This document shows positions 1-64,000 of a stretch of 64,000 nucleotides of DNA, in pieces. Made by a program: the position numbers and the translations under genes. Source of the DNA: a virus (Duplodnaviria > Heunggongvirae > Uroviricota > Caudoviricetes); IMG/VR virus record IMGVR_UViG_3300045988_163275, positions 1 through 64,000 of that record. One strand, given 5' to 3'. Positions within the stretch are counted from its first letter, which is position 1. Each line of letters opens with the position of its first letter. A model generated the notes under the pieces. It worked only from the letters and a program-made list of their open reading frames with translations. It had not been told where the DNA came from and did not search any database.

Positions 1-2464
1 CATATGTATCCGTTGCCCTTCTGGCAAAAGCAGCCACATGCGCGGCGGTTAAAGTAATATCTTTTGAACCATCAAACTCAACCCCAGAAACCAGTCTTGG
101 CGTTTGCAGCTTTGTTGCTGTCAATGCGTTACCGTTCAGACTTGCAGACAGCTTGGTTCCAATAACCAGTTCGCCGGTTGCGTTATCAATAGCAAACGGT
201 CTTAATGTATTCCATCCACCATAAACATCACCTTGATTGGTAAGCAGCAGGTAAGTTTTAGCGCCATCATTACGCCATAATGCCCCATACTCCCCACCTA
301 TCATTCGAATCTGATTACCACCACGCGCTACAATTTCGTCTGTGGCAAAAAGTTTTTTGCACGACAAGTTATCGTTAACGATTAACGAATGAGACTCATA
401 AAAACCACGCCCACTCTTAAAATCAAGGATAACGTCCGCCGCGATACATTCAGTCGCTGGATTTGTTGCCCCAAACTTATAGGTCGTATCATTAACAACG
501 AGATCAGCACCAGGTGCGGATATTGACAGGCCATCTTCGATAAACGCAAAAACAGGGAAAGCAGCGCCATCAACATAGAACACAGAGCGCAAATCATCGC
601 CCTTATTACTCATCATTATTGAGTGGATGGCTCGTTCATTGTTTTGATATTGCCAGAACATTCCATAAGCATAACGCCCCCTGTCAGTCCAGCCACCAGG
701 CATAACAAATCCGTTAAACTCGCAGTTATTCATCGGATCGCCTGCGGTTCGCGTTGCCGTGGTGATAATGACCCTTGATGCCAGTTCGCTTACTGAGCCA
801 GCAGAACGCATAACAACAACAGGGTAATATTTTCCAGATGTTGCACCTGCAGGAGCGTTAACCCGCACATAACGCATACCACGCTTATCAGCAAAGTCTG
901 TTTTACTGACCGCGTTAATGTTGTTCAGGAAGCGTCCCTTATCGGGTATATCAGCGCCGTTCTGGTCTTTCTGCAGACGTTTCTCTGCATTGTCATAGGC
1001 TGATTTTACTGCCTTTGGCGTTGTCGCCAGCGTTTCAGACGTACTGTTGGTCGCACTGCTGAGCTGTACTATCCCCTTTTTCGTCGTACTTGCATCCTCA
1101 AGCGCCACGGCGGATGCAATATCCTCTGCCCGTTTTGCCGCTGTCTCAGAGCGTGTTGCCGCGGATTCTGCCGCATTTTTGCTCTGCGCAGCCGCCGTCG
1201 CACTGTCTGCCGCTTCCGTCGCCTTCGTTGATGCCGTTGTCGCACTCTCTGCTGCCGCTGACGCCTGGCGAGCGGCCTCATCTTTTGAAGATGACGCCGA
1301 GGAAGCTGAAACAGAGGCAGAGCTTGCAGATTCGGCTGCTGTCTCCTTAGAAGCAGCGGCATTGTCTTCTGAAGTCTTTGCATTGGTTTCAGAAGATTTT
1401 GCCGCCTCTGCTGACTTTTCCGCAGCTGTTGCCTGTTCCGTCGCCTCTGTCGCTTTAGCGGTGGCATTTGCCGCAGATAACGAAGCGCTTTCCGCAGACT
1501 TTTCTGCCGACGTTGCACTTGATGAAGCACTATCCGCGCTTATTGAGGCCGCGCTCGCTGACGTTTCTGCCACAGATTTAGAACTGTTTGCAGACAATGC
1601 ACTCTGTTCGGCAGCAGCTTCAGACGCTTTTGCGTTTGTCTCTGATGCTTTTGCTGCCTTACATGAATTTGCAGCTTCTGTAGCTGATGATGCTGCCGCG
1701 TTTGCACTCGATGAAGCGTTAGTCTCTGATAATTTAGCCGCATCCTTAGATGCAGAGGCACTGGACGCTGATGTGGCTGCCTCCGATGCTTTAGTCGACG
1801 CCACAGATGCTGATTTTGCTGCCGCTTCTTTTGCCGCTTCTGCGTTTGTTTCAGATTTTTCCGCAGCAGCTGCACTCTCACTCGCCGCACTTTGTGAAGA
1901 TACCGCAGCGGATGCACTTTGAGATGCCTGAGAGGCTTTTTCTACAGCAGTGTTGGCACTTTCTGCCGCAGCGACAGCACTGGCCGCCGCCTCCCGAGCT
2001 TTGTCTCCAGCGGCCTCAATCGCATCGGTGTTATTTTTATACCACTCAACGTTTTCGTTATGCTCGTTGACGATCTGCATTAGCGGCTTAACGGTCACTT
2101 CTGTACCGTCTTCACGCTCGATTGTCACATCATCCAGAGCGGTCAACCAACTGCGCATGGACTTGGAATCAGCCGACATACGCGACATTAGTGCAGTAAA
2201 GCGCGCACTAAACTGAGTTAAGTCGCCTTCATAGGTCGTAATGATTCGGCACGGAACTTTAGATTGAGTTTCGCCGGTATAAGGTTCTGAGAGGACAATG
2301 ACCGTATCACTGGTTACGCGCTTGACCTCATACAACTTATTGTCAGGACCAATGACAATCATGCCCGGTAACACGCCGTTTTCGGTCAAATTCCAACGTG
2401 TTCCGATGCCTGATATTGTGTCGCTTCCTTTTGTAAATGTAACAGTACCTTCCCTGTACCACAT
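1..2464 (-). CDS. side tail fiber protein (partial; C-terminal end runs off the window start)
   Basis: Absent from ORF track because it has no stop in the window. Minus-strand translation from ATG at 2464 (RBS AAGGAG) gives MWYREGTVTF..., a long Ala/Ser/Glu-rich repeat shaft, the fiber motif KKGIVQLSSATNSTSETLATTPKAVK and a distal LTATKLQTPRLVSGVEFDGSKDITL segment. Confidence 0.8.
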   Translation of the reverse strand, partial: MWYREGTVTFTKGSDTISGIGTRWNLTENGVLPGMIVIGPDNKLYEVKRVTSDTVIVLSEPYTGETQSKVPCRIITTYEGDLTQFSARFTALMSRMSADSKSMRSWLTALDDVTIEREDGTEVTVKPLMQIVNEHNENVEWYKNNTDAIEAAGDKAREAAASAVAAAESANTAVEKASQASQSASAAVSSQSAASESAAAAEKSETNAEAAKEAAAKSASVASTKASEAATSASSASASKDAAKLSETNASSSANAAASSATEAANSCKAAKASETNAKASEAAAEQSALSANSSKSVAETSASAASISADSASSSATSAEKSAESASLSAANATAKATEATEQATAAEKSAEAAKSSETNAKTSEDNAAASKETAAESASSASVSASSASSSKDEAARQASAAAESATTASTKATEAADSATAAAQSKNAAESAATRSETAAKRAEDIASAVALEDASTTKKGIVQLSSATNSTSETLATTPKAVKSAYDNAEKRLQKDQNGADIPDKGRFLNNINAVSKTDFADKRGMRYVRVNAPAGATSGKYYPVVVMRSAGSVSELASRVIITTATRTAGDPMNNCEFNGFVMPGGWTDRGRYAYGMFWQYQNNERAIHSIMMSNKGDDLRSVFYVDGAAFPVFAFIEDGLSISAPGADLVVNDTTYKFGATNPATECIAADVILDFKSGRGFYESHSLIVNDNLSCKKLFATDEIVARGGNQIRMIGGEYGALWRNDGAKTYLLLTNQGDVYGGWNTLRPFAIDNATGELVIGTKLSASLNGNALTATKLQTPRLVSGVEFDGSKDITLTAAHVAAFARRATDTY

Positions 2465-2508
2465 GTTCTTTTTCACTCCTTGAAGTGTGGGCGTCCTTGC
2501 CCACACAA

Positions 2509-2529
2509 ATAGGTATATACTTACTTATT
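2509..2529. repeat. TAAGTA-type AT-rich palindrome (family copy)
   Basis: ataggtatatacttacttatt; between J stop and stf start, followed by a GC hairpin. Confidence 0.5.
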
Positions 2530-2599
2530 ATCCATGATACAAAATCCTTTTGCACTAAGAAAACACGCTATATACATTGCTGCTCATTATTCCTATCAA

Positions 2600-5500
2600 T
2601 TAACTGATGCCCGACATGGAAAATGCGCCACTTCCACGGCTGATTAGCATCACGGGCGAATAAATATGTGTCTGTGATGAACTGGTCACTTTTACCGTAA
2701 CAGCAACAGTTCTTGAGGTAACATTGTTAAAAGCAGCGTAAAGAGTGCCACCGACGCCTGTAGAACTTGTCGAATTAAGATCAGGGTCTCTGTATGTTGT
2801 CCCCTTACCAGTGGTTGCGGTCTTCGTCACTCCATTGCAGGTAAATTGGGCTGCAACAGGGCCGACGCCCCCCGTATATACATTTATTGCCACATAAATA
2901 TTTTTGGGCAATGCAGACGAAGAAGAGTCTGTATATGTCATTGTATATGTGCCGTTGTAACGAACTGAGAAGTCATTGCCCACATACATGTTAGCGACAT
3001 CGCCTACGAAGTGATCTGCTTGTACCGTGCCTCTGAATGTTCCGCTGGTAGCCTGTATTTCTCCTGTGAATTTGCCATTTGTTGCGTAAACGGTGCCTCT
3101 AACAGTTACATTGTTAAACTCTGAGTTCCCGTTTTTATTAATATGCCACCCCGTCATCCCGCTTGAGTAATCGTTGGACTGAATGAAGTTGCCTATTTTG
3201 GCGTTATCAATGGTGCCGTTCTTGATATAAGCTCCGTTCATATAAGCCACACCGGCATCAATAACGAATGGCGTTGTAATTTTCCCATTAACGGAGTTCA
3301 CCAAACCAAAGCGATCTGCCTGCACCAAAAACTGCGATAGACCTGTTGTGTCGATGCCCAACGCTATGCCGGCAACATATTTTTGGCCTCCGCTGGTGGA
3401 GGTTTCCATTTTCAGCGTCCAGGCTGTTGATACCTTCTTGTTCGTATCAGCAATAGCTGTGGCCTGTTGTTGAATTGTTGCTGTATTTCCATCTACTGAT
3501 GCTTTTAAGGTGTCAACTCTCCCACTTAGTGCATTGTCGGCGCTTGTACGCGCAGTCGCTTCAGATGTAATCGCAGCATGAATATCTTTGCTCGTTTGAG
3601 CCTGTAGATTAGTGATATTAGAAGCCAAAGCGGAATCAGCATCAGTTCTGGCTTTCGTCTCTTCAGCTACAGCCGCCTTAATATCCTTGCCCGTTTGACT
3701 CTTCAATGTAGTTATCTGTTGTGCCAAAGATTCGTCGGCAGTTGCTCGGGCGTTTTTTTCTTCAGATATAGCGGCACTAATATCGCCTTCAACTTTGGCT
3801 TGTAACGATAGGACTTCTTTTGAAAGTGCTTCATCGGCACTGGCTCGCGCCTCTTGTTCACTCACAATTGCGGCAGAAATGTCATCGTTAATCTTTGATT
3901 CAAGTTTGGTGATTCTGCTTCCAATAGCATTATCCGCATCTACACGAGCCGTAGTCTCTTCAGTGATTGAAGCTCTGATATCCTCATTTATTTCAGCTCT
4001 AATCTCTTCCATTTTCGTAGCCATTGCGGACATATCATCTGCAAAAGCCTTCTGAGTTGTGGCGATCCTGGCATTGCTCACCATCTGTTTGTGCTGGTCT
4101 TCATCCTGACGCAAAGCTAAATCGATGTTTGTTTTAGCCAATGCCTCAATGTTTGTCGTCACTTCGGCACTGGAGTGCTCGACTTCAGCCACGGTTTTTT
4201 TCATCTCTTCAATGGTGGCCAAACTGCTATCTACAGTTGACTTCATTGCCTCGATTTCTTTCGCGTTCGCCAAGTCGCCTTCGACTCGTGCCTCACGTTC
4301 CTCCGCAACTAAAGCCGATGAATTGTCCAGTGCTGCATTCGCGGCCTCAACCGCTCCAGCAACGGCCTTGTCCTGCTCTGAAACAGTTTCCTTCAACTGA
4401 ATTAATGCGGCATTTGAGTTTTCAACCTCCTTAAGAGCCTCTTCCACCTTGCTGGCAGTATTAGAAACTTCCGTTCTAAGAACGTTTTGGGCTTCTTCAA
4501 TCCGTTGATCGGTCTCAGTAAATTTGTCATCAAGGCTTTTCAGGCTTTCTTCCATCTGCTTGTTGATTACGTCGACGGCTTCCTGCGAGGCTTTGGTGTC
4601 GATTTCCTCAAGCAGTTCCTGCCCCAATTCCGAAGAAGTGATCTTCCCGGTCAGGAAAGACAGAACATCTTTCGTCATCGCCTCAGTGCCTAAATTGGAG
4701 TTAGGCTGGCTCAACATTCCGCGTTTGTTTGCTGCACGAACCCAATAGAACCAAGTTTCGCTATCTCCAAGACCTGCGTGCGTAAAGGTGGTACTGGCTG
4801 CTTCGGCAATTAGTTTTGCAGTGTCCAGGTTGTTGGTCCGGGATGCATACACGTTGATGTGATCGAGGTCGATTGAGTCCGGGTTAACCCAATTCAGAAT
4901 CACGTTGCGGTAGTCGCCCACGGCCGTCAGTGCAGTCGGTGCATCCGGCGGCGTCATCGTCCCCTGAACTTTGTAGACGGTGCTGATAATTTCTGTTTTT
5001 TTACCGTTGAATGAAACCGCATACAGTTGGAAGTCGTAGCGTCCATTCTCCGCGACATTAACGATTTCGTATTGCTCTTCGGTTACACGCGCCGATTGCC
5101 AGTTCGATACATTGTTTGCATCAGAACGTCGCCAACTGATCCAATACTCTGGAGATTTCCCTTCCCATGTTGCAGTCAGTTTTACTGACAGGTTGCCCGG
5201 GCTTGAGAGATAAGTCCCTTCAGTGATTTGCAAATTAGACGGCTTGGAGTAAGTCGGGTCCAATACCGTCGTATTCTGCGGGATAAGCGTTGCACCATTG
5301 TCGATCGCCTCATATTTAGACGGATTGTTTTCAACAGCGGTGATGTCAAAGCTACCCGACGTTTCCCCCTGAGCGATGTTAACGATGCGAACGCGCATAG
5401 GTTCGAGATCTGGTTCTGTAATTGTCCAGACACCGTTCAAAACAGGCGTTTCCGCTGACGACAGGGCTTTTGAAAACGTAACTTTTGTTATATTTTCGCC

Positions 5501-7180
5501 AGTTTCAAGAACATCGCGTTCAACGATTTTGCCTTCCTGATTCAGTATTCGAATAAAGCAGCCGCCTTTGGCTAACGACACAGGCGCATCGAGTGTGACG
5601 CTGTTTTTGGTAAACGCCACAATTCGACCTGAGTTACGTTTGCCTGCGCGATATTTGTTCTGAATCAGAACGGTTTCACCAGGCATCAAAAATGACGCGT
5701 CTAAGCCGGCAGTAAATGTAATTACATCCGACTCCATTCTGGCGGTATATAAAAGCCACAAACCAACTCGGTGAGCCTGCCCTCGGCTTGTACAGCCAAA
5801 TGCTACGACTTCTGTCTTACGCTCACCATAACGGCGCATTGCGTCCTGATCTTCAACGTACTCGATGTTTTGCTTATAACCGTCCTCCTTGTTGTTGTAG
5901 GTTACGAGCGCAACGGATGGGCGATCTTTACGCGCAGAACCTTTATAGGTAAACAATCCATCTTTGACGTTAGAGTTGGTAAACATCATTACCGGATCTG
6001 ATGGGCTATCCTGCATGATGTTAACCATCCCACCAGCCCAAAACACCATGCCGCGGAATGCTCCAGCAATATCCTGAATTAGCCGGTATGCGTCCTGTCG
6101 ACTGGTGATCTGCGTATTGATTGCAAAGCGTTTCTCTTTGCCACCAAAGCCATCATCGACCTCTTCGTCACAATATCGACCAATCTGGTACAACTGGCCA
6201 AGGTCAATCATAGATTCCGACACATACTGACCAAGGCCATATCGAGCATTGGTCAGCAAATCAAAGAGAATCCACGCAGGGTTTGAAGAAGACAACAGCT
6301 TAAAAGTACCGTCCCATACGCCGACATAAGTATTGGTGTATTCGTTGTAGTTTGACGGTACTCGGATTTTGATACCGCGCACCAAATACGAACGGGAAGG
6401 CATTGTGCTACCAAACTGCTCTGAATTGACCTTCAAGCCAACAAGAGCAGAGTTAGGGTAGTTCATTGGCGTGTCGACAATTTCCCCGATGGAATCCACC
6501 CATGTATCGTTATAGAGATACTGAGTTTTGCTGTCGTCGGTTAGACGTATGACACGAACCTTATATGCACGGCCAGGTTTCGGCAGTTTGAGTTCATAGC
6601 TGCGGTAGTAAACACCTGTCTTCTTCGCTGTCAGTGCAATTTCAACGTCTTTCTCACCTTCAGCAACGACATCGGCAAATGTTCCATCGCCATTGGCAAT
6701 CTGGAACTTGTATTTGACTGTTGTACCGTTGGTGTCGCCGGATTTCTTATCCACGGAACGTAGAGAGGGGAATTTGAGAATGAGTCGAACGCGGTCAGCT
6801 TCATCGTTATCGATGGAGACCGTGACATCATGCGTCTTTTTCAACTGAATGTTGATGGACTTCGGCGTCTCGACGAAATCAAAACCGGCCATAGGCGTCT
6901 GATCTTGCGAACCATCGCGAAAATCCCATGTAATACCGCTGTAGTTTGCAGAGCCGTCTTCATTGAGGATCGGCAGGTCGTCGATAAAAATCGACTTTGC
7001 TCCGTCGACAAGACCGCCAATAGCGCCTTCCCCGAGCAAGTCGAGGATGGACGCCATAGCACGCGAGTTAACGGTATCATCGGCTTCAACCGGCGTGCGG
7101 CTGGAGCTGCTGCTTTTCTTGCCGCCTGCACCTGCGATCAGGAGAGGCAGTCTTTTCTTCTTGAACTGTTCCATGTTCAA
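2600..7180 (-). CDS. host specificity / central tail fiber protein (lambda J-like)
   Basis: 1526-aa ORF directly after I/K/L/M-like genes in lambda order; coiled-coil Ala-rich repeats in the C-terminal half and a distinct C-terminal domain. Confidence 0.85.
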   Translation of the reverse strand: MNMEQFKKKRLPLLIAGAGGKKSSSSSRTPVEADDTVNSRAMASILDLLGEGAIGGLVDGAKSIFIDDLPILNEDGSANYSGITWDFRDGSQDQTPMAGFDFVETPKSINIQLKKTHDVTVSIDNDEADRVRLILKFPSLRSVDKKSGDTNGTTVKYKFQIANGDGTFADVVAEGEKDVEIALTAKKTGVYYRSYELKLPKPGRAYKVRVIRLTDDSKTQYLYNDTWVDSIGEIVDTPMNYPNSALVGLKVNSEQFGSTMPSRSYLVRGIKIRVPSNYNEYTNTYVGVWDGTFKLLSSSNPAWILFDLLTNARYGLGQYVSESMIDLGQLYQIGRYCDEEVDDGFGGKEKRFAINTQITSRQDAYRLIQDIAGAFRGMVFWAGGMVNIMQDSPSDPVMMFTNSNVKDGLFTYKGSARKDRPSVALVTYNNKEDGYKQNIEYVEDQDAMRRYGERKTEVVAFGCTSRGQAHRVGLWLLYTARMESDVITFTAGLDASFLMPGETVLIQNKYRAGKRNSGRIVAFTKNSVTLDAPVSLAKGGCFIRILNQEGKIVERDVLETGENITKVTFSKALSSAETPVLNGVWTITEPDLEPMRVRIVNIAQGETSGSFDITAVENNPSKYEAIDNGATLIPQNTTVLDPTYSKPSNLQITEGTYLSSPGNLSVKLTATWEGKSPEYWISWRRSDANNVSNWQSARVTEEQYEIVNVAENGRYDFQLYAVSFNGKKTEIISTVYKVQGTMTPPDAPTALTAVGDYRNVILNWVNPDSIDLDHINVYASRTNNLDTAKLIAEAASTTFTHAGLGDSETWFYWVRAANKRGMLSQPNSNLGTEAMTKDVLSFLTGKITSSELGQELLEEIDTKASQEAVDVINKQMEESLKSLDDKFTETDQRIEEAQNVLRTEVSNTASKVEEALKEVENSNAALIQLKETVSEQDKAVAGAVEAANAALDNSSALVAEEREARVEGDLANAKEIEAMKSTVDSSLATIEEMKKTVAEVEHSSAEVTTNIEALAKTNIDLALRQDEDQHKQMVSNARIATTQKAFADDMSAMATKMEEIRAEINEDIRASITEETTARVDADNAIGSRITKLESKINDDISAAIVSEQEARASADEALSKEVLSLQAKVEGDISAAISEEKNARATADESLAQQITTLKSQTGKDIKAAVAEETKARTDADSALASNITNLQAQTSKDIHAAITSEATARTSADNALSGRVDTLKASVDGNTATIQQQATAIADTNKKVSTAWTLKMETSTSGGQKYVAGIALGIDTTGLSQFLVQADRFGLVNSVNGKITTPFVIDAGVAYMNGAYIKNGTIDNAKIGNFIQSNDYSSGMTGWHINKNGNSEFNNVTVRGTVYATNGKFTGEIQATSGTFRGTVQADHFVGDVANMYVGNDFSVRYNGTYTMTYTDSSSSALPKNIYVAINVYTGGVGPVAAQFTCNGVTKTATTGKGTTYRDPDLNSTSSTGVGGTLYAAFNNVTSRTVAVTVKVTSSSQTHIYSPVMLISRGSGAFSMSGIS

Positions 7181-7326
7181 AAAATCCTTATTACATAAGC
7201 TGGTCGATGGTGATAGAAGAACTCACAACCTGCGAGCCAACCAAAATTTCCTCTCCATAGATCAGCTGCACCGGGTTTCCTTGGTTAGTGGTGTTCTGCG
7301 GCCCATCGAAATAGAACGAGTCGGAG

Positions 7327-7776
7327 TTATCTGCCTGTCTCGTTAGTGGCTTGCGGAGATATGATTTGCGCTATACCGCCCATCATCAGTGACAAACCGA
7401 GAGGTGCTAAAGCAGGCATCATTACCGCCGATACAACCAACAAAGCGGCTCCTACTACCGTCTGAAACCACCCAAAAGCAGAACCGCCGCTTCCTCGCGG
7501 AACAGGGGTAATGCGGATTTTGGCTATGTTGTCAGACTGCCCCATCATCTGATATTCACTCTCGTCCACAGACCACTTGTAGCCCTGTTTATTGGTGATC
7601 TGGATGTGGTATTTGTCGTAGGTTTTGAGATTTCGCTTCATCCAGGCTTTGAATCCGGGGCGATTAGCCTCAATCAAATCCAGAGCCTGCTTGGTGTTGC
7701 GAACTTTCAAATGCCAATGACGACCAAAATGTTTGGCCATAGGGCCGCCAAGTTGCACATGAACTAACTCAGACAC
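7327..7776 (-). CDS. tail assembly protein (lambda I-like)
   Basis: 149 aa; hydrophobic Gly/Ala-rich C-terminus (GGSAFGWFQTVVGAALLVVSAVMMPALAPLGL); sits between K-like and J-like genes. Confidence 0.65.
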   Translation of the reverse strand: MSELVHVQLGGPMAKHFGRHWHLKVRNTKQALDLIEANRPGFKAWMKRNLKTYDKYHIQITNKQGYKWSVDESEYQMMGQSDNIAKIRITPVPRGSGGSAFGWFQTVVGAALLVVSAVMMPALAPLGLSLMMGGIAQIISPQATNETGR

Positions 7777-8588
7777 TTTTCATCTCCCTTGAGTAAGTCT
7801 CTGTGACGCAGATGGTGCGTCGTATGTTTCTGGTACATGCCGCCGTAATAAGCGCGACAACTCAGGCGGTCGATTTGGTGATGCAGGATCATGCCGTCTC
7901 CGATATACACCGCGCAGTGATCAGGCATTTTCCCGTACTGGATGAAGAAGACATCGCCGCGCTGCGGCTCCGTCCCTGGCGCAAGACGCACAAGCCCTTC
8001 ATTTCGATAGTTATGGTCGAGAATGTCATCATCACCCGTGTACCATGACGGAATATGCAGATGCGCATTCGGGTTCAGCTCGACACCAAACTCTCGTTTC
8101 AGATAGTCGCGACAAAGCATCCAGCAGTCGAAGACGCCGAACACATAGGGTCGGCCCAGATAAGGCATCTCAAAGCCGTCTGGGGTGATCACATTCATTT
8201 CACTGAAGTGAAATGGCGCATCGCCCTCGATGTTCTTGCGAACAGCCAGAATCAGCCACGGAACTTCCGTTGCCTCACATCCGGCGCGGTCGGCGTCTGA
8301 CGCATCAGCAGATTCGTCAGTATGGGAGTGCCAGATGGCAACCACGTCTCCCGCATCTTCCGCAGCGATAATGTCGTCAGCGTGCATAACAAACGTGTTT
8401 TCCGGGTACTCCGACACGTTCCGGGCTTCAATGAAGCGATATTTCTCGCCAGTGGTACGCACCAGAAAGCCACACGCTTCGTTCGGGTAGCGTTTGATGG
8501 CTGTCAGATAGATTTGTTGCATAACGTCCGAGCCAAGCTCAGGGAGCACTTTATTACCCATAACGTGTTGCCCCAATGAACCCGCCAA
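7764..8588 (-). CDS. tail tip assembly protein (lambda K-like; MPN/JAB + NlpC/P60)
   Basis: JAB/MPN-like motif (EACGFL...HSHTDE) followed by NlpC/P60-type Cys context (FDCWMLCRDY); position after L-like gene. Confidence 0.85.
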   Translation of the reverse strand: MAGSLGQHVMGNKVLPELGSDVMQQIYLTAIKRYPNEACGFLVRTTGEKYRFIEARNVSEYPENTFVMHADDIIAAEDAGDVVAIWHSHTDESADASDADRAGCEATEVPWLILAVRKNIEGDAPFHFSEMNVITPDGFEMPYLGRPYVFGVFDCWMLCRDYLKREFGVELNPNAHLHIPSWYTGDDDILDHNYRNEGLVRLAPGTEPQRGDVFFIQYGKMPDHCAVYIGDGMILHHQIDRLSCRAYYGGMYQKHTTHHLRHRDLLKGDEKCLS

Positions 8589-9252
8589 AGTGGATTACGC
8601 CATTGGCAAAGTAGTTGCGCCGTGCGTTGCATGAGTCGTAGCGTTTCGTGCAGTAATCCGCGCCTGACATGGTGGTTTGCTGGTTGTTTTTGTCGAAATA
8701 TGGGCCGGTGTAGCCGCACTCTGGGCCGCGGTATTTCCACGGGCAGGTGTTTTTGATGATCTGGCGGTACGGCAGCTGCACGCCCATCAGATCGAACACA
8801 CTCGACAGCTCAAACTCGACGACCTCATGGGTTTCGAGAGTCTTCTGTTCGATGAACCACATCTCATCCGGGAAGTGCTGATTTGGATCTGCGGTTGGAT
8901 TCCCGTCTTTGAAGTTGGCCTCGTCGAGAAAACGCGCCAGTGTCATCTTGCGGATGATGCGGCAACCTACCAGATCGTCGTTTGCCTGAACTTCAGCGGA
9001 GACAGTTCCGGCAAAGTTGGAGACCTGGATTTTTGGACGAGGCAAAGTACCCTGACCAGTCTTATCAAAGCCTGACGCTTTGATTGGCCACGGTTCGTAG
9101 GACACGCCTTGCCAAACAACCGGCTCCATCAGTTCGTTTGTACCAGCGTGGAAATATAGCTTGCCTCCAGAGGTGGTGTTCGACATATCAAGTTCGAACA
9201 GTTCAATGAGCGCGGAGGGCGACAAGCTCTGAATATCAGCTTTAATACCCAT
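8554..9252 (-). CDS. minor tail protein (lambda L-like)
   Basis: Conserved C-terminal Cys cluster (CPWKYRGPECGYTG ... CTKRYDSCNARRNYF); start moved to Met12 of the track ORF, which has RBS AAGGAAG and lies downstream of a terminator hairpin. Confidence 0.8.
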   Translation of the reverse strand: MGIKADIQSLSPSALIELFELDMSNTTSGGKLYFHAGTNELMEPVVWQGVSYEPWPIKASGFDKTGQGTLPRPKIQVSNFAGTVSAEVQANDDLVGCRIIRKMTLARFLDEANFKDGNPTADPNQHFPDEMWFIEQKTLETHEVVEFELSSVFDLMGVQLPYRQIIKNTCPWKYRGPECGYTGPYFDKNNQQTTMSGADYCTKRYDSCNARRNYFANGVIHFGGFIGATRYG

Positions 9253-9269
9253 TGTTTCTTCCTTGAAAT

Positions 9270-9298
9270 AAAAAGGCGCCAACATCCTGTCAGCGCCA
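9270..9298 (-). terminator. terminator/attenuator hairpin between M-like and L-like genes
   Basis: Minus strand GTGGCGCTGACAGGATGTTGGCGCC followed by TTTTT, then RBS of L. Confidence 0.55.
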
Positions 9299-9309
9299 CA
9301 ATGATAGTA

Positions 9310-9328
9310 AATTAGTACTTACTTATCC
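9310..9328. repeat. TAAGTA-type palindrome
   Basis: aattagtacttacttatcc; between M and L, directly before the terminator hairpin. Confidence 0.5.
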
Positions 9329-9334
9329 AGATAC

Positions 9335-9670
9335 TTAAGCCTCAAATACTTGTCTGAATGTAGCAGTTAAGACACAGTACCCCTGATATCGCTTGACCGT
9401 ATGACTGTCACATACAACTACAATCTGCTTGCCTCTTGGATTAACCCAATAGAACGATTCAACGCCTGATCGCTCAGTCAGGAAGTCATCGATTGCATTA
9501 ATTTCGTTGTATGATCTGGTAAAGGTTAACGACCATTCTTCTTTAATACGATTAAGACCTTGAGCCTGTCGCTGCTCGTAGTCATCACCAAAATTAAGTA
9601 CCGTTACATTCGGTTTTACGCTTTTTTCAGATTCGTAATCTGGATACCAATTAAACGTTTGTCTTTCCAT
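9335..9670 (-). CDS. minor tail protein (lambda M-like)
   Basis: 111 aa ORF immediately downstream of the tape measure gene, as in lambda. Confidence 0.7.
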   Translation of the reverse strand: MERQTFNWYPDYESEKSVKPNVTVLNFGDDYEQRQAQGLNRIKEEWSLTFTRSYNEINAIDDFLTERSGVESFYWVNPRGKQIVVVCDSHTVKRYQGYCVLTATFRQVFEA

Positions 9671-9712
9671 CTCACATCCTTGTGAGACTGCCCCGGTCGG
9701 GGCAGTCGATAG

Positions 9713-12700
9713 TTAGTTACGTTGAGTGTTTGGGTTGAGTGATCCGCCAGGGCGTTTCTCTTGAGCGATAGTCTCAAGCGCGATTGCTTTCATCCGTTGA
9801 GCGGCATTGTTCCATATGCTTTCTGTATCGCCAGATTCAGTTGTGCTACCGTCACTATGGACGTTGATCTCAATTGATACCGGAGAAAGAACATTTCCTC
9901 CTCCACTCATACCATCGGTACTGAGCGTTACAGGGATTGTTCGACCATCAGGCAATGGAACATACGCCTCATTCATAGAACCTTCCCCAAACAACGCTAA
10001 TTGAGGCGAGTTAGCAATACCGCCTTTCTGGTATGCCCGGAGCGGGATCACGCCGTCTTTTCCGAATATTCCTCCATTTGCAAACTTCGGGATTGCAGGA
10101 ATGCCTTTAGTTCCGTCAGCCACACTGCTGGTTGCGGTTTTAGCAGAGTTTGATGTCGCGCTGTCGAAACCACCACCTGCCCATACTGAAACCAACCCAG
10201 ATGCAACTGTCGCGCCGAAATTCAACCACTTATTACCAGAGCCGGAAGCATTAGCTCCAAGCATTGCGAACGCGGCAGACAGAGCACCGGTAACAGAGCT
10301 GAGGTTCTGCATCGAGAAGATGGAATCCTTCACTGCTTTTGTCTCAGCATCTTTGGCTTCGGTGCTATCAAATAGCCCTGATACCCAGCTACCAATCGCA
10401 TTTGTTGCTGTGCCAATTGCGCTGGTGGTCTGCTGTGTCGTTTGCCCCAATCCAGTTACCGAACTGGACGTCTCCTTCGTGGCTTCTCCTACCGACTTGT
10501 CGCCATTAACAGTGTTGCTTATGCGCACACCTTGATTGGCAACTGCGGAAGCAACCCCGGTGAGCAAATTACCACTCTGTGAACTACCAGCTGCGGTGGT
10601 TCCCATCCCCAACATGTTCATTAGAGGCAGCGTGATCTGCGACTTCACGACCATATTGGTGATATCTTTCAAAATGGACTGAGACAGGCTGGAGAAGCTC
10701 ATCTTCCCGTTAATAACGAAATCAGTCAGGACATCCGTTAAGCCACTAAACAAATCAGTCCAGGTGCTTTCGATCTGCTCTGCCAGGTTTTCGTATTCCA
10801 GTGCCAACTTCTGCGTCGCAGTCCCCGTCTCTTTAATAAGCGCGGTATTGCCAGCAGCAATCAGTTGATTGATTTTCTTTGTATAAAGCGCCACAACTTT
10901 AGGATCAGACGCCTTATCACGAAGTTCTATCAACGCTTTGAGATTGCGGTTGTAGGTGTCTTCGAAATCAGCAACTTTCTCTTCGCGAGACGGCGTATAG
11001 CCAGCACTAATAATGGAATCCGCCTCCGGTGCCCAAGTGGAGATCATCTGCTCAACATTGCGGCGATTAAACATCTCGCGATATTCAGGTATCGCATTTT
11101 TAAGGTCTTCAAGACGTTTTTTCGCCTTGTCGATCATCTCTTGAGTGATGAACTCGTTAGGAACCGCATTAGCCAAATCAGTCAGCGATTTCGTTGTATC
11201 GCGAAGAGACTGATCAAACGATACCGTAGCCTTAGAGCTTTCACCCATTTGCCCCATAAGCTGATCGGCTTTATCCAGAGCCTTCTGATATCCGGCCGCC
11301 AGTTTCTGTTGCGCTGCCTGTTCTTTCTTGGCCGCACGCTGAGAAGCATTGGCTGTACGTCGCCCGGCTTTTTCCGCTGCTGCGGCATCCTGTTCGCGCG
11401 CTTTGGTCAGCGCTGCAATGGCTGCGGCGCGTTCCGCATCGCTCATTTTCTCCAGAGAGCTGGCACTGGATGCTTTCTGCAAATTAAGCTGCGTCTTGAG
11501 TTGTTTAGGCCCAATAATCGGCTTACCTTCGAAGTCCATCATCGGAGTGCCGTCAGGCAAAGTACGCTGATAAGTCGCAGAATCCATCTGGTTTCGCATA
11601 TATTGCGCCAGCGCCTTCTGAGCAGCTTTATCAGTTGTACCTAACCCAAGAACAGTCCCCTGGTTTGACATTACGCCCTTACCAGTTTTGGCCGCATTAT
11701 CTCTCTCGAACTCTGCCTGAGTCAGCTCCTGAGCAACGGCTTCCAAATGCTCCTGATAACCACGAATACTGCCTTGCAGTTTCTGGATCTGCTCGGTATT
11801 GCCATCTTTTTTGGCTTTTTCAAGCTGATCATTAAGAGTCGCGATTTGCTTCTCGGTCGCATTCTTACGAGAAGAAAGTGAATCAACCAGTTTTTGCGCA
11901 GGCTCCAGATAGCTTTTGTTTACCGTTTCACGTAACGGTGCCAATAGTTTGTTCTTTTCGTCATCAGAAAGTGAATCGTCATCATTGATTTTTTGGATCT
12001 TCTCCAGAGCCTCTTGACGAGCTTTAGCGAATGTTGCCGCAAAGTCTCTATTCTCTTCCCGTATTTTCTCTATCTGTGATTCTGCCGCATCTTTTGCAAG
12101 ACGTTTGGCTACAGCAGTGTCTCCGCGTTCAATTGCCCCAGTAGTTTTATCGCGTTTCTCACGAAGGTCATTTAGCTCATTTTCTATACGCTTACGTTCA
12201 TCCTGATTAATCTTTACTGTAGTTCCGGCCATACCCGGCCCATAAACCACCTTTTCGCCAGATTTTAACTCTTGTTCCTTTTGCGTGATTTGTTGCTCAA
12301 GACGCGCTTTATACTCCGCCATTTGTGCACGTTTGGCCGCCGTCATCGCCTCTGGTATTTTCCTAATCTCGTCAACGACTTTTGACGTTTCGCTGCGAAG
12401 CATGGTCATATACGTGATCAGCCCGGCCACGGCTACGGTTGCCACGGTAAACGCAGCGCCAATTGGATTTGCTGCAATGAACGCCGTTAATCCAGCAAAA
12501 GCGCCTTTAAGCCCCGTAATCGCCCCACGGATGGCGAAAATAAGAGAGGGGATCGGAGCCAGCCCCATACGTGCCGCACGATTGAATCGAGTTACTGCTG
12601 TAGCGCCGAGGTTAAATGGAGTCTGTATGGCGGTCGCCATCGTGGCAAAGGTGCTAACCATCTGGCTCCCAGCGCCAACTACCCCCATGATCCCTGCTCG

Positions 12701-14305
12701 CATCAGTTTGAACGCAACCATCGCGGCCACGACCTTACCAAGATTAATTACCAGCTCTTGGTTCTTTGCTAACCATTGAGCAAGCTGACGCAACCCATCG
12801 ATTGCCGTCGTTAACCCCGAACCTAAAGAATTAGCAAACGAAATCCCTTCTGCGCTATTCATGATGGAGGCTAGTTCTTTCATTCCCTTAGAGAGAGAAT
12901 CCAGATAGCCCGTCTGACCGACACGATCGGCGAACAACGTAAAGGAGGTTTGTAGTTGCGCCAGCGCACCGGTGTAGGTTTGCATCATGTCTTTGGCGGC
13001 GTTTTCGTTCTCTGCACGCAGACCAACGAACATCAGCGATAACGCCTGTTTCGCTTCCACAGTACCGCTGGAGACTGCTTTGGTCAGTTCCCCCATAGTA
13101 ATGCCGGCAGCGTCTGCCATCGCTTTCATCGCGTTAGGAACGGCTTCACCTAATTGCTGACGCAGTTCTTCCATCGAAACGACGCCCTTACCGGACATCT
13201 GCTGGACGGCCACTGCTGCGCGTTTTAGCAGTTCACTATCGCCGCCGAAGCGTGCAACAGAGTCCACCAATGCTTTCAGCGAACCGTCAGTAGGATCGAG
13301 ACCTGCCGAGCGGAATTTAACGAAGGAATCGGTCAGCGCCTGCATCGCAAACGGGGCGTTTTGCGCCATATCCACGATGTACTGCATATCCTCTGCGGCT
13401 GCTTTGCCAGGGTTGGCCTTGTCCTTGTTCAGCCCGCGCAACATGACGCGCATACGCTCCATTTTGGAGGCAGCTTCGACGATTGGCTTCTGCCAGCCGA
13501 ACAGGATGTCAGTTACCGTTCTTGCCGCATCACCAATCTCGCCCAGCAGGAAAATATTGCCGCGCAGACCAGAGAACACGCCATTTTCAGCACCGCGCCC
13601 GCCGTGGCCATAGGAACCGCTGTGTCGACCGCCACCGCCATTACCACCGCCCTCACCGTAGCCGCTGGTGCGCACACGCACCGGCTTGCTGATCAGCTGC
13701 TGGCGGCCAATCACCGCATCCATCTGATCGCGGACTTTCTTCAGCCCCTCGGCAGCCTGGTTCGTTGTGACACCCCAATTACTGAGACGCTTCGTCGTGG
13801 TGTTAAGGCGCGTATTCATACCACTCACAGATGTAGAGGCTTCTTTTACCTCCGTACCGAAGCGGCTGGCGCTCTTACCAGCGAACGTTGCCCAATCGGA
13901 AAACTCATTGAGTTCAGACTGAACCTTGCGCAACGATGTGGTGAGCTTATTAACGGAAGAGGTGGTTGTGTCGACGCGCTCAATCAGGGTTTTGAGACCT
14001 GAATTGAGGCTGGTAATGTTGCCTCGCGTCTTGCGCGAAACATCAGACACAAGTTCGAAGCCGGCAGCTACATCCTGTAGTTTGTCTGCCGTGGCATCGA
14101 GCTTGGACTCCAGAACGCCGATGATGCGGGAGACCGAACCCAACGAGCGTTCCAGATTGTTAATTTTCTGAGCTGGTTTTGTGGCCTGCTCCCCGAATCT
14201 GGTAAGTAGCTTACCCGCCCGGTCGATTGACGCTGTAAACTGCTTGTCTTCCAGCGACAGGACAAACTCTACGTTTTGTGACATTCCCTTGTCATCCTCT
14301 GCCAA
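9713..14305 (-). CDS. tail tape measure protein
   Basis: 1530 aa, coiled-coil rich, Gly-rich segment (GYGEGGGNGGGGRHSGSYGHGG), hydrophobic central segments; located between G/GT chaperone and M. Confidence 0.9.
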   Translation of the reverse strand: MAEDDKGMSQNVEFVLSLEDKQFTASIDRAGKLLTRFGEQATKPAQKINNLERSLGSVSRIIGVLESKLDATADKLQDVAAGFELVSDVSRKTRGNITSLNSGLKTLIERVDTTTSSVNKLTTSLRKVQSELNEFSDWATFAGKSASRFGTEVKEASTSVSGMNTRLNTTTKRLSNWGVTTNQAAEGLKKVRDQMDAVIGRQQLISKPVRVRTSGYGEGGGNGGGGRHSGSYGHGGRGAENGVFSGLRGNIFLLGEIGDAARTVTDILFGWQKPIVEAASKMERMRVMLRGLNKDKANPGKAAAEDMQYIVDMAQNAPFAMQALTDSFVKFRSAGLDPTDGSLKALVDSVARFGGDSELLKRAAVAVQQMSGKGVVSMEELRQQLGEAVPNAMKAMADAAGITMGELTKAVSSGTVEAKQALSLMFVGLRAENENAAKDMMQTYTGALAQLQTSFTLFADRVGQTGYLDSLSKGMKELASIMNSAEGISFANSLGSGLTTAIDGLRQLAQWLAKNQELVINLGKVVAAMVAFKLMRAGIMGVVGAGSQMVSTFATMATAIQTPFNLGATAVTRFNRAARMGLAPIPSLIFAIRGAITGLKGAFAGLTAFIAANPIGAAFTVATVAVAGLITYMTMLRSETSKVVDEIRKIPEAMTAAKRAQMAEYKARLEQQITQKEQELKSGEKVVYGPGMAGTTVKINQDERKRIENELNDLREKRDKTTGAIERGDTAVAKRLAKDAAESQIEKIREENRDFAATFAKARQEALEKIQKINDDDSLSDDEKNKLLAPLRETVNKSYLEPAQKLVDSLSSRKNATEKQIATLNDQLEKAKKDGNTEQIQKLQGSIRGYQEHLEAVAQELTQAEFERDNAAKTGKGVMSNQGTVLGLGTTDKAAQKALAQYMRNQMDSATYQRTLPDGTPMMDFEGKPIIGPKQLKTQLNLQKASSASSLEKMSDAERAAAIAALTKAREQDAAAAEKAGRRTANASQRAAKKEQAAQQKLAAGYQKALDKADQLMGQMGESSKATVSFDQSLRDTTKSLTDLANAVPNEFITQEMIDKAKKRLEDLKNAIPEYREMFNRRNVEQMISTWAPEADSIISAGYTPSREEKVADFEDTYNRNLKALIELRDKASDPKVVALYTKKINQLIAAGNTALIKETGTATQKLALEYENLAEQIESTWTDLFSGLTDVLTDFVINGKMSFSSLSQSILKDITNMVVKSQITLPLMNMLGMGTTAAGSSQSGNLLTGVASAVANQGVRISNTVNGDKSVGEATKETSSSVTGLGQTTQQTTSAIGTATNAIGSWVSGLFDSTEAKDAETKAVKDSIFSMQNLSSVTGALSAAFAMLGANASGSGNKWLNFGATVASGLVSVWAGGGFDSATSNSAKTATSSVADGTKGIPAIPKFANGGIFGKDGVIPLRAYQKGGIANSPQLALFGEGSMNEAYVPLPDGRTIPVTLSTDGMSGGGNVLSPVSIEINVHSDGSTTESGDTESIWNNAAQRMKAIALETIAQEKRPGGSLNPNTQRN

Positions 14306-14561
14306 AAATTTGCATCAGTTGCTCTTTGGCGTCAGGGTCTGCCTTATCCTTGCGCGGATCGTAGACTTTATCGGTTACGACTGGTCTTCCAATCCTGAGT
14401 TGCAAACCCTCCATGAACGCCTTCACGCCCTCGCCATCTGCCTGGGCAGCGCGAGCGACTTGCAGGTTGCGGACATCCTCTTCCGCACGTAGACGGTCGA
14501 TGTTGCGACTGAGCATCCAGAACATCGTTAGAGGGACGCCCAGCAGCTCTAATGGCGACAC
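14292..14561 (-). CDS. tail assembly chaperone, T segment of G/GT (reached by programmed frameshift)
   Basis: ORF in the -1 frame relative to G; this frame stays open upstream until it overlaps the last codons of G (GAAGGGGCAAAGTAA). Classic G/GT arrangement before the tape measure gene. Confidence 0.55.
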   Translation of the reverse strand: MSPLELLGVPLTMFWMLSRNIDRLRAEEDVRNLQVARAAQADGEGVKAFMEGLQLRIGRPVVTDKVYDPRKDKADPDAKEQLMQIFGRG

Positions 14562-14641
14562 GGCGTAGTGAGCAACTACACGACTGAAATAGAATCCGAG
14601 ATCTATCGATACGGTCTTTACCCCGGATTCATCGCGGGAAA

Positions 14642-14959
14642 TTACTTTGCCCCTTCACCAGCCGCTTTTTCGTTCTCTTCATCAATCACTTCCATAGCGA
14701 AGGTGAAGATTTGCTGAAGCTGCGGAACAGTCAGTTTTTCCAGTACAGCGTCCGGCACGGATGGGATGACCTTGCGAACCAGGTCGGCGTAAGCAGTAAC
14801 CTGCTCTACAGGAGACATGTTCTGAAGATCTTTGCCTTCCATCTGCTTGATGGAGACGAACAGACCAACTGTCATTTCAACGATGGGGTATTCCTGACCG
14901 CCGAACTTGATACTTTTCTTCGGAGGTAGAATGGAGTCGAGATCGAGTAATTTGGTCAT
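14642..14959 (-). CDS. tail assembly chaperone (lambda G-like)
   Basis: 105 aa acidic protein between major tail protein and tape measure; 3' end overlapped by the T frame. Confidence 0.6.
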   Translation of the reverse strand: MTKLLDLDSILPPKKSIKFGGQEYPIVEMTVGLFVSIKQMEGKDLQNMSPVEQVTAYADLVRKVIPSVPDAVLEKLTVPQLQQIFTFAMEVIDEENEKAAGEGAK

Positions 14960-14970
14960 TGGTTAAAATC

Positions 14971-15001
14971 CTTTTAAAAGAGAGGCTCTTCCTGAGCCTC
15001 T
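14971..15001 (-). terminator. hairpin after major tail protein gene
   Basis: Minus strand AGAGGCTCAGGAAGAGCCTCT followed by CTTTTAAAAGG. Confidence 0.45.
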
Positions 15002-15018
15002 GCTTAGTTACGTCACGA

Positions 15019-15765
15019 TTATTCGGCAGAATTAACCGTTACAGCTTTGGTCGCTTTCTTGCCGCCGCTATTGCTGGTGAAGGAGATATTTGCCGAACCT
15101 TCAGCTACTCCGCGAACCAGACCAGTCTGATCAACGGTAGCCTTCTCCTGATTGTCGGACTCCCACACACCGGTTTTGTCGCCGGCATCTGCAGGTGTGA
15201 TCTGGGCTGCCAGCTGCACGCTCTCACCGGCTTTAACTTCCGGAGAATCCGGAGAGATAGAGACGGATTTAACCGGCTTTGGGCCGCTCATTTTCCCCAG
15301 AATACCGTCGTCATCCGGGTAAGCGGTGAACTGAACCGAGAACACGCGAACATCATCAGACTGGTAGGTCATGGTGAAGTTACCTGCGGTCGCAGCTTTC
15401 GGGATGGTCAGAACGTAGTCGGTGGTATCCTGCGGGGTCAGAACCAGCTCTTTAGCTACGTCGATCAGGTTGACGCCCTGTGCGGAAGTGATGGTCACAG
15501 AGTTATCTTCTTCACTCAGGGTAGAACCCGGCATCAGATCGACCATATTCTGCAACACAGACTCGGCCAGCGGCGCAGTGATAGTGATGTTACGGCCCTG
15601 TACCAGCTCGGAGATGGTGGTTTGCCCTAGCTGGTCTACGGTAACTTTCAGAGTTTCGGTCGCAACCTCAACCTGAACACCGCCTTTGGTGTAACCCAGA
15701 TCAACACCACCAAACGACACTTTGCAGGCGCCAAGTTTGATGTTTTTTACATGGGTATTGGACAT
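15019..15765 (-). CDS. major tail protein with C-terminal Ig-like domain
   Basis: 248 aa; C-terminal Big_2-like segment (VKSVSISPDSPEVKAGESVQLAAQITPADAGDKTGVWESDNQEKATVDQTGLVRGVAEGSANISF); followed by a terminator hairpin; lambda V position. Confidence 0.8.
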   Translation of the reverse strand: MSNTHVKNIKLGACKVSFGGVDLGYTKGGVQVEVATETLKVTVDQLGQTTISELVQGRNITITAPLAESVLQNMVDLMPGSTLSEEDNSVTITSAQGVNLIDVAKELVLTPQDTTDYVLTIPKAATAGNFTMTYQSDDVRVFSVQFTAYPDDDGILGKMSGPKPVKSVSISPDSPEVKAGESVQLAAQITPADAGDKTGVWESDNQEKATVDQTGLVRGVAEGSANISFTSNSGGKKATKAVTVNSAE

Positions 15766-15811
15766 TGTTGGAAAACTCCTTTTTCCGTTAAATCAGCACC
15801 TTCATGGCGCC

Positions 15812-15838
15812 AATAGTAAGTATATACTTACTTATTTT
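15812..15838. repeat. TAAGTA-type palindrome
   Basis: aatagtaagtatatacttacttatttt; between U-like and major tail protein genes. Confidence 0.5.
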
Positions 15839-15839
15839 G

Positions 15840-16223
15840 TTAATTCAACAAATAGCCCGCAAATTCAATCGGGATGCCCGCTTCAATCAACGAGCCTTCG
15901 TTTTTTGGATAAGTTATCGGCATCGACATTGGTCGTACCAACCGGAAGTAAACGCCATCTGACACGGTTTCCTCGACTGGAAACATGTCCATGATCTTAT
16001 TGGCTTTCGCCACCGCCTTTGTGATCGTCGCATTACGCACGATGACGGTAAAAGAGTCGTGATAAAAGCCTTTTAACTCATGGTCAATGGCGATCCCCGT
16101 ATTGGGAGTAACCAACAGGACGCCGGACTTCACATTGGCTGGCATGTAGTGACAGAAAATGTCAGTGCCGAGTGTGCCGATCTTCGCCTTCTGCATCAGG
16201 CTCGCAAATGCTTCAATAAACAC
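15840..16223 (-). CDS. tail terminator protein (lambda U-like, by position)
   Basis: 127 aa ORF immediately upstream of the major tail protein gene; assignment by synteny only. Confidence 0.45.
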   Translation of the reverse strand: MFIEAFASLMQKAKIGTLGTDIFCHYMPANVKSGVLLVTPNTGIAIDHELKGFYHDSFTVIVRNATITKAVAKANKIMDMFPVEETVSDGVYFRLVRPMSMPITYPKNEGSLIEAGIPIEFAGYLLN

Positions 16224-16224
16224 A

Positions 16225-16746
16225 TCAACCTCTCGTAAAACCTGCTTTCCTTGCTGCTTCAGCTATCGTCTGAGCGAACTGTTTCTCACTGACCTGTGCC
16301 GCTCTTTCAAGGAACAAAGGCCCAACGCGTGGCTTCACACCAGCAACTGGCGGGTTGGTGACGCTCTTCATGCGGGAGAGATAGCCGAGACGATACTTGC
16401 CCAACTCCATGTACTCCGCATAATCGCCAACCTCAACACCAGGGTTCCCTTCGCGCGGTTTAGCCCCAGACACCGATAACTCAATACGCAGCCCCGTATA
16501 GCCCTCTTTGACAACTCTCGCGAAAATCGCGCTTTCGAGTGAGCCAGTCTCCAGCGGAGCCATTGCCCGCGCCAGACGCTCAACCAGACGCGCCAGCTTC
16601 TCCATGTCACGAATGAGATAACGCTTAAAGGCTTTCTGGCTGTTATTGAGTCTGTCGCCAGCACGCTTAAACTGATGCGAGTCATGCTTCAGGCCCATAT
16701 GTTTGCCCCTACTTCCAGATGACCAGGGCGTCCACGTAACCCCCAA
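16225..16746 (-). CDS. head-tail joining / tail completion protein (by position)
   Basis: 173 aa ORF in the head-tail connector block; real start may be the internal Met (MGLKHDSHQF). No motif recognised. Confidence 0.4.
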   Translation of the reverse strand: MGVTWTPWSSGSRGKHMGLKHDSHQFKRAGDRLNNSQKAFKRYLIRDMEKLARLVERLARAMAPLETGSLESAIFARVVKEGYTGLRIELSVSGAKPREGNPGVEVGDYAEYMELGKYRLGYLSRMKSVTNPPVAGVKPRVGPLFLERAAQVSEKQFAQTIAEAARKAGFTRG

Positions 16747-17033
16747 CGACGATGCACACTGGATACCTTCAGCTTTAGCCCCTCCAGAATAAGAACGTCA
16801 TCAAGTTGCACTGCGGCCTCAAGTGGGACCACCAGAACGACATCGAACAATTCCATATTGGCTTTTCCGCGACTGCCGGAGCTGTCCGCACGTACCGATG
16901 ACTTCTCATTACTTTGTTCAAACTTAACGACACCGACGTTCGTCTTCCTGACGAACTGCAATTGCGCTTCACCGTAGACATTCTTCGAACCCAGACGGTA
17001 AATCGCCATCTCTGCTTGCCATGAAATGTTCAT
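16689..17033 (-). CDS. head-tail connector protein (by position)
   Basis: Track ORF 16689..17147; start moved to internal Met (MNISWQAEMAIYRL) to avoid overlap with the upstream gene. Synteny only. Confidence 0.35.
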   Translation of the reverse strand: MNISWQAEMAIYRLGSKNVYGEAQLQFVRKTNVGVVKFEQSNEKSSVRADSSGSRGKANMELFDVVLVVPLEAAVQLDDVLILEGLKLKVSSVHRRWGLRGRPGHLEVGANIWA

Positions 17034-17130
17034 GCACTCTCCCTGTGGTTGGCATCCGCACGCATTACCAGGCGAAGGCGCGATTGTGCGTCTTGAGCCT
17101 TTCGACCAGAAGTAAATAATGCGACTGGCG

Positions 17131-17964
17131 TTACGCACGGCGAACAATCATGCGGTTGTTGATGTAGCTAACCAGCAGTCTCCAGGTACTGCGAGCCACA
17201 TGTAAATTTGCCGCTTTGCCGGTGCGGTACATATTTGTCGTTTCACCAATGGATTCAGACAGGATGCCGTCCTCGCGAGCTGCCGCTACGTCATTGCCAT
17301 TAGCGATTTCGCAGGCTTCATTAACCACGGCCAGCATTAATGTCTGTTTGAAGTAGTCAGGGAATTCGTCGAATTTATCCTGCGTCATCTTCTCCCAATC
17401 AATCAGATCGTGACGATATGCCCCGTCAGCACCCCACGGTACGTCATATACGTTCAGCATGTTTTGTGGACGGTCGTACCGATCGAAATCGATACGAAGG
17501 ACTTTGCGGATTGAAAACGGCAGCGTTTTGACGCGTCTGGTGGCCTCAATGAGACGTTTGCGCATCAGCCCGTCACCATCAGCCAACAGAGTGTCGCCGT
17601 TCAGCATGTCGATGGCTTGCATCTGGGCGTCTGCGACCGTTGCGAATGACTGGCCTGGGATAGACAGCTCGAAGCTATTTAGCAGAACGTACATCTTGCG
17701 CTCTTCATGCGTCAGACCGGATGCCACCGCTTTGACGAGGACGTAACGCAGATCGCGCTCTTTGTCGGCAAGCAGGTTGTGTTCGGCCGACACGACAACC
17801 GGAATGGACATCTGCCCCTCAGTAATATCGAGAGGTTCGTTATCAACGATGATCGAACCCGCGCCATCTCTGACGGTATACGTTGCCGACTCAATATCCA
17901 GAACGTTAAATGCAAACGACAGGGAAACGGCTTCCCCGCTACGGTACGTGTCGATCTGTGCCAT
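17131..17964 (-). CDS. virion structural protein, function unknown
   Basis: 277 aa ORF in the late operon between capsid and tail genes; no recognisable motif. Confidence 0.4.
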   Translation of the reverse strand: MAQIDTYRSGEAVSLSFAFNVLDIESATYTVRDGAGSIIVDNEPLDITEGQMSIPVVVSAEHNLLADKERDLRYVLVKAVASGLTHEERKMYVLLNSFELSIPGQSFATVADAQMQAIDMLNGDTLLADGDGLMRKRLIEATRRVKTLPFSIRKVLRIDFDRYDRPQNMLNVYDVPWGADGAYRHDLIDWEKMTQDKFDEFPDYFKQTLMLAVVNEACEIANGNDVAAAREDGILSESIGETTNMYRTGKAANLHVARSTWRLLVSYINNRMIVRRA

Positions 17965-18410
17965 TACTCACCGCCCTGTGCTTTCAGGATACCCTCGATC
18001 ATTTCAACGATGCCTTTGGCTTTCACGCCAATTTGGTTGCCGATCTGACGAAGACCCGCAATACCTTCACAGTCCGCAATCGACTCCAGTTCTTCACGAG
18101 TAAAGCGCTGTACCGGTTTGGGCTTTGTTTCAGCCGCACCACGTTTCATTGGCACAATATCCGGGGCTGGCGTCTCGACAATGTCTTCCGCAGTCAAGTT
18201 ATTGCGGCTACTGTACGCGGCAGAAGGAGATACATTTTTACCTTCAACGGTAGTCGCACGCATGGAAGCACAAATCCGCTGCTGATCGACGAATGGCAGT
18301 TCAGCAACTGAGATACCGTCTACAAACTTGATACCGCAGAGAATCCCCGTGTACCCCAAAAATTGAGGCTCCAATAAACGAATTTTTGCTGGTTTCATTT
18401 TTCTTCTCAC
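17964..18410 (-). CDS. head-tail connector / head completion protein (by position)
   Basis: 148 aa ORF, start/stop coupled with the neighbouring late gene. Confidence 0.4.
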   Translation of the reverse strand: MRRKMKPAKIRLLEPQFLGYTGILCGIKFVDGISVAELPFVDQQRICASMRATTVEGKNVSPSAAYSSRNNLTAEDIVETPAPDIVPMKRGAAETKPKPVQRFTREELESIADCEGIAGLRQIGNQIGVKAKGIVEMIEGILKAQGGE

Positions 18411-18441
18411 TTAATGGACAGCTATGCTGCCCATATGTTGG

Positions 18442-18870
18442 TTACGCAGCCGGTGCTGCGGTCACTTCAACGGTCGCAGTCGCTTTGTGACTGCCATCCT
18501 GTGAAGCCACTTCAATGGTTGCCGTACCAACGGCTACGCCAACTACGTTACCGTTCTGATCCACGGTCGCTTTGTCGCTATTTTGAGAAGTCCAGGTGAC
18601 TTTTTGATTGGTTGCGTTTGACGGTTGCACATCAACTCGCAATTTGACTGACTTCCCCTTCTCAACAGAGACAGAATCAGGAGTCAGAGCAACAGACTCC
18701 ACGCTGACAGACTGCGTGAACGGAACTGTCCGGAAGCAAGCCGCAAGATGGTTCTGCTGGCGCTCGCTCAGAGGCTCGTTGGAGACGGAGTTGGTGAATC
18801 CGGCACGGCACATATGCCCTGTGAAATCCGCAAACGTCTCCTCCATGATTTTCATCTTTTGTTCTGGCAT
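18442..18870 (-). CDS. Ig-like (Big_2) domain protein, probable head decoration protein
   Basis: C-terminal Big_2-like segment (VESVALTPDSVSVEKGKSVKLRVDVQPSNATNQKVTWTSQNSDKATVDQNGNVVGVAVGTATIEVAS); immediately downstream of the capsid gene and its terminator. Confidence 0.5.
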   Translation of the reverse strand: MPEQKMKIMEETFADFTGHMCRAGFTNSVSNEPLSERQQNHLAACFRTVPFTQSVSVESVALTPDSVSVEKGKSVKLRVDVQPSNATNQKVTWTSQNSDKATVDQNGNVVGVAVGTATIEVASQDGSHKATATVEVTAAPAA

Positions 18871-18882
18871 TTATCGCTCCTA

Positions 18883-18907
18883 CAAAAAAGGTGGGCGTAT
18901 AGCCCAC
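18883..18907 (-). terminator. intrinsic terminator after major capsid gene
   Basis: Minus strand GGTGGGCTATACGCCCACC followed by TTTTTTGT. Confidence 0.65.
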
Positions 18908-18912
18908 CCATA

Positions 18913-18936
18913 TTAAGTAGATAACTATTTACCTAC
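18913..18936. repeat. TAAGTA-type palindrome (degenerate)
   Basis: ttaagtagataactatttacctac; between capsid stop and terminator. Confidence 0.4.
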
Positions 18937-18944
18937 TTTTCTGA

Positions 18945-19820
18945 TCAAATTTTTACATTGGTCAGCGCGGCGATAGCTTTGTCGTGCTTGTTCGCCAGAG
19001 AGCAGTACCACTTAACGCGGGTACGGGTTGCGTCTTTGTTCTGAACAGTACCGATGTTCTCAACAACGATACCAGCGTTTTCACCGCCATACAGACCGGT
19101 CACACCGTTCTCTTCGGACAGGTGCAGACAGTAGATGCTTGCTTTGCCCGCGTCAGTCGGGATGAAGTCGTTCACGATGAAAGGTACACCGTTGTGGCAC
19201 AACATCGGTCGACCGAAGTTTTCCATCATAATTTCGGACGGGCCGATATTAACGGTACGCAGCAGAGCGCGATAAGCACGCAGATGCTCGGAGCGCATCA
19301 TGATGCAGTCCGCACCCAGATCTTTCACCGCGTCGACCAGTTCGTCGAACATGGAGAAGGTCATGGAAGCGCCTTCGATATCGATCTTCTGATCGTCGTG
19401 CATCAGTTTCGGAATACCGTCGAACGCTTTGGTGTTGGTGCTGGAGTCGCCCAGAATCAGGTTGCGGCGGAATGCGCGAGCCAGACCTTTCACCTTCTGA
19501 CGAACCTGGATTGCCAGCTGGTTGTTGGTGTCGGACATAGTGGTCGCCAGGAATTTGTCGACGTCTACGTCGCCTGCCAGGATACGTAGCTTCGCAACGT
19601 GTTCGCTGAAGGTTGCTGCGCCTTCAGTGATGGTGTCGTTCACATCAATGAAGGTAGCTTCGCTCAGGGTAGCTTCGCGGTTGTAAAGGTATGCCTTAGA
19701 ATTAATCTTCATGAAAGGCAGAATAGCGAACAGGTCATCGCGATCGATGATGGTCTCGATCACACCCTGCTCAAGTTCGTTATTAGACAGCTTTTCAGCT
19801 TCATCACGCAGTAATGGCAT
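18945..19820 (-). CDS. major capsid protein
   Basis: 291 aa ORF between scaffold-like gene and head-tail genes; strong terminator hairpin directly downstream. Synteny plus size; no search run. Confidence 0.7.
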   Translation of the reverse strand: MPLLRDEAEKLSNNELEQGVIETIIDRDDLFAILPFMKINSKAYLYNREATLSEATFIDVNDTITEGAATFSEHVAKLRILAGDVDVDKFLATTMSDTNNQLAIQVRQKVKGLARAFRRNLILGDSSTNTKAFDGIPKLMHDDQKIDIEGASMTFSMFDELVDAVKDLGADCIMMRSEHLRAYRALLRTVNIGPSEIMMENFGRPMLCHNGVPFIVNDFIPTDAGKASIYCLHLSEENGVTGLYGGENAGIVVENIGTVQNKDATRTRVKWYCSLANKHDKAIAALTNVKI

Positions 19821-19846
19821 CTTTCATTTCCCTATGATTTAAGATG

Positions 19847-20743
19847 TTACTTGAGTCCGATTTTTCCCAGACCGGAGGTCAACTTATCCATAGTCGACTT
19901 GCTCTTCGGCTGGCTTACTTTGTGGGTCGGTTTGCTATTGGAACCAGCACCCTGCTTGGCTTCGCTACGCAACAGTGCGTCAGCTTCCGGATCTGCACGC
20001 AGAATGCGCTCAATCGCGGATTCGAACGGTAACGGCTTGCCTTCACCGTCAACCAGAACTGCACGTTCTTTCTGACCGGCTGGCTTATCAAAGCCCACAA
20101 CACTACCGTCTTCACCCACTTCGAAATGAGAGCCGTAGATAACGCGTGCCTTAGCCGGAGTCATCAGAACTTTGTCACGCAGGAAAGCAGAACTGCTGAA
20201 GGAAACACCAACAGTCATTTCGACCAGTTGAGCCTTCAGTGCGGCGTTCTCGCTCTCCAGAGCGGAGTAGCGTTCGTCGCGCTGTGCCAGTTCAGTCTGG
20301 TGTGCTTCGATCATCTGCTTTTTCACAGCATCGAACTCACCACGACGTTCCAGTTCAGCCTGCTCCGCCTCCCGACGTGCGGTTTCTGCGGCTTGTTCAG
20401 CTTCGAGAAGCTGGCGAGCACGCGTCGGGTCAATATCACCGTACTGAGCCAGCTGATCGGCCAATGTGCGCTCTTTCTCCTTGCGCTTCATGTTCTCTTT
20501 CAACAGATCTGCACCGGCTTTCTTAGACTTACGCAGTTCTGCCAGCAACTCTTCCTGAGTCATACCGGCATACTCGTCGTCGTCACCCTTCGGTTGCTCT
20601 TTTTGCTCGCCCTGTTTGCCTGGGTCTTGAATGCTCTGCTCATTGTCTCCAGCAGGAGCACCGCCACCAGCGCCGCCGCGCTCATGCGCTTCGGCTACAT
20701 CCATCAGGCCACGACGGGCCATAAGCATTTGCCACAGATTCAT
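19847..20743 (-). CDS. head scaffolding protein (putative)
   Basis: 298 aa, highly charged coiled-coil (ELLAELRKSKKAGADLLKENMKRKEKERTLADQLAQ ... AEQAELERRGEFDAVKKQM); between portal and capsid genes. Confidence 0.55.
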   Translation of the reverse strand: MNLWQMLMARRGLMDVAEAHERGGAGGGAPAGDNEQSIQDPGKQGEQKEQPKGDDDEYAGMTQEELLAELRKSKKAGADLLKENMKRKEKERTLADQLAQYGDIDPTRARQLLEAEQAAETARREAEQAELERRGEFDAVKKQMIEAHQTELAQRDERYSALESENAALKAQLVEMTVGVSFSSSAFLRDKVLMTPAKARVIYGSHFEVGEDGSVVGFDKPAGQKERAVLVDGEGKPLPFESAIERILRADPEADALLRSEAKQGAGSNSKPTHKVSQPKSKSTMDKLTSGLGKIGLK

Positions 20744-20765
20744 AGAAATACCTTTTCGTTACTTA

Positions 20766-22340
20766 TCACTCGGTCTCTTGAGTAGATGAGTCCCCATTCC
20801 CTCGGGGTTGATCTTGTCCGCTTTCTTGGACTATATCGCAATCATAAGTAAGTGCTGACTTATTTTCAAGGGCGCCAGGAGCATTTTTTAGAGGAAATTT
20901 CAAGAGATCTTTTTTAAATTCCTTTTGCATCGCTTCGGAAATATTCGGGAAGATCTTTTCTATGAGCATTTCCATCTGATGACGACGTACAGAATCAGGC
21001 GCCTGTAACAGCGACAATTTCTCAGCGACGGCAAATTCGTCAGTCAGACCACGAATATCGAAACTCTCCGGGTAAGCGATCAGAGAGTGGTCTTCATCCA
21101 ATTCGATGCCCATCCATTTCGCAGCCAACTCCATCATTTGGCGTTCTGCCCTTTCGAGGCGCTCTGCTTTTGTCACCAGCAGACTGTTAATACGTTGGAA
21201 GTCGTACATCTTCGCTGCCCCCGAAGAGTTGTCGATACCCTGCGCGTTATCCTGCTTGGTTCGCTCACCAGCCACACCAACGGAATGGTAGATCTCATTA
21301 ATCACCGTCTTAATCGTGGTGATGATCATCTGAGCCTGTTTCGGGTCTGGAGACAGATAGAATGGCTGATTACCGCTCTCAGAATCGAAGGTGAAGACAC
21401 GTTTTGTCCCCATTTCGAGCACTTTGGTGTGGTTTTCATCGCCCGGCAGCAGGGACTGAACCGGAATCGCTAACTGGCTGAATGTCTGATCCTGAATAAT
21501 CGCGTCAAGGTTCGACAGGTAGTTGGCCACGGCGCGGTCAAGATAGGCGATATCGTCAATTAACGACGGGCTAAAATACGGAGACTCGCTTTCACCAATG
21601 CAATCCACCGGAAACACCGGCACCACCCCAAGATTATGATTGCCACTATCCTCCAGAACGACTTTGGCCTGACGACGACCACTATTCCCTGAACCTTTCT
21701 TCACTTCTTCACGGAACAGATACCACTCGTTTTGCGTCCACAGACGGTAACGCTGGTATTCCTGCCCGGTTGATGTGAACGGATCTTCGTCGTCGCGCGC
21801 GATTTCAACAATCAACGCCCACAACATATTGCCATCTTCATCCCAGGCAACATCAAGCAGCTGCTGCGGCGAAATCCAGTAAGCGTAGGCACGCGCATCA
21901 TTTTTCTTCTCGTCTGCAACAGACTCAACATCGACGTTCATCGTGCTATCCACGACAACCCAGATACGGCCATAAATGGATGATTGCAGATCGATAGCCG
22001 CCATAAACGCATCGATGGAGGCGTTCTGGCGCGTGGCTCGCTTCCAGAAATTGCGGATCTGCTCCGGTGCTTCATCAGTGTTGCGGTGAATGACCTCTTT
22101 GAAGAGGTATTTGTTGATGAGGTTTACCACTTCGCGCGTATGGTTGAAGCGATAAGCGCGTTCCAGGCGCTCTTTGAACTCCTGATCGCCCTCTTTGAAG
22201 TAACGGAAGATATTGTCGTTGAACCAGGCACGCCCGCCAGCGTAGGTGCTGGCGAGGAAGTCCCAATGTTCTTTTTTCTTCTCATATTCAGGGTGGCGTC
22301 GTGCCACAAGGTCTTTGATTTGCTTGTCAGTCAATTCCAT
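20766..22340 (-). CDS. portal protein
   Basis: 524 aa ORF immediately downstream of terminase large subunit; size and position typical of a portal. Confidence 0.75.
   Translation of the reverse strand: MELTDKQIKDLVARRHPEYEKKKEHWDFLASTYAGGRAWFNDNIFRYFKEGDQEFKERLERAYRFNHTREVVNLINKYLFKEVIHRNTDEAPEQIRNFWKRATRQNASIDAFMAAIDLQSSIYGRIWVVVDSTMNVDVESVADEKKNDARAYAYWISPQQLLDVAWDEDGNMLWALIVEIARDDEDPFTSTGQEYQRYRLWTQNEWYLFREEVKKGSGNSGRRQAKVVLEDSGNHNLGVVPVFPVDCIGESESPYFSPSLIDDIAYLDRAVANYLSNLDAIIQDQTFSQLAIPVQSLLPGDENHTKVLEMGTKRVFTFDSESGNQPFYLSPDPKQAQMIITTIKTVINEIYHSVGVAGERTKQDNAQGIDNSSGAAKMYDFQRINSLLVTKAERLERAERQMMELAAKWMGIELDEDHSLIAYPESFDIRGLTDEFAVAEKLSLLQAPDSVRRHQMEMLIEKIFPNISEAMQKEFKKDLLKFPLKNAPGALENKSALTYDCDIVQESGQDQPRGNGDSSTQETE
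20843..20866. repeat. TAAGTA-type palindrome
   Basis: cataagtaagtgctgacttatttt; at the portal 3' end / scaffold upstream region. Confidence 0.45.
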
Positions 22341-22357
22341 TTGATTTTCCTTTCCGC

Positions 22358-22379
22358 TTAGGTAAGTACTTACCTATCT
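22358..22379. repeat. TAAGTA-type palindrome (near-perfect)
   Basis: cttaggtaagtacttacctatc; between TerL stop and portal start. Confidence 0.55.
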
Positions 22380-23630
22380 AGAACCACCAAGAATAACACG
22401 ATTTTTCACCGGATACCTACGATGAACCGGATAACCCAACGCATCCGCACTGTGTTCGATGCCGCCAGTCTTATCCATATCGCGTGAGCCTGGCTTGTAG
22501 ATCACCTTCTCCAGCGAGTCGATGAGGTGTTTGCACTTCGGATCGATGTACAACCGGGTTTCGCCCGAGGCACTCATCAACATGCGGTTCACTGCGTTAA
22601 CACGGTCTGCGATCGGCGGGTGCTTCTTCGGATAATCGACTCGAAGGAAACCTTTCTCTTTGAAGATGTCGACGTCAGATTCGCCGCGTGCGTGCTGGCG
22701 ATACGCACCTGCCGGGTCAGGAAAGATAGTGACCTGAGATTTCCAGCGCCAGTATCGACGCTCCAGCTCGTCACACACTTCAGCCGTGTTGGAAGAGAAC
22801 AGCACAACCTCGTCCACGGCCCACAACTCGCCATTTGGCTGCGGCTGCAGGATGACCGATGACATAGGGTCGATGTTGAAGTCCTGACCAACCCAGATCG
22901 GAAGTTTCGGATTGAACTGGAGTGGCTTCACATGCACATTGCGGTCGAACGGGTAGTAAACGCGTCCGGACATGTTTTCGAAGCTGGCCAGGTATTCCTG
23001 TGCGAACGATTTAGGGTCCATATCGTTCTTCGCTGCTTCGATTTCCGCGCTCGGTACGAACGGAGAATCGGCCGTAACGAACTGCCAGCTCTTCCACTGC
23101 CCCTTGCGTTGCAAATCTTTGTTCTGACCGATAGTCCACAGCTTGTGGAACTCGGAGAAGCCTTTTGGCGTACCGATGATCAGCGCACCGCCACGGGTGG
23201 AGGACAGTGTCGGACGCAGTACCTTGTACCAGGTGTCAGGCTTCATATCCTGAAATTCATCGAGCACCACAAAGTGCAGTGCCACACCACGAAGCGTATC
23301 GGGCTTATCCGCACCTTTCAGCGCGATTTCAGAGCCGTTCTTCAGCACGATGGTCATCGTGGTGTCGTTTTTCTTACGAACCCATTTGCGCGGCAGAACT
23401 TCCTGCAGGTCATCCCACAAGATCTGGCGAGCCATCTGGTAAGTCGGTGCGACGTACCAGACACGTTGCTTCTTCTCTTTGGCTGCCGCGCGGATGATGG
23501 TGGAGATCGACAACCGGGATTTACCCCAGCGTCGACCCGCACACACCACTTTGAAACGATGTGGCGACTGGAAGACTTGCATCTGCCCAGAATGCAGCTG
23601 TACGAGACTCAGAGACGACGGGATGGCCAT
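22374..23630 (-). CDS. terminase large subunit
   Basis: Walker A (VVCAGRRWGKS), Walker B (HFVVLDEF), C-terminal nuclease-like region (IWVGQDFNIDP...); follows the small subunit gene. Confidence 0.85.
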   Translation of the reverse strand: MAIPSSLSLVQLHSGQMQVFQSPHRFKVVCAGRRWGKSRLSISTIIRAAAKEKKQRVWYVAPTYQMARQILWDDLQEVLPRKWVRKKNDTTMTIVLKNGSEIALKGADKPDTLRGVALHFVVLDEFQDMKPDTWYKVLRPTLSSTRGGALIIGTPKGFSEFHKLWTIGQNKDLQRKGQWKSWQFVTADSPFVPSAEIEAAKNDMDPKSFAQEYLASFENMSGRVYYPFDRNVHVKPLQFNPKLPIWVGQDFNIDPMSSVILQPQPNGELWAVDEVVLFSSNTAEVCDELERRYWRWKSQVTIFPDPAGAYRQHARGESDVDIFKEKGFLRVDYPKKHPPIADRVNAVNRMLMSASGETRLYIDPKCKHLIDSLEKVIYKPGSRDMDKTGGIEHSADALGYPVHRRYPVKNRVILGGSR

Positions 23631-23632
23631 AG

Positions 23633-24274
23633 TCAGACGCTCCCATCACTTTCATCACCAGACGCTTCAGAATCGCCCTCAGCTTCGCTCAGTGCTTCCT
23701 CTTCGAGTGACTCAAGCAGATCGTCATCAATCAGATCCGGCTCATCATCTTCCTTACGCAGCTGCGCCACCTGGGAAGGCGTAAGTTCGCCAAATACCAG
23801 GTTCGGGATTTCGTCGTCCTCGTTCTCCACGCGATCCATACCGAGCGCTTTCGACGATATTTCGAAGCACTTAGCGAGTGTGCCGCTGGCACGCTGGAGA
23901 CTCTTCAGGTCATCTTCGATGGCTGCCAGTGGCCTGCCGTCCTTCTTGGCTGTGGCCACCTCATGCATCACCATACGACCGAGTGCGAACGCCCAATCGT
24001 CGTAACGAGTCCGGCGCTCTTCGATTTTCTCTGCACGCGCCTTCGCACGCAGCTCTGCGTCGGATTTGAGCGACTCGCGCACCATCTTCCCAACGGAGTC
24101 CGCGCCTTTCTCTAATCCACGCTTTTTGAAATGTCTGGAGAGCGTTTCACGACGAATGCCGTACTCTTCCTCCAGCCTGGAGAGTGTGTATTCGCCGGAA
24201 GTCCACTTCGCTTCGGCTTCTGCCCACTCAGCTGGTGTCAGGCGAGTTTTGCTCTCGTCTTTTTCTACAGTCAT
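23633..24274 (-). CDS. terminase small subunit (putative)
   Basis: 213 aa with N-terminal HTH-like region and acidic C-terminal tail; start/stop coupled to TerL; preceded by two operator palindromes and a hairpin. Confidence 0.6.
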   Translation of the reverse strand: MTVEKDESKTRLTPAEWAEAEAKWTSGEYTLSRLEEEYGIRRETLSRHFKKRGLEKGADSVGKMVRESLKSDAELRAKARAEKIEERRTRYDDWAFALGRMVMHEVATAKKDGRPLAAIEDDLKSLQRASGTLAKCFEISSKALGMDRVENEDDEIPNLVFGELTPSQVAQLRKEDDEPDLIDDDLLESLEEEALSEAEGDSEASGDESDGSV

Positions 24275-24311
24275 AGATCCCTCTAAAACACTCAGAGCGC
24301 ATCCTTGCGCT

Positions 24312-24356
24312 CCTAAACAACTTGTTTAATTCAGTGCCTAACCAATTTGTTTTCTG
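24312..24356 (-). promoter_or_regulatory. two tandem AAACAAnTTGTTT palindromes upstream of terS
   Basis: TAAACAACTTGTTTAA (24314-24329) and AACCAATTTGTTTTC (24340-24354), followed by hairpin GAGCGCAAGGATGCGCTC and the terS RBS. Confidence 0.55.
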
Positions 24357-24387
24357 GGTGTTTAAAACCGGGCTGGGGAGTATTCAG

Positions 24388-24466
24388 AACCTGCTTCCGT
24401 ATATATTTAATAAGTCACTTAGTATTTATATATACGGAAGCAGGCTCTCAAACTGGCTCCCAGACC
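24388..24466. repeat. 80-bp element: 17-bp inverted repeat around a TAAGTA-type palindrome (copy A)
   Basis: CCTGCTTCCGTATATAT, 21-nt loop (taataagtcacttagtattt), ATATATACGGAAGCAGG, then CTCTCAAACTGGCTCCCAGAC; between operon stop and terS promoter. Confidence 0.7.
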
Positions 24467-24469
24467 GAC

Positions 24470-24736
24470 TTACATCACCAGTAATTTGGCTCTGGCACGA
24501 CCTAACGTGGTCAGTCCCAGCGTGCGACGGTGGTAGCCGGAATCACCGCGCTGGCGGCACATTCCTTTCTCCACCAGCCCCTTTTTCACCAGTGCGCGGA
24601 TAGAGAACTGCATACTCTGTTTGGTCGTTTTGTACGGCAGCACTTCAAGCAGCTCGTCCAGATCGAGCAGATGCCCACGCTCATGGCCTAAATTGATGGT
24701 TTTGATGATGTCTTTTTGTTTGTCGGTCAACGTCAT
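24470..24736 (-). CDS. small winged-helix DNA-binding protein (putative regulator)
   Basis: 88 aa, HTH-like core (TTKQSMQFSIRALVKKGLVEKG); last gene of the ParB/ABC/GNAT operon, just upstream of the 17-bp IR hairpin element. Confidence 0.4.
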   Translation of the reverse strand: MTLTDKQKDIIKTINLGHERGHLLDLDELLEVLPYKTTKQSMQFSIRALVKKGLVEKGMCRQRGDSGYHRRTLGLTTLGRARAKLLVM

Positions 24737-24745
24737 GGCAAATCC

Positions 24746-25645
24746 TTATGCCGGTAATGCAATTTCAAGAGGTTTATTCAAAGGCTGTTTGTCGAATGCC
24801 AGCAGTGGCAGCGTGTCCGGCAGCTGACGACCAAAGTCCGGGTTTCGGTACACGCCATACAGCGGAGACGTGAAGCTCAGGTTGTGAATGTCCTTGAGCA
24901 GCTTCACGATGCTGGTCTCGTCCACCAGGCTGTCGGCAATGTCCTGAATCGTCGTGCCACGATTACGCCCGGCTTTGGCCAGGGAACTGTTCTTGTGGTA
25001 GTCAGCGACCAGATCACGCAGCGCACGACGACGGCGAGACTCACTCATGGCGAACAGCTCTTTGACGATCGCTTCGTTGTCGCCAGGGTCAGAACGGAAA
25101 TGACGCTGGAAGACGCGCAACGCACTCTCATAGCTCTTCGGACGCTCCGGACGGATGAACTGGAACCCTGCTTTCATGGCGAACGGGTTGTATTTGCTCA
25201 TCGACGACTGGATCTCGATGATTGGCCGGTCGTGCATCCTGCTAACCAGGTTAATCATTCGATAGGAGACGCCGACACCGCGGTACTGAGTGTCAACAAC
25301 GGAACGGCTGATCACGGCAAAGTTGTTGTTCACGTACCGGCCCCAATACTGGTTGGCCACGGTGGTATTGGTGGTTGGCTTCAGCTTAGGAAACATGCGA
25401 TGGCGAGGCGCCAGCAGCAGTTTCGGGTAAGCCATAACCACGACGCCCACCAGCCGGTCGTCCAGTTCGCAGCGATAATACGTTGGCGCGAACGGCTTAC
25501 CATCCGTCTTGTAGTGCAGCGACTTCAGCGCGTGCCAGTCTTCAACCGTGCCTTTGGTAACGGTCATACGCTCCAGAAAGTCCAGATGACGCGGGAACTC
25601 TTCCGGGCGGTAGCGTTTGATGATGATGCCTGTCATGTCGATCAC
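24746..25645 (-). CDS. GNAT-like acyltransferase domain protein with C-terminal extension
   Basis: GNAT-type motifs (VVDTQYRGVGVSYRMINLV ... NPFAMKAGFQFI) in the N-terminal half, plus about 130 aa of unknown C-terminal sequence. Confidence 0.4.
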   Translation of the reverse strand: MIDMTGIIIKRYRPEEFPRHLDFLERMTVTKGTVEDWHALKSLHYKTDGKPFAPTYYRCELDDRLVGVVVMAYPKLLLAPRHRMFPKLKPTTNTTVANQYWGRYVNNNFAVISRSVVDTQYRGVGVSYRMINLVSRMHDRPIIEIQSSMSKYNPFAMKAGFQFIRPERPKSYESALRVFQRHFRSDPGDNEAIVKELFAMSESRRRRALRDLVADYHKNSSLAKAGRNRGTTIQDIADSLVDETSIVKLLKDIHNLSFTSPLYGVYRNPDFGRQLPDTLPLLAFDKQPLNKPLEIALPA

Positions 25646-25896
25646 CTGCGCTCGATATTGGTATTGATGAAGTCCAGACGAAGCGATTCCATCGCCCCCA
25701 CCATGACGTATGGGCGCCCACCGTTATGCCAGCAATCCATAACATTGCCGTCGTTGTCGATCATCAGCAGAGCCAGGCTCTGACTTTTGCCTTCTCTTGC
25801 GTACTGGAGTGCTTCTTCCAGCAGGCGGATGACTTCAACGTTGTTGTTGTCAGTCTCTTTCGATGGCTTCAGCTCTACGATCTTCAAATCAGGCAT
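25642..25896 (-). CDS. hypothetical protein
   Basis: 84 aa ORF overlapping its neighbours by a few nt (operon context). Confidence 0.35.
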   Translation of the reverse strand: MPDLKIVELKPSKETDNNNVEVIRLLEEALQYAREGKSQSLALLMIDNDGNVMDCWHNGGRPYVMVGAMESLRLDFINTNIERR

Positions 25897-26527
25897 ATTC
25901 CACCTTCACGCGTTCTTTGTAGTGCTTGGTGATCTGCATATCCGGGCGCAGCGCGTTCTTCAGGTCTTCGTGGGTCGTCGCCACCATTACCGTCGCACCA
26001 ACCTTACGGGCGGCACGCTGGAGGTTCGACGCCACAACCTGGGCGGTTACACGGTCGAGAACAGCGCCAAATTCGTCGGCAGCCCAGACTTTCGCGCCGG
26101 ACTCGATCAGCTTGGCGATCTTGAGACGGTATTTCTGGCCGTCAGACATCTCGGATGGCTTACGCACAAAGAGATAGGCGTCATTCAATCCGGCCATAGA
26201 CAGCAGCCCCAGCGCTTCGCTGGTGGTTTTGCCCAGCTGGTCAATGACGTTAACCTCATTGTCGAAGGCAAAGTCATCGATGGAGGCTACAGAAAGCCCT
26301 TCATCCTTCATCTGGCGTTGCAGCTCGCGCAGCACAACGGATTTACCGGAACCGGATTGGCCGGTGATGTACACCACATCGCCCTGCTTCACTTCCAGCT
26401 CCAGATTGTCGTAAAGCGTCCACTCTTTTTCGTCCAGGCCAAGACCGAACGATTCGGCAATCTCCAGCGTGCGCGTGGTTTTGTTCACGCGGGTCTGAAA
26501 CGATACGTTGATGGTGTATTTGCTCAT
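25889..26527 (-). CDS. ABC-type ATPase (stand-alone nucleotide-binding domain)
   Basis: Walker A (GQSGSGKS), ABC signature-like (MSDGQKYRL), Walker B (VWAADEFGAVLD), H-loop (ATTHE). Confidence 0.65.
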   Translation of the reverse strand: MSKYTINVSFQTRVNKTTRTLEIAESFGLGLDEKEWTLYDNLELEVKQGDVVYITGQSGSGKSVVLRELQRQMKDEGLSVASIDDFAFDNEVNVIDQLGKTTSEALGLLSMAGLNDAYLFVRKPSEMSDGQKYRLKIAKLIESGAKVWAADEFGAVLDRVTAQVVASNLQRAARKVGATVMVATTHEDLKNALRPDMQITKHYKERVKVEYA

Positions 26528-27192
26528 GCGGCCAGCTCCCCAGAAGAAACTTTCTCCGCATACGCCACGAAAGCGTCTACCCCGCTCTCTCCCGTGATTT
26601 CTTCCATGTGGGCAAGCAAATCCCCAACCACAATGGCAGAGCCAGCAGGGAGCGTTTTAAAGCCCAATACGTCGATGACGCGGACTTCTTCAGAGGCCAC
26701 TTCGCGACTGATCTCGGTGTGCTCTTCCTTCTGGCGCTCCGTCTCTTCGCCCAGATCGAGCACCAGAGAGCCGGTTTCCATCTCTTCGGTCATGCTGCCG
26801 ACAAGCACGTTCAGCTCGCGCTCTTCAAAACCGAAGACCTCGACGTCGCCCAGCACCAGGGATTCCAGTTCCTGCTGCAATTTGATGGCGTCGTAGTCAA
26901 TACTGGCCAGGCGGTTGTCTTCCAGACGCTTAGCCTTCACTTCTTCTTCGCTCAGATCGTCGCGAACAATGACCGGCACACGCTCCAGACCAGCCAGAAG
27001 AGCCGCCTCGCGACGACCGTGGCCAGTAATGATGACGTCGTGCTTGTCGACAGTGATCGGCTGGTCAAAACCGCGCTTTTTGATGGCGGCCGCCAGATCG
27101 CGGATCTGCTGTTCGTCATGTTTTTTGGCGTTCATCTCATACGGGATGAGTTCTGCCGGGTTTCGATAGACGATTTCAAAGTTTTTGGTCAT
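26524..27192 (-). CDS. ParB-like nuclease domain protein
   Basis: ParB N-terminal domain motif (VIITGHGRREAALLAGLERVPVIV); acidic C-terminal half; start taken at MTKNFEIV, overlapping the upstream stop. Confidence 0.6.
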   Translation of the reverse strand: MTKNFEIVYRNPAELIPYEMNAKKHDEQQIRDLAAAIKKRGFDQPITVDKHDVIITGHGRREAALLAGLERVPVIVRDDLSEEEVKAKRLEDNRLASIDYDAIKLQQELESLVLGDVEVFGFEERELNVLVGSMTEEMETGSLVLDLGEETERQKEEHTEISREVASEEVRVIDVLGFKTLPAGSAIVVGDLLAHMEEITGESGVDAFVAYAEKVSSGELAA

Positions 27193-27890
27193 TACATACG
27201 CTCCTTGTAGTAGTCGACCAGCCACACCAGGGCTTCCCCGGCGTTCTCCATTTCGTTACCGGTATTGATTCCCTGCTCTTTGATGATGGTTTTGATGGTG
27301 TCGGCGACGCGATCTGACGCATCAAACGTCACCTTGAAGCGCATCGTCTGGTGTTCAGCGCCGACTCGCTCGGTTTTCTCGCGTTTGTCCTCATCGACCG
27401 GCTCGTCATCGCCACGGGAGAGCGCTTCCAGCGCTTCAAGATCGATAACGGACGCTTTGGCGAGTGTTGCCGCCATTTCGTCGTCATACGGGGCGATATC
27501 GGACAACCGGTAGTCGATTTCAGACTGGATTTCTTCGATTAAGCGCTGCAAAGCGACCTGATCGTCTTCGCCGTAGCGCTCGTTGTCGACGAGGGAAATC
27601 TGTTTGGCCACCAGATCGTTAATTTTGCCCACGGAGATGACGGGAACCGTTGAAATGCCCTGCTCCATCGCGGCACGCCAGCGGTGTTCACCACCGAGGA
27701 TCTCAAAAATGCCCCCGTCCAACTCCCGCGCCAGAATTGGCTTAAAAAAGCCCAATTTTTCGATAGAGCCTTTCAGTTTTTCGAAGTTTTGCGCCCCAAC
27801 GGAGTTGGTATTCCAGGGATTCGGACGCAGGTTCGCGACTTCCACCTGCAGAATCGTAATTTTCACACCCATAGTTCTGATACAATCCAT
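27192..27890 (-). CDS. ParB-like nuclease domain protein
   Basis: ParB N-terminal motif (FEILGGEHRWRAAMEQGISTVPVI); first gene of the operon, divergent from the helicase gene. Confidence 0.6.
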   Translation of the reverse strand: MDCIRTMGVKITILQVEVANLRPNPWNTNSVGAQNFEKLKGSIEKLGFFKPILARELDGGIFEILGGEHRWRAAMEQGISTVPVISVGKINDLVAKQISLVDNERYGEDDQVALQRLIEEIQSEIDYRLSDIAPYDDEMAATLAKASVIDLEALEALSRGDDEPVDEDKREKTERVGAEHQTMRFKVTFDASDRVADTIKTIIKEQGINTGNEMENAGEALVWLVDYYKERM

Positions 27891-27893
27891 TGT

Positions 27894-27910
27894 ATAAGTA
27901 CTTACTTACC
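27894..27910. repeat. TAAGTA-type palindrome
   Basis: tataagtacttacttacc; in the 64-bp divergent region between the ParB-like operon and the helicase gene. Confidence 0.5.
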
Positions 27911-27954
27911 ATAATAGCCAATTACCATACAAAAGGCACGAAGGAAAGAGGTTT

Positions 27955-29514
27955 ATGACAGTTCGGATTGTATCGAATGCAGTCAATGCGCTGATTTCTA
28001 GCGCTGATGACAACGTGAAGCGGCTCGTTCAGGAGATGTTGAGCTATGAAGTGGAGGCTGGGGACTGGAAAGGAACCAGCACGATGTTCAACTGGAGCAA
28101 AAACGCGTTCCCGGCTGGGTTTGCGAAGCCAGTTGCAGCCAACCTTCTGAAAGCTGGCATCAAATGCGTGCATGTGCGCAAGGAAAAAGCTCCCGCGCTG
28201 GGCAAGCCGAACCCGGTAGTTAACCCATTCCCGTATAACCCGGACTATGCGTATCAGGATCAGACAGTGGAAACACTGGTGCGCGAAGGGATGATGATTG
28301 CCCAGATTGCGACGGGTGGCGGTAAATCGAACGTAGCGTGTAAGGCTGCTGCTCGCATTGGTCGTATGACGCTGTTTTTAACCACGCGATCGGTTCTGAT
28401 GTTCCAGATGGCAGAGAACTTCCAGAAATCCATCGACTACCGCGCGGAGAATGGCGAGCCGTGGCTGAAAGGTCAGAGAGTTGGGGTGATTGGATCGGGT
28501 GAGTTCCAGGTCTCGCGCCATATCAACGTTGCCACGGTGCAGACCCTGGCCAGTTTTCTCGAAGAGCCACCGCGCGACGCATCACCGGAGAAAAAACAGT
28601 ACCACCTGAAGCGCCGGGAACTGGTTAAACGCTTCCTGTCCAGCGTTTCTCTGCTGATTCTGGAAGAGGCACACGAATCATCTGGTTCTAACTTCTACGA
28701 CATCGCCCGGTTGTGCATCAATGCCGACTACCGTCTGGCGCTGACAGCTACGCCGTTCATGAAGGACTCGACTGAAGCAAATATGCGTCTCATGGCCGTT
28801 GCGGGTCGCATCGAGATAAAAGTAACGGAGAAATATTTGATCGACAGAGGTATTTTAGCGAAACCATACTTTTTATATCATAAAATCGCGTACACTCCAG
28901 ATGAGGCGCGGATTAGAGCCGAACTTGCTTCAAAACACCTGAATTTTCGGGTTGGAATGAGCACGGCTTACCAGAAAGCCTATCAGTTAGGCATCGTCTA
29001 TAATCTGGGCCGCAACGAAGCTATTGTGCGTGAAGCGCTAATGTACAAGAGTCACGGTCTGAACTGTATGACATTGGTTCGTCTGAAGCGTCATGGTCAG
29101 ATCTTGATGGAAATGATGAAAGAGAGTGGCCTCAAGGTCGATTTCATCTACGGAGAATCAAACCAGACTACCCGACAAGCAAAACTTAATAGTCTGGCGG
29201 CAGGCAAGATAGATGTTCTCATTGGTTCAACCATTCTGGATGTTGGTGTCGACGTTCCAAGCGTAGGCGCGGTGATTCTGGGTGGTGGCGGGAAAGCAGA
29301 AGTTGAAATGAGACAGCGTGTCGGTCGTGGCTTACGAGCCAAGAAAAATCAGGCTAACGTGTGCTTTATTACCGACTTCATCGACGTGAGCAACAAATAC
29401 CTCATGTCGCATTCATATGAGCGGAAACACATTATCGACACGACGCCTGGGTTTGCCGAGGGGGTCTTGCCGGTTGGCAGCACATTCGATTTCACTGTTT
29501 TGGATAGAGAGTAA
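27955..29514 (+). CDS. SF2 DNA helicase (DEAH-like)
   Basis: Motif I (ATGGGKS), motif II (LEEAHE), motif III (TATP), motif VI (QRVGRGLR). Confidence 0.8.
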   Translation: MTVRIVSNAVNALISSADDNVKRLVQEMLSYEVEAGDWKGTSTMFNWSKNAFPAGFAKPVAANLLKAGIKCVHVRKEKAPALGKPNPVVNPFPYNPDYAYQDQTVETLVREGMMIAQIATGGGKSNVACKAAARIGRMTLFLTTRSVLMFQMAENFQKSIDYRAENGEPWLKGQRVGVIGSGEFQVSRHINVATVQTLASFLEEPPRDASPEKKQYHLKRRELVKRFLSSVSLLILEEAHESSGSNFYDIARLCINADYRLALTATPFMKDSTEANMRLMAVAGRIEIKVTEKYLIDRGILAKPYFLYHKIAYTPDEARIRAELASKHLNFRVGMSTAYQKAYQLGIVYNLGRNEAIVREALMYKSHGLNCMTLVRLKRHGQILMEMMKESGLKVDFIYGESNQTTRQAKLNSLAAGKIDVLIGSTILDVGVDVPSVGAVILGGGGKAEVEMRQRVGRGLRAKKNQANVCFITDFIDVSNKYLMSHSYERKHIIDTTPGFAEGVLPVGSTFDFTVLDRE

Positions 29515-29516
29515 GC

Positions 29517-29795
29517 ATGAGCGAGAAACGCGCTATTAACTGCCAGGTTAAGTTAACCGAAAAAGCAAACGATAAACTAGAGACCTTTCAGAATCGACTG
29601 CGTGAACGCAGCATAAAACTGTCAAAGGCAGACATCATCAATCTGGTGCTGTCCAATATGACGATGGGTGATTTTGATAAGATAGCTACGTCATTAGAGA
29701 CTACTGCAAAGGCTCGTGAAAAGGTCATGAAGATTTACGAAAACTCGGGTATGACCAAAGAAGATCTGGCCGATATTCTAAAACGCCTCGATTGA
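29517..29795 (+). CDS. hypothetical protein
   Basis: 92 aa ORF starting 3 nt after the helicase stop. Confidence 0.4.
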   Translation: MSEKRAINCQVKLTEKANDKLETFQNRLRERSIKLSKADIINLVLSNMTMGDFDKIATSLETTAKAREKVMKIYENSGMTKEDLADILKRLD

Positions 29796-29854
29796 GCATT
29801 ATGGCGCCTTGAGGCGCCATGATTTTCGTAAAGATAAGGATTTTGTTCGGCACA

Positions 29855-30277
29855 ATGAAACACGTATTACTTCCTCTGGTTGCTGCCTCCGCGTTACTTA
29901 TCACTGCATGTCAATCTCGTCCTATTCCTGTCTCTGAGGCAAAGCCAGCACCGCAGACCAGAATATTCAAATACCAATCTCCGGCGGCATCGACGCTGGT
30001 GGTTATGAGAGATAAAAGCATGGTGGGCGCCGGTTGCGACGCATCGATCTTCATCAATGGCGAAACCGTTGCAAAACTGGAAACAGGTGAAAAAGTCACT
30101 TTTCATCTGGATGCCGGAGAATGGATTGTTGGCGCCTCACTCGAAGACGCTGGGCTGTGCGCACTGAATCCTGCTCGTCAGGAACGCGAGACGATTACCA
30201 AAGCTGGCGAGACGAAAGTCTTCCGGGTGTTCACCAGTAATGCTGGTGACATCGATATCTTACCAACGACACTGTGA
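29855..30277 (+). CDS. lipoprotein (candidate superinfection-exclusion protein)
   Basis: Start at MKHVLLPLVAASALLITAC: signal peptide with lipobox LITA-C; mature domain about 120 aa with 2 further Cys. Confidence 0.5.
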   Translation: MKHVLLPLVAASALLITACQSRPIPVSEAKPAPQTRIFKYQSPAASTLVVMRDKSMVGAGCDASIFINGETVAKLETGEKVTFHLDAGEWIVGASLEDAGLCALNPARQERETITKAGETKVFRVFTSNAGDIDILPTTL

Positions 30278-30281
30278 CGAT

Positions 30282-30809
30282 ATGACGAATATTACTGACA
30301 TCACCTACGGGATTCCTGCAGAAGTCTGGCCGCGCGATTACACCAACGTGGAGAAAGCGCTGATGTTCTGGCGCAAGTCTCTTATTCCTGTAAGGGTCAC
30401 GATGGAAGATGGTCAGGTGTTCTGCATGTATGTTCAGGGTCTCATGTCGTCACGCAACAAGGTCGACCTTTGCCCTGCCCCGTTCGACAAAGATAATCGT
30501 ATAAGGCTCCCACTTGAGCGAATCAGCACGATTGAATCAGGTGTGACAGAAGGCATTGCACACGACTTCACGGGTCGGACAACGATACACCCAGACTATG
30601 TGGACAATCGGCCATCTCGCCGTGATTTCTTCAAAATTTGTCGCCAGGCCCATGAGATGCAGAAGTCTATAAGGGTCTACATGGCGGATGGCCGTGAAAT
30701 TGAGGGGGTGTCTTCAGGCGTTGACGCTTGTCAGGTCACACTCAACATGGGGGACGGTAGGAAGACAGTCGCCATGTTCGATTGGGTCGAACGGATTTTA
30801 CCGTTTTAA
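30282..30809 (+). CDS. hypothetical protein
   Basis: 175 aa from MTNITDITYG; last gene before the AT-rich island. Confidence 0.4.
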   Translation: MTNITDITYGIPAEVWPRDYTNVEKALMFWRKSLIPVRVTMEDGQVFCMYVQGLMSSRNKVDLCPAPFDKDNRIRLPLERISTIESGVTEGIAHDFTGRTTIHPDYVDNRPSRRDFFKICRQAHEMQKSIRVYMADGREIEGVSSGVDACQVTLNMGDGRKTVAMFDWVERILPF

Positions 30810-31054
30810 ATCTATAAGGGTAATAACCGGCTAAGTCCGGTTATTATTTTATTCGTCACTTCCCGTTATATTTATTTCCCACAAACTCGATTCCAATTTA
30901 AATATATAAGGGTGATTGGCTGAATAGAGAATTTATTTAGGCAACACCTTCGAGAAAATGCATTTTATTTCTAAGACTTTGATTTTTATTGAATAAAATT
31001 TTTCATTCCCGAACAAAAAAACTCTTGATTTTATTTTCTGTATGTCGATAATTA

Positions 31055-31125
31055 ATCACATCGAAAGCGAACGCGCTAACGATAAATAAATAAAAAATTA
31101 AGTTATCAATATTACATAAGGATTA
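31055..31125 (+). promoter_or_regulatory. sigma70-like promoter without operator palindrome (low-GC island)
   Basis: cTTGATTttattttctgtatgtcGATAATtaatcac in a roughly 320-bp AT-rich region upstream of 31131..31781; no AAACAAnTTGTTT copy. Confidence 0.45.
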
Positions 31126-31130
31126 ACATC

Positions 31131-31781
31131 ATGTCTAACGTTACCATTTCTAAAAAATCCATCATCGACGCTGCTGTAGTTATCGCTAATGAATTGCAAG
31201 TTGCAGCCAACAACGCTACTCAGACTTATAACAATCATTATCAGAATGGTACACACACAAAAGCGGATAAAGCCAACATGCTTGCAGCGTCTACCAAACT
31301 AGCATACTTCACCAACAACGTTTTAAACGCTGTTAATGATGAGAAATTAGCTGGTGTCTTTTACTACGCGATTAAAGCAAGCAAACAAGCGCCAGAAGTG
31401 TTTTTCCGCGAAGCTATGACAAATAGCTATTCACTCGAAAAATTGGTTTATCTGGTTAAATCAATTAAATCTGGCAAATGCGTTTATTCCGTCGCTGATA
31501 TGTCCGGATCTCGTGTATTCGCGTTAATCGATATGATTAACGACGAGATCGACACGTTCACTAATGGCGCTGTTTTCGATTTAATGAATGAAGCGAAAAA
31601 AGCCAACGAAATAAAATTAGACGCTGGATACACTCAAGCCAACCAGCTTATCAATCTTTGCGAACGTCTGGGACTGGTCGAAAAAATCAAAGGAATGGGT
31701 GCAGCGAAAAACGGATCACAGCAATATCGCTTCGTTAAAAATGATTTTTATAACTATCTGGCTGATGCTTTCAAAGCGTAA
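31131..31781 (+). CDS. hypothetical protein (low-GC island gene 1)
   Basis: 216 aa, Asn/Lys-rich, markedly lower GC than flanks; upstream AT-rich region with sigma70-like TTGATT-N16-GATAAT and no operator palindrome; hairpin immediately downstream. Confidence 0.5.
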   Translation: MSNVTISKKSIIDAAVVIANELQVAANNATQTYNNHYQNGTHTKADKANMLAASTKLAYFTNNVLNAVNDEKLAGVFYYAIKASKQAPEVFFREAMTNSYSLEKLVYLVKSIKSGKCVYSVADMSGSRVFALIDMINDEIDTFTNGAVFDLMNEAKKANEIKLDAGYTQANQLINLCERLGLVEKIKGMGAAKNGSQQYRFVKNDFYNYLADAFKA

Positions 31782-31787
31782 TTAGAT

Positions 31788-31812
31788 GGATATAGCGCCC
31801 ATAGTGGGCGCT
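31788..31812 (+). terminator. intergenic hairpin between island genes (attenuator-like)
   Basis: AGCGCCCATAGTGGGCGCT followed by a short T-run, then RBS AAGGAG. Confidence 0.4.
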
Positions 31813-31831
31813 AGTTTTAAGGAGCTTAATC

Positions 31832-32062
31832 ATGTTTGTTCTTATTGCTGGCGTTAACGTGCGCAATGATTATTTTGTTAATCGCATCGCTGGGATCGCG
31901 GGGTACGCTGGGCGCTCAGTCGAGTTTATAAATGAAACAACGCGCAAAATTGACTTATTGAACGACCAGGAGCGAAAAAAAGCAGACGTGAATGACGCTG
32001 ATATATTTTTAATGTTAAAAGCGTTTGTAGAAATAGGATTTGAAATCAGTTTACACAAATAA
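31832..32062 (+). CDS. hypothetical protein (low-GC island gene 2)
   Basis: 76 aa; RBS AAGGAG; followed by an intrinsic terminator. Confidence 0.45.
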   Translation: MFVLIAGVNVRNDYFVNRIAGIAGYAGRSVEFINETTRKIDLLNDQERKKADVNDADIFLMLKAFVEIGFEISLHK

Positions 32063-32092
32063 AATCGAGCGCCCACTATGGGCGCTTTTTTC
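32062..32092 (+). terminator. intrinsic terminator after low-GC island
   Basis: AGCGCCCACTATGGGCGC followed by TTTTTTCG; same stem as the intergenic hairpin. Confidence 0.7.
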
Positions 32093-32107
32093 GTTTCCAA
32101 TACTCCC

Positions 32108-32136
32108 ACCATAACGCGCCATCATTGGCGCGTTTT
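32108..32136 (+). terminator. second intrinsic terminator
   Basis: AACGCGCCATCATTGGCGCGTT followed by TTTTTATT. Confidence 0.65.
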
Positions 32137-32679
32137 TTATTGTCCGAAGTTAGCCAAAACAGACCAAAGGCAAGCGCCATAAAAGCGCCAATTTAACGCA
32201 TTTTTGCGAGTCGCAGTATCTGACCATTACCCACAATAAAAACACGTTATAGCACGTTTTACAGCGTTTTAGCGTGTTGCTTATTTTGTCGTGTCGTTGG
32301 CGTGATCCGCGCTATCCTTCGGGACGTGTCGGCAATATTGGCGCTATCCGTGGGCGCTCGCATATGATTGCCACGTTGGGCAACGTGTACGCGCTTACAG
32401 TGGTTTACCCACGGATTCACATAATCACATAGCGAAAGCTATCTGGATGGCCCAGGGGCTGAAACCCCACCAGCGCTACCCCAGCGCCGCTACGCAATTT
32501 CTGGCGCGATTCCGGGTTTCTCCCGCTCAGTTTTCTACATAAAGGCGACCCCCGCCGTTTCCCGAAAAAATCTTGGCCGTTTCCCGTCGGCTCATGAATG
32601 CGTTCCTCGCCGTTTCTGAAAATTTCCCTGCGGCAGCTGGTGGCTATAGAGAAAGGGCCGTTTCTGGCCCTCTTCTCAG

Positions 32680-33162
32680 TTACACGCCATCAAGGATGTG
32701 GATGCGGTTGCTTGCGTATACATTCAGCATAAAGTTAGCGCAAAACAGTTTCCATGTGTCAACGCCAGCGGCATACGTAATGTTTTTGCATTTTATTGCA
32801 TTGTTGGCGATCCACATCCCCTGCGATACTGCTTCATCGTCGGAAAATTTGAACGACGATTGAGTTTTAATCCAGACAGAAATCTGCGTAGCGAACTCAA
32901 TCAGCTTGGACTGGCAGAATCGCCCGGAGCGCACCGGAAAGACGAACGTTCCGAATCCAGAATTTACCACATATGCTTTCTCAAATACCCGCGAGTAACG
33001 ACGATTGCCAATGATGTCGCGTGCAATAATGCATTTTTCTTGTGCTGACAGTTCTACCGTCTCATTGTCGCGCCATGCACCAAGTACTCGTTTTTCAATG
33101 TCAGAGAACGTTACAGCGATATTGCCATGTGCGGGTGCGTTTACAGTAGCGATAAAATTCAT
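32680..33162 (-). CDS. hypothetical early protein
   Basis: 160 aa; conserved promoter plus palindrome module directly upstream. Confidence 0.45.
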   Translation of the reverse strand: MNFIATVNAPAHGNIAVTFSDIEKRVLGAWRDNETVELSAQEKCIIARDIIGNRRYSRVFEKAYVVNSGFGTFVFPVRSGRFCQSKLIEFATQISVWIKTQSSFKFSDDEAVSQGMWIANNAIKCKNITYAAGVDTWKLFCANFMLNVYASNRIHILDGV

Positions 33163-33179
33163 GATTAATTACTTATCGT

Positions 33180-33240
33180 AAATAACAAATTGTTTTCTTG
33201 TTGGTGTTAATTATCGTTGTACGAATAAGGCGTCAAAGTG
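33180..33240 (-). promoter_or_regulatory. promoter plus AAACAAnTTGTTT palindrome module
   Basis: Minus strand: CTTTGACG-N16-GATAAT-taacaccaacaag-AAAACAATTTGTTA, upstream of 32680..33162. Confidence 0.55.
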
Positions 33241-33366
33241 GAAAGTTGCGGTAGCCGGACGGGAACAGGTGGGTTTGTCGGTTGCCTGGAGGTAAGAGGT
33301 TGGTGTTTTTAGCCTGCGGGAAACAGGATGGTCATTTAAGGCCACCAGCATTGGTGGCCTTACTCT

Positions 33367-33648
33367 TTAGTGGAGCAGACCGATGTCGATGGTATCCCCT
33401 GAATCATCCACACGGATCATCAGCATGGCGAAGGCGTTTAGTGGATAGCTTGCGTGCCATTCAGGGAAGCGGTCATCTCGCATGAAGTCGGCAATGTCGT
33501 AAACGCAGCCCTCAAAGTGGAAGAATCGCGTGCTTACCTGCTCGTCATATTCCACATGATCCATTTCTTGCTGTTCTGTTTCCGGCAAGTCCAGCCATGA
33601 TTCAAGGAATACATTTTGTGCTTTAGGGGTAATGGTGAAATCAGTCAT
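33367..33648 (-). CDS. hypothetical early protein (acidic)
   Basis: Start at MTDFTITPKA with RBS GAGGA; promoter plus palindrome module upstream. Confidence 0.45.
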   Translation of the reverse strand: MTDFTITPKAQNVFLESWLDLPETEQQEMDHVEYDEQVSTRFFHFEGCVYDIADFMRDDRFPEWHASYPLNAFAMLMIRVDDSGDTIDIGLLH

Positions 33649-33664
33649 GAGCATATCCTCACTG

Positions 33665-33722
33665 CGTAAACATATTGTTTTCTTGTTGGTGTAATTATCG
33701 CAGTGTAGATAAGGCATAAAAG
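33665..33722 (-). promoter_or_regulatory. promoter plus palindrome module
   Basis: Minus strand: ...GCGATAATtacaccaacaagAAAACAATATGTTT, upstream of 33367..33648. Confidence 0.55.
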
Positions 33723-33983
33723 ACGTTAATACAGGCTGAATACACAAGAAAGGTTCTGGAAGTTGATAGCCAGGTTTCAAACTAACCTTCGGTTATTAAA
33801 AGTCATTTAAGACCACCAATGCTGGTGGCCTTAATAATTATCGCCCGATTACGCTAAGGATCTTTTCCTCAACTGATTTGTTGTTGCGACTAAACTGCCT
33901 TGCGTATCTTATGACAGAAGAGGCGTTTCGCTTTCTGACCATCTCGGCTCTCTCCTTCAGGCGTTTCTTGAAATCGCCCATAT

Positions 33984-34358
33984 TTACCACCAGGCGCAGA
34001 AGGTCAGTCTATTATTGTGAAAGTCGTGGTTCTTAATCAGATCTTCCACAATCTCTTTCAACTCCCCCACATCATGCCAGTAACCTTCATCGTACTCCTG
34101 ACTGCCGAAGAAAAAACCTTCCTGGGTAGGCAAGTACTCTTCGCAATTACTTTCGTTTATGTGCATCAAATGAGCCTTCAGAAAACAAATGTCATTCATC
34201 GTTAATTCTAAAAGCTCACAATTTTCGACTTCACCTACGTTGCGCTCCATCCACCCAACGAGCGCATTGAACTTACGGAAGTAAGCAACCTGCTTTCTGG
34301 ATGCCTCGTTATTCAGATCGTTTTTTGGCTGCGTCTCGATGTAGATATCAAGCCCCAT
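33984..34358 (-). CDS. hypothetical early protein
   Basis: Start at MGLDIYIETQ (RBS AAGGAAACC); palindrome copy upstream. Confidence 0.4.
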   Translation of the reverse strand: MGLDIYIETQPKNDLNNEASRKQVAYFRKFNALVGWMERNVGEVENCELLELTMNDICFLKAHLMHINESNCEEYLPTQEGFFFGSQEYDEGYWHDVGELKEIVEDLIKNHDFHNNRLTFCAWW

Positions 34359-34414
34359 GATGGTTTCCTTATTAAGTTGCTTCAGTGAAATCATTTTCAC
34401 AAATCAGATAAGGC

Positions 34415-34435
34415 AGAAAACAAATTGTTATCGGG
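34415..34435. promoter_or_regulatory. AAACAAnTTGTTT-type palindrome copy
   Basis: GAAAACAAATTGTTAT upstream of 33984..34358; flanked by the recurring GCCTTATCT block. Confidence 0.4.
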
Positions 34436-34475
34436 CATAAGAAAATGGCGCGGGGTACGCGCCATTCAAAGAGGA

Positions 34476-34871
34476 TTAAGCGAATACGCTTTCAGGGACA
34501 ATGGTGTCGATCTTTTCGCCGGAGATTATTCGCAGACCGTGTTGTCCCATCCAGGTACTATTGGTATTTAAACTCGATGTATAAACCGCATCGACCTTTT
34601 TCATCAAATTTTCAAACAACGTCTGATCCGCGCCACGGAAATGAGTTTCCAGTTTTATCAGTAAAGGGTCAGAAGCATTACTGATGCTTTGGTAACGCAC
34701 CGAATATTTCCCCTTTGTCGCCTCGCCGGTGCGAGTTAAGGTACTGGTGTGAACTTCTTCGCCGGAGGCATTATCGCGTAGCACAATTGTAATTTTTGCA
34801 ACTTTGTCTCCATTTTCCGTCTCTGATGCATAATACATATCCAGGGTCAGATTTTCGCGTTTAACGGTCAT
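34476..34871 (-). CDS. hypothetical early protein
   Basis: 131 aa; TAAGTA-type palindrome upstream. Confidence 0.4.
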   Translation of the reverse strand: MTVKRENLTLDMYYASETENGDKVAKITIVLRDNASGEEVHTSTLTRTGEATKGKYSVRYQSISNASDPLLIKLETHFRGADQTLFENLMKKVDAVYTSSLNTNSTWMGQHGLRIISGEKIDTIVPESVFA

Positions 34872-34908
34872 TTCACTCTCCTTAGTGTTTAATTTTTAAT
34901 TTTATTAT

Positions 34909-34927
34909 CATAAGTAAGTACTTACAA
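34909..34927. repeat. TAAGTA-type palindrome
   Basis: cataagtaagtacttacaat; upstream of 34476..34871. Confidence 0.5.
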
Positions 34928-34992
34928 TACAAAAAAGCCCCGAAGGATTGGCGGGGCTGTCGTACATTCGACTAACTACTGCTTGCACATGT

Positions 34993-35304
34993 TTAAGCTA
35001 CCGCCTGAACAGACGCTCGTTGGATCTCTTGTTGGGCGACACGGTTGGCTTCCATCAGCGCCAGTTCAAGCTGGTCCTCTGGCCACATTTTCTGGACCGA
35101 CATCCACCCTCTTCCACGCTGGCGACGAACTACCATCACATAGCGCGTAAAATTGCCCGCGTCGAAGGTAATGGCTTTTTCACGAAACAGACGGATAGAA
35201 GTCCCATTCGCTACGATATCCAGCAATGTGAGATGCCCCATTAAGGTTGGTTTTTCTTTTCTATCCTGGCCTTCAGCAAGACCCAGCACCAATGAAGTAT
35301 TCAT
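34993..35304 (-). CDS. hypothetical early protein
   Basis: Start at MNTSLVLGLAEG (RBS GGAG); promoter plus palindrome module upstream. Confidence 0.4.
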   Translation of the reverse strand: MNTSLVLGLAEGQDRKEKPTLMGHLTLLDIVANGTSIRLFREKAITFDAGNFTRYVMVVRRQRGRGWMSVQKMWPEDQLELALMEANRVAQQEIQRASVQAVA

Positions 35305-35311
35305 CACCACT

Positions 35312-35385
35312 CCGTAAACAAATTGTTTTCTCAATGGCGTAAATAATACCAGTGTAAAAACGGCTACAAAGCATATTGCTCAGGC
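35312..35385 (-). promoter_or_regulatory. promoter plus palindrome module
   Basis: Minus strand: TTTGTAGCC...TATTATttacgccattgagAAAACAATTTGTTTacGGAG, upstream of 34993..35304. Confidence 0.5.
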
Positions 35386-35464
35386 ACATGAATTATCTAA
35401 AGGTGGTTCTGCCCTGCGGCTACAGAGAAGTTAAGCCAGCAGGCGGTGCTGGCTTTGGTTGGGC

Positions 35465-35794
35465 TTACGCGAATAACTCAAGGAATTCCTGCACGTCCCA
35501 ATGCTGGACAAGGTGAAGATAGAGCTTAGAAATCACGTCATTCTCGCTATCGCATGTGAAGTAGTACTTCTGGCTGCGGTTGTATGTGTCCACACAAAAT
35601 TCGCTCATATCCATAAAGTCAGCATCTTCACCCATGTCGCAAATAATCAAAGCAGGAGCATCATCACGAGTCATCAGCTCAAGCACCCAGCGCGAATTGA
35701 TCAGCGTGGAAGACCAACCTTCTAACTCATAAAACTGGTCAAACTCTTTTTGAGTCATTTTCTTGATTTGGTTGATGTCGATATTTGCAAACAT
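35465..35794 (-). CDS. hypothetical early protein (acidic)
   Basis: Start at MFANIDINQ (RBS AAGGAT); promoter plus palindrome module upstream; acidic (DMGEDADFMDMSEF). Confidence 0.4.
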   Translation of the reverse strand: MFANIDINQIKKMTQKEFDQFYELEGWSSTLINSRWVLELMTRDDAPALIICDMGEDADFMDMSEFCVDTYNRSQKYYFTCDSENDVISKLYLHLVQHWDVQEFLELFA

Positions 35795-35802
35795 AAAGCA
35801 AT

Positions 35803-35882
35803 CCTTAAACATGTTGTTTTCTGAATTGCGTAAACAATACCAGTAAGAAAACGGCCACAAAGTATATCGTTACGGTGCTGCG
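35803..35882 (-). promoter_or_regulatory. promoter plus palindrome module
   Basis: Minus strand: ...TATTGTttacgcaattcagAAAACAACATGTTTAAGGAT, upstream of 35465..35794. Confidence 0.5.
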
Positions 35883-35933
35883 CTGCCCCGGAGGTTAATA
35901 GCGACAAAAGCCACCGTGCTGGTGGTCTCACTC

Positions 35934-36152
35934 TTAATCTTCGTCGTCCGGGAACTCGCTGTGTACCGCGTCCACCAGCTCCCGCTTTTCATCTTCACTA
36001 AGCAGGTGCCAGATATCCTTCCCTTTGGGCGATTCCCCTTCTGCCGGGACGAACGACCACAACTTGCGGTACAACTCCGGCCCCACTGCATCCAGACACT
36101 CAGCCAGGGAATCCACGCCCCACACCTCAACCGTCACAGGCATCTTAATCAT
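35934..36152 (-). CDS. hypothetical small acidic protein
   Basis: 72 aa, very acidic C-terminus (LLSEDEKRELVDAVHSEFPDDED); RBS GAGGA; promoter plus palindrome module upstream. Confidence 0.45.
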   Translation of the reverse strand: MIKMPVTVEVWGVDSLAECLDAVGPELYRKLWSFVPAEGESPKGKDIWHLLSEDEKRELVDAVHSEFPDDED

Positions 36153-36181
36153 CTCTTCATCCTCACTTCGTTTCTATAACG

Positions 36182-36242
36182 TCTAAATATGTTGTTTACT
36201 TGTTGGTGTTATTATCGCAATAAGACAAAGGCGAAAAAGGAT
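36182..36242 (-). promoter_or_regulatory. promoter plus palindrome module
   Basis: Minus strand: CCTTTTTCGCCTTTG...GCGATAATaacaccaacaagTAAACAACATATTT, upstream of 35934..36152. Confidence 0.55.
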
Positions 36243-37382
36243 TTTATGTCGTGAAAGCCAGGCTGGGCAGTGAATATCCGGGAACGACACGGGAACCAGT
36301 ATTTACGATATTCTGCTCTACGCGCGCCGCAGGGCTGGTGGGCAGAATTTTCTTCTCCCCGAAAACCTACTGAAATCGCTTGAGACCCGAGGATGGTCTG
36401 GCAGACTGGAGTTCAGCAGCTGCACGAGAGGGAACGACACTCCCCCGCGATTTTCAGGCGAGTGAAGAGTAAGGCGCACTCCCGAAGATTTCCCGCACCG
36501 CTCCCGCAGTCGTCTCTCACTCTGTACCGGGATGTACCCGTTTCCCGACCGGCAGCCAGCCTTTTCCCGGTTCGTATAGCGAGATTCCCACCGTTTCCCT
36601 GAAAAACCTCCAGCCTTTTCCCTGCGGCGACGTTCCCGTTCCTGAAAAGGGACATGGCCTTTTCCCTGGATGGCCCGAAGGCTGACCGAAGGGGTGGATA
36701 GGGACGTTACGGGGGATGAAAGCTATGGCTTGAATTTATACGAAGAAAGTGGCGATACCCCTCCTTCCCTTCCCACTTATACCTCCCACGAATTTTCTCT
36801 CTTATGTGGGCATAAATCTTCTCTCTGATAACGCTCAATACGGCGACTATTCCTGTGGGTGAAATGGGTGGTTTGTTCTTTCTACCGGCATATGTGGTTT
36901 CGTTCTTCTTGAGGTGGTTCTTCTCTGTGTTTTCGTCAGGGTTGTTCTCGTTGTTTTGGTGATTGTTCTTCTCTGTGTATGGAGTAATGGCAGGTGGGCG
37001 ATTCCTTTCGTTATTGTATTTGAGTTGTTTGTCTTGAGAGCGTGAAAGGCTTTTGTGGTTATTTGTGTATTGAGTAATGGCGTTTCCCCGCGAATGTTCT
37101 GTTTCGTGTCTTTGGGGATTGAGGGAGTCCTTGCGGTAACAGGCTTCGTTAGAGTTTCAGTGGTTCTGGTGTTTATTCGCTGTTTGGGGAATGGCGTGTA
37201 GTGGGTATCGCATGTATGAATGTTTCGAGTTGCCTGTGAAAGTTAGGTTGGTTGTCCGGTAGCCTGGGAAGAAGAGGTGGGTCTTTTCAGTAGCCTGCCA
37301 TAAAGAGGTTGGTTGTTTTTGGGAATGTGGGTAATGGCGTCTCTGGGTTTCCTGTGGGTGTGGTTAGCTTGTTTTCTTGTGT

Positions 37383-37403
37383 CTGAAAACAACTTGTTTA
37401 GAT
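37383..37403 (+). promoter_or_regulatory. plus-oriented palindrome copy inside the gene-free region
   Basis: ttgttttcttgtgtctGAAAACAACTTGTTTAG on the plus strand; no obvious downstream protein gene. Confidence 0.35.
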
Positions 37404-37741
37404 GTCCAATATAACGCAACGGGAGCGCTTCTGAGCGTGTCTGTTTTTGGGTGGTATCACGAGTCGTTTTTGACGTTTTGGTCGCAGGGAGATGGATTCT
37501 GGTACGCTGGATTTGGGTATAAGAGATGGCGTGCGAAAACATCAACTTTTTAGACCAAATCAGGGGAAAGCGTTGACTTTACGTTGATGTGTTATTTATT
37601 TGTTTTCTTATGGGTGTAATTAGCTTAAATGCCTTGTCACGCCTGGGATTGAGTGGGGTAGGGTGGTGGGGAAAGTGGCGATCAACGGACTCTTATAGAA
37701 ATCCTCAATTTGTGACCGCCAATATCAACGAGTTGCAGCCG

Positions 37742-38311
37742 TTAGTTGTTCAGATAGGCATCCGGAACGCGCACATAAAAGTTTCTTTCGCCGGTCAGTT
37801 CCAGAGTAACGTTTATGTCGTTGCCGTTATCCAGCGTAGCCGTCGCTTTATAGAACTTGTCCGTCACCTTGTCCTGAATTGTCACCTTCATACATTTCGG
37901 CGCTGTGGTTCCGTTATTCTCTTTCAGAATGGTCGTTACGAGAGGACAAGCCGCTTCTTCAAGAGCAACCTCTTCCTGGTGTGGGATACCGATGAAGATG
38001 TTACCAGCAAGCAACGCGACGATTACGATAAAAGGAAGTCGACTGCCTTTTGTAACGGTGGCACGTTTCCAGAGATAGACCGGAAGGAGAAATACTCCCC
38101 ACAGGATGGCCGGTGGTTCATACCCTGCATCAGACAATGCCATTCTGTCAGCCACCAGAAAGCCGAGTCCAGCGACTCCACCTATCACTATTGCATAATT
38201 CAAATACTCATCTGGCGGTACTCCAAAGAAGAGAGGCAGTAAAGCTAGAAGCCACGCATAAGCATTATTCAGAGGTTTTGTTTGTTGGTTCTGGGTTTCC
38301 ATCACATCCAT
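37742..38311 (-). CDS. integral membrane protein (candidate exclusion protein)
   Basis: Three predicted TM helices (WLLALLPLFFGV, AIVIGGVAGLGFLV, ILWGVFLLPVYLW, FIVIVALLAGNIFIGI) and a C-terminal soluble domain; last gene of a three-gene early operon. Confidence 0.5.
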   Translation of the reverse strand: MDVMETQNQQTKPLNNAYAWLLALLPLFFGVPPDEYLNYAIVIGGVAGLGFLVADRMALSDAGYEPPAILWGVFLLPVYLWKRATVTKGSRLPFIVIVALLAGNIFIGIPHQEEVALEEAACPLVTTILKENNGTTAPKCMKVTIQDKVTDKFYKATATLDNGNDINVTLELTGERNFYVRVPDAYLNN

Positions 38312-38387
38312 TCCATCAGATTAAAAAGCGGTACTATGTTACCAATTTTCTTCGCTTATATGACATGATTACTCAACGAGTGGGCGA

Positions 38388-38708
38388 TCACCATTCCCAT
38401 GCAGGTAGCCCATCCACCAGCTCGGCGTCGCAATCGAAGTGAACCACGTCAAAGCCGTCATCCAGTATGGTCTGTATGTTGGAGATCGCCTCTTGGGAAA
38501 TGCCGTACTCACGCAGTTCTTCCTTCCAGTCATTCCCTCGCATTCCAGCACGAACAATCCAGCCGTACTGTGTACCGTGTACCCAATTCAACCCGCGATC
38601 AGTAAGTGGGTCGAAGCAGGCAATGGGTAGCCGTTCTGAATCCGCTGCCGTGACGTGGGCGGTGCTGATCACCGCCGTCTTATACGATTCGGTGATTTTC
38701 AGCATCAT
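38388..38708 (-). CDS. hypothetical early protein
   Basis: 106 aa, start/stop coupled to the upstream gene. Confidence 0.45.
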   Translation of the reverse strand: MMLKITESYKTAVISTAHVTAADSERLPIACFDPLTDRGLNWVHGTQYGWIVRAGMRGNDWKEELREYGISQEAISNIQTILDDGFDVVHFDCDAELVDGLPAWEW

Positions 38709-38938
38709 GCCTTCTCCTTTGGAAACAGAATGTTGGCCGTGTCAGAAATGACATCCCAATTCACGCCGACGCTGGCGTCATGGCACTCTTTGATTTTTCG
38801 CAAAACCTGAACGCACTGTTCGTCAGTCAGGTCTGGTCGCCCTTCACCTACATCTTCCTTGTGCCACATCACCATCAGCAGCGGCTCGTCTTCTGGGTAG
38901 TTCTCCAGCTTTTCGATAATTTCTTTCGCGGTTCCGAA
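38705..38938 (-). CDS. hypothetical early protein
   Basis: Start at MFGTAKEIIEKL with RBS AAGGAG; promoter plus palindrome module upstream. Confidence 0.45.
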   Translation of the reverse strand, partial: FGTAKEIIEKLENYPEDEPLLMVMWHKEDVGEGRPDLTDEQCVQVLRKIKECHDASVGVNWDVISDTANILFPKEKA

Positions 38939-38949
38939 CATGATTAACT

Positions 38950-39012
38950 CCTTAAACAATTTGTTTTCTTATTGGTATTATTATCTCAAATAACGAAAGG
39001 CAGAAAACAAGA
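38950..39012 (-). promoter_or_regulatory. promoter plus palindrome module
   Basis: Minus strand: CCTTTTCTGCCTTTCG...GAGATAATaataccaataagAAAACAAATTGTTTAAGGAG, upstream of the 38938-37742 operon. Confidence 0.55.
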
Positions 39013-39026
39013 TGTTTAAGGGATGA

Positions 39027-39350
39027 CTAGGTGAGTTTGAAGTCGTCTATGTCATCAACAAACTCCATATACCTGGCTTCGACACTCGACAATCTGATCA
39101 GATACGCAAGCCCGTAACTTAGTGAAGTGGGTTGCTCCAGCACAAATTCGAACCCATCCTCATGCGTTTTACCAAGCCAGAACCCCCCACCGTATTCTTT
39201 TTCACGTTGGAAGAAAACGAACTGTCCGGGTATTAGGTGCTTGAGTGCTTCGCCCCTATAGACGATCACATATTTAGAATTCTTGCTGCCCATTGCTCGC
39301 CTCGCAATACTGCACATATAAACAGTGGTATTTATTACGGTACTGGTCAA
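39027..39350 (-). CDS. hypothetical protein
   Basis: 107 aa ORF (true start may be internal MGSKNSKYVIVYRG); palindrome copy upstream. Confidence 0.35.
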   Translation of the reverse strand: MTSTVINTTVYMCSIARRAMGSKNSKYVIVYRGEALKHLIPGQFVFFQREKEYGGGFWLGKTHEDGFEFVLEQPTSLSYGLAYLIRLSSVEARYMEFVDDIDDFKLT

Positions 39351-39377
39351 CTTTACGGGTTAATTGAATAACAAGAT

Positions 39378-39400
39378 GGTGAAAACAATTTGTTTTGGCG
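39378..39400. promoter_or_regulatory. palindrome copy in the region between genes 39350 and 39481
   Basis: GAAAACAATTTGTTTTGG. Confidence 0.4.
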
Positions 39401-39480
39401 CTTGAGATTTTGCAAATCGCACCTACATGGAAAACGGCAATTTTTGAAACCTGATTTGACCCATGTGAAAGGAGGAAACG

Positions 39481-39684
39481 ATGAAGACCTATGATCGCAA
39501 CCGTAACACTATCACTACCGGCAGCCGAGTGATGGTGGCAACGAATGGTGCAACGGGAGTCATCAAGGAAATCTGCGGAGAAGGCAAATCAGAAGAACAA
39601 TTACGCCGCTCTGACTGCGTGTCTATCGAAGGTGTGGAAGATCTGTTCTGCCCAATGGATTTAGTTCGCCTGGGATTCCAATAA
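39481..39684 (+). CDS. hypothetical small protein
   Basis: 67 aa with strong RBS AGGAGG; terminated by palindrome plus hairpin. Confidence 0.45.
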   Translation: MKTYDRNRNTITTGSRVMVATNGATGVIKEICGEGKSEEQLRRSDCVSIEGVEDLFCPMDLVRLGFQ

Positions 39685-39704
39685 TTACACCACTAATTAA
39701 ACAA

Positions 39705-39745
39705 ATTGTTTAAGGCCACAAATAATGGCCTTATCTGGCTTACGG
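39705..39745. terminator. palindrome plus hairpin between convergent genes
   Basis: TTAAACAAATTGTTTAAGG followed by hairpin AAGGCCACAAATAATGGCCTT, between 3' ends of 39481..39684 (+) and 39740..40444 (-). Confidence 0.4.
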
Positions 39746-40444
39746 AACAGCAGTAATCAGATCGCAAATGCCTGTTTTAGTTAAATCACTATTTAGCTTC
39801 TGAAAATTGGCATTCAGCATTGCGGTATGTATTCGATTCTCAAGTTCAAAGAAGAGATCGATCTTGCCCTCTTTGGCTGCCACCTTCTTCCAAATATTCA
39901 CCTGGTCATCTGCGATACGACTTGCGCAGGTGAACAAGAACGAACTCCCTCTGGGAAGGGATGTCGTGCTGTAGTATTCACCGTCAACTTCAATATACTT
40001 AGCTCGGAATGACTCCAGAGTTAGCTTTTTACCGCTCTCAGCCTGCTTTGTGTCTGCCTTGCTTGTCTTTTCCTGAACTTCAGGCTGTTTCTGCACAGGC
40101 TTTGGTGTCTCATTGACCACCGCAGTGCTGGCCGAACCATCCAAACTCTTGAGGCCATTAATTTGGATTAGATAAGCCAACTCCAGAGTCTTATCACCAG
40201 TGAGTTTTCCACGCATACTTACCCATTGACGCTGAACCGTCTTTAAGGCGTCTGCGTCCCCCGGGTTTGCTTTGAGTGCGTTGGAATAGGTAGAGCTAAG
40301 TTGTTCGTCTAATTTTGACAGGCGTTCGTTATCGCAGATTTTGTGTTCGATTTCTGCCGAAGCCTTTTGGCAGTCAAAGCTGGCTGCAAATACAGCCGGC
40401 GATGCCACCAACAATGATGCCAGTAGGATATTTTTCATATTCAC
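39740..40444 (-). CDS. secreted protein with lysozyme-inhibitor-like (LprI/DUF1311-type) N-terminal domain
   Basis: Signal peptide (MNMKNILLASLLVASPAVFA), then FDCQKASAEIEHKICDNERLSKLDEQLSSTYSNALK...QRQWVSMRG, resembling the Cys-containing DUF1311 pattern; family assignment from memory. Confidence 0.45.
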   Translation of the reverse strand: MNMKNILLASLLVASPAVFAASFDCQKASAEIEHKICDNERLSKLDEQLSSTYSNALKANPGDADALKTVQRQWVSMRGKLTGDKTLELAYLIQINGLKSLDGSASTAVVNETPKPVQKQPEVQEKTSKADTKQAESGKKLTLESFRAKYIEVDGEYYSTTSLPRGSSFLFTCASRIADDQVNIWKKVAAKEGKIDLFFELENRIHTAMLNANFQKLNSDLTKTGICDLITAVP

Positions 40445-40476
40445 TCCATAAATATAAAAGCGCCTGACTATAGCAC

Positions 40477-40692
40477 TTAACCGATTGCTTCTCTCATCTG
40501 ATTGTGAAGCTCTTTCAGCCCATTACGTACCGCGTTCATGATACGTTCCAGGTATTGGTATCTGGGGTTTGGCACCGTTGGCCAACCGGCATACCACGGA
40601 TCGTCACCAAACAGACTCAGCAGTTCGTTACCGACACCGAAACAGCAGCAACTTTCTTTTACGTCATCAGCGTTTTCTGCCTCGTCCCACAT
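40477..40692 (-). CDS. hypothetical small protein
   Basis: 71 aa ORF in the early cluster. Confidence 0.3.
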   Translation of the reverse strand: MWDEAENADDVKESCCCFGVGNELLSLFGDDPWYAGWPTVPNPRYQYLERIMNAVRNGLKELHNQMREAIG

Positions 40693-40738
40693 ATTGCGGG
40701 CCTGCTCTGCGTCGATTTCTCTCTCTCCCTGCGCAACT

Positions 40739-40978
40739 TTATGATTTCGGATTTGACGAAAAGCAGGTTTGCGTCGTTGTCATCGTCGACCGTACTGAAG
40801 TGGCACACTGAATTTGGCCGTCTGTAATGGGCAGATCCGGCAACTGTTTAAAAACTTCCATCTGCTCATGGATACGCAGAAACCACCTTGCCAGCTCCAT
40901 CTGCTCACCGCGGGTGAGGGGATTATTCAGCGGGGACTTAACAAAAGCGGAGACTCGCTCGACAAGCAGATCATTCAT
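40739..40978 (-). CDS. hypothetical small protein
   Basis: Start at MNDLLVERVS, ATGA-coupled to the upstream gene. Confidence 0.35.
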   Translation of the reverse strand: MNDLLVERVSAFVKSPLNNPLTRGEQMELARWFLRIHEQMEVFKQLPDLPITDGQIQCATSVRSTMTTTQTCFSSNPKS

Positions 40979-41664
40979 GCCGCGCACCTCTCTGCTTTCT
41001 CCTGCAATTCGCGAACGAACTCGACCAAAGAGCCACCTGGCGGGATCTGGCATTCCTCAACCAACTGGAAGTATATGTCTGCGGCCGCGCGTGTGTTCGA
41101 GCCTTTGTTTAGCTGCTCTTCGCGCAGCGCATCACGTTCATTAATCAAACGGACGCACTCGCCGTTACGCTGATCCACAACGGCCTCAAGTTCAGCGATA
41201 CGTTCGCCAGGAGTCTTACCTTCTTTACGTTGAATGGTGACGGTAAACTCACCCATTTCAGGAACGTCGTACCCCAGCTCCAGGTAGTTTCTGGCCCCGC
41301 TACGAACAAACTCACCGGCAAACATGGTTGCGAACATCGCAGAGGCCATTTCACCTTTAAACAGAGACTCCAAATCTAACGGAGTACCCGCAGCCAGAGC
41401 CGTTTTTTCTGTATCAATTGCAGACATGAATGCATCAAATTCACGAGCACGTTTTTCCAGGTCTCTCCATTGCTCGCTCCAACGTTTAGCAACGAAGTCT
41501 ATGAATGTTTTCGCGGATTCATCATAATCCCCTTCAAACTTAACAGTGCCTTTGTCAATGATGATCTGGTCTACTGCTTCCTCTGCATAACCTCTCATTA
41601 CAAATTTGAAAGGAAAGTCGGCATGGCTTTTGACGTTAAAACGCTCTAACGGAAGATTGCTCAT
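40975..41664 (-). CDS. hypothetical protein
   Basis: 229 aa; TAAGTA-type palindrome upstream; no recognisable motif. Confidence 0.45.
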   Translation of the reverse strand: MSNLPLERFNVKSHADFPFKFVMRGYAEEAVDQIIIDKGTVKFEGDYDESAKTFIDFVAKRWSEQWRDLEKRAREFDAFMSAIDTEKTALAAGTPLDLESLFKGEMASAMFATMFAGEFVRSGARNYLELGYDVPEMGEFTVTIQRKEGKTPGERIAELEAVVDQRNGECVRLINERDALREEQLNKGSNTRAAADIYFQLVEECQIPPGGSLVEFVRELQEKAERCAA

Positions 41665-41706
41665 GTGTTTTTTCTCTTATCATATAGTCACTATATTCTT
41701 ACATAG

Positions 41707-41728
41707 ATTAGGTAAGTATTTACCTCTC
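41707..41728. repeat. TAAGTA-type palindrome
   Basis: attaggtaagtatttacctctc; between the methyltransferase stop and 41664 start. Confidence 0.5.
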
Positions 41729-43412
41729 ATTTAACGCGTTTAAAAACGTATACGCTGACAGTAATCCCGGTGTCTTCAAACATGTTAGTAAACGACTTCC
41801 CTTTGGCATAAACGTAATTATCCAGCGTCATCCAGTTTAGAATTGGCGCGTCGCCCGGCAGCACTGCTACCAGACGCCCACCGACTTTCAGATGTCCCAG
41901 CGCGGCCAACGTGTGCTCTCTGTGACGGCCAAGAGAGTAGGGCGGGTTCATGACGATTTTGTCGAACTGATAACCTGCGTTGTCCTCAGACCACTTCATG
42001 AAGTCGCAGCAGACCGTATTTGTGTACCCCTTGCCAAGCAGGATATCAGCGAAGAGAGGTGCGACTTCTATGCAGGTAACGTCTTCCGGATTGGCGTCGA
42101 TGCAGGCCAGCAGATCTCCGCGCCCGGCTTCAGGCTCCAGCAGCTTCTCACCTGGCTTCAGCTCGATGGCTCTGGCAACGTACTCCGCTATCAAACGCGG
42201 GGTAGGGTAGAACTGGTGTGATTTTGTATCCGGTATTAAGCCGGTGGCCACAATCGTATTGAGCGTATGGCCGATCTCATACGGGAACTGCCAGTGCTTG
42301 TTCTCCTGCACGCCGCCAATAAAGCTCAGTGTACGCTCCAGCTCTTCCACCTGTGACTTCTGAAGACCGGAATCAGAGAAGTACCATACGCGTTTGTCAT
42401 TGCCAGATCGCCCGTCGCGAAGCGCAGTACGCACCGGCTCGGAGATCGTCTTCTGGATTAACCCGAACTGTTTTGGTGCCCGTGTTTTGGGCGCAGTACG
42501 ACATGGAGCCGGGATTGCAGCGGGCATACTGTAAGCCAGCACCTCATTCAGCTTCCAGGCTACGTCAGGATGTATTTCAAAGTGAACGTTGCCGTTCTTA
42601 AACATCTTCACACGCATCAGGTTTCCGTCGACATTCATCCAGTCGCCGGTCTGGCAGTCATTTGCTCGATACGCAGCTGACAGCATCTCGGCCGTGCGGT
42701 TGATGGTGATAAATTCTTTGTGTGCAAAGAAATGCAACATGACGCGCAGGTCGTCTATGTAATCCTCTTTCCGGTAGTTAACGCTGACGCTGTCCCGCCA
42801 GAAATCGGAAATGCAGTCGGCGATGATCAGACGCTCGCTGAAGCCGTTCGTCTTATTGGTCTTGTGAGCAGGACTCAACGCCTTAAACAAGCCATACACG
42901 CGCTCAGAGAGATATTTGTGCCTGTCATTCAGCAAATTAAGCATCGTTGGTATGACCGTTTCTGCTTTGAACTCAGGTACACCAACGAACTCTTTAACCT
43001 TCATTTGATAGCCAGTTCTGTCAGTCTTGATCGTTTCCTGCTTGCCCTCGATAAACTGTTCACGCCACTCGTCGCGGCGGGATGCTGGCATGATCAGCAG
43101 AACGTTGGTCATATCCGTGACCTTCTTCCAGTACTCGGCCCAGATATTTTGTTTCACCCATTCCAGGTCGACTTTGTCCAGCCAGGTTCTGTTAAAGCGT
43201 GTGCGCTCGTCGTCCGGCCGGTGGTTAAGTCGCAGTAGACGGTTAATCATGTTGTGGCGTTCGTCGCCATAAACGAAGTCGTGAACCTTATTCATGAACG
43301 CAATCTCTTTCTCGCATTCGGCCACAATTTCGTGGATAACATTCATTTCCTGCCGGTAGTCAATACCGGTGTCTGGAGTGATAGAGTCAATGATGGAAAG
43401 GGCTGTATTCAT
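41727..43412 (-). CDS. DNA methyltransferase (N6-adenine/N4-cytosine type) with large N-terminal domain
   Basis: C-terminal methyltransferase motifs: motif I (LLEPEAGRGDLL) and motif IV (VMNPPYS); about 390-aa N-terminal region of unknown function; true ATG at MNTALSIIDS; promoter plus palindrome module upstream. Confidence 0.7.
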   Translation of the reverse strand: MNTALSIIDSITPDTGIDYRQEMNVIHEIVAECEKEIAFMNKVHDFVYGDERHNMINRLLRLNHRPDDERTRFNRTWLDKVDLEWVKQNIWAEYWKKVTDMTNVLLIMPASRRDEWREQFIEGKQETIKTDRTGYQMKVKEFVGVPEFKAETVIPTMLNLLNDRHKYLSERVYGLFKALSPAHKTNKTNGFSERLIIADCISDFWRDSVSVNYRKEDYIDDLRVMLHFFAHKEFITINRTAEMLSAAYRANDCQTGDWMNVDGNLMRVKMFKNGNVHFEIHPDVAWKLNEVLAYSMPAAIPAPCRTAPKTRAPKQFGLIQKTISEPVRTALRDGRSGNDKRVWYFSDSGLQKSQVEELERTLSFIGGVQENKHWQFPYEIGHTLNTIVATGLIPDTKSHQFYPTPRLIAEYVARAIELKPGEKLLEPEAGRGDLLACIDANPEDVTCIEVAPLFADILLGKGYTNTVCCDFMKWSEDNAGYQFDKIVMNPPYSLGRHREHTLAALGHLKVGGRLVAVLPGDAPILNWMTLDNYVYAKGKSFTNMFEDTGITVSVYVFKRVK

Positions 43413-43421
43413 GATTGCACC

Positions 43422-43482
43422 ATTAAACAAATTGTTTTCTTATTGGTGTTATTTTCTCAAAGCTAAAAAGGCGTAAAAGCAG
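43422..43482 (-). promoter_or_regulatory. promoter plus palindrome module
   Basis: Minus strand: GCTTTTACGCCTTTTT...GAAAATAACACCAATAAGAAAACAATTTGTTTAATGG, upstream of the methyltransferase gene. Confidence 0.55.
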
Positions 43483-43552
43483 CATTCACAGGCGTTGCAG
43501 CTGATTTAAGACGTAAAAAGGGGGCTTTCGTCCCCTGTACGCAGGTGAGAGA

Positions 43553-44125
43553 TTAGTGGTGTACGTGCTGCGTTTTGTACGGCTGTTTGTTCAGGTTGTG
43601 GCGGTGCATAAGCTCGCGCATCATGTCTTCAAGACGGCTCTTGGTGTCGTCAAGCTGGTCGGCCATTGCCCCCAGCAGCTGGCGAAGGGCCATCGGATCG
43701 TCGCTGTTCAGCTCAGGCATTTTGAACCCAGCCTGGGAAGACATCAGTTTGAAAGCGGCCAGCAACATCGCCAGAGAAGACTTCAGCCCGGCGATTTCAT
43801 GATCTTTGCTGGCGTTGGTTTCATCTGCCTTGACTGAATCCAGTGAGCACTTCGGCTTGCTTACCATTTCCAGAGTTGCCTGAAGTTTGTCGGCGCGTTC
43901 TTTCTCTTCCAGATACGCTTCGCCGAAATGACGCGCCAGCATCACAATTTCAATCGGATCATCAATCATGCTTGAGAACTTGAGAACGCTGAAAAGGCGG
44001 TCAATAGGGGAGGCGTCGTCTTCGTGACCAACCACAAGACCCATGATCTCAACCAGTTCGGCCGCACCAACTTTTTTAATCACGCTTTCAACTTTGGCAT
44101 TAGTTTTTTTGCATTTTTCACACAT
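43553..44125 (-). CDS. hypothetical protein
   Basis: 190 aa, N-terminal CxxC (MCEKCKK); promoter plus palindrome module upstream. Confidence 0.45.
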   Translation of the reverse strand: MCEKCKKTNAKVESVIKKVGAAELVEIMGLVVGHEDDASPIDRLFSVLKFSSMIDDPIEIVMLARHFGEAYLEEKERADKLQATLEMVSKPKCSLDSVKADETNASKDHEIAGLKSSLAMLLAAFKLMSSQAGFKMPELNSDDPMALRQLLGAMADQLDDTKSRLEDMMRELMHRHNLNKQPYKTQHVHH

Positions 44126-44141
44126 GTGTTCTTCCTTATGC

Positions 44142-44205
44142 TTTTAAACAAGTTGTTTTCTTAATTGTTTAATTGTCTCAAATTCTATGATGATGTGAAG
44201 AGTTG
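44142..44205 (-). promoter_or_regulatory. promoter plus palindrome module
   Basis: Minus strand: ...ACAATTAAACAATTAAGAAAACAACTTGTTTAAAAG, upstream of 43553..44125. Confidence 0.5.
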
Positions 44206-44333
44206 CATTAAGGCGAAAAGACACGCAAAAGGAAAAATCAGGCATACCAGACATTTATTTAAAGTGGCATTCATAGCAGAATGTTCTCATTGCCGAAGTT
44301 CTATTCAGACGTCAGTCCCTAAGAGAGAGCAAA

Positions 44334-45293
44334 ATGTTTGGTAATCTTTTCAAAACGGAAGAAACTAAGGCCCGGGAGGGCTTGGAGTCTCATTATCAGA
44401 AAGTCATGAGCTTCGTTGCTGAAAATGATCTACATGAAGCATGGGAAAAAACACGCAATATCATTTTTCGAAATATGGAAGTTAGAAGCTACATCACGCA
44501 AAACGGCGCGTTCGATCGTAACGATTTTTACTATAAGTCAGCCAAAGAGAAGCTTATTCAAAGCGCCTTCACTTCATACCTACTCATAAAAGTTTTACCT
44601 CAGTTCTATGAAATGCATCTCACCACTTTGAAAAGAAAAGAAAAAACACTCACAACACAGGATGAATACGGGGTCTGGAACTTTGACAAGTGGTTTGATG
44701 AAGTAGACTACTTTTATGACAAGGTAGTAAAAGAGAAAGTTTACGATTGGATCGAAGAGAACACAGGCCGGCTCAACAACCTTTGGTTGGCAGAGTCGGA
44801 GGACAAGAATGCCTGGGGGCGGCCAGTTTACTTTAAATTCCAGTTGCCTGAACAATTTGATCGCTGCGCAATAAATCACATTATGACGGTGGTAGACAAT
44901 ACACCAGAACCTGAATTACCTGAGTACACTTCGCTACTGACCGGGCACGAATATGAGCATTTTGTCGCTGGGGAGTTTATGAAGTATGGATCCGACACCC
45001 AAGTAACTAAGGGCAGCGGCGATCACGGTCTGGATATCCTTGTAACCTATAGAGAAGTTCGAATGGCTGTTCAGTGCAAACACTACCAGTCTAAAGTAGG
45101 CAACAAAGCTATTCAGGAAGCATTTTCCGCGAAACAGTTCTACGATTGCTCCCTCGCAATAGTAGTCAGCAACAGCGAGTTTACCCCTCACGCCAGACAA
45201 GCAGCCAAAAAACTGGACGTTTATCTGTATCACCATGAAGATATACACTTAATAATAGACGCCATTAATAATTGGCTGGATGCGCCGGAGTGA
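44334..45293 (+). CDS. Mrr-type restriction endonuclease domain protein with novel N-terminal domain
   Basis: C-terminal PD-(D/E)xK Mrr-catalytic pattern (GHEYEHFVAGEFMKYG...GSGDHGLDILVT...VQCKHYQSKVGNKAIQEAFSA...VVSNSEFTPHARQAAKK); aromatic-rich N-terminal region of about 200 aa. Confidence 0.65.
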   Translation: MFGNLFKTEETKAREGLESHYQKVMSFVAENDLHEAWEKTRNIIFRNMEVRSYITQNGAFDRNDFYYKSAKEKLIQSAFTSYLLIKVLPQFYEMHLTTLKRKEKTLTTQDEYGVWNFDKWFDEVDYFYDKVVKEKVYDWIEENTGRLNNLWLAESEDKNAWGRPVYFKFQLPEQFDRCAINHIMTVVDNTPEPELPEYTSLLTGHEYEHFVAGEFMKYGSDTQVTKGSGDHGLDILVTYREVRMAVQCKHYQSKVGNKAIQEAFSAKQFYDCSLAIVVSNSEFTPHARQAAKKLDVYLYHHEDIHLIIDAINNWLDAPE

Positions 45294-45328
45294 AGATTGA
45301 GGGGCTAATGCCCCCCCCTATTCGTCGG

Positions 45329-45517
45329 TTAAAAGAACCCGAGGATGCCGCCCACTGGAACAATGAAAACTCCCACGACACGCGCAAGTGTCACTCCGGC
45401 ATGAGACTGGAGATCGCCATCGTTCACAAGTTTCACCAGATTCATGATCCAGCCGCTAAACAAAAAAACGGTAAAGCCAACAATCATCAAGGTGAATTTC
45501 TGGAAGTTCCATTTCAT
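45329..45517 (-). CDS. small two-helix membrane protein
   Basis: 62 aa with two hydrophobic helices (FTLMIVGFTVFLFSGWIMNLV; VVGVFIVPVGGILGFF); ATGA-coupled to the upstream ORF. Confidence 0.4.
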   Translation of the reverse strand: MKWNFQKFTLMIVGFTVFLFSGWIMNLVKLVNDGDLQSHAGVTLARVVGVFIVPVGGILGFF

Positions 45518-45771
45518 ACAATAGCCTCAGTCACAGCAGAAGGAAGATCCGGAGTCGCAGGTCGAGCTGGAATCGTGTCCATCAGCATCCCATCCAGAGA
45601 GACAGGAGGTCGTTCGGGCAGGGGGGTCATCTGCAAGGCCGTGGTGGCAGTGGAAGTAGTTGTGCCCGGCATCAAAAGGCTCTGACCGGCTGGTACGGTA
45701 ACCGCTGCCAGAGTTGCCAAAATCACTCCGTAGGCCATTGGCTTCAGTCGATTTCGTTGAAAATTTTCCAT
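45514..45771 (-). CDS. secreted Pro/Thr-rich small protein (embedded ORF)
   Basis: Start at MENFQRNRLK with RBS AAGGA; signal-peptide-like segment (MAYGVILATLAAVTVPAG) then Thr/Pro-rich tail; lies in another frame inside the 3' half of ORF 45527..46120. Confidence 0.35.
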   Translation of the reverse strand: MENFQRNRLKPMAYGVILATLAAVTVPAGQSLLMPGTTTSTATTALQMTPLPERPPVSLDGMLMDTIPARPATPDLPSAVTEAIV

Positions 45772-46120
45772 GAGAACTGTCCTTGTGTGTCCGGGTTTCA
45801 CGCAAAACACGAGAAGCAACGCTATTACGCACCTTCTCCATGCCTACTGTCGTGCCCAGATTAGCTATGGCGGTAGCTTGCGCATTAATGCGCTTCTCCA
45901 GTTCAAACACTCGTTCTTCCAGTTCCGCAAGGCGTGCGGAAACACGACCACTAAACAGCTCGGTCAGCACCAGGCGAATTGAACGGGGACGTTTATTGAA
46001 AGAAGTGAAAGACGTTTGACGGGCCATGTGGATTCCATTCAGTGTCAGAAAGAGTTGCGGCTGGCCAAGCCGCCTTTTGGCGTTCCATCCTGGAACCGTA
46101 CCTAACCGGTACTTCGTCAT
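45527..46120 (-). CDS. hypothetical protein with coiled-coil segment (overlaps embedded ORF)
   Basis: 197-aa ORF; N-terminal half protein-like with coiled coil (RLAELEERVFELEKRINAQATAIANL); C-terminal half low-complexity and overlapped out of frame by 45514..45771. Confidence 0.25.
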   Translation of the reverse strand: MTKYRLGTVPGWNAKRRLGQPQLFLTLNGIHMARQTSFTSFNKRPRSIRLVLTELFSGRVSARLAELEERVFELEKRINAQATAIANLGTTVGMEKVRNSVASRVLRETRTHKDSSHGKFSTKSTEANGLRSDFGNSGSGYRTSRSEPFDAGHNYFHCHHGLADDPPARTTSCLSGWDADGHDSSSTCDSGSSFCCD

Positions 46121-46152
46121 CCTGACGATTTATAAGATACCTGATTTATTAT

Positions 46153-46174
46153 AGTAGGTAAATACTTACTTATC
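46153..46174. repeat. TAAGTA-type palindrome
   Basis: agtaggtaaatacttacttatc; between rnhA stop and 46120 start. Confidence 0.5.
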
Positions 46175-46177
46175 TTT

Positions 46178-46774
46178 TTATGACAAAAACCCAATGTCAT
46201 GCTTGTGAGGCATATCAGCTGCGGAATAGGCGGCGATCTTCGCCAGACGGTCACACATTTCGTTCTCGCGATGACCTGCATGGCCTTTAACCCACTTCCA
46301 GCGGACATTATGACGACTGGCGGCCGCGTCGAGACGTTTCCAGAGATCCACGTTTTTGACTGGCTTCTTCTCAGACGTGATCCATCCGTTACGCTTCCAG
46401 CCTTTCATCCAGAGCGTCATGCCGTTTTTAAGATACTGGCTGTCGGAATGCAGGATCACGTTGCAGGGGTACTTCAGACGCTCCAGCGCAATCAGGGCGC
46501 CCATCATCTCCATCCGATTGTTGGTCGTGCTGTGGAAGCCCTCAGAAAGCTCGCGCTCTTCGCCTCGATACTGGAGAACGATGCCGTAACCGCCCGGCCC
46601 GCCCGGATTTTTGAGGCAGGAGCCATCACTGAATACTTTTACGGTTTTGAGCTGGGGATTGAACTCGACTACGGGTGTGTTGAAATTGGTACGGGAATGC
46701 TGGTGGGTTTGGCATCTGGCTTTAGACTTCGTGCGGCAGCCAGTGCGTTGCCGGACTGGGTTCTTGGTCGTCAT
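46178..46774 (-). CDS. rnhA: ribonuclease HI
   Basis: Close match to E. coli RnhA pattern ([20 protein letters not shown]...[12 protein letters not shown]...[11 protein letters not shown]...[10 protein letters not shown]...[18 protein letters not shown]); about 40-aa basic N-terminal extension; RBS GGAG. Confidence 0.85.
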
Positions 46775-47350
46775 TTTGGCTCCAGAATCGTGCGCCGCGA
46801 CGATTTTTGTTTTCTCGCGCGTGTGCGCACGCGTGCGTGTAAATAATAAAAAATTTTATAAAAGAAAAACTTACTTCCCAGAACAGGTTTTAATAAAACC
46901 TGAACTGAACGAACGAAGTGAGTGAAGTTCACCTCGAACGAAGTGAGAGGTTGTCTTTTCAGGTAATACTCTCCCAGGGAGGTGAGTACAAAATTTCCTC
47001 ACCAACCTGGTCGTTTCATAACCTGAAAAGTTATGACCTAAGTCTACTGCCAGCTTAGGCTTGGGAAGTTATGGATGACAGCACCCCAGAACCGAGATCT
47101 TCCCACACTTTATGAAGGGGAGTACTGGAATCAACCTCTCGAAACACTCCAGACTCGACAATCATAAAGTGACCCTTCTCTCTGCTCACTTTGGTTCCCC
47201 CTTCCCCAACCCCTAAACGGTGCTGGTTCTACGCTGGTAGTGAGCTTTTTTAAACCTGACGCCAGTGACGCAATCCCCCACCCATCAGGTCGAGCTGCCG
47301 AAAGTATCCGGAAGCGGATAGATTGTATCACTGGTTAGTGGCGCTTTGAA

Positions 47351-47368
47351 TGGTAAGTACTTACCTAT
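47351..47368. repeat. TAAGTA-type palindrome
   Basis: tggtaagtacttacctat; overlaps the stop codon of 47368..47598. Confidence 0.5.
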
Positions 47369-47598
47369 TATATTGATTGATTAATTTCTCGCCCATGCAG
47401 CTGGACATTCAGAGCAAACACCTCATTGATCAGCTCACCCAACAACTGCTCCACCAGTTCTATGTGCTCGCCTGAATGAAGACACTTGAGCGACCATTCG
47501 TAGAGACTGAAAGCCTTATCGCGATCTTTCATCATGTCGCGTATCTTGGCCAGAAAATCGCTCTCAACGAGCGCTACGACGTTCGTCGGGTATATCAT
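47368..47598 (-). CDS. hypothetical protein
   Basis: 76 aa ORF downstream of the 17-bp IR hairpin element. Confidence 0.4.
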   Translation of the reverse strand: MIYPTNVVALVESDFLAKIRDMMKDRDKAFSLYEWSLKCLHSGEHIELVEQLLGELINEVFALNVQLHGREINQSI

Positions 47599-47714
47599 GA
47601 TAATTTTCCTTACTGTGGTTCATAAAATCGATTCTAGAGCGTCTGGAGAGGGACTCCAGTGGGTTCTGGAGGTGTAAAACGGTCTGGGAGTTGTTTGGAA
47701 ATCACGTCTTAAAA

Positions 47715-47795
47715 AGCCTGCGTCTGTATATATTAATAATTAGTACTTAGTTATTTATATATACGGAAGCAGGTTCTCAAACTAACTCCCAGACT
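47715..47795. repeat. 80-bp element: 17-bp inverted repeat around a TAAGTA-type palindrome (copy B)
   Basis: CCTGCGTCTGTATATAT ... ATATATACGGAAGCAGG then TTCTCAAACTAACTCCCAGAC; right arm identical to copy A; immediately 3' of dam. Confidence 0.7.
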
Positions 47796-47800
47796 GGTGT

Positions 47801-48394
47801 TTACGCTGCCTTTTTACGTGGTCTCTTCTTCCTGACAACATTGGCAGGGTCATAACCACCCAGCTTTTTCATCACCGCCAGCGGTATCTTGCTGATGGTG
47901 TGCCCAGCTTCCTGACAGTAGCCACGGAAGATAAGCAACATGCTGCCACCAGGGTTGATGTTCACCTCCACCAGCCCAAGTTCAACATCCGGCTCAACGA
48001 ACGCCACGCGGCCGCCAGACAAGATGACGGTTTCGTTGGCGCATTCAGCCGCACGCTCGTACCACTGCGTATCGAGGGATTGTGGTATCAGCATGACCGT
48101 CGTCACTCCACGCGCCTGCTCGCGAATGGCTGCGTCTATCCAGGGGGTGATTTTGGAGTAGGGCGGGTTAAGGAACGCCACAGTGCCAGGTTCTCCCCAA
48201 CTGCACTTGAGCGCATCACGCTCAACACCGATAAAGTTCGGCAGGAGAGCATTATCTTTGTTGCAGGCGACGTCCACATCGAACTTTACGCCTATGTAAC
48301 GTTGGATGGCGACAAACAACCACTGCGGTGTGCGCCAAAGGTCGCGAAGAGAGGCATCACGCTCTCGCTTTTTGATTTTTTCGGCTGCGATCAT
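47801..48394 (-). CDS. dam: DNA N6-adenine methyltransferase (phage Dam-type)
   Basis: NPPY motif in context FLNPPYSKITPWIDAAI; about 197 aa as in small phage Dam enzymes. Confidence 0.75.
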   Translation of the reverse strand: MIAAEKIKKRERDASLRDLWRTPQWLFVAIQRYIGVKFDVDVACNKDNALLPNFIGVERDALKCSWGEPGTVAFLNPPYSKITPWIDAAIREQARGVTTVMLIPQSLDTQWYERAAECANETVILSGGRVAFVEPDVELGLVEVNINPGGSMLLIFRGYCQEAGHTISKIPLAVMKKLGGYDPANVVRKKRPRKKAA

Positions 48395-48403
48395 TACTTT
48401 ACT

Positions 48404-48427
48404 CTGATAGGTAAATACTTACCTATT
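48404..48427. repeat. TAAGTA-type palindrome
   Basis: ctgataggtaaatacttacctatt; 10-15 nt upstream of the dam start. Confidence 0.55.
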
Positions 48428-48548
48428 TTTTCATTTAATCCAACGGATAGCAAACAAAGAAGAACGCGCCAGATTCGCAAACGGGAAGCTCTCTGGCGCG
48501 TTTTATCGATGCTGGGTAAGCCAATTCATACCCAGCATCCTAAAGCTC

Positions 48549-49421
48549 TCAGGGTGCTTTAGATCGTGCAGAGGAACATTGTTCAATGGAATACTCCGCT
48601 ATGAATTTTTTGACGATCGGCGACTCTTTATTAAGCGTTAGATTTCCACCTTCTCTGGTGGCAATGCCTGTGGCCGGAAACACAGCCATCATCTGGCCAG
48701 CCTGAGTCGAAGCCGTGTTAAGTGGATATGGTTTCTCCGGGTAGCTCATTAGCGCCAGTTTGATGCTATTGCTGGTCGCCGTGTTCGTATCAAGAATATG
48801 GCGCATTGCGATTACCGTGTAGACGCTGATTTCCGGGCCACCACTAAACCAGTTCAGGAGGTTTAAGATTTTGTCTTTCGCTTTGACCGGCGCGCCTTCA
48901 AATGCGGCAGTAAAGCGCTCACTATCCAGACCGGCTGTCACATAGAACGATTCATCCTTACCCTCCAGCGTGAAGCGAGGTTTGGTCGGCGCACGCTTTG
49001 ATTGTGCCTTCTGGTGTTTTGGCTGCTCTTCTTCAGGTTTAGGCCCAGACTCCACTGAAGGTAAAAGCGTTGGAGCTATATCGGTGGTCTCAGCGCTTCG
49101 AGCATCAAGTTCAGGTGTTGGCTCGTCCACTATCTCCGCAATAGGGCCACGCTCTGGCTCCTCGACCTTCACCGATTCGTGTGCAATCTCAAGCTCTTCC
49201 AGAACGCCACTCAGATCGCCGGTAGAGCTGACATTCATGACTTCATCTGCCACCGCCTCGACTGGTTTTGCGATTGCATCATCCAGACCAGAAAGAAGAT
49301 CGTCGATCTCGTCGACACCGCTCATTTTCGCAGCTTTCTGAACCGGTTCTTCGAGAGATTGCAGCATTGCAGTCAATTCATCCAGGTCATCGTTTTTAAC
49401 AATGTTTGAAACTGCGCTCAT
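48549..49421 (-). CDS. hypothetical protein with acidic N-terminal region
   Basis: Start at MSAVSNIV; Asp/Glu-rich N-terminal 150 aa then a C-terminal domain; terminator hairpins downstream. Confidence 0.4.
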   Translation of the reverse strand: MSAVSNIVKNDDLDELTAMLQSLEEPVQKAAKMSGVDEIDDLLSGLDDAIAKPVEAVADEVMNVSSTGDLSGVLEELEIAHESVKVEEPERGPIAEIVDEPTPELDARSAETTDIAPTLLPSVESGPKPEEEQPKHQKAQSKRAPTKPRFTLEGKDESFYVTAGLDSERFTAAFEGAPVKAKDKILNLLNWFSGGPEISVYTVIAMRHILDTNTATSNSIKLALMSYPEKPYPLNTASTQAGQMMAVFPATGIATREGGNLTLNKESPIVKKFIAEYSIEQCSSARSKAP

Positions 49422-49549
49422 TTTTAACTCCTTATGTTTTCGTTGGTGCATTTCCGCGTTTTGGTTGAGCTTATTCTGGCAAAACCTATCAGGCAGAAAA
49501 GTCATAACTACAGGCAGTTAAAGGAACTGGAGGCAAAGAAAAAGCGCCA

Positions 49550-50104
49550 TCAGGCGCTTTCGAATGGGAGTTTGAAGAAGCCGTATTTCTCTCGGGCTTT
49601 GAAGAAACACTGCATCATCAGATCAGTATCGTAGAGAGCACTGTGGGCTTTCTCACGGTCGTAAGTGAACCCAAGTGAGAATGCCAGCTCTTCCAGGCGT
49701 GGGCGCTTCCCATCCTCGGTAGCCCACAGGGAAAATAGAGTGTCAACCAGAGGGATTTCTGGCAATTTCACTCCATAGCTTCCGAACTCGTGGCGAATGA
49801 ACGGAAGGTCAAAAGCCTCCCCGTTATGGGCGACTAACGCGCTACATGCCCCCATATATGCAGCAATCTTACCTGCGTGATCAGCCAACAGCGGTTCAGC
49901 AGCCAGTTCTTCCAGAGAGATACCATGTACAGCCTGCGCCTTCGGATCGATGCTACGACGCGGGTTGAAGCGCATCTCAAGGCTGTCAATGCGCTTCTGG
50001 GTTTCCAGTTCATAACGAGATATCGCGATTTCGATAATTTTGTGGCCGGATGTGAAGTCCAGCCCCGTGGACTCAATATCGACGCCACCGACAATCGTGG
50101 TCAT
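49550..50104 (-). CDS. DEDDh 3'-5' exonuclease (DnaQ-like)
   Basis: Exo I (VDIESTGL), Exo II (HNGEAFDLPFI), Exo III (HSALYDTD). Confidence 0.75.
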   Translation of the reverse strand: MTTIVGGVDIESTGLDFTSGHKIIEIAISRYELETQKRIDSLEMRFNPRRSIDPKAQAVHGISLEELAAEPLLADHAGKIAAYMGACSALVAHNGEAFDLPFIRHEFGSYGVKLPEIPLVDTLFSLWATEDGKRPRLEELAFSLGFTYDREKAHSALYDTDLMMQCFFKAREKYGFFKLPFESA

Positions 50105-50113
50105 TGGTACTCC

Positions 50114-50548
50114 TTACAGCTTCTTCGCGCCTTTCAGCAGTGCGCCACGCACAAACTGAGCAGCCTTTTTTAGTGCGTCCTCGCCGCTTTCGCAGACGAC
50201 CGGCTCACGCCATTCGCCCGTTGACGTGTTGAGGAGCTGAATTTGGTTAGTCTCCAGGCAAACGGACACATACAAAACCGTACCGCCCGAGAGTTTGAGA
50301 TGCATAGGAAACAGAGAGCGCTTGGTGCCGCCATTGAATTGCGACATCGCCGCATTAATGGCTTCACCAACCTCTTCCCCAACAAGACCTTGAACGGACT
50401 CAAACACTGCTCGGATAGCCAGACGTGCTTCACGTTCACTCATTAAGGAACGGGATTGTTCGTCAGCAATACGGATCAGTGCTTCAATCGCTTTGCGATC
50501 TAATTCATCCGACAGGGGAAGTTCATCTATCATTCTGTTTTTCCTCAA
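50114..50548 (-). CDS. hypothetical protein
   Basis: 144 aa ORF in the replication/nucleotide-metabolism block. Confidence 0.4.
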   Translation of the reverse strand: MRKNRMIDELPLSDELDRKAIEALIRIADEQSRSLMSEREARLAIRAVFESVQGLVGEEVGEAINAAMSQFNGGTKRSLFPMHLKLSGGTVLYVSVCLETNQIQLLNTSTGEWREPVVCESGEDALKKAAQFVRGALLKGAKKL

Positions 50549-50596
50549 TTTATTTAGCGTGTCTTATTGTCACACTGCCCAACAGGGGAACAACAT

Positions 50597-51241
50597 TCAG
50601 TGGAAGGTCACTCGTCCTGTTATACGGCTCTCGATGTTTTCAGTGGCTCTTTCCAGCACACGCAATACCGATCTGGCTCGCGCCTCAACCGTGCGGCACT
50701 TTTCAGAGATAATGAAAACCTGCAAATCGCCGGTATGGGGAAGGGCGCTAATTTTCGTCAGCTCGCCACACATAAGTGCATCGATGCGAGCAACATAGAG
50801 ACGGTCAAGCGATCCTCGCTGGGGACGCGCGAGATCTTTGCTGGAAAGCTCAACGCCCGGGCGAAGACCCGCTATAGCATTAAAGTTGGAAATGGCCGCT
50901 TTGTGGCAAAACTGCTCAATGTCGAGAGCCAGCTCGATGCAGCGGTCTTCGTTGGTCTGGCCGACCAGGTCAAGCGTATAAGCCATGACATCGGCTGGCG
51001 TGCGGTCGATGACAAAACCTTCAACGCCGCGGGTGATCATCTCGATGTGTCTGGCAATCTCCATCTGAACCTGAAGACGCTCGTAAAGGGGCAAACGCTC
51101 GCCAACCTTCACCCCCAGACTGCTCATCAGCTTGCCAACACCGGCATCCACATACGGAATGCCATAGTGCGCATCGATGTACCTTGCCAGGGTTGTTTTC
51201 CCACTGCCCTGTGCGCCAGTGATTCCAATCCGGTAATCCAT
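50597..51241 (-). CDS. P-loop NTPase, putative (deoxy)nucleotide kinase
   Basis: Walker A (GITGAQGSGKTT) near the N-terminus; stop overlaps DHFR gene context. Confidence 0.45.
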   Translation of the reverse strand: MDYRIGITGAQGSGKTTLARYIDAHYGIPYVDAGVGKLMSSLGVKVGERLPLYERLQVQMEIARHIEMITRGVEGFVIDRTPADVMAYTLDLVGQTNEDRCIELALDIEQFCHKAAISNFNAIAGLRPGVELSSKDLARPQRGSLDRLYVARIDALMCGELTKISALPHTGDLQVFIISEKCRTVEARARSVLRVLERATENIESRITGRVTFH

Positions 51242-51717
51242 TACGACCTTCTGTATACGATCTGCAAAAAGCCAGGCTCATCCTCATTTGCACGTTGGGT
51301 ATAAGCCGTTTCGACTGGTACGAACCCTAAAGAACGCATCATTGGCGCCGGGAAGAACGCATCCGCGCCCGACACATCCACGCCAATATGCGACAGCCAG
51401 ATCTCTTCAACGTGTGGCATAAAGAGCGAGTAAATCTGCCCGCCACCAATCACCCAGACCGGATCTGGTAGTTTTAAAACGTCATCGATGCCAGCGGGGT
51501 AGAAACCATTGGGGATATAGCCACGAGAGCGCGTCAAAACGAGGTTATGGCGCTCTGGCAGCGGGCGTTTGAGACTTTCCATCGTCTTACGTCCCATCAC
51601 GACAGTGGCGTTTTTGGTGAGTTGTTTGAACAGTTTCAGATCGGTCGGGCAACGCCAGGGAAGTTCGTTGCCAATGCCGATTTCATAGTTGCGGCCGACA
51701 GCTGCAATCATCTTCAT
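51241..51717 (-). CDS. folA: dihydrofolate reductase
   Basis: FolA-like pattern (MIAAVGRNYEIGIGNELPWRCPTDLKLFKQLT...VVMGRKT...VWVIGGGQIY). Confidence 0.8.
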   Translation of the reverse strand: MKMIAAVGRNYEIGIGNELPWRCPTDLKLFKQLTKNATVVMGRKTMESLKRPLPERHNLVLTRSRGYIPNGFYPAGIDDVLKLPDPVWVIGGGQIYSLFMPHVEEIWLSHIGVDVSGADAFFPAPMMRSLGFVPVETAYTQRANEDEPGFLQIVYRRS

Positions 51718-52127
51718 TGGCTTACCTCATAGATGGTTGGTCGCTGGTGAGAATCTGCCAGCGCAGAACGCAGACGCGGATCATGAACCAGTGCGGCGAT
51801 AAGTAAGTCGCCTTTGTGCTCTGCCAGCGTGCGCTTGATATGGGTTTCAAAACTGACACCGCGCGGAACCAGGTGGAGCCAGTCATAATCAATGCCGAAG
51901 TCCTTCAGCCAGCGCTTGGTTGGGCCTTCGAGCGCTTCCGGACGACTACTGATAAGCACCACTTCAGCACCGGAGCGAGCAAAACCACGCAACATGCGGC
52001 TGGTGGGAAAGATGAGTTCATCACCGGCAATGAGAGCGCCTGCATCCGCATCAGGCACTGCTTTGCGATGGCTGGCTCTCGCCAGCACACCTTCAATTTC
52101 ACACAACACATACATCCCTCTGGCCAT
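51714..52127 (-). CDS. hypothetical protein, possibly HAD-like nucleotidase
   Basis: Start at MARGMYVLCEIEGVL, 2 nt after the TS stop; HAD-like first-motif position has E instead of D, so assignment is weak. Confidence 0.3.
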   Translation of the reverse strand: MARGMYVLCEIEGVLARASHRKAVPDADAGALIAGDELIFPTSRMLRGFARSGAEVVLISSRPEALEGPTKRWLKDFGIDYDWLHLVPRGVSFETHIKRTLAEHKGDLLIAALVHDPRLRSALADSHQRPTIYEVSQ

Positions 52128-52128
52128 A

Positions 52129-53244
52129 TCACACCGCCACTGGAACCTTGATCCACGGAAGAGGGCTGTAGCCGCACACCTGCACACCTTCCCATTTGAA
52201 GTCGTCCAGTTCGGCCCATTCATGCGGGAAGATGACAACCGGGTCGGACTCTTTGGGCGGCTCGCACTTCATCAGTTCCTCAACGCCTTCCATGTGGTTG
52301 TCGTAGAGATGAACGTCAAAGCCAAAATGCACGAATGCGCCAGCCATGTGGCCGGTGATCTTCGCGAGGAAGTGGGTGAGAATGCCGTAACCGGCGATGT
52401 TGAACGGCATACCAACAAAGGTATCGACACTGCGTTGAACCAGGCATGAGTTCAGAATGCGTTTCGGGATGCCCAGCTCGTCCAGCATGTTCTCAGTAAT
52501 GCCGCCATCTCTTTCCAGAAGACACAGCATCTGGGTGTAAATGGACTCGTGGCCGTGGCGGTTGTGCTGTATGCCAATGTCGGTGGCCATAGTCAGTCGG
52601 GTCTCAAAGTCCAGCTCGCGACTCCACAGTGAAAACACGAAATGGCATGGCGGCAGCTTCATATCTTCCAGTTCGCCAACATTCCAGGCATTCAGCAGGA
52701 TGCGACGATCTGTAGGGTTGGTGCGAAGCGTGTCAACGATACGCTGTAGCTGGTCAATTTCACGGGACAACACAACGCGATCTTCACTTACGCCCAGATA
52801 CCCCTCGACCTTGTACCCGCGCTCACGGAACGTGTCGATTTTGCGCAGATACTCGCTATGGCTCACGATGCGAGTGTCTTCCCACCGACGCCATTGCTTG
52901 CCATAGACCGGGCCTAAATCGCCATTTTCATCGGCCCAGGCATCCCAGATTTTGACGCCATTGTCTTTCAGGAACTGGATGTTGCCTGTTCCTTTGAGAT
53001 ACCACTCCAGCTCAACCAGTAACGGCTTCAGATTGACGGCTTTTCCGGAGATAAGTGGAACAGATCCGCCCGTCAGCATGTAGTAGGAAGGGACATATGA
53101 AACACTTTTTGTGCCGGTTCCGGTGCGATCACCCGCGTGAACGCCAGTGTTGAGCACCGTTTCAACCACTTTGGCATACGAATCACTGGCAAACTGACCG
53201 TTCGTAAAGTCTCGATTCAGTAGGATAGACAAAATCAACCTCAC
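52129..53244 (-). CDS. thyA: thymidylate synthase (ThyA family) with two insertions
   Basis: DRTGTGT, WADENGDLGPVYGKQWR, catalytic LPPCH, QRSVD, MPFNIAGY all present; two extra segments (about 38 and 50 aa) relative to E. coli ThyA; GTG/TTG start near 53244. Confidence 0.8.
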   Translation of the reverse strand: MRLILSILLNRDFTNGQFASDSYAKVVETVLNTGVHAGDRTGTGTKSVSYVPSYYMLTGGSVPLISGKAVNLKPLLVELEWYLKGTGNIQFLKDNGVKIWDAWADENGDLGPVYGKQWRRWEDTRIVSHSEYLRKIDTFRERGYKVEGYLGVSEDRVVLSREIDQLQRIVDTLRTNPTDRRILLNAWNVGELEDMKLPPCHFVFSLWSRELDFETRLTMATDIGIQHNRHGHESIYTQMLCLLERDGGITENMLDELGIPKRILNSCLVQRSVDTFVGMPFNIAGYGILTHFLAKITGHMAGAFVHFGFDVHLYDNHMEGVEELMKCEPPKESDPVVIFPHEWAELDDFKWEGVQVCGYSPLPWIKVPVAV

Positions 53245-53247
53245 ACA

Positions 53248-53270
53248 AGATAAGTAAGTACATACCTATT
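53248..53270. repeat. TAAGTA-type palindrome
   Basis: agataagtaagtacatacctatt; immediately upstream of the thyA start. Confidence 0.5.
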
Positions 53271-53319
53271 ATTTTATACAAGTTTATCTGTCAGAAGTGT
53301 GTAAGGCTAGGAGGGGAGT

Positions 53320-53347
53320 AAAAAAAATGGTGGCTCTTCGGCCACCA
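53320..53347 (-). terminator. intrinsic terminator between MazG-like gene and thyA
   Basis: Minus strand TGGTGGCCGAAGAGCCACCA followed by TTTTTTTT. Confidence 0.7.
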
Positions 53348-53402
53348 TTGCAATGAGCAATTAAGAACTTGGACAATAAAACACGCCAAGGCAATATATA
53401 AT

Positions 53403-53419
53403 GATAAGTACTCACTTAC
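53403..53419. repeat. TAAGTA-type palindrome
   Basis: gataagtactcacttac; at the MazG-like stop, before the terminator. Confidence 0.45.
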
Positions 53420-54290
53420 AATTATTTTTTACCATCTCGTAAAGAGATGAGGACTTCGCCTTCTCAACAAAGCAAGTCAGATCCACATCGCTGTAGGTTG
53501 GGGATTTGAGGATCTTGCCATCAGAAACTCTGAAGCCGATCATCATGTCAGTCCCTTCAGCATGGCGGAACCCCAGATCTTCCTTATCGTATTTGCAATT
53601 CTCTACCGCCACACGACGCTCTTCGGCGTCAGCCGGCCACAGCTTGGTCATGTTGGAACGGTGGATTTCTGCCACCAGCTCAACAATATCGATTCCGAGA
53701 AAATCAGCCAGACGGTAGGTCATCATGCAGGCAACGTAGATTTTGTTCATCACGCGGCGCAGCTCCTGCACCAATTCGGAATCGCTTATCGGCTTCGCTT
53801 CAAGTTTGTCAGCCAGCGCATTCAGCATTAATGCAGCTTCTTTTGCTTCTTCAAACGGGATAGCCATATCGTCAAAGACCGTGTTGCCCGGAACCATGAT
53901 GGTGTGGATGAAGCGATCAACACTCTGCTCTTGGGTGTAGTAACTCATGCCCGTCGAGATGCCGCCTTTGATGGCCACCATTGTGCCGACGCCCACGTAA
54001 AGGAAGTCAGCCATCGCGTCCAGCAGTGCCGTCATATCCCCATTTTTGGCTGCCGGGATGCCCTCGGTAACTGCTTCTTCGTGGATCAGCTTGGCACGCA
54101 GACGCAGTAATGCCGGATCTGGAATGGCACGGCGTGGGTGCTGAAACAGTGTGTGGAACTGGTCAACCATCAGGTAGATGCTTTCCGTTGTCTTGCCGAA
54201 ACCGGGATTCAACTCGTAAGGCTCTGGTTTAAACCCCACGAGTTTGTCTGCGGCAAGTTTCAGATGATCGGTCAGTTTCGTAAATTTCAT
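53412..54290 (-). CDS. hypothetical protein, possibly MazG-like NTP pyrophosphohydrolase
   Basis: All-alpha segments with acidic motifs (RAKLIHEEAVTE; EAKEAALMLNALADKLE) reminiscent of MazG/HisE-type enzymes; weak. Confidence 0.3.
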   Translation of the reverse strand: MKFTKLTDHLKLAADKLVGFKPEPYELNPGFGKTTESIYLMVDQFHTLFQHPRRAIPDPALLRLRAKLIHEEAVTEGIPAAKNGDMTALLDAMADFLYVGVGTMVAIKGGISTGMSYYTQEQSVDRFIHTIMVPGNTVFDDMAIPFEEAKEAALMLNALADKLEAKPISDSELVQELRRVMNKIYVACMMTYRLADFLGIDIVELVAEIHRSNMTKLWPADAEERRVAVENCKYDKEDLGFRHAEGTDMMIGFRVSDGKILKSPTYSDVDLTCFVEKAKSSSLYEMVKNNCK

Positions 54291-54496
54291 GTTTTCTTTC
54301 CTTTAGACTTCTCTTGATACGCCAATTTTGACCCAGCAGCGCCAGGCCACAAAGTGGTTAAACTCGGCTTAGAGGTATTCGAACTGGCTCAGGCCAGTGC
54401 AATCGACAGCGAACTTTGTCAGCGCTTCATGCAACTGGCAGCGGCTCGGTGGGCGTTACGTTTTACGATGCTTATTATGTGTAGCCCAATTAAAAA

Positions 54497-54516
54497 GACC
54501 ACTATATATAGTGGTC
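54497..54516. repeat. perfect 20-bp palindrome GACCACTATATATAGTGGTC
   Basis: Perfect inverted repeat whose arms (CCACTATA) match the repA iteron core; about 7 kb from the origin. Confidence 0.5.
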
Positions 54517-54524
54517 TCATGGTA

Positions 54525-54545
54525 ATAGATAAGCACTTACCTATC
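54525..54545. repeat. TAAGTA-type palindrome
   Basis: atagataagcacttacctatc; downstream of the RuvC-like stop. Confidence 0.45.
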
Positions 54546-54555
54546 AATTATCAAC

Positions 54556-55125
54556 TTATAAAATTCCAGCAAGAACATCGCGAACCTGACGGAATTGATC
54601 AGTTTGCATACCGGTGTAAATCGATGCGACAGCGTCCGCAAGGTGCTCGTTTTTATTCACCAGCACTTCCTTGCCCGATTGCTTCCGGCGCAACCACGGG
54701 GCGTTTGGCTGCTTCTGCGTAGCCCACTGAATGATCTCTTCTTTCGACGTAGTCAGCTTATTCCCGACATAGTACTTAATCTCGTTTGGCGTGACCTGTA
54801 TCAGTGGCTTATCCACACACGCCAGTACGCCAAGACAACCACCATAAGAAACCATCGCTCTAGCAGATTGACTGCCTACTGGCAGTTCACAGAACACTAA
54901 ATGAACTTGGTCAATCAGTGGCTTAATACCACGCCAAATCTCGTTCAACCGCCGCATATCGTCACTGTTAACGCGAACTTGCTTTTTCGTATCACCAGCT
55001 TTCGTCTCAATGAGATGCAACTTATTGACCTGCAATGCACCTGAATCCAGTTCTATTTCTCCGATGGCAACGCCAAAATTTGACAGAGATGGATCGAGAC
55101 CTGCAACTTTGATTACTTTTTTCAC
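54556..55125 (-). CDS. RuvC-like Holliday junction resolvase
   Basis: N-terminal GLDPSLSNFGVAIGE (first catalytic Asp), FCELP, C-terminal EHLADAVASIY, consistent with the RuvC/RNase H-like fold. Confidence 0.6.
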   Translation of the reverse strand: MKKVIKVAGLDPSLSNFGVAIGEIELDSGALQVNKLHLIETKAGDTKKQVRVNSDDMRRLNEIWRGIKPLIDQVHLVFCELPVGSQSARAMVSYGGCLGVLACVDKPLIQVTPNEIKYYVGNKLTTSKEEIIQWATQKQPNAPWLRRKQSGKEVLVNKNEHLADAVASIYTGMQTDQFRQVRDVLAGIL

Positions 55126-55898
55126 TCTGTGACCTCCATTTCAACAAAATGCGGTAGATTGTGCTCTTCGATAAATCGCTTACGCGCTAAGTAAGCCTCC
55201 AATTCATCGTGACATTGATACAAGAAGACACACTCTCCTTTCCACACAACTCTAGCAACCCAAACCTTGTTCGTTTTGCAGTAATGAACGCCAGTAAACT
55301 TCGACGTACTACCATCCACTTTCCCTTGTTTATTTGCACTCTGGACGTGCTTGTCAGCCCACCTCAGATTCCCTGGTTCATATCCCTTGCTGGAGTCGAT
55401 GCGATCAAGCGTAACCCCCTCTACAACTCTCTCCGTATCGGAAAACGGATAGCCCTCAAGTACGGAAACATACCTGTAAAAATTATCAAAATCCTCGAAC
55501 CCGGTGGCGTAAGATATTCCCCGTCCACCATACTTTTCGTATCTTGCCCGATTTGGATTGTTACAACGCGCCTTCATACTTGCCCAAGTCCAGTACAGAG
55601 GGTTTTCCATGACTTTATATTCTGCGTTCTGGCGATATATCCCGGCACATTTATTTGAGCAGGTCTTCTGTCTGACTCGCTTCGCGTTCTCAAGGTTTGC
55701 AGAGAATCGATGACCGCAGATAAAGCATTCAAGCTCAACAATTCGGCGCTTACGCTCCCTTGAATCAAATATTGGCTCCAACTCTCTAATGAAATTTCCG
55801 TCGAAATCGTCGGGATTGATAGGTTTCGCATCTTTTCTTAATTTTGTCGCTCTTCCTCTCACTTTTGGTCTCCTTACCACGTAGCCCAGGTTGGGCAT
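55122..55898 (-). CDS. HNH homing endonuclease with AP2 DNA-binding domain
   Basis: HNH_3-like motif (LDRIDSSKGYEPGNLRWADKHVQSANK) plus AP2-like C-terminus (KFTGVHYCKTNKVWVARVVWKGECVFLYQCHDELEAYLARKRF). Confidence 0.7.
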   Translation of the reverse strand: MPNLGYVVRRPKVRGRATKLRKDAKPINPDDFDGNFIRELEPIFDSRERKRRIVELECFICGHRFSANLENAKRVRQKTCSNKCAGIYRQNAEYKVMENPLYWTWASMKARCNNPNRARYEKYGGRGISYATGFEDFDNFYRYVSVLEGYPFSDTERVVEGVTLDRIDSSKGYEPGNLRWADKHVQSANKQGKVDGSTSKFTGVHYCKTNKVWVARVVWKGECVFLYQCHDELEAYLARKRFIEEHNLPHFVEMEVTE

Positions 55899-56620
55899 TC
55901 CATTAGTTTCTGTTCAAGTGTCTTCTCCGGCTCGCGAGTTGGCGGCTTCGGAATGTCGTTAACTACGTGAATGCCATCGTTGATCAGAACGCCTGCAGCA
56001 ATATCTGCATCAATCATGCTCTGGCCGATGAAATGCCGCATGATGTCAATAAGTTGGCACGCAGCCTTTTCATTCGCGTTGAATACGTGGGGGAGGAGAA
56101 CTTCAATAATCGCTACTTCACATCCCTTCTCGTAAAAGCAGAGTTTCGCCCGCTTTGAAATTGGCGCGTGCCGGTCATAGTCAACAGAGAAGCTGGCGAA
56201 GGCAGCACCCGGCATTGCAACGTGATCCGCGCGTGCGTTAGCGTGTCGAATCAGATTAGTGAATGCGGTGCTGATGTGCGTCTCCATTGCATTGAAGAGT
56301 GCATTTTCTTGGATGTTCAGCGTTCCGGTTTCAGGAATCACAACGAACCCCGGCCCAGAATGTGGGAGATATCCACCTTCCGTAAATGGATTAATAAGGA
56401 TCGGCGCAGTGCTTCCTGACGGCAGATTAGCCAAGCTCGGCATCAAAGGAGTCGATGACAATAGATTGGTTAATACCGAGAACTGGTTGTCGCTGATGTT
56501 TACGTTTTTCCACAAAAGTGCAGGCGGAGTTACTTTTGCTGTATGGTTGTTTATCAGCTTTATAGACTGCATCACGGCAAACATCTGCAAAAACTGCGTG
56601 CGGCTCAAGTTAAACGACAT
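55874..56620 (-). CDS. hypothetical protein
   Basis: 248 aa ORF between SbcC-like and HNH genes. Confidence 0.4.
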   Translation of the reverse strand: MSFNLSRTQFLQMFAVMQSIKLINNHTAKVTPPALLWKNVNISDNQFSVLTNLLSSTPLMPSLANLPSGSTAPILINPFTEGGYLPHSGPGFVVIPETGTLNIQENALFNAMETHISTAFTNLIRHANARADHVAMPGAAFASFSVDYDRHAPISKRAKLCFYEKGCEVAIIEVLLPHVFNANEKAACQLIDIMRHFIGQSMIDADIAAGVLINDGIHVVNDIPKPPTREPEKTLEQKLMECPTWATW

Positions 56621-58526
56621 AGCTGCGCCCCTCTTTAACTTCGACAGTGATAATTTCCCGGAACCACGATTTCATCTCTTTGTGGGAGATGATCATCACT
56701 GTGCCACGTTCACGCGCTTTGGCTTCCAGAATCCCCATGAGACGCTCCAGACCGGCTGTGTCGAGCGCGTCGTCAATTTCATCACCGATAAATAGCTCGA
56801 TATTCTTACTGGCGCGACTGGCAACCAGATCCTGCAAAGCCAGAGAGCACGCAATACGTACCTTACGCTTCTCACCACCAGACAAAGTCTGGAAGGATTT
56901 GCTGGAGCCTGTTTTGATTACGCTGATATTGAATTTGTCGCGATACTCACCTTTCTTCGTTGTCTCCATTGTCGACCATTCGGCAACGATATTGCCGTCC
57001 GACAGCGTGTTGAGATACTCCGCAGTCCTGATGTTCAGGAAAGGCGTAACGGAGGTCAGGATGTGTGAACGCACGCCTGCTGGGGAGTAAACCTGGCGGG
57101 CCTTCTCCAGCAACAGAGCCTGTTTCTGAATGCTCTTTAACTCATTTTTAAGTACTGCATGATTAGATTTATTGGCAGCCAGGTTGTCTTCATGGCGCTT
57201 AATAACGGCCAGAAATGGGTTTGCTTCCGCCATGATGCGATTCACTTCAGTACGCGCCCGCGCAACCATCGCTTCGACGGCCACAACTTCACGTTCGCGA
57301 TGACGCAGCGCACTTAGCTCATTGGTCAGGCGTTCTATTGTGGAGATGATTTCTGAGACGTCGGGTGTGGCTGCGACCAGTGCAGACTCGATACCGAGCG
57401 CTTTCTCAAGACGAGCCTTGTGTTGAGCCACTGCCGCTGCTGATGTCTGCGCAAGGCCGATCTCATTGCGCGCTTGTTCAATGAAGCTCTCCTTCACCGT
57501 GGATAAATCTTCTTCGCAGTAGGGCTTTCCGCACGTAATGCAGGGTGCCCCGATCTTTGTGCTGACCTCTTCAGCTTTGGTTTTAAACGAGCGAGCACGG
57601 TTTATCGACTCGTTCTGTGCCGCTTCTGAAGTACGGATGCTTGAGCGGATCTCAGTAATAGCACTGCGCACCTTCAGCAGTTTGGCGTCATGCTCTTCTT
57701 TGGAGGCCAGCTTGCTGCGTTCGCCAGCAATCGCGTTTTCCGTATCACGGATCTGTTCCGGCAGCGAGCGAATTTCCATCTCGACTTCAGACAGTGTTAC
57801 CTCCGCGCCAGCCAAATCGGCTCGGGCCTTGTCCAGACGCTCGCCGCGATCGCGCTCCCAGCTTTCAGAGGACGCTTTGGCCGCCTCAATCTCTGACTGT
57901 GCAGTCTCGATAAGCGTGAGACAGGCGTCCATTTTGGATTTGGTAACGTCCATACGTGCGGCAGCTGCATTAGCACGCTCGCGGGCAATGGCATAGGCTC
58001 GCGTCAATCGGTCGACGCCAGCAGCTTCTTCAACGATGGTTTTGAGGCTCTTGTCGGACATACCGGGCAGATCTGGCATCGCTTCCTGACTGGCGTAGAT
58101 GGACGCCATGAACACCTCTTTCGATGCCCCAATCAGACGTTCTACGAACGTCTGTGTCAGCGTGTCCTTGCCTTTGGTCATATCACCGTCTTCACCACGG
58201 ACGATTAGTCGGTTCTTGAACTCTTTGTGTTTACGATGGCGAATGATCGCGTATTTCTTACCTTCGTCTTCAACTGTAACCATCACACGGCAGTTCTTCT
58301 CATGGCCCGTCGACAGCACGTCATCGCCTTTGACGCCATGTGCAGTCTCACCATACAGACACCACATTAAGCTATTCATCAGAGTGGATTTCCCGGCGCC
58401 ATTGCTGGCAGCAGACGTATCGCCACTGTTCACACCCTGGATCAGCACCAGTCCACGCTGGTCTAACTCGACTTCTGCGCTGGCGATTGCCATAAAATTT
58501 TCAACCTGGAGCTTTAAAAACTTCAT
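56610..58526 (-). CDS. sbcC: SbcC/Rad50-like recombination ATPase
   Basis: Start moved to MKFLKLQVENF (E. coli SbcC begins MKILSLRLKNL); Walker A (NGAGKST), long coiled coil with CxxC hook-like (CITCGKPYC), C-terminal signature (LSGGEKRKVRIACSLAL) and Walker B (LFIGDEID). Confidence 0.8.
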   Translation of the reverse strand: MKFLKLQVENFMAIASAEVELDQRGLVLIQGVNSGDTSAASNGAGKSTLMNSLMWCLYGETAHGVKGDDVLSTGHEKNCRVMVTVEDEGKKYAIIRHRKHKEFKNRLIVRGEDGDMTKGKDTLTQTFVERLIGASKEVFMASIYASQEAMPDLPGMSDKSLKTIVEEAAGVDRLTRAYAIARERANAAAARMDVTKSKMDACLTLIETAQSEIEAAKASSESWERDRGERLDKARADLAGAEVTLSEVEMEIRSLPEQIRDTENAIAGERSKLASKEEHDAKLLKVRSAITEIRSSIRTSEAAQNESINRARSFKTKAEEVSTKIGAPCITCGKPYCEEDLSTVKESFIEQARNEIGLAQTSAAAVAQHKARLEKALGIESALVAATPDVSEIISTIERLTNELSALRHREREVVAVEAMVARARTEVNRIMAEANPFLAVIKRHEDNLAANKSNHAVLKNELKSIQKQALLLEKARQVYSPAGVRSHILTSVTPFLNIRTAEYLNTLSDGNIVAEWSTMETTKKGEYRDKFNISVIKTGSSKSFQTLSGGEKRKVRIACSLALQDLVASRASKNIELFIGDEIDDALDTAGLERLMGILEAKARERGTVMIISHKEMKSWFREIITVEVKEGRSYVV

Positions 58527-58714
58527 ATAACACCTCTGATATCGTGTGTTAACTTTTGACCATCTTTCAATCTGAACTCCGTATGCGCGGGGAAGGATCT
58601 GCGATTCAATAAGCCTTTTCTGGTTAGCCTTCCAAGATAAAACGCTACGGGATTTCCTCCTGAAGGGTATGGCTTGTGAAACATAACCGTCTGGCCTTTT
58701 TGAAGTTTTTTCAT
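58523..58714 (-). CDS. hypothetical small protein between sbcD and sbcC
   Basis: About 63 aa from MKKLQKGQTV; stop overlaps the sbcC start (ATGA). Confidence 0.25.
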   Translation of the reverse strand: MKKLQKGQTVMFHKPYPSGGNPVAFYLGRLTRKGLLNRRSFPAHTEFRLKDGQKLTHDIRGVI

Positions 58715-58755
58715 CACGATGGCAAACTCTCGAAAGCTCCCATAATAACGTTGCC

Positions 58756-59841
58756 TCACACAGCCTCCGCACTCTCTGCTTCGGTCAAGATCTCCTGACA
58801 CAGTATGTCCAGCTTGCTCAGGTCGAAGCCACCGTCAGTGTCGTGAACGATCTTGCAGTACGCCGCAACGGACTCTCCCAGGCTGTCAATTTTGCTGGTT
58901 TCCGCAGTACTGGCAGCGCCTTCCATCATCGATGCCTTGCGAATGAAGTTGCAGACGACACCCTTCGCGCCCATTGTTTTCAGGACATTCTGAAGTTTGA
59001 TGCCTTCTTCATCGCTCTCAACAACGGCACGGAAGCGCACGTAGTTGCCGCGAATCTGATCGTCATCTACATCGTCCTCAAGGTTCACGAATTTAGGTGC
59101 CGAGGTTTCGTGGTGAGTGAATGAGCCGTCCGGTTTGACGATCATGAAGCCGGCCAGTGAACCAACATCCCCCCAATTCTGGTGTGTCAGCGCCCCGATA
59201 CTTACCACTCCAGGCAGCACTTCTTTGTGGTTGTGGTAGTGCCCGGACAACAATAAACGGAAGCCGATATCTTTCAGTTCCTGTGCGTCGATGCCGACAT
59301 CGGGCATGGTGGGGATCGCTTTGTTGATTGAGGTATGTACAACAACATCATGGTTGTCACCATCCAGCCCGGAACGCAGCGTTTTGAGATCGCTGATAAG
59401 TTCTGCGTGGTTATTACGCCAGCTAATCAGATGGACGGTTACGTCGCCCATTTTGATGGAATGAGGACGTTTGCCGCAGACGATTTCCACACCGATTGAG
59501 CGCAGAGAGGCTGCTGCATTGGCGCTGTATACGGAATCGTTGGTTTCGAGGTCGTGGTTGCCAGCCAGCATTACCACCTTGAGACCCAACTCTTTGATGA
59601 TCCACTCGTAAGTTTCGGTCACGAAATGCAGAACGGAAGGTGATATAGCACCGCGAACATGGAAGGTATCACCAGCTACCAGCATGTGCTTACAGCCAGC
59701 AGCTTTCATCGCTTTGGCCGCCTCCTTCGTAGCGTCCAATTGGATCTCCAGCCGAGAGTTAAGCCCGTCAGCGTTTGTTGTCGCAAAAGCATCCCAACGA
59801 TGATAATGGGGATCTGATATTACCCCGTATGGCAATGTCAT
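58756..59841 (-). CDS. sbcD: SbcD/Mre11-like nuclease
   Basis: Calcineurin-like phosphoesterase motifs (VISDPHYH; AGDTFH; LAGNHD; GHYH). Confidence 0.8.
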   Translation of the reverse strand: MTLPYGVISDPHYHRWDAFATTNADGLNSRLEIQLDATKEAAKAMKAAGCKHMLVAGDTFHVRGAISPSVLHFVTETYEWIIKELGLKVVMLAGNHDLETNDSVYSANAAASLRSIGVEIVCGKRPHSIKMGDVTVHLISWRNNHAELISDLKTLRSGLDGDNHDVVVHTSINKAIPTMPDVGIDAQELKDIGFRLLLSGHYHNHKEVLPGVVSIGALTHQNWGDVGSLAGFMIVKPDGSFTHHETSAPKFVNLEDDVDDDQIRGNYVRFRAVVESDEEGIKLQNVLKTMGAKGVVCNFIRKASMMEGAASTAETSKIDSLGESVAAYCKIVHDTDGGFDLSKLDILCQEILTEAESAEAV

Positions 59842-59956
59842 GTGTCTTTTCCTTTGTGGTTATTTTGATACAAATTCTAAGCGTGCATAAGAGGCGTACA
59901 ACCCAGACAACACGGCACACGAAAGAATATAAAGGCACATGATAATGACAAAAAAA

Positions 59957-59977
59957 ATAAGTAAGTAAATACCTATC
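59957..59977. repeat. TAAGTA-type palindrome
   Basis: ataagtaagtaaatacctatc; upstream of sbcD. Confidence 0.45.
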
Positions 59978-60238
59978 AGATAGGGCAGCAACGATTTCTA
60001 AACGTCACAAGCAATTTTATGAGAGCAGTCATTTACTGATGACAAGAAATGAAAAAGGAGAACGGACGGTGAAGTTGTGAGATGACATTTACGGCGTTTG
60101 CGTGCGTCGTCTTCAAACGCATCCGTCGGCCACAGTTTCTGCTCTTGAATAAAATTCACTCATGCATTAATCCCTAAAGCTCTCAGTGTCTTTCTAAGAC
60201 ACCATATTTTATGCCCGGTAAAAAGCATGAGTTTGCCT

Positions 60239-60883
60239 TTAAAACGTCTCTGAGGGCTTCTGACGCGCTCTGCTGATGTCTATTACCCCAGCTTTTGGAC
60301 GAGGGTCTACAAGATTCAACTCTTCAGCACTGTGATACTCCGTGTCGAACTCCCGATCGACATGGCGAATGTAAATGGCTGTCAGAAGGCTGTTATCATT
60401 CAGAAAGTGTCCGTAAGATTTGCGAATTACTTCGCCAACCTTCTCAATCTTCTCTCCGCCCATGCAGAGATGGTTAAATCGGCTGTGTTTCCGCAGCATT
60501 TCATCCACCGGGCCTGAGTAGACCTTATCAACTCTCCCGAACCGGATGACATTTCCGGTATCAGCTTCAACCAGACAAACGAGTTTGCCAGGTTCGACAC
60601 GATCTCGCCAAGTGACACCAGAGCGCAGTGTGTTGAAGTAGGGAGCATCCAATCCGATGATCGGTTTACGAAATGCTAGTAGTGGCACGTAACGTATGCA
60701 GCTGTTTAGGTGGAAATGCGCACCGGCGTCGTGGAGTTTAAGCCGGGTTTCGTTAATCGGGCATTTCGAAGCAATGCCGCAAAGGTCGCAGAGCAACTTC
60801 TGTTTGTTCAGACTAGTGTTTGATTCAATGGTGTAGGAGCCATCTTCAAGACGGCGAACCCAGCGCGTGCGTTTAAGATCCAT
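60239..60883 (-). CDS. hypothetical protein
   Basis: 214 aa ORF between the sbcD upstream region and the repA origin; no motif recognised. Confidence 0.4.
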   Translation of the reverse strand: MDLKRTRWVRRLEDGSYTIESNTSLNKQKLLCDLCGIASKCPINETRLKLHDAGAHFHLNSCIRYVPLLAFRKPIIGLDAPYFNTLRSGVTWRDRVEPGKLVCLVEADTGNVIRFGRVDKVYSGPVDEMLRKHSRFNHLCMGGEKIEKVGEVIRKSYGHFLNDNSLLTAIYIRHVDREFDTEYHSAEELNLVDPRPKAGVIDISRARQKPSETF

Positions 60884-61069
60884 AATTCTTGTTCAAATAA
60901 TTTTGTCCGGGGCAACGATAACGGATAAGGCGCACCGGAGTTTGCAAATGCCTGTTTACTTATTCACTTTATTCACAGGCCCGATCCAATATTTAGATCC
61001 CCAGAGAGATCCTACAGAAGATCAAAAGAGATCCCCGATCGTCTCCAGCGCTTGCGGTTACTGGCTTGA

Positions 61070-61590
61070 GAAGGGGTTACTATCCACTATAGGGAGCAAA
61101 ATAACCACTGTAGAGAGCATAATAACCGCTATGAAGAGCAAAACAACCTCTCTGGAGAGTAGTCGGTATCCACTGTAGTGAGTAGGAGACAATGTTTTAA
61201 CTGGATAACTCCGAGCCTGTTTTTCTGCGGCAGATGGCTGATATTCTTGGAAATATTGTAAATTTTGCGTTGCGGCGTGTTTATTTCGATCACACATTAT
61301 CCCCAGAAGGGGAGTGATGCCTGATTTTGTAATTATCTGATTTTTATACACAGGCCCGATCCAGTAATTCAGATCCCTGTTAGAACCAAAGAGAACCACA
61401 AAGACCCAAAGAGATCCCCGGACCCTGCAAACCGTTGTGCCACATGGCTTTAGAGGTTATCGATATCCACTATAGCGAGAATAACAACCACTATGGAGAG
61501 TAAATCAACCACTATGGAGAGTAGAAAAACCGCTGTAGGCGGTAGGATAACCACTGTGATGGGTGCTACTATCCACTGTAATCAGTAAAG
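61070..61590 (+). repeat. origin iteron arrays upstream of repA
   Basis: About 11 direct repeats of roughly 20 bp (TATCCACTATAGGGAG, TAACCACTGTAGAGAG, CAACCACTATGGAGAG ...) in two clusters (61076-61185; 61460-61585) separated by an AT-rich segment; GATC clusters at 60990-61040 and 61350-61420. Confidence 0.8.
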
Positions 61591-61625
61591 GCACCCAAGC
61601 CGTCGAATAAAAAGAGACATTTGGA

Positions 61626-62681
61626 ATGAGCGTAAACGACAATAAAAACATTGCGATAAGCGAAGCATTTTCCGAAACAGACAAAAAGACCGGCGAAGTT
61701 GTTACGTTAGTTCCTAACACCAACAACACAGTTCAGCCTGTTGCTCTGATGCGTCTTGGTCTCTTCGTTCCGACGCTGAAATCGACATCCAGGGGTAGAA
61801 AGGGGCAAATGGTCTCTATGGACGCCTCCGCTGAACTCAAACAGCTGTCTCTGGCCAAAGCCGAAGGGTACGAGGATATAAGGATTGCTGGTCTTCGTCT
61901 TGATATGGATAACGATTTCAAAACATGGGTGGGCATCATCCACGCGTTCGCCAAGCACAAGGTTGTTGGTGACACCGTCACGTTGCCGTTCGTCGAGTTC
62001 GTCAGACTTTGTGGCATACCAACAGCCAGATCGTCCGCGAAGTTACGTAAGCGCCTGGACAGCTCTCTAAGTCGTATCGCCACAAACACCATCTCATTCC
62101 GCAGCAAAGGCTCTGAAGAGTATTACGTTACGCACCTTGTGCAGACGGCAAAGTACAGTACCAAGAATGACACGGTCGAACTGAAGGCCGATCCTAAGAT
62201 TTTCGAACTTTACCAGTTCGACAAAAAGGTGCTTTTGCAACTTCGGGCCATCAACGAACTCTCCAGAAAGGAATCCGCGCAGGCGCTCTACACCTTCATT
62301 GAAAGTTTGCCACCAGACCCGGCGCCAATCTCATTGGCTCGCTTACGCGCCAGACTTAACTTAACCAGCCGCACCATTACCCAGAATGCGACAGTCAGGA
62401 AGGCGATGGAGCAACTGCGAGAGATCGGCTATCTCGATTACACTGAAGTGAAACGCGGCAGCTCGGTCTACTTCGTCATCCACTATAGACGGCCGAAGTT
62501 ACGTTCGGCACTGCCGCCATCTATGGCCACGCCTGAAGATCCAGAAGATATCTTGCCAGGTGATGATCCGGAGGACATTATCGATGTTGCTCCTGAAGAA
62601 AAAGACGGGGAAATGGTCATGTTGAGCAAGGAAGAACTGGCGATTCTCGAAGAGCTGCGCAAGGCAAAGGCTCGCAAATAG
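61626..62681 (+). CDS. repA: iteron-binding replication initiator (P1/RepFIB-type RepA)
   Basis: N-terminal [21 protein letters not shown] and central [78 protein letters not shown] resemble RepFIB/P1 RepA; flanked by iteron arrays. Confidence 0.85.
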
Positions 62682-62684
62682 CCC

Positions 62685-63245
62685 AACCACTGTAGAGAGT
62701 AAAAAGGCTCACTATCCACTGTAGTGAGCCTTTTTGTTTATCGGAAATGCAATATCCACTGTAGTGAGTAAAAGAAACCGAAGAATAACCACTGTAGGCA
62801 GTGCGCACAAATCGCGAAGTAAATGTTAGTGGTTGCAAACATAGATAAAACAAGGGCTGAGAGGTTAGCGGTCACTGGGTATCCATGTTAAGTCTACTCT
62901 CTACAGCGGTTATCGTCGCTCTCTTCATTGTTGACTATCCACTGTGAAGAGCAGAATTGGCTGACTTGACCTTTATCCACTGTAGTGAGTGGATATCTGT
63001 TTAAAACAGCGAAGATTTACTCTCCATAGTGGATATCCGCTGGAGGAGGCATTCCATCACTCTCTATAGTGGTTGTTTGTAGTCAGTGAACGCCTGTTTA
63101 CTCACTACAGTGGATAGTTGATATCGTGGCAGAGGGTTTGCTCACTACAGTGGTTGGGGTGCATACCTGAAGGGTGTTCTACTCGCTACAGTGGTTATGA
63201 GCCGGATTCACACACGGTGAGCTGGCTACTCACCGCAGTGGATAG
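62685..63245. repeat. iteron array downstream of repA (incA-like)
   Basis: About 13 copies of the same CCACTGTAG core in both orientations (e.g. CTCACTATCCACTGTAGTGAG; CTCACTACAGTGGATAG). Confidence 0.8.
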
Positions 63246-63250
63246 TGTTA

Positions 63251-63466
63251 TCAGTGGATTTTCTTCAGCAGACCCCAGAGTGTCCCGGCCTTCGTTGCGA
63301 GCTTACCTGTTTCCGGATCGTACATGTGCCATTCACGTCGCTGGTGGACAATATACCCATCTTCACGTTCCAGTCGTTCCAGTACGCCGGACTGCTTGAA
63401 CCCTTTGGCACGCCAGTAGCCGCTTGTTTTTTCGATTTCCAGACCTGTCAGTGTAACCGCCATCAA
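63251..63466 (-). CDS. hypothetical small protein
   Basis: 71 aa; last gene of a three-gene operon ending at the downstream iteron array. Confidence 0.35.
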   Translation of the reverse strand: MMAVTLTGLEIEKTSGYWRAKGFKQSGVLERLEREDGYIVHQRREWHMYDPETGKLATKAGTLWGLLKKIH

Positions 63467-63798
63467 CTAATCTCCTTGCAGTCATCGAAAAGGTAGCTGT
63501 CGTTCTTCGCGTGAACGCCGTATACATCACCCGATTTGTTGTAAACGAACCTATCTTTACCTACGCCAGATAGTTCGCCGTTACGTTTAGTGAGAAACGG
63601 GGAAGACAGGACGCGATCATCGCGTACCACATAAAACTGTTCGCCGCGGTCCACAACCATCGCGCCGTAATTAGCTTTAACGACGTTACGGATCAGGCCG
63701 TTTTTCGCTTCGACCACAAACATTTCGCACTCATAGACATGTGTGTCCGCAAAGACGGGGAGAGTGAGCAGCGCCAGTACCAGGGCTGTTTTCTTCAT
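63463..63798 (-). CDS. secreted small protein
   Basis: Signal peptide MKKTALVLALLTLPVFA; mature part about 94 aa with 2 Cys. Confidence 0.45.
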   Translation of the reverse strand: MKKTALVLALLTLPVFADTHVYECEMFVVEAKNGLIRNVVKANYGAMVVDRGEQFYVVRDDRVLSSPFLTKRNGELSGVGKDRFVYNKSGDVYGVHAKNDSYLFDDCKEIS

Positions 63799-63974
63799 GC
63801 CACGACTCCTTTGAAAACGCCTAATGCTGAGTCGAAGACCAGTACTACGGCCAGCGCATTGATCATCACATCATTAACAGGCGCCAGCGCTTTACGGATT
63901 GCCTCTGTGAAGATGCAGTCGAGCACAAAGGCTATCGAGATAATAAGTAACGTAATATCTAATAAAATTTTCAT
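63795..63974 (-). CDS. small membrane protein (59 aa; below ORF-track cutoff)
   Basis: Minus-strand translation MKILLDITLLIISIAFVLDCIFTEAIRKALAPVNDVMINALAVVLVFDSALGVFKGVVA; stop overlaps the ATG of the next gene. Confidence 0.35.
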   Translation of the reverse strand: MKILLDITLLIISIAFVLDCIFTEAIRKALAPVNDVMINALAVVLVFDSALGVFKGVVA

Positions 63975-63995
63975 GATAGGTAAATGCTAACTTAT
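63975..63995. repeat. TAAGTA-type palindrome
   Basis: gataggtaaatgctaacttat; immediately upstream of the 59-aa membrane ORF. Confidence 0.45.
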
Positions 63996-64000
63996 ATATT

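Follow-up and report, generated by a model that had tools for sequence, protein, structure and literature searches.

A conserved, probable structured RNA gene of about 455 nt beside rnhA in SSU5-like phage-plasmids

What, if anything, is encoded in the gene-free gap of about 593 bp (46775-47367) that separates the RNase HI gene rnhA from a 76-aa open reading frame in an SSU5-like phage-plasmid? The window, that is, the whole stretch of 64,000 nt analysed here, covers 64 kb of an element of about 110 kb, and the genes around the gap all lie on the minus strand, in the order methyltransferase, 76-aa ORF, gap, RNase HI. SSU5-like phage-plasmids, which include pHCM2 of S. Typhi, are frequent in clinical Enterobacteriaceae and may bear resistance genes. 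A previous sequence-only reading had taken the gap for a gene-free segment with a palindrome, short repeats and hairpins, and had proposed a structured non-coding RNA resembling the processed antisense RNAs of phage-plasmid immunity systems. The analysis reported here indicates that the gap very probably holds a real structured RNA gene on the minus strand. The RNA is a new family of large phage-borne structured ncRNAs, and its published expression was mis-read as that of a protein gene.

The gap is 95% identical to the corresponding sequence of Salmonella phage SSU5 and 94% identical to that of Escherichia phage Cyrano (pLF82). At 85-99% identity the region is carried by 687 PLSDB plasmids, from Klebsiella, Escherichia, Enterobacter, Salmonella (106.7-kb plasmids, which match pHCM2 in size), Citrobacter and Cronobacter, and it is present in 12 phage records and in 232 of the 5426 complete E. 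coli genomes, where plasmids of 105-115 kb nearly always carry it. None of the 232 E. coli genome copies has any annotation under the region; in SSU5 an over-extended RNase H CDS partly swallows it, and in Cyrano its central part is annotated as the protein CYRAN_81. The most conserved non-protein element of these phage-plasmids has thus been unannotated or mis-annotated until now, and our literature search found no paper describing an RNA at the locus, the Cyrano expression table discussed below being the one relevant source of data. The genes on the downstream side differ between relatives: Ant lies four genes beyond rnhA in SSU5 and was found downstream neither in the window nor in Cyrano, where the variable accessory genes TciA/B are located. 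When the rnhA protein was used to scan genome contigs, all the matches were RNase HI genes on host chromosomes, at 50-62% identity.

The coding potential of the gap was assessed in an alignment of 59 distinct homologous sequences, obtained from 69 IMG/VR loci together with SSU5 and Cyrano. The counterpart of CYRAN_81 is a 44-aa ORF (47055-47189) that is frameshifted in 11 and truncated in 5 of the 59 homologues, and its GUG start falls within a helix of the RNA, H3. A second 44-aa ORF and a 66-aa ORF are broken more often still, which bears out the earlier view that the gap is gene-free and the 66-aa ORF spurious, and no other ORF of the region is informatively conserved across the 59 sequences. 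The same alignment was used to look for a type I toxin of the hok kind, and every ORF of the RNA is disrupted in some homologues; those that survive in all of them are trivial frames of 14-21 aa, lacking ATG and Shine-Dalgarno and lying inside invariant sequence.

The homologues share a near-invariant core from about 47270 to about 46870, and variation rises on both of its flanks. Measured per 50 nt, the mean pairwise difference amounts to 0.055-0.12 within the core and to 0.13-0.30 in rnhA, the 76-aa ORF and the methyltransferase gene, so that the core is 2-4 times less variable than the flanking protein genes, synonymous sites included. Because the core is non-coding and yet varies so much less than the neighbouring protein genes, selection must act on it directly, and purifying selection on the RNA is stronger than on the protein genes at its sides. 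Hardly any variation is seen in its loops or in its stems. When 169 loci and the rest of the window were searched with an nhmmer profile of the core, no remote copies turned up, and the extra matches were self-matches from the long palindromic hairpin only.

On both strands the folding of the region far surpasses that of shuffled sequence (minus, z = -5.8; plus, z = -4.4). RNAalifold predicted 140 pairs from the 59 sequences, 16 of them with compensatory change; trimmed to the RNA, the structure has 127 pairs in 18 helices, with 99.5% of 7360 cells canonical, 13 compensatory pairs and 182 compensatory cells. Shuffles gave 54 +/- 8.5 such cells, and sliding the partners by 1-3 columns gave 2-23. 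We rely on the slid control alone, which preserves the phylogeny and is the only fair one, since clade-specific substitutions make unrelated column pairs look compensatory; the same substitutions swamped an all-against-all covariation search for pseudoknots. The compensatory changes sit in H1, H2, H3, H8, H14 and H18. Most other helices are invariant and, because this is true of much of the core, about 70% of the helices are placed by thermodynamics alone.

The RNA lies on the minus strand. G-U intermediates occur in H2 (UG/UA), in H3 (UA/UG/CG) and in H4 and H14 (GU/GC/AU), the clearest count being that of the H3 pair at alignment columns 99:157, which is UA in 33, CG in 16 and UG in 9 sequences. 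These variants pair on the minus strand and would give C-A mismatches on the plus strand, and mirroring the structure to the plus strand raises the non-canonical cells from 138 to 908; the plus strand implied by the sequence-only reading was consequently the wrong one. This also settles a proposed plus-strand hairpin, GCTCACT...AGTGAGC followed by TTTTTT: the pairing is real and belongs to the covarying helix H3, but it is no plus-strand terminator, because the G-U variants pair only on the minus strand, on which the T-run becomes an A-run ahead of the domain. The parts of the gene and its flanks are listed in Table 1.

Table 1. Position and strand of the predicted RNA gene, its parts and the neighbouring elements in the window; minus-strand features read towards lower coordinates.
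Feature	Position	Strand	Remarks
76-aa ORF	47368-47598	minus	gene on the upstream side of the RNA
Palindrome GGTAAGTACTTACC	47352-47365	unstranded	directly past the stop of the 76-aa ORF, just upstream of the -35 of the RNA
-35 hexamer TTCAAA	47345-47350	minus	promoter scan
Extended -10 TGaTACAAT	47322-47330	minus	promoter scan and alignment
RNA gene	~47315 to ~46858	minus	~455 nt, both ends inferred
H1, 5'-terminal hairpin	47294-47315	minus	begins ~7 nt past the -10
H2, 15-bp hairpin	47253-47291	minus	G-rich apical part GGGUGGGGG; covariation and fold
A-run	47246-47251	minus	precedes the H3-H5 domain
H3-H5 branched domain	47184-47245	minus	covarying; contains GCTCACT...AGTGAGC and the TTTTTT of the plus strand
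Central multi-helix domain	46945-47182	minus	most conserved part; H6/H7 are long-range closing helices
H8-11 hairpins	47106-47171	minus	inside the central domain; H8 with compensatory pairs
H12-13	47062-47105	minus	inside the central domain
H14	47036-47060	minus	inside the central domain; compensatory pairs
H15-16	46956-47029	minus	inside the central domain
3' Y-shaped domain	46877-46944	minus	H17 and H18, closed by ACUUCG/GGAAGU; z = -5.1
H17	46910-46940	minus	3' domain
H18	46877-46909	minus	3' domain; UA/GC swap
AAG and U-rich tail AAGUAAGUUUUUCUUUUAU	46858-46876	minus	sequence conservation stops here
Alternating pyrimidine/purine tract, 26 nt, perfect	46816-46841	unstranded	downstream of the RNA, in the rnhA leader
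rnhA leader	46775-46815	minus	variable-length A-run, small GC hairpin, GGAG Shine-Dalgarno
rnhA (RNase HI)	46178-46774	minus	gene on the downstream side of the RNA

By promoter scan and alignment, the RNA gene has a conserved predicted sigma-70 promoter, TTCAAA-17-TGaTACAAT. All type A lineages (the window and its homologues; type B is described below) keep the -35 as TTcAaA or TTTACg at the fixed 17-bp spacing, the 59 sequences share an invariant T, A, A and T in TAnnAT, and the TG before the -10 is found in most lineages, while the sequence of the spacer differs completely from one lineage to another. Judging from the position of the -10, transcription would start at the base of H1, at about 47315 +/- 3. 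H1 comes in at least four versions that are unrelated in sequence and all form a hairpin, with compensatory changes in 5 of its 8 pairs, and it also folded alone; a terminal hairpin whose sequence varies freely is a familiar pattern in stable bacterial RNAs. In H2, where 100% of the cells are paired, AU/GC or CG/UA swaps occur in three pairs and UG/UA variation in one, and this hairpin folded alone has z = -3.5. The central domain contains two fixed GNRA tetraloops, GGAA and GAGA, and includes the ORF mis-annotated in Cyrano. At the other end of the gene, a terminator scan found no canonical intrinsic terminator; the U-rich tail is a putative 3' end, which may be a non-canonical terminator or a processing site, and the abundant species may derive, as a stable 5' piece, from a longer transcript.

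Several of the motifs singled out from the sequence can be placed on this structure. The 'tandem GAACGAAGTGAG units' are not tandem: the 13-mer CGAACGAAGTGAG occurs twice in exact form, at 46910-46922 and 46935-46947, 25 nt apart from start to start, and Tandem Repeats Finder reported nothing in the region. In the minus-strand form, CUCACUUCGUUCG, the second copy falls in the 3' Y-shaped domain and the first (46935-46947) overlaps both H17 and the strand that closes the central domain; both are invariant in the 59 sequences. The stem-loop GAGGTGAG...CTCACC is real and forms the tip of a long hairpin. TCATAAC...GTTATGA is able to form as described, but this is not the pairing of the consensus fold.

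The palindrome CGCACGCGTGCG is indeed present (46826-46837; 0.03 expected by chance), within the 26-nt alternating tract. Contrary to what had been supposed, neither it nor the adjacent A/T-rich stretch is part of the RNA, both being located in the rnhA leader. The alternating tract is unique in the window and did not arise in shuffles, and by its sequence it is predicted to be prone to Z-DNA formation. Type A homologues keep the alternation despite base differences or greater length. The A-run of the leader differs in length between homologues, and the GGAG Shine-Dalgarno of rnhA lies 7 nt before the ATG. On the other side of the RNA, the motif GGTAAGTACTTACC is dispersed over the genome, with 17 copies in the window against 1.0 expected; the copy next to the RNA promoter also makes up the spacer of a promoter-like site on the plus strand, TTGAAT-17-TATATT (47346-47374), that points away from the RNA, and it is degenerate in the E. 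coli clade.

Evidence of transcription comes from a published data set. PMC9928086 re-analysed strand-specific RNA-seq data from E. coli LF82, the strain that carries Cyrano as its phage-plasmid, and listed CYRAN_81 among the 'morons' expressed in the lysogen, at 12-fold over local background in LB. Its log2(fpkm+5) ranges from 6.8 to 10.35 over five conditions (PMC9928086 S1 table), with 6.8-6.9 in stationary LB, 9.0-9.3 in B1, 8.2-9.0 in MB1 and 10.3 in MB6; the last of these, 6 h inside macrophages, is the highest level and amounts to a rise of about 11-fold (PMC9928086). The neighbouring genes reach 3.1-5.8 (76-aa gene) and 2.6-5.0 (RNase H) on the same scale (PMC9928086). By this table the centre of the RNA exceeds both neighbours 10- to 40-fold in each of the conditions; the values cover a 135-nt central segment, and PMC9928086 states strand-specificity for profiles, not for gene counts. 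The central part of the RNA is, then, transcribed in the lysogen well above both neighbouring genes, and in Cyrano rnhA RNA is more than 10-fold below the RNA core. The sequence-only reading had named the lack of a stable transcript and of conservation in related genomes as what would speak against an RNA; a transcript exists in the 94%-identical relative Cyrano, as seen over the central segment, and both sequence and structure are strongly conserved. Its candidate structured ncRNA is in these respects upheld: the region is non-coding, covarying and transcribed in a relative.

The RNA does not depend on its downstream neighbour. In two loci (L073 and L077) the 5' half of rnhA has given way to two inserted genes (222 and 315 aa) and the RNA directly upstream is intact, showing that it is kept when rnhA is destroyed. 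Furthermore, a lineage of about 30 Klebsiella phage-plasmids (pCAV1752-111, pMB7868_2 and others), including the K. oxytoca pCAV plasmids, carries at the same position an RNA region of about 480-530 nt that we call type B. The locus is syntenic (methyltransferase, 75-aa ORF, RNA, rnhA) with the strand as in type A, and its 75-aa protein and RNase HI each share 53% identity with their counterparts in the window. Neither blastn nor nhmmer detected any sequence similarity between the type A and type B regions. Type B nevertheless folds with z = -7.3 into 146 predicted pairs, 15 of them compensatory among 6 sequences, and types A and B are both preceded by a TAAGTA...TACTTA palindrome and a -10 element, followed by a 5' hairpin. 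The two helix layouts are not obviously alike, and either homology or replacement would fit. Type B holds an embedded terminator-like element (A-tract, hairpin, U7), and the segment upstream of it is complementary to the segment just downstream; no Rfam match and no alternating CG tract downstream were found for this type. In two type B plasmids a convergent 148-aa gene stands in the place of rnhA and the RNA stays, and in a type B plasmid a Rha-family regulator gene lies further downstream. A Moellerella phage-plasmid has the 75-aa gene and lacks both the RNA and rnhA.

The locus has the features by which structured ncRNA genes are generally recognized, namely covariation-supported helices on a single strand, promoter conservation and evidence of transcription. 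No known family accounts for it: Rfam 15, with ROOL, GOLLD, ribozymes, riboswitches, c4, 6S, tmRNA and RNase P RNA among its models, gave no match at gathering score in the 64-kb window, and at E <= 1 gave only chance miRNA-like matches to an AT-rich hairpin outside the RNA. The closest resemblance is to ROOL (RF03087) and GOLLD (RF01998), which are likewise hundreds of nucleotides long, multi-helix, ORF-free, temperate-phage-borne and of unknown function, more conserved than their surroundings and endowed with fixed GNRA loops. Unlike them, the RNA of the window is shorter, has no adjoining tRNA genes (a tRNA/tmRNA search found none within the 64 kb), is hosted by Enterobacteriaceae phage-plasmids and matches no Rfam model. 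A type III toxin-antitoxin system (ToxI) needs a tandem array of about 34-36-nt units upstream of an endoribonuclease toxin, whereas the window has two 13-nt copies and an RNase HI.

We suggest that the promoter would drive an RNA of about 455 nt in the plasmid-prophage state, capped by the protective 5' hairpin, and that the folded RNA may act in trans, either serving as a scaffold or decoy that binds protein or depending for its activity on tertiary structure. The combined proposal, a stand-alone minus-strand RNA gene of about 455 nt acting in trans through its fold, is one that we believe as much as we doubt; the trans-acting, structure-dependent mode taken by itself we hold tentatively, with slightly more doubt than belief. 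It is preferred over a long antisense RNA or an rnhA leader because loops as well as stems are nearly invariant, because the two GNRA tetraloops are fixed and the window offers no extended complementary target, and because the RNA persists whatever lies downstream. In a k-mer search of the 64-kb window, which is part of an element of about 110 kb, the longest perfect complement to the RNA was 12 nt (E > 1), so that the antisense idea of the earlier reading finds no complementarity beyond chance elsewhere in the window; short seed pairing with host or phage mRNAs remains compatible with this result. Duplex prediction against the downstream leader was uninformative, as shuffled sequence gave the stronger global duplexes.

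Chief among the rival readings is that of a cis-acting leader or attenuator, in which transcription stops or the transcript is processed at the U-rich end, read-through controls rnhA and the variable genes beyond it, and the abundant RNA is the stable 5' product. We regard it as unlikely. The RNA is directly upstream of rnhA on the same strand, no separate sigma-70-type promoter of rnhA was detected, and the more than 10-fold excess of the RNA over rnhA is as an attenuator would have it; the embedded A-tract/hairpin/U7 element of type B and the antirepressor-type genes further downstream in some relatives (Ant in SSU5, the Rha-family gene in type B) suit it as well. It is hard to see, however, why an attenuator would remain intact where an insertion has truncated rnhA, or would be retained in type B beside a convergent gene, and why its core would be nearly invariant when the genes it controls vary between relatives. 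About 455 near-invariant nucleotides, moreover, far exceed the needs of known attenuators or of put/EAR-type elements, and the type A 3' end has no canonical terminator. The same position at the head of a co-directional gene run, with Ant in SSU5, and the expression in the lysogen could instead belong to a base-pairing immunity RNA of the P1 c4, P4 CI or N15 CA kind, silencing an antirepressor or lytic operon; like those of P1/P7, P4 and N15, the RNA is one of the phage-plasmid lysogenic state and lies upstream of co-directional genes, and in type B the complementary segments flanking the embedded terminator would fit such a mechanism. The immunity RNAs c4, P4 CI and N15 CA are about 70-100 nt long. 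The analogy drawn from them by the sequence-only reading breaks down at this point, since the RNA, at about 455 nt, is 5-6 times larger than the known examples, and has a promoter and a 5' hairpin of its own, unlike a piece excised from an operon leader. No complementary target repeats are present and complementarity within the window is at chance level, no antirepressor lies immediately downstream (Ant being absent from the window and Cyrano), the conservation extends over the whole RNA and not over a short seed, and the RNA is retained whatever lies downstream. The c4-like model fails on the features tested here, and we judge an immunity RNA of this kind quite improbable.

Lower still in our estimation is a primer or R-loop origin after the manner of ColE1 RNA II, where a hybrid at the A-rich tract would be cut by the adjacent phage RNase HI. 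The likeness is one of size and setting: a structured, G-rich transcript of about 0.5 kb, with the G-runs GGGUGGGGG and GGGGUUGGGGAAGGGGG, is directed towards the A-rich tract GAGAAAACAAAAAUCG, with the Z-DNA-prone tract beyond and the RNase HI gene adjoining. A look at the site for the signature of an origin nonetheless found no change in GC skew, no iterons and no tandem repeats, so that an RNase H-dependent origin at the 3' end of the RNA gained no support. The model fails on the other feature, for no conserved antisense promoter of the RNA I kind, reading over the 5' stem-loops, was seen, the sole plus-strand promoter-like site pointing away. Among the homologues the G-runs do not persist as such, and the consensus fold has them paired; rnhA is dispensable for retention of the RNA, which is kept where that gene is lost; and the elements have a repA gene (repA primers for Cyrano are given in PMC9928086). 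That the RNA itself has no function, the locus being a DNA-level cis element, the product of a recombination sweep, or a gene for a small protein or type I toxin, seems to us scarcely credible. The uniformity of the core makes a sweep conceivable, and the 44-aa ORF is intact in most relatives and annotated as a protein; against this, compensatory and G-U changes preserve the helices on one strand only, the 44-aa ORF is broken in the homologues counted above and would start inside H3, a second, unrelated sequence at the locus also has covarying structure, and the region is transcribed.

Beyond the trans-acting reading that we prefer, a bolder form of it can be put forward, which we regard as doubtful: that the locus in SSU5-supercommunity phage-plasmids would hold a new class of large, tertiary-structure-dependent RNA with at least two sequence-unrelated forms, A and B, which works in the lysogenic state as an RNA machine or RNP, with its expression wired to the dispersed GTAAGTACTTAC operator network. 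If this were true, the new class might comprise, for example, an RNA-only assembly like those of ROOL and GOLLD, a ribozyme, or a decoy disarming some host factor or a system of defence. Whatever its mode of action, the RNA adds an enterobacterial, genetically tractable case to the few large bacterial ncRNAs of unknown function, and offers a concrete and cheap experimental target for the study of phage-plasmid maintenance, the choice between lysogeny and lysis, and interaction with the host. As to the gene that precedes it, the 76-aa protein has no Pfam match, its sole match being a PHROG of unknown function, and single-sequence AlphaFold2 gives it a low-confidence three-helix model (pLDDT 63.5).

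A short palindrome, GTAAGTACTTAC, whose extended form is roughly ATAGGTAAGTACTTACCTAT, is dispersed through the 64-kb window, where we found 17 copies against 1.0 expected. Every inspected site is intergenic, the palindrome lying either directly 3' of a stop codon or 10-25 nt 5' of the following Shine-Dalgarno sequence. Several copies are followed, 4 nt on, by a -10-like hexamer, which would place the palindrome at about -22, inside the promoter spacer; one such hexamer, TATAAT, stands immediately 3' of the rnhA stop, and the copy at 34914 carries the promoter-like match TTGTAT-N17-GATAAT. Because the mismatches hit one arm, this sequence pattern argues for a putative DNA-binding site, either a prophage operator or an activator box, over an RNA hairpin. 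The positions of the copies, and those of the other features discussed here, are listed in the table.

Features around the RNA gene and in related plasmids (window coordinates unless a locus is named)
Feature	Position	Strand	Remarks
Palindrome GTAAGTACTTAC, perfect	22362, 34914, 47353		
Palindrome GTAAGTACTTAC, 1 mismatch	27894, 41712, 46158, 48411, 53254		
Palindrome GTAAGTACTTAC, 2 mismatches	9 further sites		
Promoter-like TTGAAT-17-TATATT	47346-47374	plus	
AT-rich inverted repeat CCTGCGTCTGTATATAT...ATATATACGGAAGCAGG	47708-47781		long; U-run on minus strand, past methyltransferase gene
Alternating pyrimidine/purine tract	46816-46841		26 nt, perfect, Z-DNA-prone
A-run	46802-46813		follows alternating tract; length differs among homologues
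N-terminal extension of phage RNase HI	46655-46774		~40 aa, basic; rnhA codons 1-40
Type B RNA	L163:3383-3866, also L164-L168		~480 nt; Klebsiella plasmids pMB7868_2, pCAV1752-111, pKqq_SB1124_3 and others

Upstream of the structured RNA, the -35 hexamer of a promoter-like site on the plus strand overlaps the -35 of the RNA promoter in a back-to-back arrangement, and transcription from this site would run antisense to the 76-aa ORF. As read from the sequence, the pair could constitute a switch of two mutually exclusive promoters, or the plus-strand site could be a chance match. The long inverted repeat beyond the methyltransferase gene is probably a bidirectional terminator, and the AGTACT core of the dispersed palindrome recurs in its loop. 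The miRNA-like Rfam matches in the window arise from this same repeat and were rejected as spurious.

On the other side of the RNA, the alternating tract and the A-run separate the RNA from the ribosome-binding site of rnhA, and the alternation is preserved in homologues in which bases have changed or the tract is longer. The tract may influence the rnhA promoter or leader, or it may serve as a recombination hot spot. In two homologous loci, L073 and L077 (1217-2829), the first 96 rnhA codons are replaced by two genes, of 222 and 315 aa, directly downstream of the RNA; the same replacement of the 5' part of rnhA is found in plasmid matches H115 and H118. Gene content downstream of rnhA also varies between SSU5, Cyrano and the window, and the region bordering the RNA on its 3' side seems to be a hot spot for insertion or replacement by accessory genes. 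The N-terminal extension of the phage RNase HI, which falls outside the Pfam RNase_H domain (residues 44-182), varies more than any other part of the locus, with diversity reaching 0.45, and its version in the type B plasmids is lysine-rich.

Two reference records contain annotation errors in this region. The 'Rnase H' CDS of SSU5 (NC_018843, 5392-6156) is over-extended to 254 aa from a GTG start, so that it spans the CG tract and runs into the 3' end of the RNA, and the 'hypothetical protein' CYRAN_81 of Cyrano (4265-4399) is an ORF within the RNA. Another Cyrano 'hypothetical protein', CYRAN_43, was expressed 723-fold over prophage background in the lysogen (PMC9928086), and may be a further mis-annotated RNA or a toxin-antitoxin component.

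The type B RNA of the Klebsiella plasmids has no detectable sequence similarity to the type A RNA despite their shared syntenic position, and an Rfam search with it returned no match. Across 6 sequences, 15 pairs of its structure show compensatory changes, and its long 3' hairpin holds an embedded, terminator-like A-tract, hairpin and U7.

Follow-up and report, generated by a model that had tools for sequence, protein, structure and literature searches.

The DNA analysed here (the window) is a stretch of 64 kb that sequence matches identify as an SSU5-type phage-plasmid of E. coli. Many E. coli plasmids are 99.6% identical to this element, and Salmonella phage SSU5 shows ~98% identity (98.1%) to the gene block described below. 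Five co-directional ORFs occupy positions 50597-54290 on the minus strand and encode a pyrophosphohydrolase, a ThyA-family thymidylate synthase, a HAD-like protein, a dihydrofolate reductase (DHFR), and a P-loop kinase-like protein. All five had been listed in a preliminary description of the locus and were recovered at the coordinates given there; these were verified, and families were assigned with Pfam and NCBIfam models. The genes from synthase to kinase are tightly packed. The start codon of the HAD-like ORF lies 1 nt past the synthase stop codon, the HAD-like and DHFR genes share 4 nt at their junction, and the DHFR and P-loop genes share 1 nt, an arrangement that points to translational coupling of these four genes. 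A predicted hairpin resembling an intrinsic terminator (53316..53349, minus strand; 9-bp stem and T7 run), found by a consensus scan and by reading of the sequence, is situated between the pyrophosphohydrolase and synthase genes, with the four-gene set downstream. The order NrdA-NrdB-PRA_PH-TS-HAD-DHFR-AAA_28 is kept in relatives from Xenorhabdus and Photobacterium (synthase identity 52-55%); the nrdA-nrdB pair that precedes the block in these relatives has been deleted from the window element. One distant long-form synthase adjoins a Pfam thymidylate kinase and a ribonucleotide reductase (RNR) subunit.

The synthase gene (52129..53232, minus strand) encodes a long, phage-type member of the ThyA family. 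Translation probably starts at TTG 53232, which has a GAGG Shine-Dalgarno sequence and matches the SSU5 annotation, yielding 367 aa; the mechanically defined ORF (52129-53244, from GTG 53244) comprises 371 aa, and residue numbers follow this longer version. The protein matches PF00303 (Thymidylat_synt) with E 7.8e-78 (261.7 bits, cutoff 24.3) and scores above the threshold of the NCBI thyA equivalog TIGR03284 (217.3 bits, cutoff 108.35). Its core shares 117 identities over ~261 aligned positions (~45%) with E. coli ThyA, in an alignment that falls into three blocks (query 22-123, 161-208, and 265-371). The AF2 model (pLDDT 94.4) superimposes on E. coli thymidylate synthase in Foldseek with a TMt of 0.94. 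The ~100 residues that the synthase has in excess of E. coli ThyA are distributed over a ~19-aa N-terminal extension and two structured insertions.

Apart from these additions and a few clade-specific substitutions (e.g. FGFD for TGGD before His207), the enzyme has the same fold and the same catalytic, substrate-binding, and folate-sealing residues as E. coli ThyA and the bacterial class-1 synthases (EC 2.1.1.45). The catalytic pair C200-H201 corresponds to C146-H147 of E. coli, L197, three positions before the catalytic Cys, to L143, W103 to W83, V113-Y114 to V93-Y94, D274 to D169, and N282 to N177. R40, R180/R181, R271-S272, H312, Y314, and E78 are present as counterparts of Arg21, Arg126/127, Arg166-Ser167, His207, Tyr209, and Glu58. 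This catalytic set is invariant or nearly so, with L197, C200, and N282 invariant among 114 homologues. The C-terminal tail reads IKVPVAV, compared with IKAPVAI in E. coli, and keeps the PVAV end. All features associated with hydride transfer and solvent exclusion (Leu143, Trp83, Val93, and the folate-sealing tail) are therefore in place, and the residue alignment bears out the earlier statement that this ThyA-family enzyme possesses all catalytic motifs.

The same description had raised the alternative that the synthase homologue belongs to a 5-hydroxymethyl-dU (5-hmdU)/thymidine hypermodification pathway. According to this scenario, it would be a dUMP hydroxymethylase, with thymine in the phage DNA replaced by 5-hmdU or a hypermodified thymidine; the pyrophosphohydrolase would serve as dTTPase or dUTPase, the HAD-like protein as dTMPase, and the P-loop protein as hmdUMP kinase or 5-hmdU DNA kinase. 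The gene content indeed superficially resembles the suite of hmU phages, which consists of a dUMP hydroxymethylase, a dTTPase, a dTMPase, and a dNMP kinase (PMC8989533). The synthase was aligned with E. coli ThyA and with three experimentally known hydroxymethylases, T4 gp42 (a dCMP hydroxymethylase, dCH), SPO1 gp29, and the dU-hydroxymethyltransferase PaMx11 gp51, and discriminating residues were judged as described previously (PMC6400193; PMC8670742). These proteins belong to one superfamily and have the catalytic Cys, the Arg-Ser-x-Asp motif, and the Glu58 equivalent in common, but identity to the hydroxymethylases amounts to 21-26%, compared with ~45% to the ThyA core. All three hydroxymethylases carry Asp at position -3 relative to the catalytic Cys, where the window synthase has Leu197 (PMC6400193), and the Cys is followed by Asn or Thr (CN or CT) instead of His201. 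Trp83 and the PVAV tail, both present in the window synthase, are missing from the hydroxymethylases: T4 gp42 has a C-terminus shorter than that of ThyA, whereas SPO1 gp29 and PaMx11 gp51 end in long unrelated extensions. Two marks of a hydroxymethylase, a missing C-terminal tail and Ser/Thr in place of Val93, are absent from the synthase, which retains the tail and Val113. Hence, the check proposed for the hydride-transfer residues returned the synthase state at every discriminating position. By every sequence hallmark the enzyme would be a normal dTMP-forming synthase, with none of those of a DNA-modifying hydroxymethylase.

A further alternative concerns the substrate. The enzyme might be a dCMP methyltransferase generating 5-methyl-dCMP, or a dCMP hydroxymethylase, and the phage DNA would then contain modified cytosine, which would matter for the Mrr-type nuclease encoded nearby. 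Hydride transfer would also be expected of a dCMP methylase from the thymidylate synthase family, which would hence fit the adjacent DHFR. Yet residue 177 sets the substrate, with Asn specifying dUMP and Asp dCMP (PMC8670742), and both Asn282 and His201 are of the unmodified type and invariant or nearly so in the 114 homologues. This option is the least probable of those considered and can practically be dismissed.

The DHFR gene (51241..51717, minus strand) encodes a protein of 158 aa that matches PF00186 (DHFR_1, E 3.8e-35) and is assigned to DfrA51 by NF047324 (357.6 bits, cutoff 322, over 1-158/158). It is identical to the SSU5 protein AFL47010.1, encoded at the same genomic position, in 156 of 158 residues, the two substitutions being K82R and S116P. 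In E. coli, the SSU5 protein increased the MIC of trimethoprim to 256-512 mg/L (PMC12217456). Results on trimethoprim resistance conferred by SSU5-type DHFRs are in conflict (PMC7725336; PMC12217456); the disagreement bears on resistance to the drug rather than on the activity of the enzyme. The adjacent DHFR had been regarded as a sign of a genuine synthase, and its identification as DfrA51, which is published as functional (PMC12217456), upholds this argument. Hydroxymethylases release tetrahydrofolate (THF), not dihydrofolate (PMC6400193), so the translational linkage of a functional-type DHFR to the synthase speaks against a hydroxymethylase.

The pyrophosphohydrolase gene (53412..54290, minus strand) encodes a 292-aa all-alpha NTP pyrophosphohydrolase of the MazG/PRA-PH-like type, 98% identical to SSU5_080. 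It matches PF01503 (E 3.6e-9, 37.4 bits, cutoff 21.3) and the nucleotide pyrophosphohydrolase family phrog_671 (E 8e-46). The acidic, metal-binding motif EExxE and the motifs DAxxD and HxSNMSKL are invariant among its orthologues, as are E71-E72-x-x-x-E76, D91/D95, and H210/N213/K216. The closest solved relative is DR2231, the Deinococcus dUTP pyrophosphohydrolase of the all-alpha MazG/HisE family, which is matched weakly (E 0.001) in two aligned halves. EExxE and H-x-x-N-x-S-K are common to both proteins, but the window protein has double the length of DR2231, includes an internal insertion of ~70 aa as well as a C-terminal extension, and has DAxxD where DR2231 has ExxD. It may be an enzyme of the DR2231 type that hydrolyzes dUTP to dUMP and PPi. 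A weak similarity to gp62 of the 5-hmdU-modifying phage PaMx11 (E 1e-4) is in line with the hypermodification scenario.

The P-loop protein (50597..51241, minus strand; 214 aa) matches AAA_28 (E 1.4e-9) and phrog_2107, a thymidylate kinase family (E 7e-10), and was not matched by Pfam Thymidylate_kin. Its Walker A (GxxGxGKT), DRTP, and LRPG motifs are conserved. With the AF2 model (pLDDT 85.8), Foldseek gives moderate matches (E ~1e-4) to deoxyadenosine kinase (TM 0.63-0.65) and to dNK and TMPK structures (0.52-0.59), and the modelled fold is that of a small-molecule (deoxy)nucleoside/nucleotide kinase. The protein could therefore act as a dNMP (dTMP) kinase. The 5-hmdU DNA kinase (HMUDK) families PF18748 and PF18723 were not matched, though 11 other P-loop families were; PaMx11 gp49 and gp50, used as positive controls, do match them.

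The HAD-like ORF (51714..52127, minus strand; start ATG 52127) encodes a HAD/PNKP-phosphatase-like protein of 137 aa with a match to phrog_5387 (E 5e-87). Its match to HAD_PNKP is weak (E 0.005, 17.4 bits) and below the Pfam cutoff of 27.6. In the alignment with Pnkp1 (4xrp), VICDLDGTL of the latter corresponds to VLCEIEGVL, i.e. the catalytic DxD of motif I (DxDGT) is missing and replaced by CEIEGV. CEIEGV is found in the window, SSU5, and Cyrano orthologues and CTIDGV in that of Xenorhabdus; the Photobacterium orthologue alone keeps CDLDGG. Judged by these motifs, the protein has lost its catalytic aspartates and is unlikely to work as a phosphatase; it probably lacks catalytic activity or has taken on another role. 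Loss of the nucleophile in the window lineage and in Xenorhabdus argues against the dTMPase role that the hypermodification scenario assigns to it.

That scenario also lacks further genes in the window, which covers 64 kb of an element of ~106 kb. Tblastn with 12 proteins of hydroxymethyl pathways matched the ThyA locus only; PaMx11 gp49 and gp50 produced chance-level matches, and PaMx11 gp46, representing the aGPT-PPlase/PUGT with DNA-glycosylase fold, had no match at E up to 1. Neither a second synthase homologue nor any other hypermodification gene was found in these 64 kb. Moreover, hundreds of sequenced isolates seem to carry the element as a stably replicating plasmid, which also tells against replacement of thymine. 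Taken with the residue comparison, modified thymidine is highly improbable. The question of a canonical or a modified product, left open in the preliminary description, is answered in favor of the canonical one: the genuine thymidylate synthase is supported by its residues and by DfrA51, and the hypermodification pathway is not supported.

The block is best regarded, with a probability of about 0.9, as a pyrimidine-deoxynucleotide module of an SSU5-type phage-plasmid that supplies ordinary dTMP/dTTP and no modified thymidine. In this module, the MazG-family enzyme, whose family is established and whose substrate is assumed from DR2231, would convert dUTP to dUMP and PPi. The long-form ThyA would then transform dUMP and 5,10-methylene-THF into dTMP and dihydrofolate via hydride transfer, a step we infer because both the catalytic and the hydride-transfer-specific residues are fully conserved. 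DfrA51 would recycle dihydrofolate to THF, as suggested by the near-identical SSU5 protein that is functional in E. coli. Finally, the P-loop protein with its dNK/TMPK-like fold is the probable kinase for dTMP or a different dNMP.

The two extra segments noted previously (about 38 and 50 aa) were recovered as gaps relative to E. coli ThyA. Insertion 1 (52765..52875, minus strand; residues ~124-160) comprises ~37 aa (net +34) and sits in the loop after QWRxW, the site of an 8-residue eukaryotic insert; beta-strands and two short helices are predicted. Insertion 2 (52453..52620, minus strand; residues ~209-264) comprises ~56 aa (net ~+50) and lies in the hairpin joining two central beta-strands, where AF2 places a three-helix module. 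Both are modelled with pLDDT above 90 and are distant in sequence from the catalytic motifs. Solved thymidylate synthases covering the insertions were not found with Foldseek (TMq 0.67-0.70), whereas BFVD models of jumbo-phage synthases do cover them (TMq 0.78-0.85). Long-form ThyA with insertions at both of these sites is present in jumbo phages (SPN3US-like and Erwinia phages, 201phi2-1, Yoloswag). Their synthases match in a single piece by tblastn, with 37-41% identity over 94-99% of the query, but are divergent in sequence, sometimes longer still (457-471 aa), and encoded by lytic phages rather than in a plasmid-prophage operon. A search of 1.8 billion representative proteins returned no homologue of insertion 2 other than thymidylate synthases.

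Insertion 1 is conserved throughout the long-form clade; the insertions co-occur, and their lengths correlate (r=0.85). The pN/pS values in comparison with Cyrano (0.066 for insertion 1, 0.15 for insertion 2) indicate purifying selection on both, comparable to that on the core. The insertions define a phage-type long ThyA clade, common to jumbo phages, and represent a conserved, folded, lineage-specific decoration of it. Alongside canonical catalysis, they might confer an additional function, as a docking surface for a dTMP-synthesising complex with the DHFR, the kinase, and the degenerate HAD-like protein of the block, or in regulation or anti-defence. Their co-occurrence, predicted folding, selection, and structural likeness to the jumbo-phage versions favor such a role, as does retention of the degenerate HAD-like ORF in apparent translational coupling to the synthase gene. 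Nevertheless, thymidylate synthases often carry surface insertions in these loops, which may simply elaborate the structure in a neutral way, and a distant relative (L006) has a long-form synthase with no neighbouring DHFR or kinase. An added function is accordingly rated as unlikely, albeit clearly more plausible than either modified-nucleotide alternative.

Finally, the preliminary description had connected thymidine modification with a Mrr-type nuclease encoded nearby. The nuclease is real (Mrr_cat ORF, 44334-45293, plus strand), but since thymidine hypermodification is unsupported, the proposed link is without foundation in this element. Of greater relevance to a Mrr-type enzyme would be the modification introduced by the Dam-type adenine methyltransferase encoded at 47801-48394.

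The five co-directional genes on the minus strand at 50597-54290 are all present as ORFs and could be assigned to families by Pfam, PHROGs, and NCBIfam, in line with the preliminary description. They encode a PRA-PH/MazG-like pyrophosphohydrolase (53412-54290, -; Pfam and PHROGs matches), a ThyA synthase (52129-53244, -; PF00303, E 7.8e-78), a HAD/PNKP-phosphatase-like ORF (51714-52127, -; a weak match under the Pfam cutoff), a DHFR (51241-51717, -; NCBIfam model DfrA51), and a P-loop protein (50597-51241, -; AAA_28 match). The synthase probably starts at TTG 53232, with GAGG just before it, as in the annotation of Salmonella phage SSU5; residue numbers used here count from GTG 53244. The junctions of the synthase, HAD-like, DHFR, and kinase genes consist of a 1-nt spacer, a 4-nt overlap, and a 1-nt overlap, respectively. 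Between the pyrophosphohydrolase and synthase genes lies a strong hairpin resembling an intrinsic terminator (53316-53349, -; AATGGTGGC-loop-GCCACCATT, then T7), which suggests that transcription of the four genes from the synthase to the kinase is separate or attenuated.

Synthases, which transfer a hydride, and hydroxymethylases, which add water, are set apart by criteria from work on the T4 dCMP hydroxymethylase ternary complex (PMC6400193). At the third residue ahead of the catalytic Cys (Cys-3), hydroxymethylases carry Asp/Glu and synthases Leu143; hydroxymethylases also have Ser/Thr at the position of Val93, have lost Trp83, and lack the C-terminal tail sealing the folate site (PMC6400193). 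His147 and Asn177 mark unmodified-type, dUMP-specific enzymes (PMC8670742). The window synthase was aligned with E. coli ThyA, T4 gp42, SPO1 gp29 (a dUMP hydroxymethylase), and PaMx11 gp51 (the dU hydroxymethyltransferase of a phage with hypermodified DNA), the comparison of hydride-transfer residues that had been proposed. All three hydroxymethylases show Asp at Cys-3, CN or CT at the Cys, and no PVAV tail; at each of the compared positions the window enzyme agrees with the synthases (Leu197, Cys200-His201, Trp103, Val113-Tyr114, Asp274, Asn282, and a C-terminal IKVPVAV). Leu197, Cys200, and Asn282 are invariant across 114 homologues. The protein scores 217 bits against the NCBI thyA equivalog TIGR03284 (cutoff 108), and its core is about 45% identical to E. 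coli ThyA versus 21-26% to the hydroxymethylases. Canonical dTMP synthesis is strongly favoured as the function of the enzyme, with a probability of about 0.9.

The alternative raised earlier, that the ThyA homologue serves thymidine modification alongside the kinase and the pyrophosphohydrolase, found no support in either the synthase-type residues or the gene content. When twelve proteins of hydroxymethyl-pyrimidine pathways (among them the three hydroxymethylases, 5-HMUDK, PUGT, an HD nucleotidase, dCMP deaminase, T4 dCTPase, and SPO1 gp22.1) were searched by tblastn against the whole 64-kb window, only the ThyA locus was retrieved. The Pfam families of 5-hmdU DNA kinases are matched by PaMx11 gp49 and gp50 but not by the P-loop protein of the window, whose AF2 model (pLDDT 85.8) is similar in structure to deoxynucleoside and thymidylate kinases (TM 0.52-0.65). 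A literature search found nothing on DNA modification in SSU5-type elements. Ordinary thymine is expected in SSU5-type phage-plasmids, so thymidine chemistry is not predicted to let their DNA evade modification-dependent nucleases or to make it trigger them.

The Mrr-type nuclease mentioned in the preliminary description has 319 aa, with an Mrr_cat domain at its C-terminus (44334-45293, +), and is encoded on the strand opposite to its neighbours. Near it lie genes for a phage Dam-type N6-adenine methyltransferase (47801-48394, -) and a DUF4942 protein (41727-43430, -), the latter annotated in SSU5 as a DNA methyltransferase. For an Mrr-type enzyme, adenine methylation is more likely to matter than thymidine chemistry.

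The adjacent DHFR had been taken as an argument for a genuine thymidylate synthase, and this argument is supported. The protein exceeds the NCBIfam DfrA51 cutoff and is identical to its SSU5 counterpart at 156 of 158 residues. SSU5 DHFR expressed in E. coli raised the trimethoprim MIC to 256-512 mg/L, and the purified enzyme bound trimethoprim weakly (PMC12217456), which makes the window protein a working DHFR. Since synthases release DHF and hydroxymethylases THF (PMC6400193), a functional, translationally coupled DHFR fits a true synthase. DfrA51 was recently named as a trimethoprim-resistance determinant of phage-plasmids (PMC12217456). In an earlier study, the DHFR of an SSU5-like plasmid from E. 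coli O104:H4 (AFS59762) reportedly conferred no resistance (PMC7725336); the two reports either conflict or reflect allele differences. The presence of the clinically flagged dfrA51 in this block shows that it serves a phage thymidylate synthase as a housekeeping partner, rather than being a recently captured resistance cassette.

The remaining partners fit this picture to different degrees. The pyrophosphohydrolase (292 aa), previously listed as possibly MazG-like, belongs to the all-alpha MazG/HisE superfamily, and its orthologues all keep the motifs EExxE, DAxxD, and HxSNMSKL unchanged. Among solved structures, the nearest relative is DR2231, described as exclusively dUTP-acting in a title cited in PMC10014863; by analogy, conversion of dUTP to dUMP is a reasonable inference for its role. 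The third ORF, noted as HAD-like, aligns to the Pnkp1 phosphatase module, but its nucleophile motif reads CEIEGV in place of DxDGT, with Glu-x-Glu for the catalytic Asp-x-Asp. In Xenorhabdus the orthologue reads CTIDGV (Thr-x-Asp), and the canonical CDLDGG occurs only in the Photobacterium one. Owing to the motif loss in the window and in Xenorhabdus, a conserved dTMPase role is unlikely; the ORF, conserved and translationally coupled to the synthase gene despite the lost motif, may be a pseudoenzyme. A 135-aa ORF 3' of the synthase gene on a distant 127-kb contig (L006) was rejected as an orthologue (25% identity, many gaps).

The two extra synthase segments, noted before as about 38 and 50 aa, were recovered much as described: alignment to E. 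coli ThyA yields three blocks, interrupted by insertions at residues ~124-160 and ~209-264. Both are present in 56 of the 114 homologues and neither in 46, and their lengths correlate (r=0.85). They are predicted with pLDDT >90, insertion 1 as strands plus two short helices and insertion 2 as three helices. Against the synthase of Escherichia phage Cyrano, raw pN/pS values (not Jukes-Cantor corrected, with synonymous sites saturated) are 0.066 for insertion 1, 0.15 for insertion 2, and 0.087 for the core; constraint on the insertions is similar to that on the core. None of the solved thymidylate synthases covers them (TMq 0.67-0.70, TMt 0.94), whereas predicted jumbo-phage synthases do (201phi2-1, TMq 0.84; Yoloswag, 0.78). 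SPN3US-like and Erwinia jumbo phages encode single-piece synthase homologues with 37-41% identity. Insertion 2 alone, searched against 1.8 billion representative proteins, had no homologue outside thymidylate synthases: apart from a fragment of a thymidylate synthase, the sole hit was a TPR/STAND protein, judged spurious because its score came from many copies of one weak motif (SIYTQ..L.E). A literature search returned nothing on these segments. The insertions decorate a phage-type ThyA clade in a lineage-specific way; this long-form clade is a modest structural curiosity. A protein-docking role is only speculation, and it seems rather improbable that they constitute an accessory ThyA module, in a lineage including SSU5-type phage-plasmids and several jumbo-phage groups, that would assemble a dTMP 'metabolon' with the translationally coupled DHFR, kinase, and catalytically dead HAD-like protein or protect ThyA against a host factor.

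The 3.7-kb block is 98.1% identical to SSU5, and the 12-kb stretch around it matches many ~106-kb plasmids of E. coli and E. fergusonii at 99.3-99.6%, which identifies the window as part of an SSU5-type phage-plasmid with E. coli as its carrier. Weaker matches mark SSU5-type phage-plasmids in at least 786 plasmid records, whose genera include Klebsiella, Escherichia, Enterobacter, Yersinia, and Salmonella. SSU5 and hundreds of plasmids already carry annotations of the block genes; so far undescribed are only the insertions of the long-form synthase and its degenerate HAD-like partner. SSU5-like elements of Xenorhabdus and Photobacterium (synthase 52-55% identical) keep the order NrdA-NrdB-PRA_PH-TS-HAD-DHFR-AAA_28-hypothetical-RNase_T exonuclease, and L006 retains SbcC...NrdA-NrdB-PRA_PH-TS. 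On an unrelated phage contig, a long-form synthase adjoins a Pfam thymidylate kinase and an RNR subunit. This conserved context is that expected for de novo dTTP supply.

At 54412-54434, about 3.5 kb of SSU5 (15821-19297) is cleanly deleted, comprising almost all of nrdB and nrdA and leaving short remnants of both gene ends; the dTMP module of this element is therefore without its own ribonucleotide reductase. Annotations of nrd genes are absent from the closest E. coli plasmids and present in one Salmonella plasmid and Cyrano. A segment of ~850 bp (55009-55857), missing from SSU5 and Cyrano, bears a 258-aa ORF (55122-55898, -) between a RuvC-like gene and the SSU5_076 homologue, overlapping both. 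The ORF had no Pfam match even at E up to 5; HNH-like (LDRIDSSKGYEPGNLRWA) and AP2-like (FTGVHY..KVWVARV) motifs, read by eye and backed by one plasmid annotation, suggest a putative homing endonuclease. In Cyrano (OV696614), the synthase (9380-10483) is labelled 'ThyX Thymidylate synthase' despite being a member of the ThyA (PF00303) family, and the P-loop gene carries the name 'ABC transporter ATP-binding protein'; both labels seem to be annotation errors.

Follow-up and report, generated by a model that had tools for sequence, protein, structure and literature searches.

A putative homing endonuclease gene with a predicted PacI-like nuclease domain in an SSU5-like phage-plasmid

An E. coli phage-plasmid carries a gene for a putative nuclease between two recombination genes. 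Is this a mobile homing endonuclease gene, and if so, what kind of nuclease does it encode? The gene lies in what we will call the window, which is the whole stretch of 64,000 nt that we analyzed and which represents an SSU5-like phage-plasmid. From comparisons of alleles and protein families, we estimate a probability of about 70% that this is a free-standing homing endonuclease gene (HEG) of the phage-plasmid, with a putative nuclease as its product.

Results and Discussion

The gene and its neighbors

The ORF list confirms the minus-strand ORF at 55122..55898 that a preliminary description of this DNA had reported; it encodes 258 amino acids from its first ATG. The 258-aa version, which begins at ATG 55898, is in RefSeq as a "hypothetical protein" (WP_063091564.1), and the product matches PHROG families annotated as "HNH endonuclease" (phrog_374 at 2e-35). 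The real start codon is likely GTG 55862, so that the most likely coding sequence of this homing-endonuclease-type gene is 55122..55862 (minus strand, 246 amino acids). This GTG is 11 nt past the stop codon of the upstream gene and is preceded by an SD sequence (GGAGACC). The equivalent codon of pTy004_01 is ATG, and the homolog P0003 has its start codon at the equivalent position. Because the SD sequence, the ATG in pTy004, and the N-termini of homologs agree, we preferred GTG 55862 and dropped ATG 55898.

If translation starts at GTG 55862, then the ORF overlaps the RuvC-like gene only, by 4 nt (GTGA). The ORF had been described as overlapping both neighbors; the overlap with the RuvC-like start is real, but the 25-nt overlap on the upstream side is an artifact of choosing the longest ORF. 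The RuvC-like resolvase gene (54556..55125, minus strand) is intact and encodes 189 amino acids (phrog_159, 1.7e-53). Its GTG start codon overlaps the endonuclease stop codon, and its SD sequence (GGAGG) lies within the 3' end of the endonuclease gene. At the upstream junction of the insertion is an 11-nt spacer (55863..55873, minus strand), which contains the SD sequence GGAGACCAAAA after the upstream stop codon (alignment A1). In alleles with an empty site, the SD sequence of this spacer drives the ATG of the RuvC-like gene.

The upstream flanking gene (55874..56620, minus strand) matches phrog_2117, whose function is unknown, and genes for SbcC/Rad50-like and Mre11-like proteins are found farther upstream. 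In pTy004_01, the RuvC gene is adjoined by nrdA. More generally, nrdAB adjoins the locus in some SSU5-like plasmids and is absent from others, an example of the mosaicism of these plasmids elsewhere. When we searched the window with tblastn, we accepted no paralogs of the ORF: the matches at 38057-38194 and 7540-7686 (E > 1) are in unrelated or non-coding frames and are due to chance.

Empty and decayed alleles

The preliminary description had proposed a comparison with replicons that lack the insertion, and such empty-site alleles turned up in several lineages. SSU5 and the Citrobacter plasmid pCF20 have an 11-nt spacer and no endonuclease gene at this site, and pHCM2, pECOH89, and one Klebsiella plasmid have spacers of 9-12 nt. 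No perfectly empty allele was seen in the window's own lineage (at least 99% identity), so the comparison of filled and empty sites crosses lineages that differ by 2-6%.

Among ~440 related plasmids in PLSDB, 41 records contain the cassette (defined below) at 99% identity or above, and 30 of these cover at least 80% of it. Another 348 records match the RuvC part alone, at 60-80% identity. Of 228 complete E. coli genomes with such a plasmid, 28 match the locus at 90% identity or above; 24 of the 28 cover at least 80% of the query, and they include at least one deletion remnant.

Some copies of the endonuclease gene have decayed. We found an internal deletion of 418 bp in at least seven records and another of 570 bp in two records. 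These two differing deletions are in plasmids of the pLAO18 type and the pNT1F34 type, and internal deletions of the gene arose independently at least twice.

A cassette that includes part of the RuvC-like gene

The mobile unit is larger than the endonuclease gene. It is a cassette of ~1.03 kb (54834..55862), which comprises the endonuclease gene and nt 1 to ~292 of the RuvC-like gene (54834..55125, minus strand). This RuvC-like 5' tract is strongly diverged and foreign, as judged by comparing the window to pCF20 and pTy004 to pHCM2. Relative to the empty-site plasmid pCF20, the RuvC-like gene of the window has 120 mismatches in nt 1-300 but just 4 in nt 301-570. In other words, the divergence from empty-site alleles is ~40% in the 5' tract and 1.5% in the remainder of the gene. 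At 44.3%, the GC content of the cassette tract is lower than that of the window (49.5%) or of its counterpart in SSU5 (53.7%). Both the sequence and the comparison of the junctions indicate that the RuvC-like gene is a chimera, with a foreign 5' part and a resident 3' part. On the other side of the insertion, there is no diverged tract: up to the junction itself, the phrog_2117 gene differs no more than the backbone ordinarily does.

The same tract is found in a different backbone. The S. Typhi plasmid pTy004_01 is of the pHCM2 type: its upstream gene has 10 mismatches out of 747 nt to pHCM2 and 41 to the window. Within the RuvC-like tract, pTy004 has just 1 mismatch in 292 nt to the window but 121 to its sister plasmid pHCM2. 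The endonuclease genes of the window and pTy004_01 (741 nt) differ at 9 codons; 5 of these differences are synonymous and 4 are not (one is the start codon), which is too few for dN/dS. By these comparisons, the 1-kb cassette has evidently moved between backbones of the E. coli type and the S. Typhi pHCM2 type. The RuvC-like 5' tract travels with the endonuclease gene, presumably either as a co-conversion tract or as an allele that would resist cleavage.

As a possible donor of the RuvC 5' tract, we considered the distant HEG-carrying contig L006, and we rejected it: the identity is only ~60% at the nucleotide level and 58% at the amino acid level, and its RuvC 5' segment is no closer to the window's than those of HEG-less lineages are. 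We found no donor of intermediate similarity in PLSDB. Homologs of the endonuclease do occur outside of the close relatives: a distant SSU5-like contig has a 60%-identical homolog at the same locus, and other homologs are at different loci in N4-like phages.

The description of the ORF as a recent, mobile insertion of the homing endonuclease type that marks localized recombination is strongly supported by the empty sites, the presence of the cassette in two backbones, the sharply bounded diverged flank, and the decayed copies.

Domain content of the protein

The ORF has no hits in Pfam at E ≤ 1 (including HNH_3, PF13392, and AP2), and it has none in NCBIfam. Profile comparisons and an AF2 model (pLDDT 87) point to three modules, from the N- to the C-terminus: a CapR-like zinc ribbon, one PacI-like beta-beta-alpha-metal nuclease domain, and an AP2 domain. 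(We number residues by the 258-aa version.) The preliminary description had labeled it HNH_3 plus AP2; the AP2-type domain stands, but the nuclease domain does not fit the HNH_3 model and appears to be PacI-like or of the IPA-HNH type. The description did not mention the N-terminal module.

That module is a CapR-like zinc ribbon at residues ~24-90 (55629..55829, minus strand), with the pattern C-x2-C...C-x3-C. Although the ORF itself has no direct match to the Pfam model for CapR (PF21817), the family profile A2 aligns with the Pfam-confirmed CapR domain of P0042 (hhalign, 94% probability, E = 9e-8). There is also a weak match in PDB to the zinc ribbon of S27e (E = 0.0015), and AF2 places a three-stranded sheet in this region (E36-68, pLDDT about 90). 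The CapR-like zinc ribbon is presumably a DNA-binding module.

The AP2-type DNA-binding domain is C-terminal, at residues ~198-247 (55158..55307, minus strand), and comprises three strands and then a helix. This fold, with a three-stranded sheet packed on a helix, matches solved AP2/ERF domains, and the AP2 domain was the only match found by Foldseek in PDB. The homologs P0028 and P0030 have precomputed matches to Pfam's AP2 (PF00847), and P0071 and P0100 have matches below the threshold (3e-5). Searching PDB with the whole-protein profile gave suggestive hits, to I-HmuI (E = 0.29) and to the AP2 domain of TEM1 (E = 0.14).

The predicted active site

The putative nuclease domain, a beta-beta-alpha-metal (His-Me finger) domain, is at residues ~95-192 (55323..55616, minus strand). 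It has the motif L-D-R-x-D...G-Y-x-P-x-N...Q..N (LDRID...GY.PGN), and the core of the motif is 162-VTLDRIDSSKGYEPGNLRWADKHVQSANK-190. The codons of interest are D165 (55404-55406), R166 (55401-55403), Y173 (55380-55382), N177 (55368-55370), and N189 (55332-55334), all on the minus strand. In the AF2 model, the core forms two strands and a helix (E162-166, E178-182, and H183-189). The sole conserved cysteine of this central domain is C112; the four cysteines of the ribbon belong to the CapR-like module.

The claim of an HNH_3-type motif is not supported. Besides the lack of a match to Pfam's HNH_3, R166 is opposite the histidine of I-HmuI's VVDHKDG motif in the hhalign alignment. That histidine is the general base, and its position is occupied by arginine in all 24 aligned homologs and in 250 of 250 modules. 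R166, Y173, and N177 are invariant, while D165, Q186, and N189 are each conserved to 90% or more across the alignment. The HNH-type beta-beta-alpha core is present, with an invariant asparagine in the second strand (N177) and nearly invariant Q186 and N189 in the helix. The beta-hairpin motif fits PacI instead: Y173, whose position is tyrosine in 235 of 250 modules, aligns with the tyrosine of the GYSP motif of PacI. PacI is also the best match for the fold of the nuclease domain, and fold similarity to the structure of PacI was found. By hhalign, the alignment to PacI spans 25 columns at 40% identity, with a pairwise E value of 0.002 and a probability of only 14%. (The sequences of PacI, all 142 residues, and of residues 53-120 of I-HmuI were verified against PDB.) When we compared the profile of the central domain to PDB sequences with hmmsearch, the matches were at chance level and included neither PacI nor I-HmuI. 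Given its motif, we classify the predicted nuclease domain as a histidine-less PacI type, not as HNH_3.

In PacI, the metal is held by Asp and Asn, and the base is a Tyr (PMC4081073, PMC5714182). By analogy, Tyr173 would be the base or the nucleophile, and Asp165 would hold the metal together with Asn189 (or Gln186).

A large protein family

A word-index search identified 56 homologs of the ORF's product. Using the A2 profile, which spans all three modules, we found 191,784 cluster representatives at E ≤ 1e-3. Many members of the family have 2-5 tandem modules, some of them with degenerate motifs, and no model in Pfam or NCBIfam matched the central module in the proteins that we scanned. By hhalign, the family profile also aligns with an IPA-HNH homing endonuclease of phage ICP1, gp59, at 88% probability and E = 3e-6. 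The alignment spans 107 columns, among them the W..M..RC motif, the beta-hairpin, and the first part of AP2. BLASTP found no significant similarity to gp59. Judged on gp59, and at the level of profiles, the protein is a remote homolog of the IPA-HNH homing endonucleases of ICP1.

A proposed mechanism for homing

We propose that homing would begin when a plasmid or phage with the gene and another that lacks it come together in one cell. A site within the 5' part of the HEG-less partner's RuvC-like gene, or beside that part, would be recognized by the zinc ribbon and the AP2 domain, and the nuclease domain would cut there. The cut is predicted to fall between nt 1 and ~300 of the RuvC-like gene, where there are two candidate regions: the conserved TCAATGAGCAACTT (nt 37-50) and a block at nt 262-292. 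Repair of the break with the HEG-carrying copy as template would then bring in the endonuclease gene along with the recoded RuvC 5' segment, and this segment would make the carrier immune to its own enzyme. Upon insertion, the endonuclease gene would be translated from the ribosome-binding site that had served the RuvC-like gene, for which it would provide a replacement inside its own 3' end. With this replacement, the chimeric RuvC-like gene is intact and is probably still translated. Once the gene is fixed in a lineage, it would no longer be needed and would decay.

There are counterpoints to homing. A 1-kb cassette could also pass from one co-resident phage-plasmid to another by ordinary homologous recombination, with no nuclease involved. 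Also, the canonical general-base histidine is missing from the nuclease domain, and the one tested PacI-like phage HNH endonuclease that we came across in publications is not listed with those that reportedly reduced plaquing in an exclusion assay (PMC12724721).

Alternative explanations

If the nuclease-like domain is catalytically dead, then the protein could be a domesticated, sequence-specific DNA-binding repressor that combines a zinc ribbon with AP2, much like CapR of PLE or the CasPR anti-CRISPR repressors, and the cassette would have spread by ordinary recombination or for its regulatory benefit. The arginine in place of the catalytic histidine is family-wide; CapR and AP2 domains are known to jointly form transcriptional silencers in phages (bioRxiv 10.64898/2026.02.23.707548); base-less His-Me fingers bind DNA, with the Smad MH1 domain as an example (PMC5714182); and tandem modules with some degenerate motifs are common in the family. 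But binding alone would require none of the PacI-type catalytic set, which has been kept (Arg, the loop Tyr, and the beta-2 Asn are invariant, and Asp and the helix Gln and Asn are conserved at 90% or above), and PacI, with the same set of residues, is an active enzyme. Also, the published CasPR proteins contain nothing nuclease-like between their CapR and AP2 domains, and a patchy distribution, decay by deletion, and a recoded stretch in the neighboring gene form the pattern of a selfish element. We consider a repressor unlikely. An even poorer fit is plain mosaicism of lineages, with an ordinary accessory ORF next to an old RuvC 5' allele that has no link to it. SSU5-like plasmids are indeed mosaic, as with nrdAB beside this locus, but the diverged tract begins exactly at the ORF, ends sharply after 292 nt, and is linked to the ORF in two otherwise differing backbones. 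Furthermore, all copies are at least 99% identical despite backbones that are 2-6% apart, and the protein's family consists of nuclease plus AP2 proteins that are known as homing endonucleases. We view mosaicism as very improbable.

Alternatively, the protein might be an active nuclease that is kept mainly as a weapon against SSU5-like competitors (for marker or partial exclusion), or as a helper in recombination alongside the SbcCD-like and RuvC-like proteins, with homing as a by-product. The gene is inside a module for recombination and nucleotide metabolism and its translation is coupled to that of the RuvC-like gene, and a distant lineage has retained the 60%-identical homolog at this locus. 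HNH homing endonucleases are able to exclude HEG-less phages (PMC12724721). However, most relatives lack the gene, and the repeated internal deletions in otherwise intact plasmids speak against strong selection for it. We think a primary role of this kind is quite unlikely. It would be compatible with homing in any case, since exclusion is the same cleavage viewed from the loser's side. We favor a homing endonuclease gene.

Implications

This locus might be the first natural evidence that a histidine-less, Tyr-type (PacI-like) beta-beta-alpha-metal domain serves as a homing endonuclease, and the family might amount to a major class of mobile nucleases that has been overlooked. This is a tentative proposal, and we lean against it at present. 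Its basis is a natural experiment, with filled, empty, transferred, and decayed alleles and a recoded flank of 292 nt. If it is correct, then the overlooked class would include ~190,000 cluster representatives, many of them fused to CapR-like zinc ribbons and AP2, and it could plausibly be the stock from which CapR plus AP2 repressors, such as the CasPR anti-CRISPRs, arose by loss of the nuclease module.

The locus would also be a concrete case of homing in phage-plasmids, which are medically relevant as carriers of resistance genes between Enterobacteriaceae, and each move of the cassette would rewrite part of a resolvase gene. For annotation, the protein goes from "hypothetical" in RefSeq, "HNH" in PHROGs, and HNH_3 in the preliminary description to a predicted PacI-like, Tyr-type nuclease that is flanked by two DNA-binding modules. 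The analysis also draws attention to a very large family of proteins; in those scanned, the central module had no match in Pfam or NCBIfam. The natural alleles specify both the substrate DNA and the resistant control DNA for a cleavage assay.

Comparison to known systems

The IPA-HNH homing endonucleases of ICP1 (Barth et al. 2023, PMC10448857) likewise combine an atypical HNH-like domain that Pfam's HNH_3 misses with a C-terminal AP2 domain. They too are encoded by free-standing genes beside replication and recombination genes, at the boundaries of genetic exchange (PMC10448857). The window's family is invariant for D-R...Y...N; gp59, in contrast, has L-D-K and no beta-2 Asn. In ICP1, the CapR-like zinc ribbon accompanies T5orf172 endonucleases instead of IPA-HNH; here, it is N-terminal to the nuclease domain. 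And the host element is a lytic phage in that system but a temperate phage-plasmid here.

PacI (PDB 3ldy/3m7k) belongs to group 20 of the His-Me fingers (Jablonska et al. 2017). Its hairpin motif is GVDRSDSFEGYSPQNARLA, as compared to TLDRIDSSKGYEPGNLRWA here. In both, Arg replaces the general-base His and there is a Tyr in the omega loop; PacI uses this Tyr for catalysis, as base or nucleophile (PMC4081073, PMC5714182). PacI itself is a homodimeric restriction enzyme of 142 amino acids with two Cys4 zinc sites, an 8-bp palindromic target, and neither an AP2 domain nor a CapR-like module. The alpha-helical part of our protein (NLRW...Q..N) is more similar to I-HmuI. HNH-AP2 proteins of the HNH_3 or I-HmuI type (Magnani et al. 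2004; His-Me finger group 2) share the order of nuclease and then AP2 and are encoded by free-standing phage genes, and the half-motif NLRW(a/v)t...N aligns with residues 65-102 of I-HmuI. They differ in that our protein does not match HNH_3 even at E ≤ 1 and has Arg where the catalytic His stands.

The CapR or CasPR repressors (PF21817; bioRxiv 10.64898/2026.02.23.707548) resemble our protein in having a CapR-like zinc ribbon and AP2 in one phage protein. They block transcription and have no nuclease-like domain, whereas here a conserved PacI-like motif lies between the two binding modules.

In phage T4, the free-standing endonucleases SegF, SegG, and MobE carry out intron-less homing, with co-conversion of the flanking genes. 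These enzymes are of the GIY-YIG or classical HNH types and are from lytic T-even phages, and both cleavage and co-conversion have been measured. The putative nuclease in the window is of neither type, and its host element is a temperate phage-plasmid. What the systems have in common is a gene between two conserved genes, a precise empty site in HEG-less relatives, and a co-inherited, diverged flank of the neighboring gene. This flank suggests that the cut site would be some distance into the RuvC-like gene and that the carrier may have a self-resistant allele.

The endonuclease gene and its start codon

The ORF at 55122..55898 (minus strand, 258 amino acids) was found exactly where the preliminary description placed it, in a SSU5-like phage-plasmid of E. 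coli. Many IncFIB plasmids in PLSDB and RefSeq are 99.7% identical to the window across the endonuclease region, and RefSeq labels the product "hypothetical protein". Downstream of the ORF is a RuvC-like resolvase gene (54556..55125; phrog_159, 1.7e-53), and upstream is a gene of unknown function (55874..56620; phrog_2117). Genes for a SbcC/Rad50-like ATPase and a Mre11-like phosphoesterase lie farther upstream.

The ORF was described as overlapping both neighbors. On the downstream side, its stop codon does share nucleotides with the RuvC-like gene's GTG start (GTGA), but the upstream overlap probably results from choosing the first ATG. Twelve codons past that ATG there is a GTG (55862), 11 nt beyond the upstream stop and preceded by a Shine-Dalgarno sequence (GGAGACC). 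The S. Typhi copy has ATG instead of this GTG and is annotated as starting there, the closest non-identical homolog has its N-terminus at this position, and residues 1-20 of our AlphaFold2 model are low-confidence. We therefore take the gene to be 55122..55862 (minus strand, 246 amino acids); residue numbers below refer to the 258-residue form. The SbcC/Rad50-like gene (56610..58772, minus strand) also has a longest ORF that is probably overlong: 720 amino acids from a GTG, versus 638 (1,917 nt) as annotated in relatives. Its first ~82 codons, which overlap the region of the next small upstream gene, are probably untranslated.

A mobile cassette with empty, filled, and decayed alleles

The preliminary description proposed a recent homing-endonuclease insertion and called for comparison with insertion-free relatives. 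Such empty-site alleles exist. Phage SSU5 and Citrobacter pCF20 have the same 11-nt spacer between the upstream stop and the ATG of the RuvC-like gene, with no gene between, and the corresponding spacer measures 9-12 nt in S. Typhi pHCM2, E. coli pECOH89, and a Klebsiella plasmid, again with no intervening gene.

To delimit the insertion, we compared the RuvC-like gene to that of pCF20, which has the empty site and the same gene order. Its nt 1-300 contain 120 mismatches and the other 270 nt contain 4; the divergence breaks off between nt 292 and 309 (window ~54817-54834). The codon differences (39 synonymous and 38 non-synonymous) leave the frame and the conserved motifs intact. Upstream of the insertion, comparison with the empty alleles showed no diverged tract: homology continues up to the start codon. 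The endonuclease gene and the first ~292 nt of the RuvC-like gene form a GC-poor cassette of ~1.03 kb (54834..55862). GC content is 45.5% in the endonuclease gene and 44.3% in the 5' part of RuvC, as compared to 49.5% for the whole window and 53.7% for the 5' part of SSU5's RuvC.

The S. Typhi plasmid pTy004_01 provides the decisive evidence. It has a pHCM2-like backbone, in which nrdA adjoins the RuvC-like gene, 10 mismatches (of 747) separate the upstream gene from that of pHCM2 and 41 from that of the window, and the 3' part of RuvC has 5 mismatches to pHCM2. Yet its 292-nt RuvC segment has 1 mismatch to the window and 121 to pHCM2, and its endonuclease gene has 9 differing codons from the window's over 741 nt. 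One and the same ~1-kb cassette has therefore been transferred between distinct backbones, and the points of exchange lie no more than a few tens of nucleotides from its ends.

Across PLSDB, blastn with the cassette gave 41 records at 99% identity or above, 30 of which cover at least 80% of it; a further 348 records match only the RuvC part, at 60-80%. Such a plasmid is present in 228 of 5,426 complete E. coli genomes. The endonuclease locus was matched (90% identity or above) in 28 of these 228, and 24 of the 28 matches cover at least 80% of the query, although at least one deletion remnant is counted among the 24. We found two distinct internal deletions of the endonuclease gene in otherwise near-identical plasmids: a 418-bp deletion of the pLAO18 type, which takes out the start codon and N-terminal half (at least 7 records), and a 570-bp deletion of the pNT1F34 type (2 records). 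Both retain the adjoining RuvC allele. Another near-identical E. coli plasmid (NZ_CP101235.1, 106240-110576) has an IS3-family transposase within the 3-kb region around the locus.

The window carries one copy of the endonuclease gene. A 60%-identical homolog occupies the same locus in a much more distant SSU5-like metagenomic contig, but with just ~60% identity in RuvC, that contig is not the donor. Other homologs are found in N4-like marine phages, at unrelated loci.

A second presence/absence polymorphism directly adjoins the locus. In SSU5, pHCM2, pTy004, pECOH89, and the Klebsiella relative, a ~3.5-kb nrdA-nrdB segment separates the MazG-like gene from the RuvC-like gene; the window's lineage and pCF20 lack it. 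The site is ~54411-54435, within the intergenic region 54291-54555: window 53893-54411 corresponds to 1-523 of the SSU5 locus and 54435-55008 to 4001-4576, with short stubs of nrdA and nrdB left. Also nearby, at ~51259-51735 (minus strand; placed from positions 2960-3436 of the locus in the near-identical plasmid pYLMB53a), is a gene annotated there as dfrA51, a trimethoprim-resistant dihydrofolate reductase. It adjoins thymidylate synthase in the phage nucleotide-metabolism module. dfrA50 and dfrA51 in phage-plasmids are the subject of a published paper (PMC12217456).

A nuclease domain without the histidine

Pfam and NCBIfam scans of the ORF gave no match even at E ≤ 1; PHROGs assigns it to families labelled HNH endonuclease. 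The AlphaFold2 model, built from 24 homologs, is confident (mean pLDDT 87) and has three modules. Residues ~24-90 form a zinc ribbon (CxxC...CxxxC), and the family profile aligns at 94% probability to a relative's CapR homology domain, which Pfam confirms. Residues ~95-192 (window 55323-55616, minus strand) comprise a helical region and then a beta-beta-alpha unit with the motif VTLDRIDSSKGYEPGNLRWADKHVQSANK. The C-terminal domain is of the AP2 type, as originally described.

Among the homologs, R111, Y123, G127, R166, Y173, and N177 are invariant and W105, C112, N114, P115, D165, W180, Q186, and N189 are nearly so. In a profile alignment to I-HmuI, R166 is opposite the His of VVDHKDG, which we take to be the general base of I-HmuI. 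In 250 central modules from 204 family members, this position is always Arg (230 D-R, 20 E-R, no D-H), and the loop Tyr is present in 235. PacI is an active enzyme in which the metal is held by Asp and Asn, and an omega-loop Tyr takes the place of the His (PMC4081073, PMC5714182). The label "HNH_3-type" should thus be replaced: the nuclease domain belongs to the same superfamily but is His-less and PacI-like.

Alternative explanations and a proposed mechanism

A non-cutting CapR+AP2 repressor, like PLE CapR or CasPRs, would account for the missing His, but we consider it unlikely, as it leaves the conserved Asp/Tyr/Asn set and the selfish-element population pattern unexplained. That the nuclease is kept mainly for competition or exclusion seems quite improbable, and such a role would go together with homing, not stand against it. 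Plain mosaicism is very unlikely: it gives no account of why, in two backbones, the ORF is tightly linked to a diverged flank with sharp boundaries. With empty, filled, and decayed alleles, and the same cassette in two backbones, this is a real, well-delimited, and recently mobile homing-endonuclease-type cassette, whose cleavage activity is predicted.

We propose that the zinc ribbon and the AP2 domain would recognize the allele that lacks the endonuclease gene. The cut would fall on the side of the insertion point where RuvC lies, since the diverged tract is one-sided and immunity requires the carrier's sequence to differ from the target. By analogy to PacI, the chemistry may be performed by Tyr173, Asp165, and Asn189 (or Gln186). 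Repair from the carrier would then copy in the endonuclease gene and the recoded 5' segment of RuvC.

In a scan for stretches of at least 12 nt that are invariant among four lineages without the endonuclease gene, only RuvC nt 37-50 qualified (TCAATGAGCAACTT, encoding the DPSMSNF motif, which presumably holds the catalytic Asp). The window has 6 mismatches there. Both lineages that carry the endonuclease gene share changes in nt 262-292. These two segments are hypothetical candidates for the target. The endonuclease gene draws on the ribosome-binding site that formerly served RuvC and supplies RuvC with a new one (GGAGG) inside its 3' end, so the RuvC-like gene probably stays expressed.

Relationship to known endonucleases

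The same fold is found in many phage proteins: BFVD yielded 150 matches (E ≤ 1e-3), whose names vary between HNH endonuclease, AP2/ERF protein, and DNA-binding protein, and tblastn found relatives in 1,060 phage records. A profile of all three modules matched 191,784 cluster representatives (E ≤ 1e-3). Many members have two to five tandem modules; in some with two modules, P0071 and P0100 among them, the D-R motif is gone from the first module. Among family proteins P0057-P0204, the central zinc-ribbon-associated module (W..M..RC.NP..Y..YGGRGI...LDRID..GY.P.N.RW) is not matched by any Pfam or NCBIfam model. A 32%-identical homolog from Staphylococcus phage Lacachita (25512-26117; 87% of the protein covered), annotated as an AP2 domain protein, overlaps a "Group I catalytic intron" feature, which suggests that some family members are intron-encoded.

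In lactococcal phages, "PacI-like" free-standing HNH endonucleases were noted as rare; the single example assayed does not belong to the endonucleases reported to lower plaquing (PMC12724721). The IPA-HNH homing endonucleases of phage ICP1 have atypical HNH domains, missed by Pfam's HNH_3, that are fused to a C-terminal AP2 domain (Barth et al., PMC10448857). BLASTP gave no significant match to one of these, ICP1 gp59, but our family profile matches it (88% probability, E = 3e-6, 107 columns). With its domain assignment and start codon corrected, the cassette's endonuclease belongs to these known IPA-HNH / PacI-like HNH-AP2 endonucleases.
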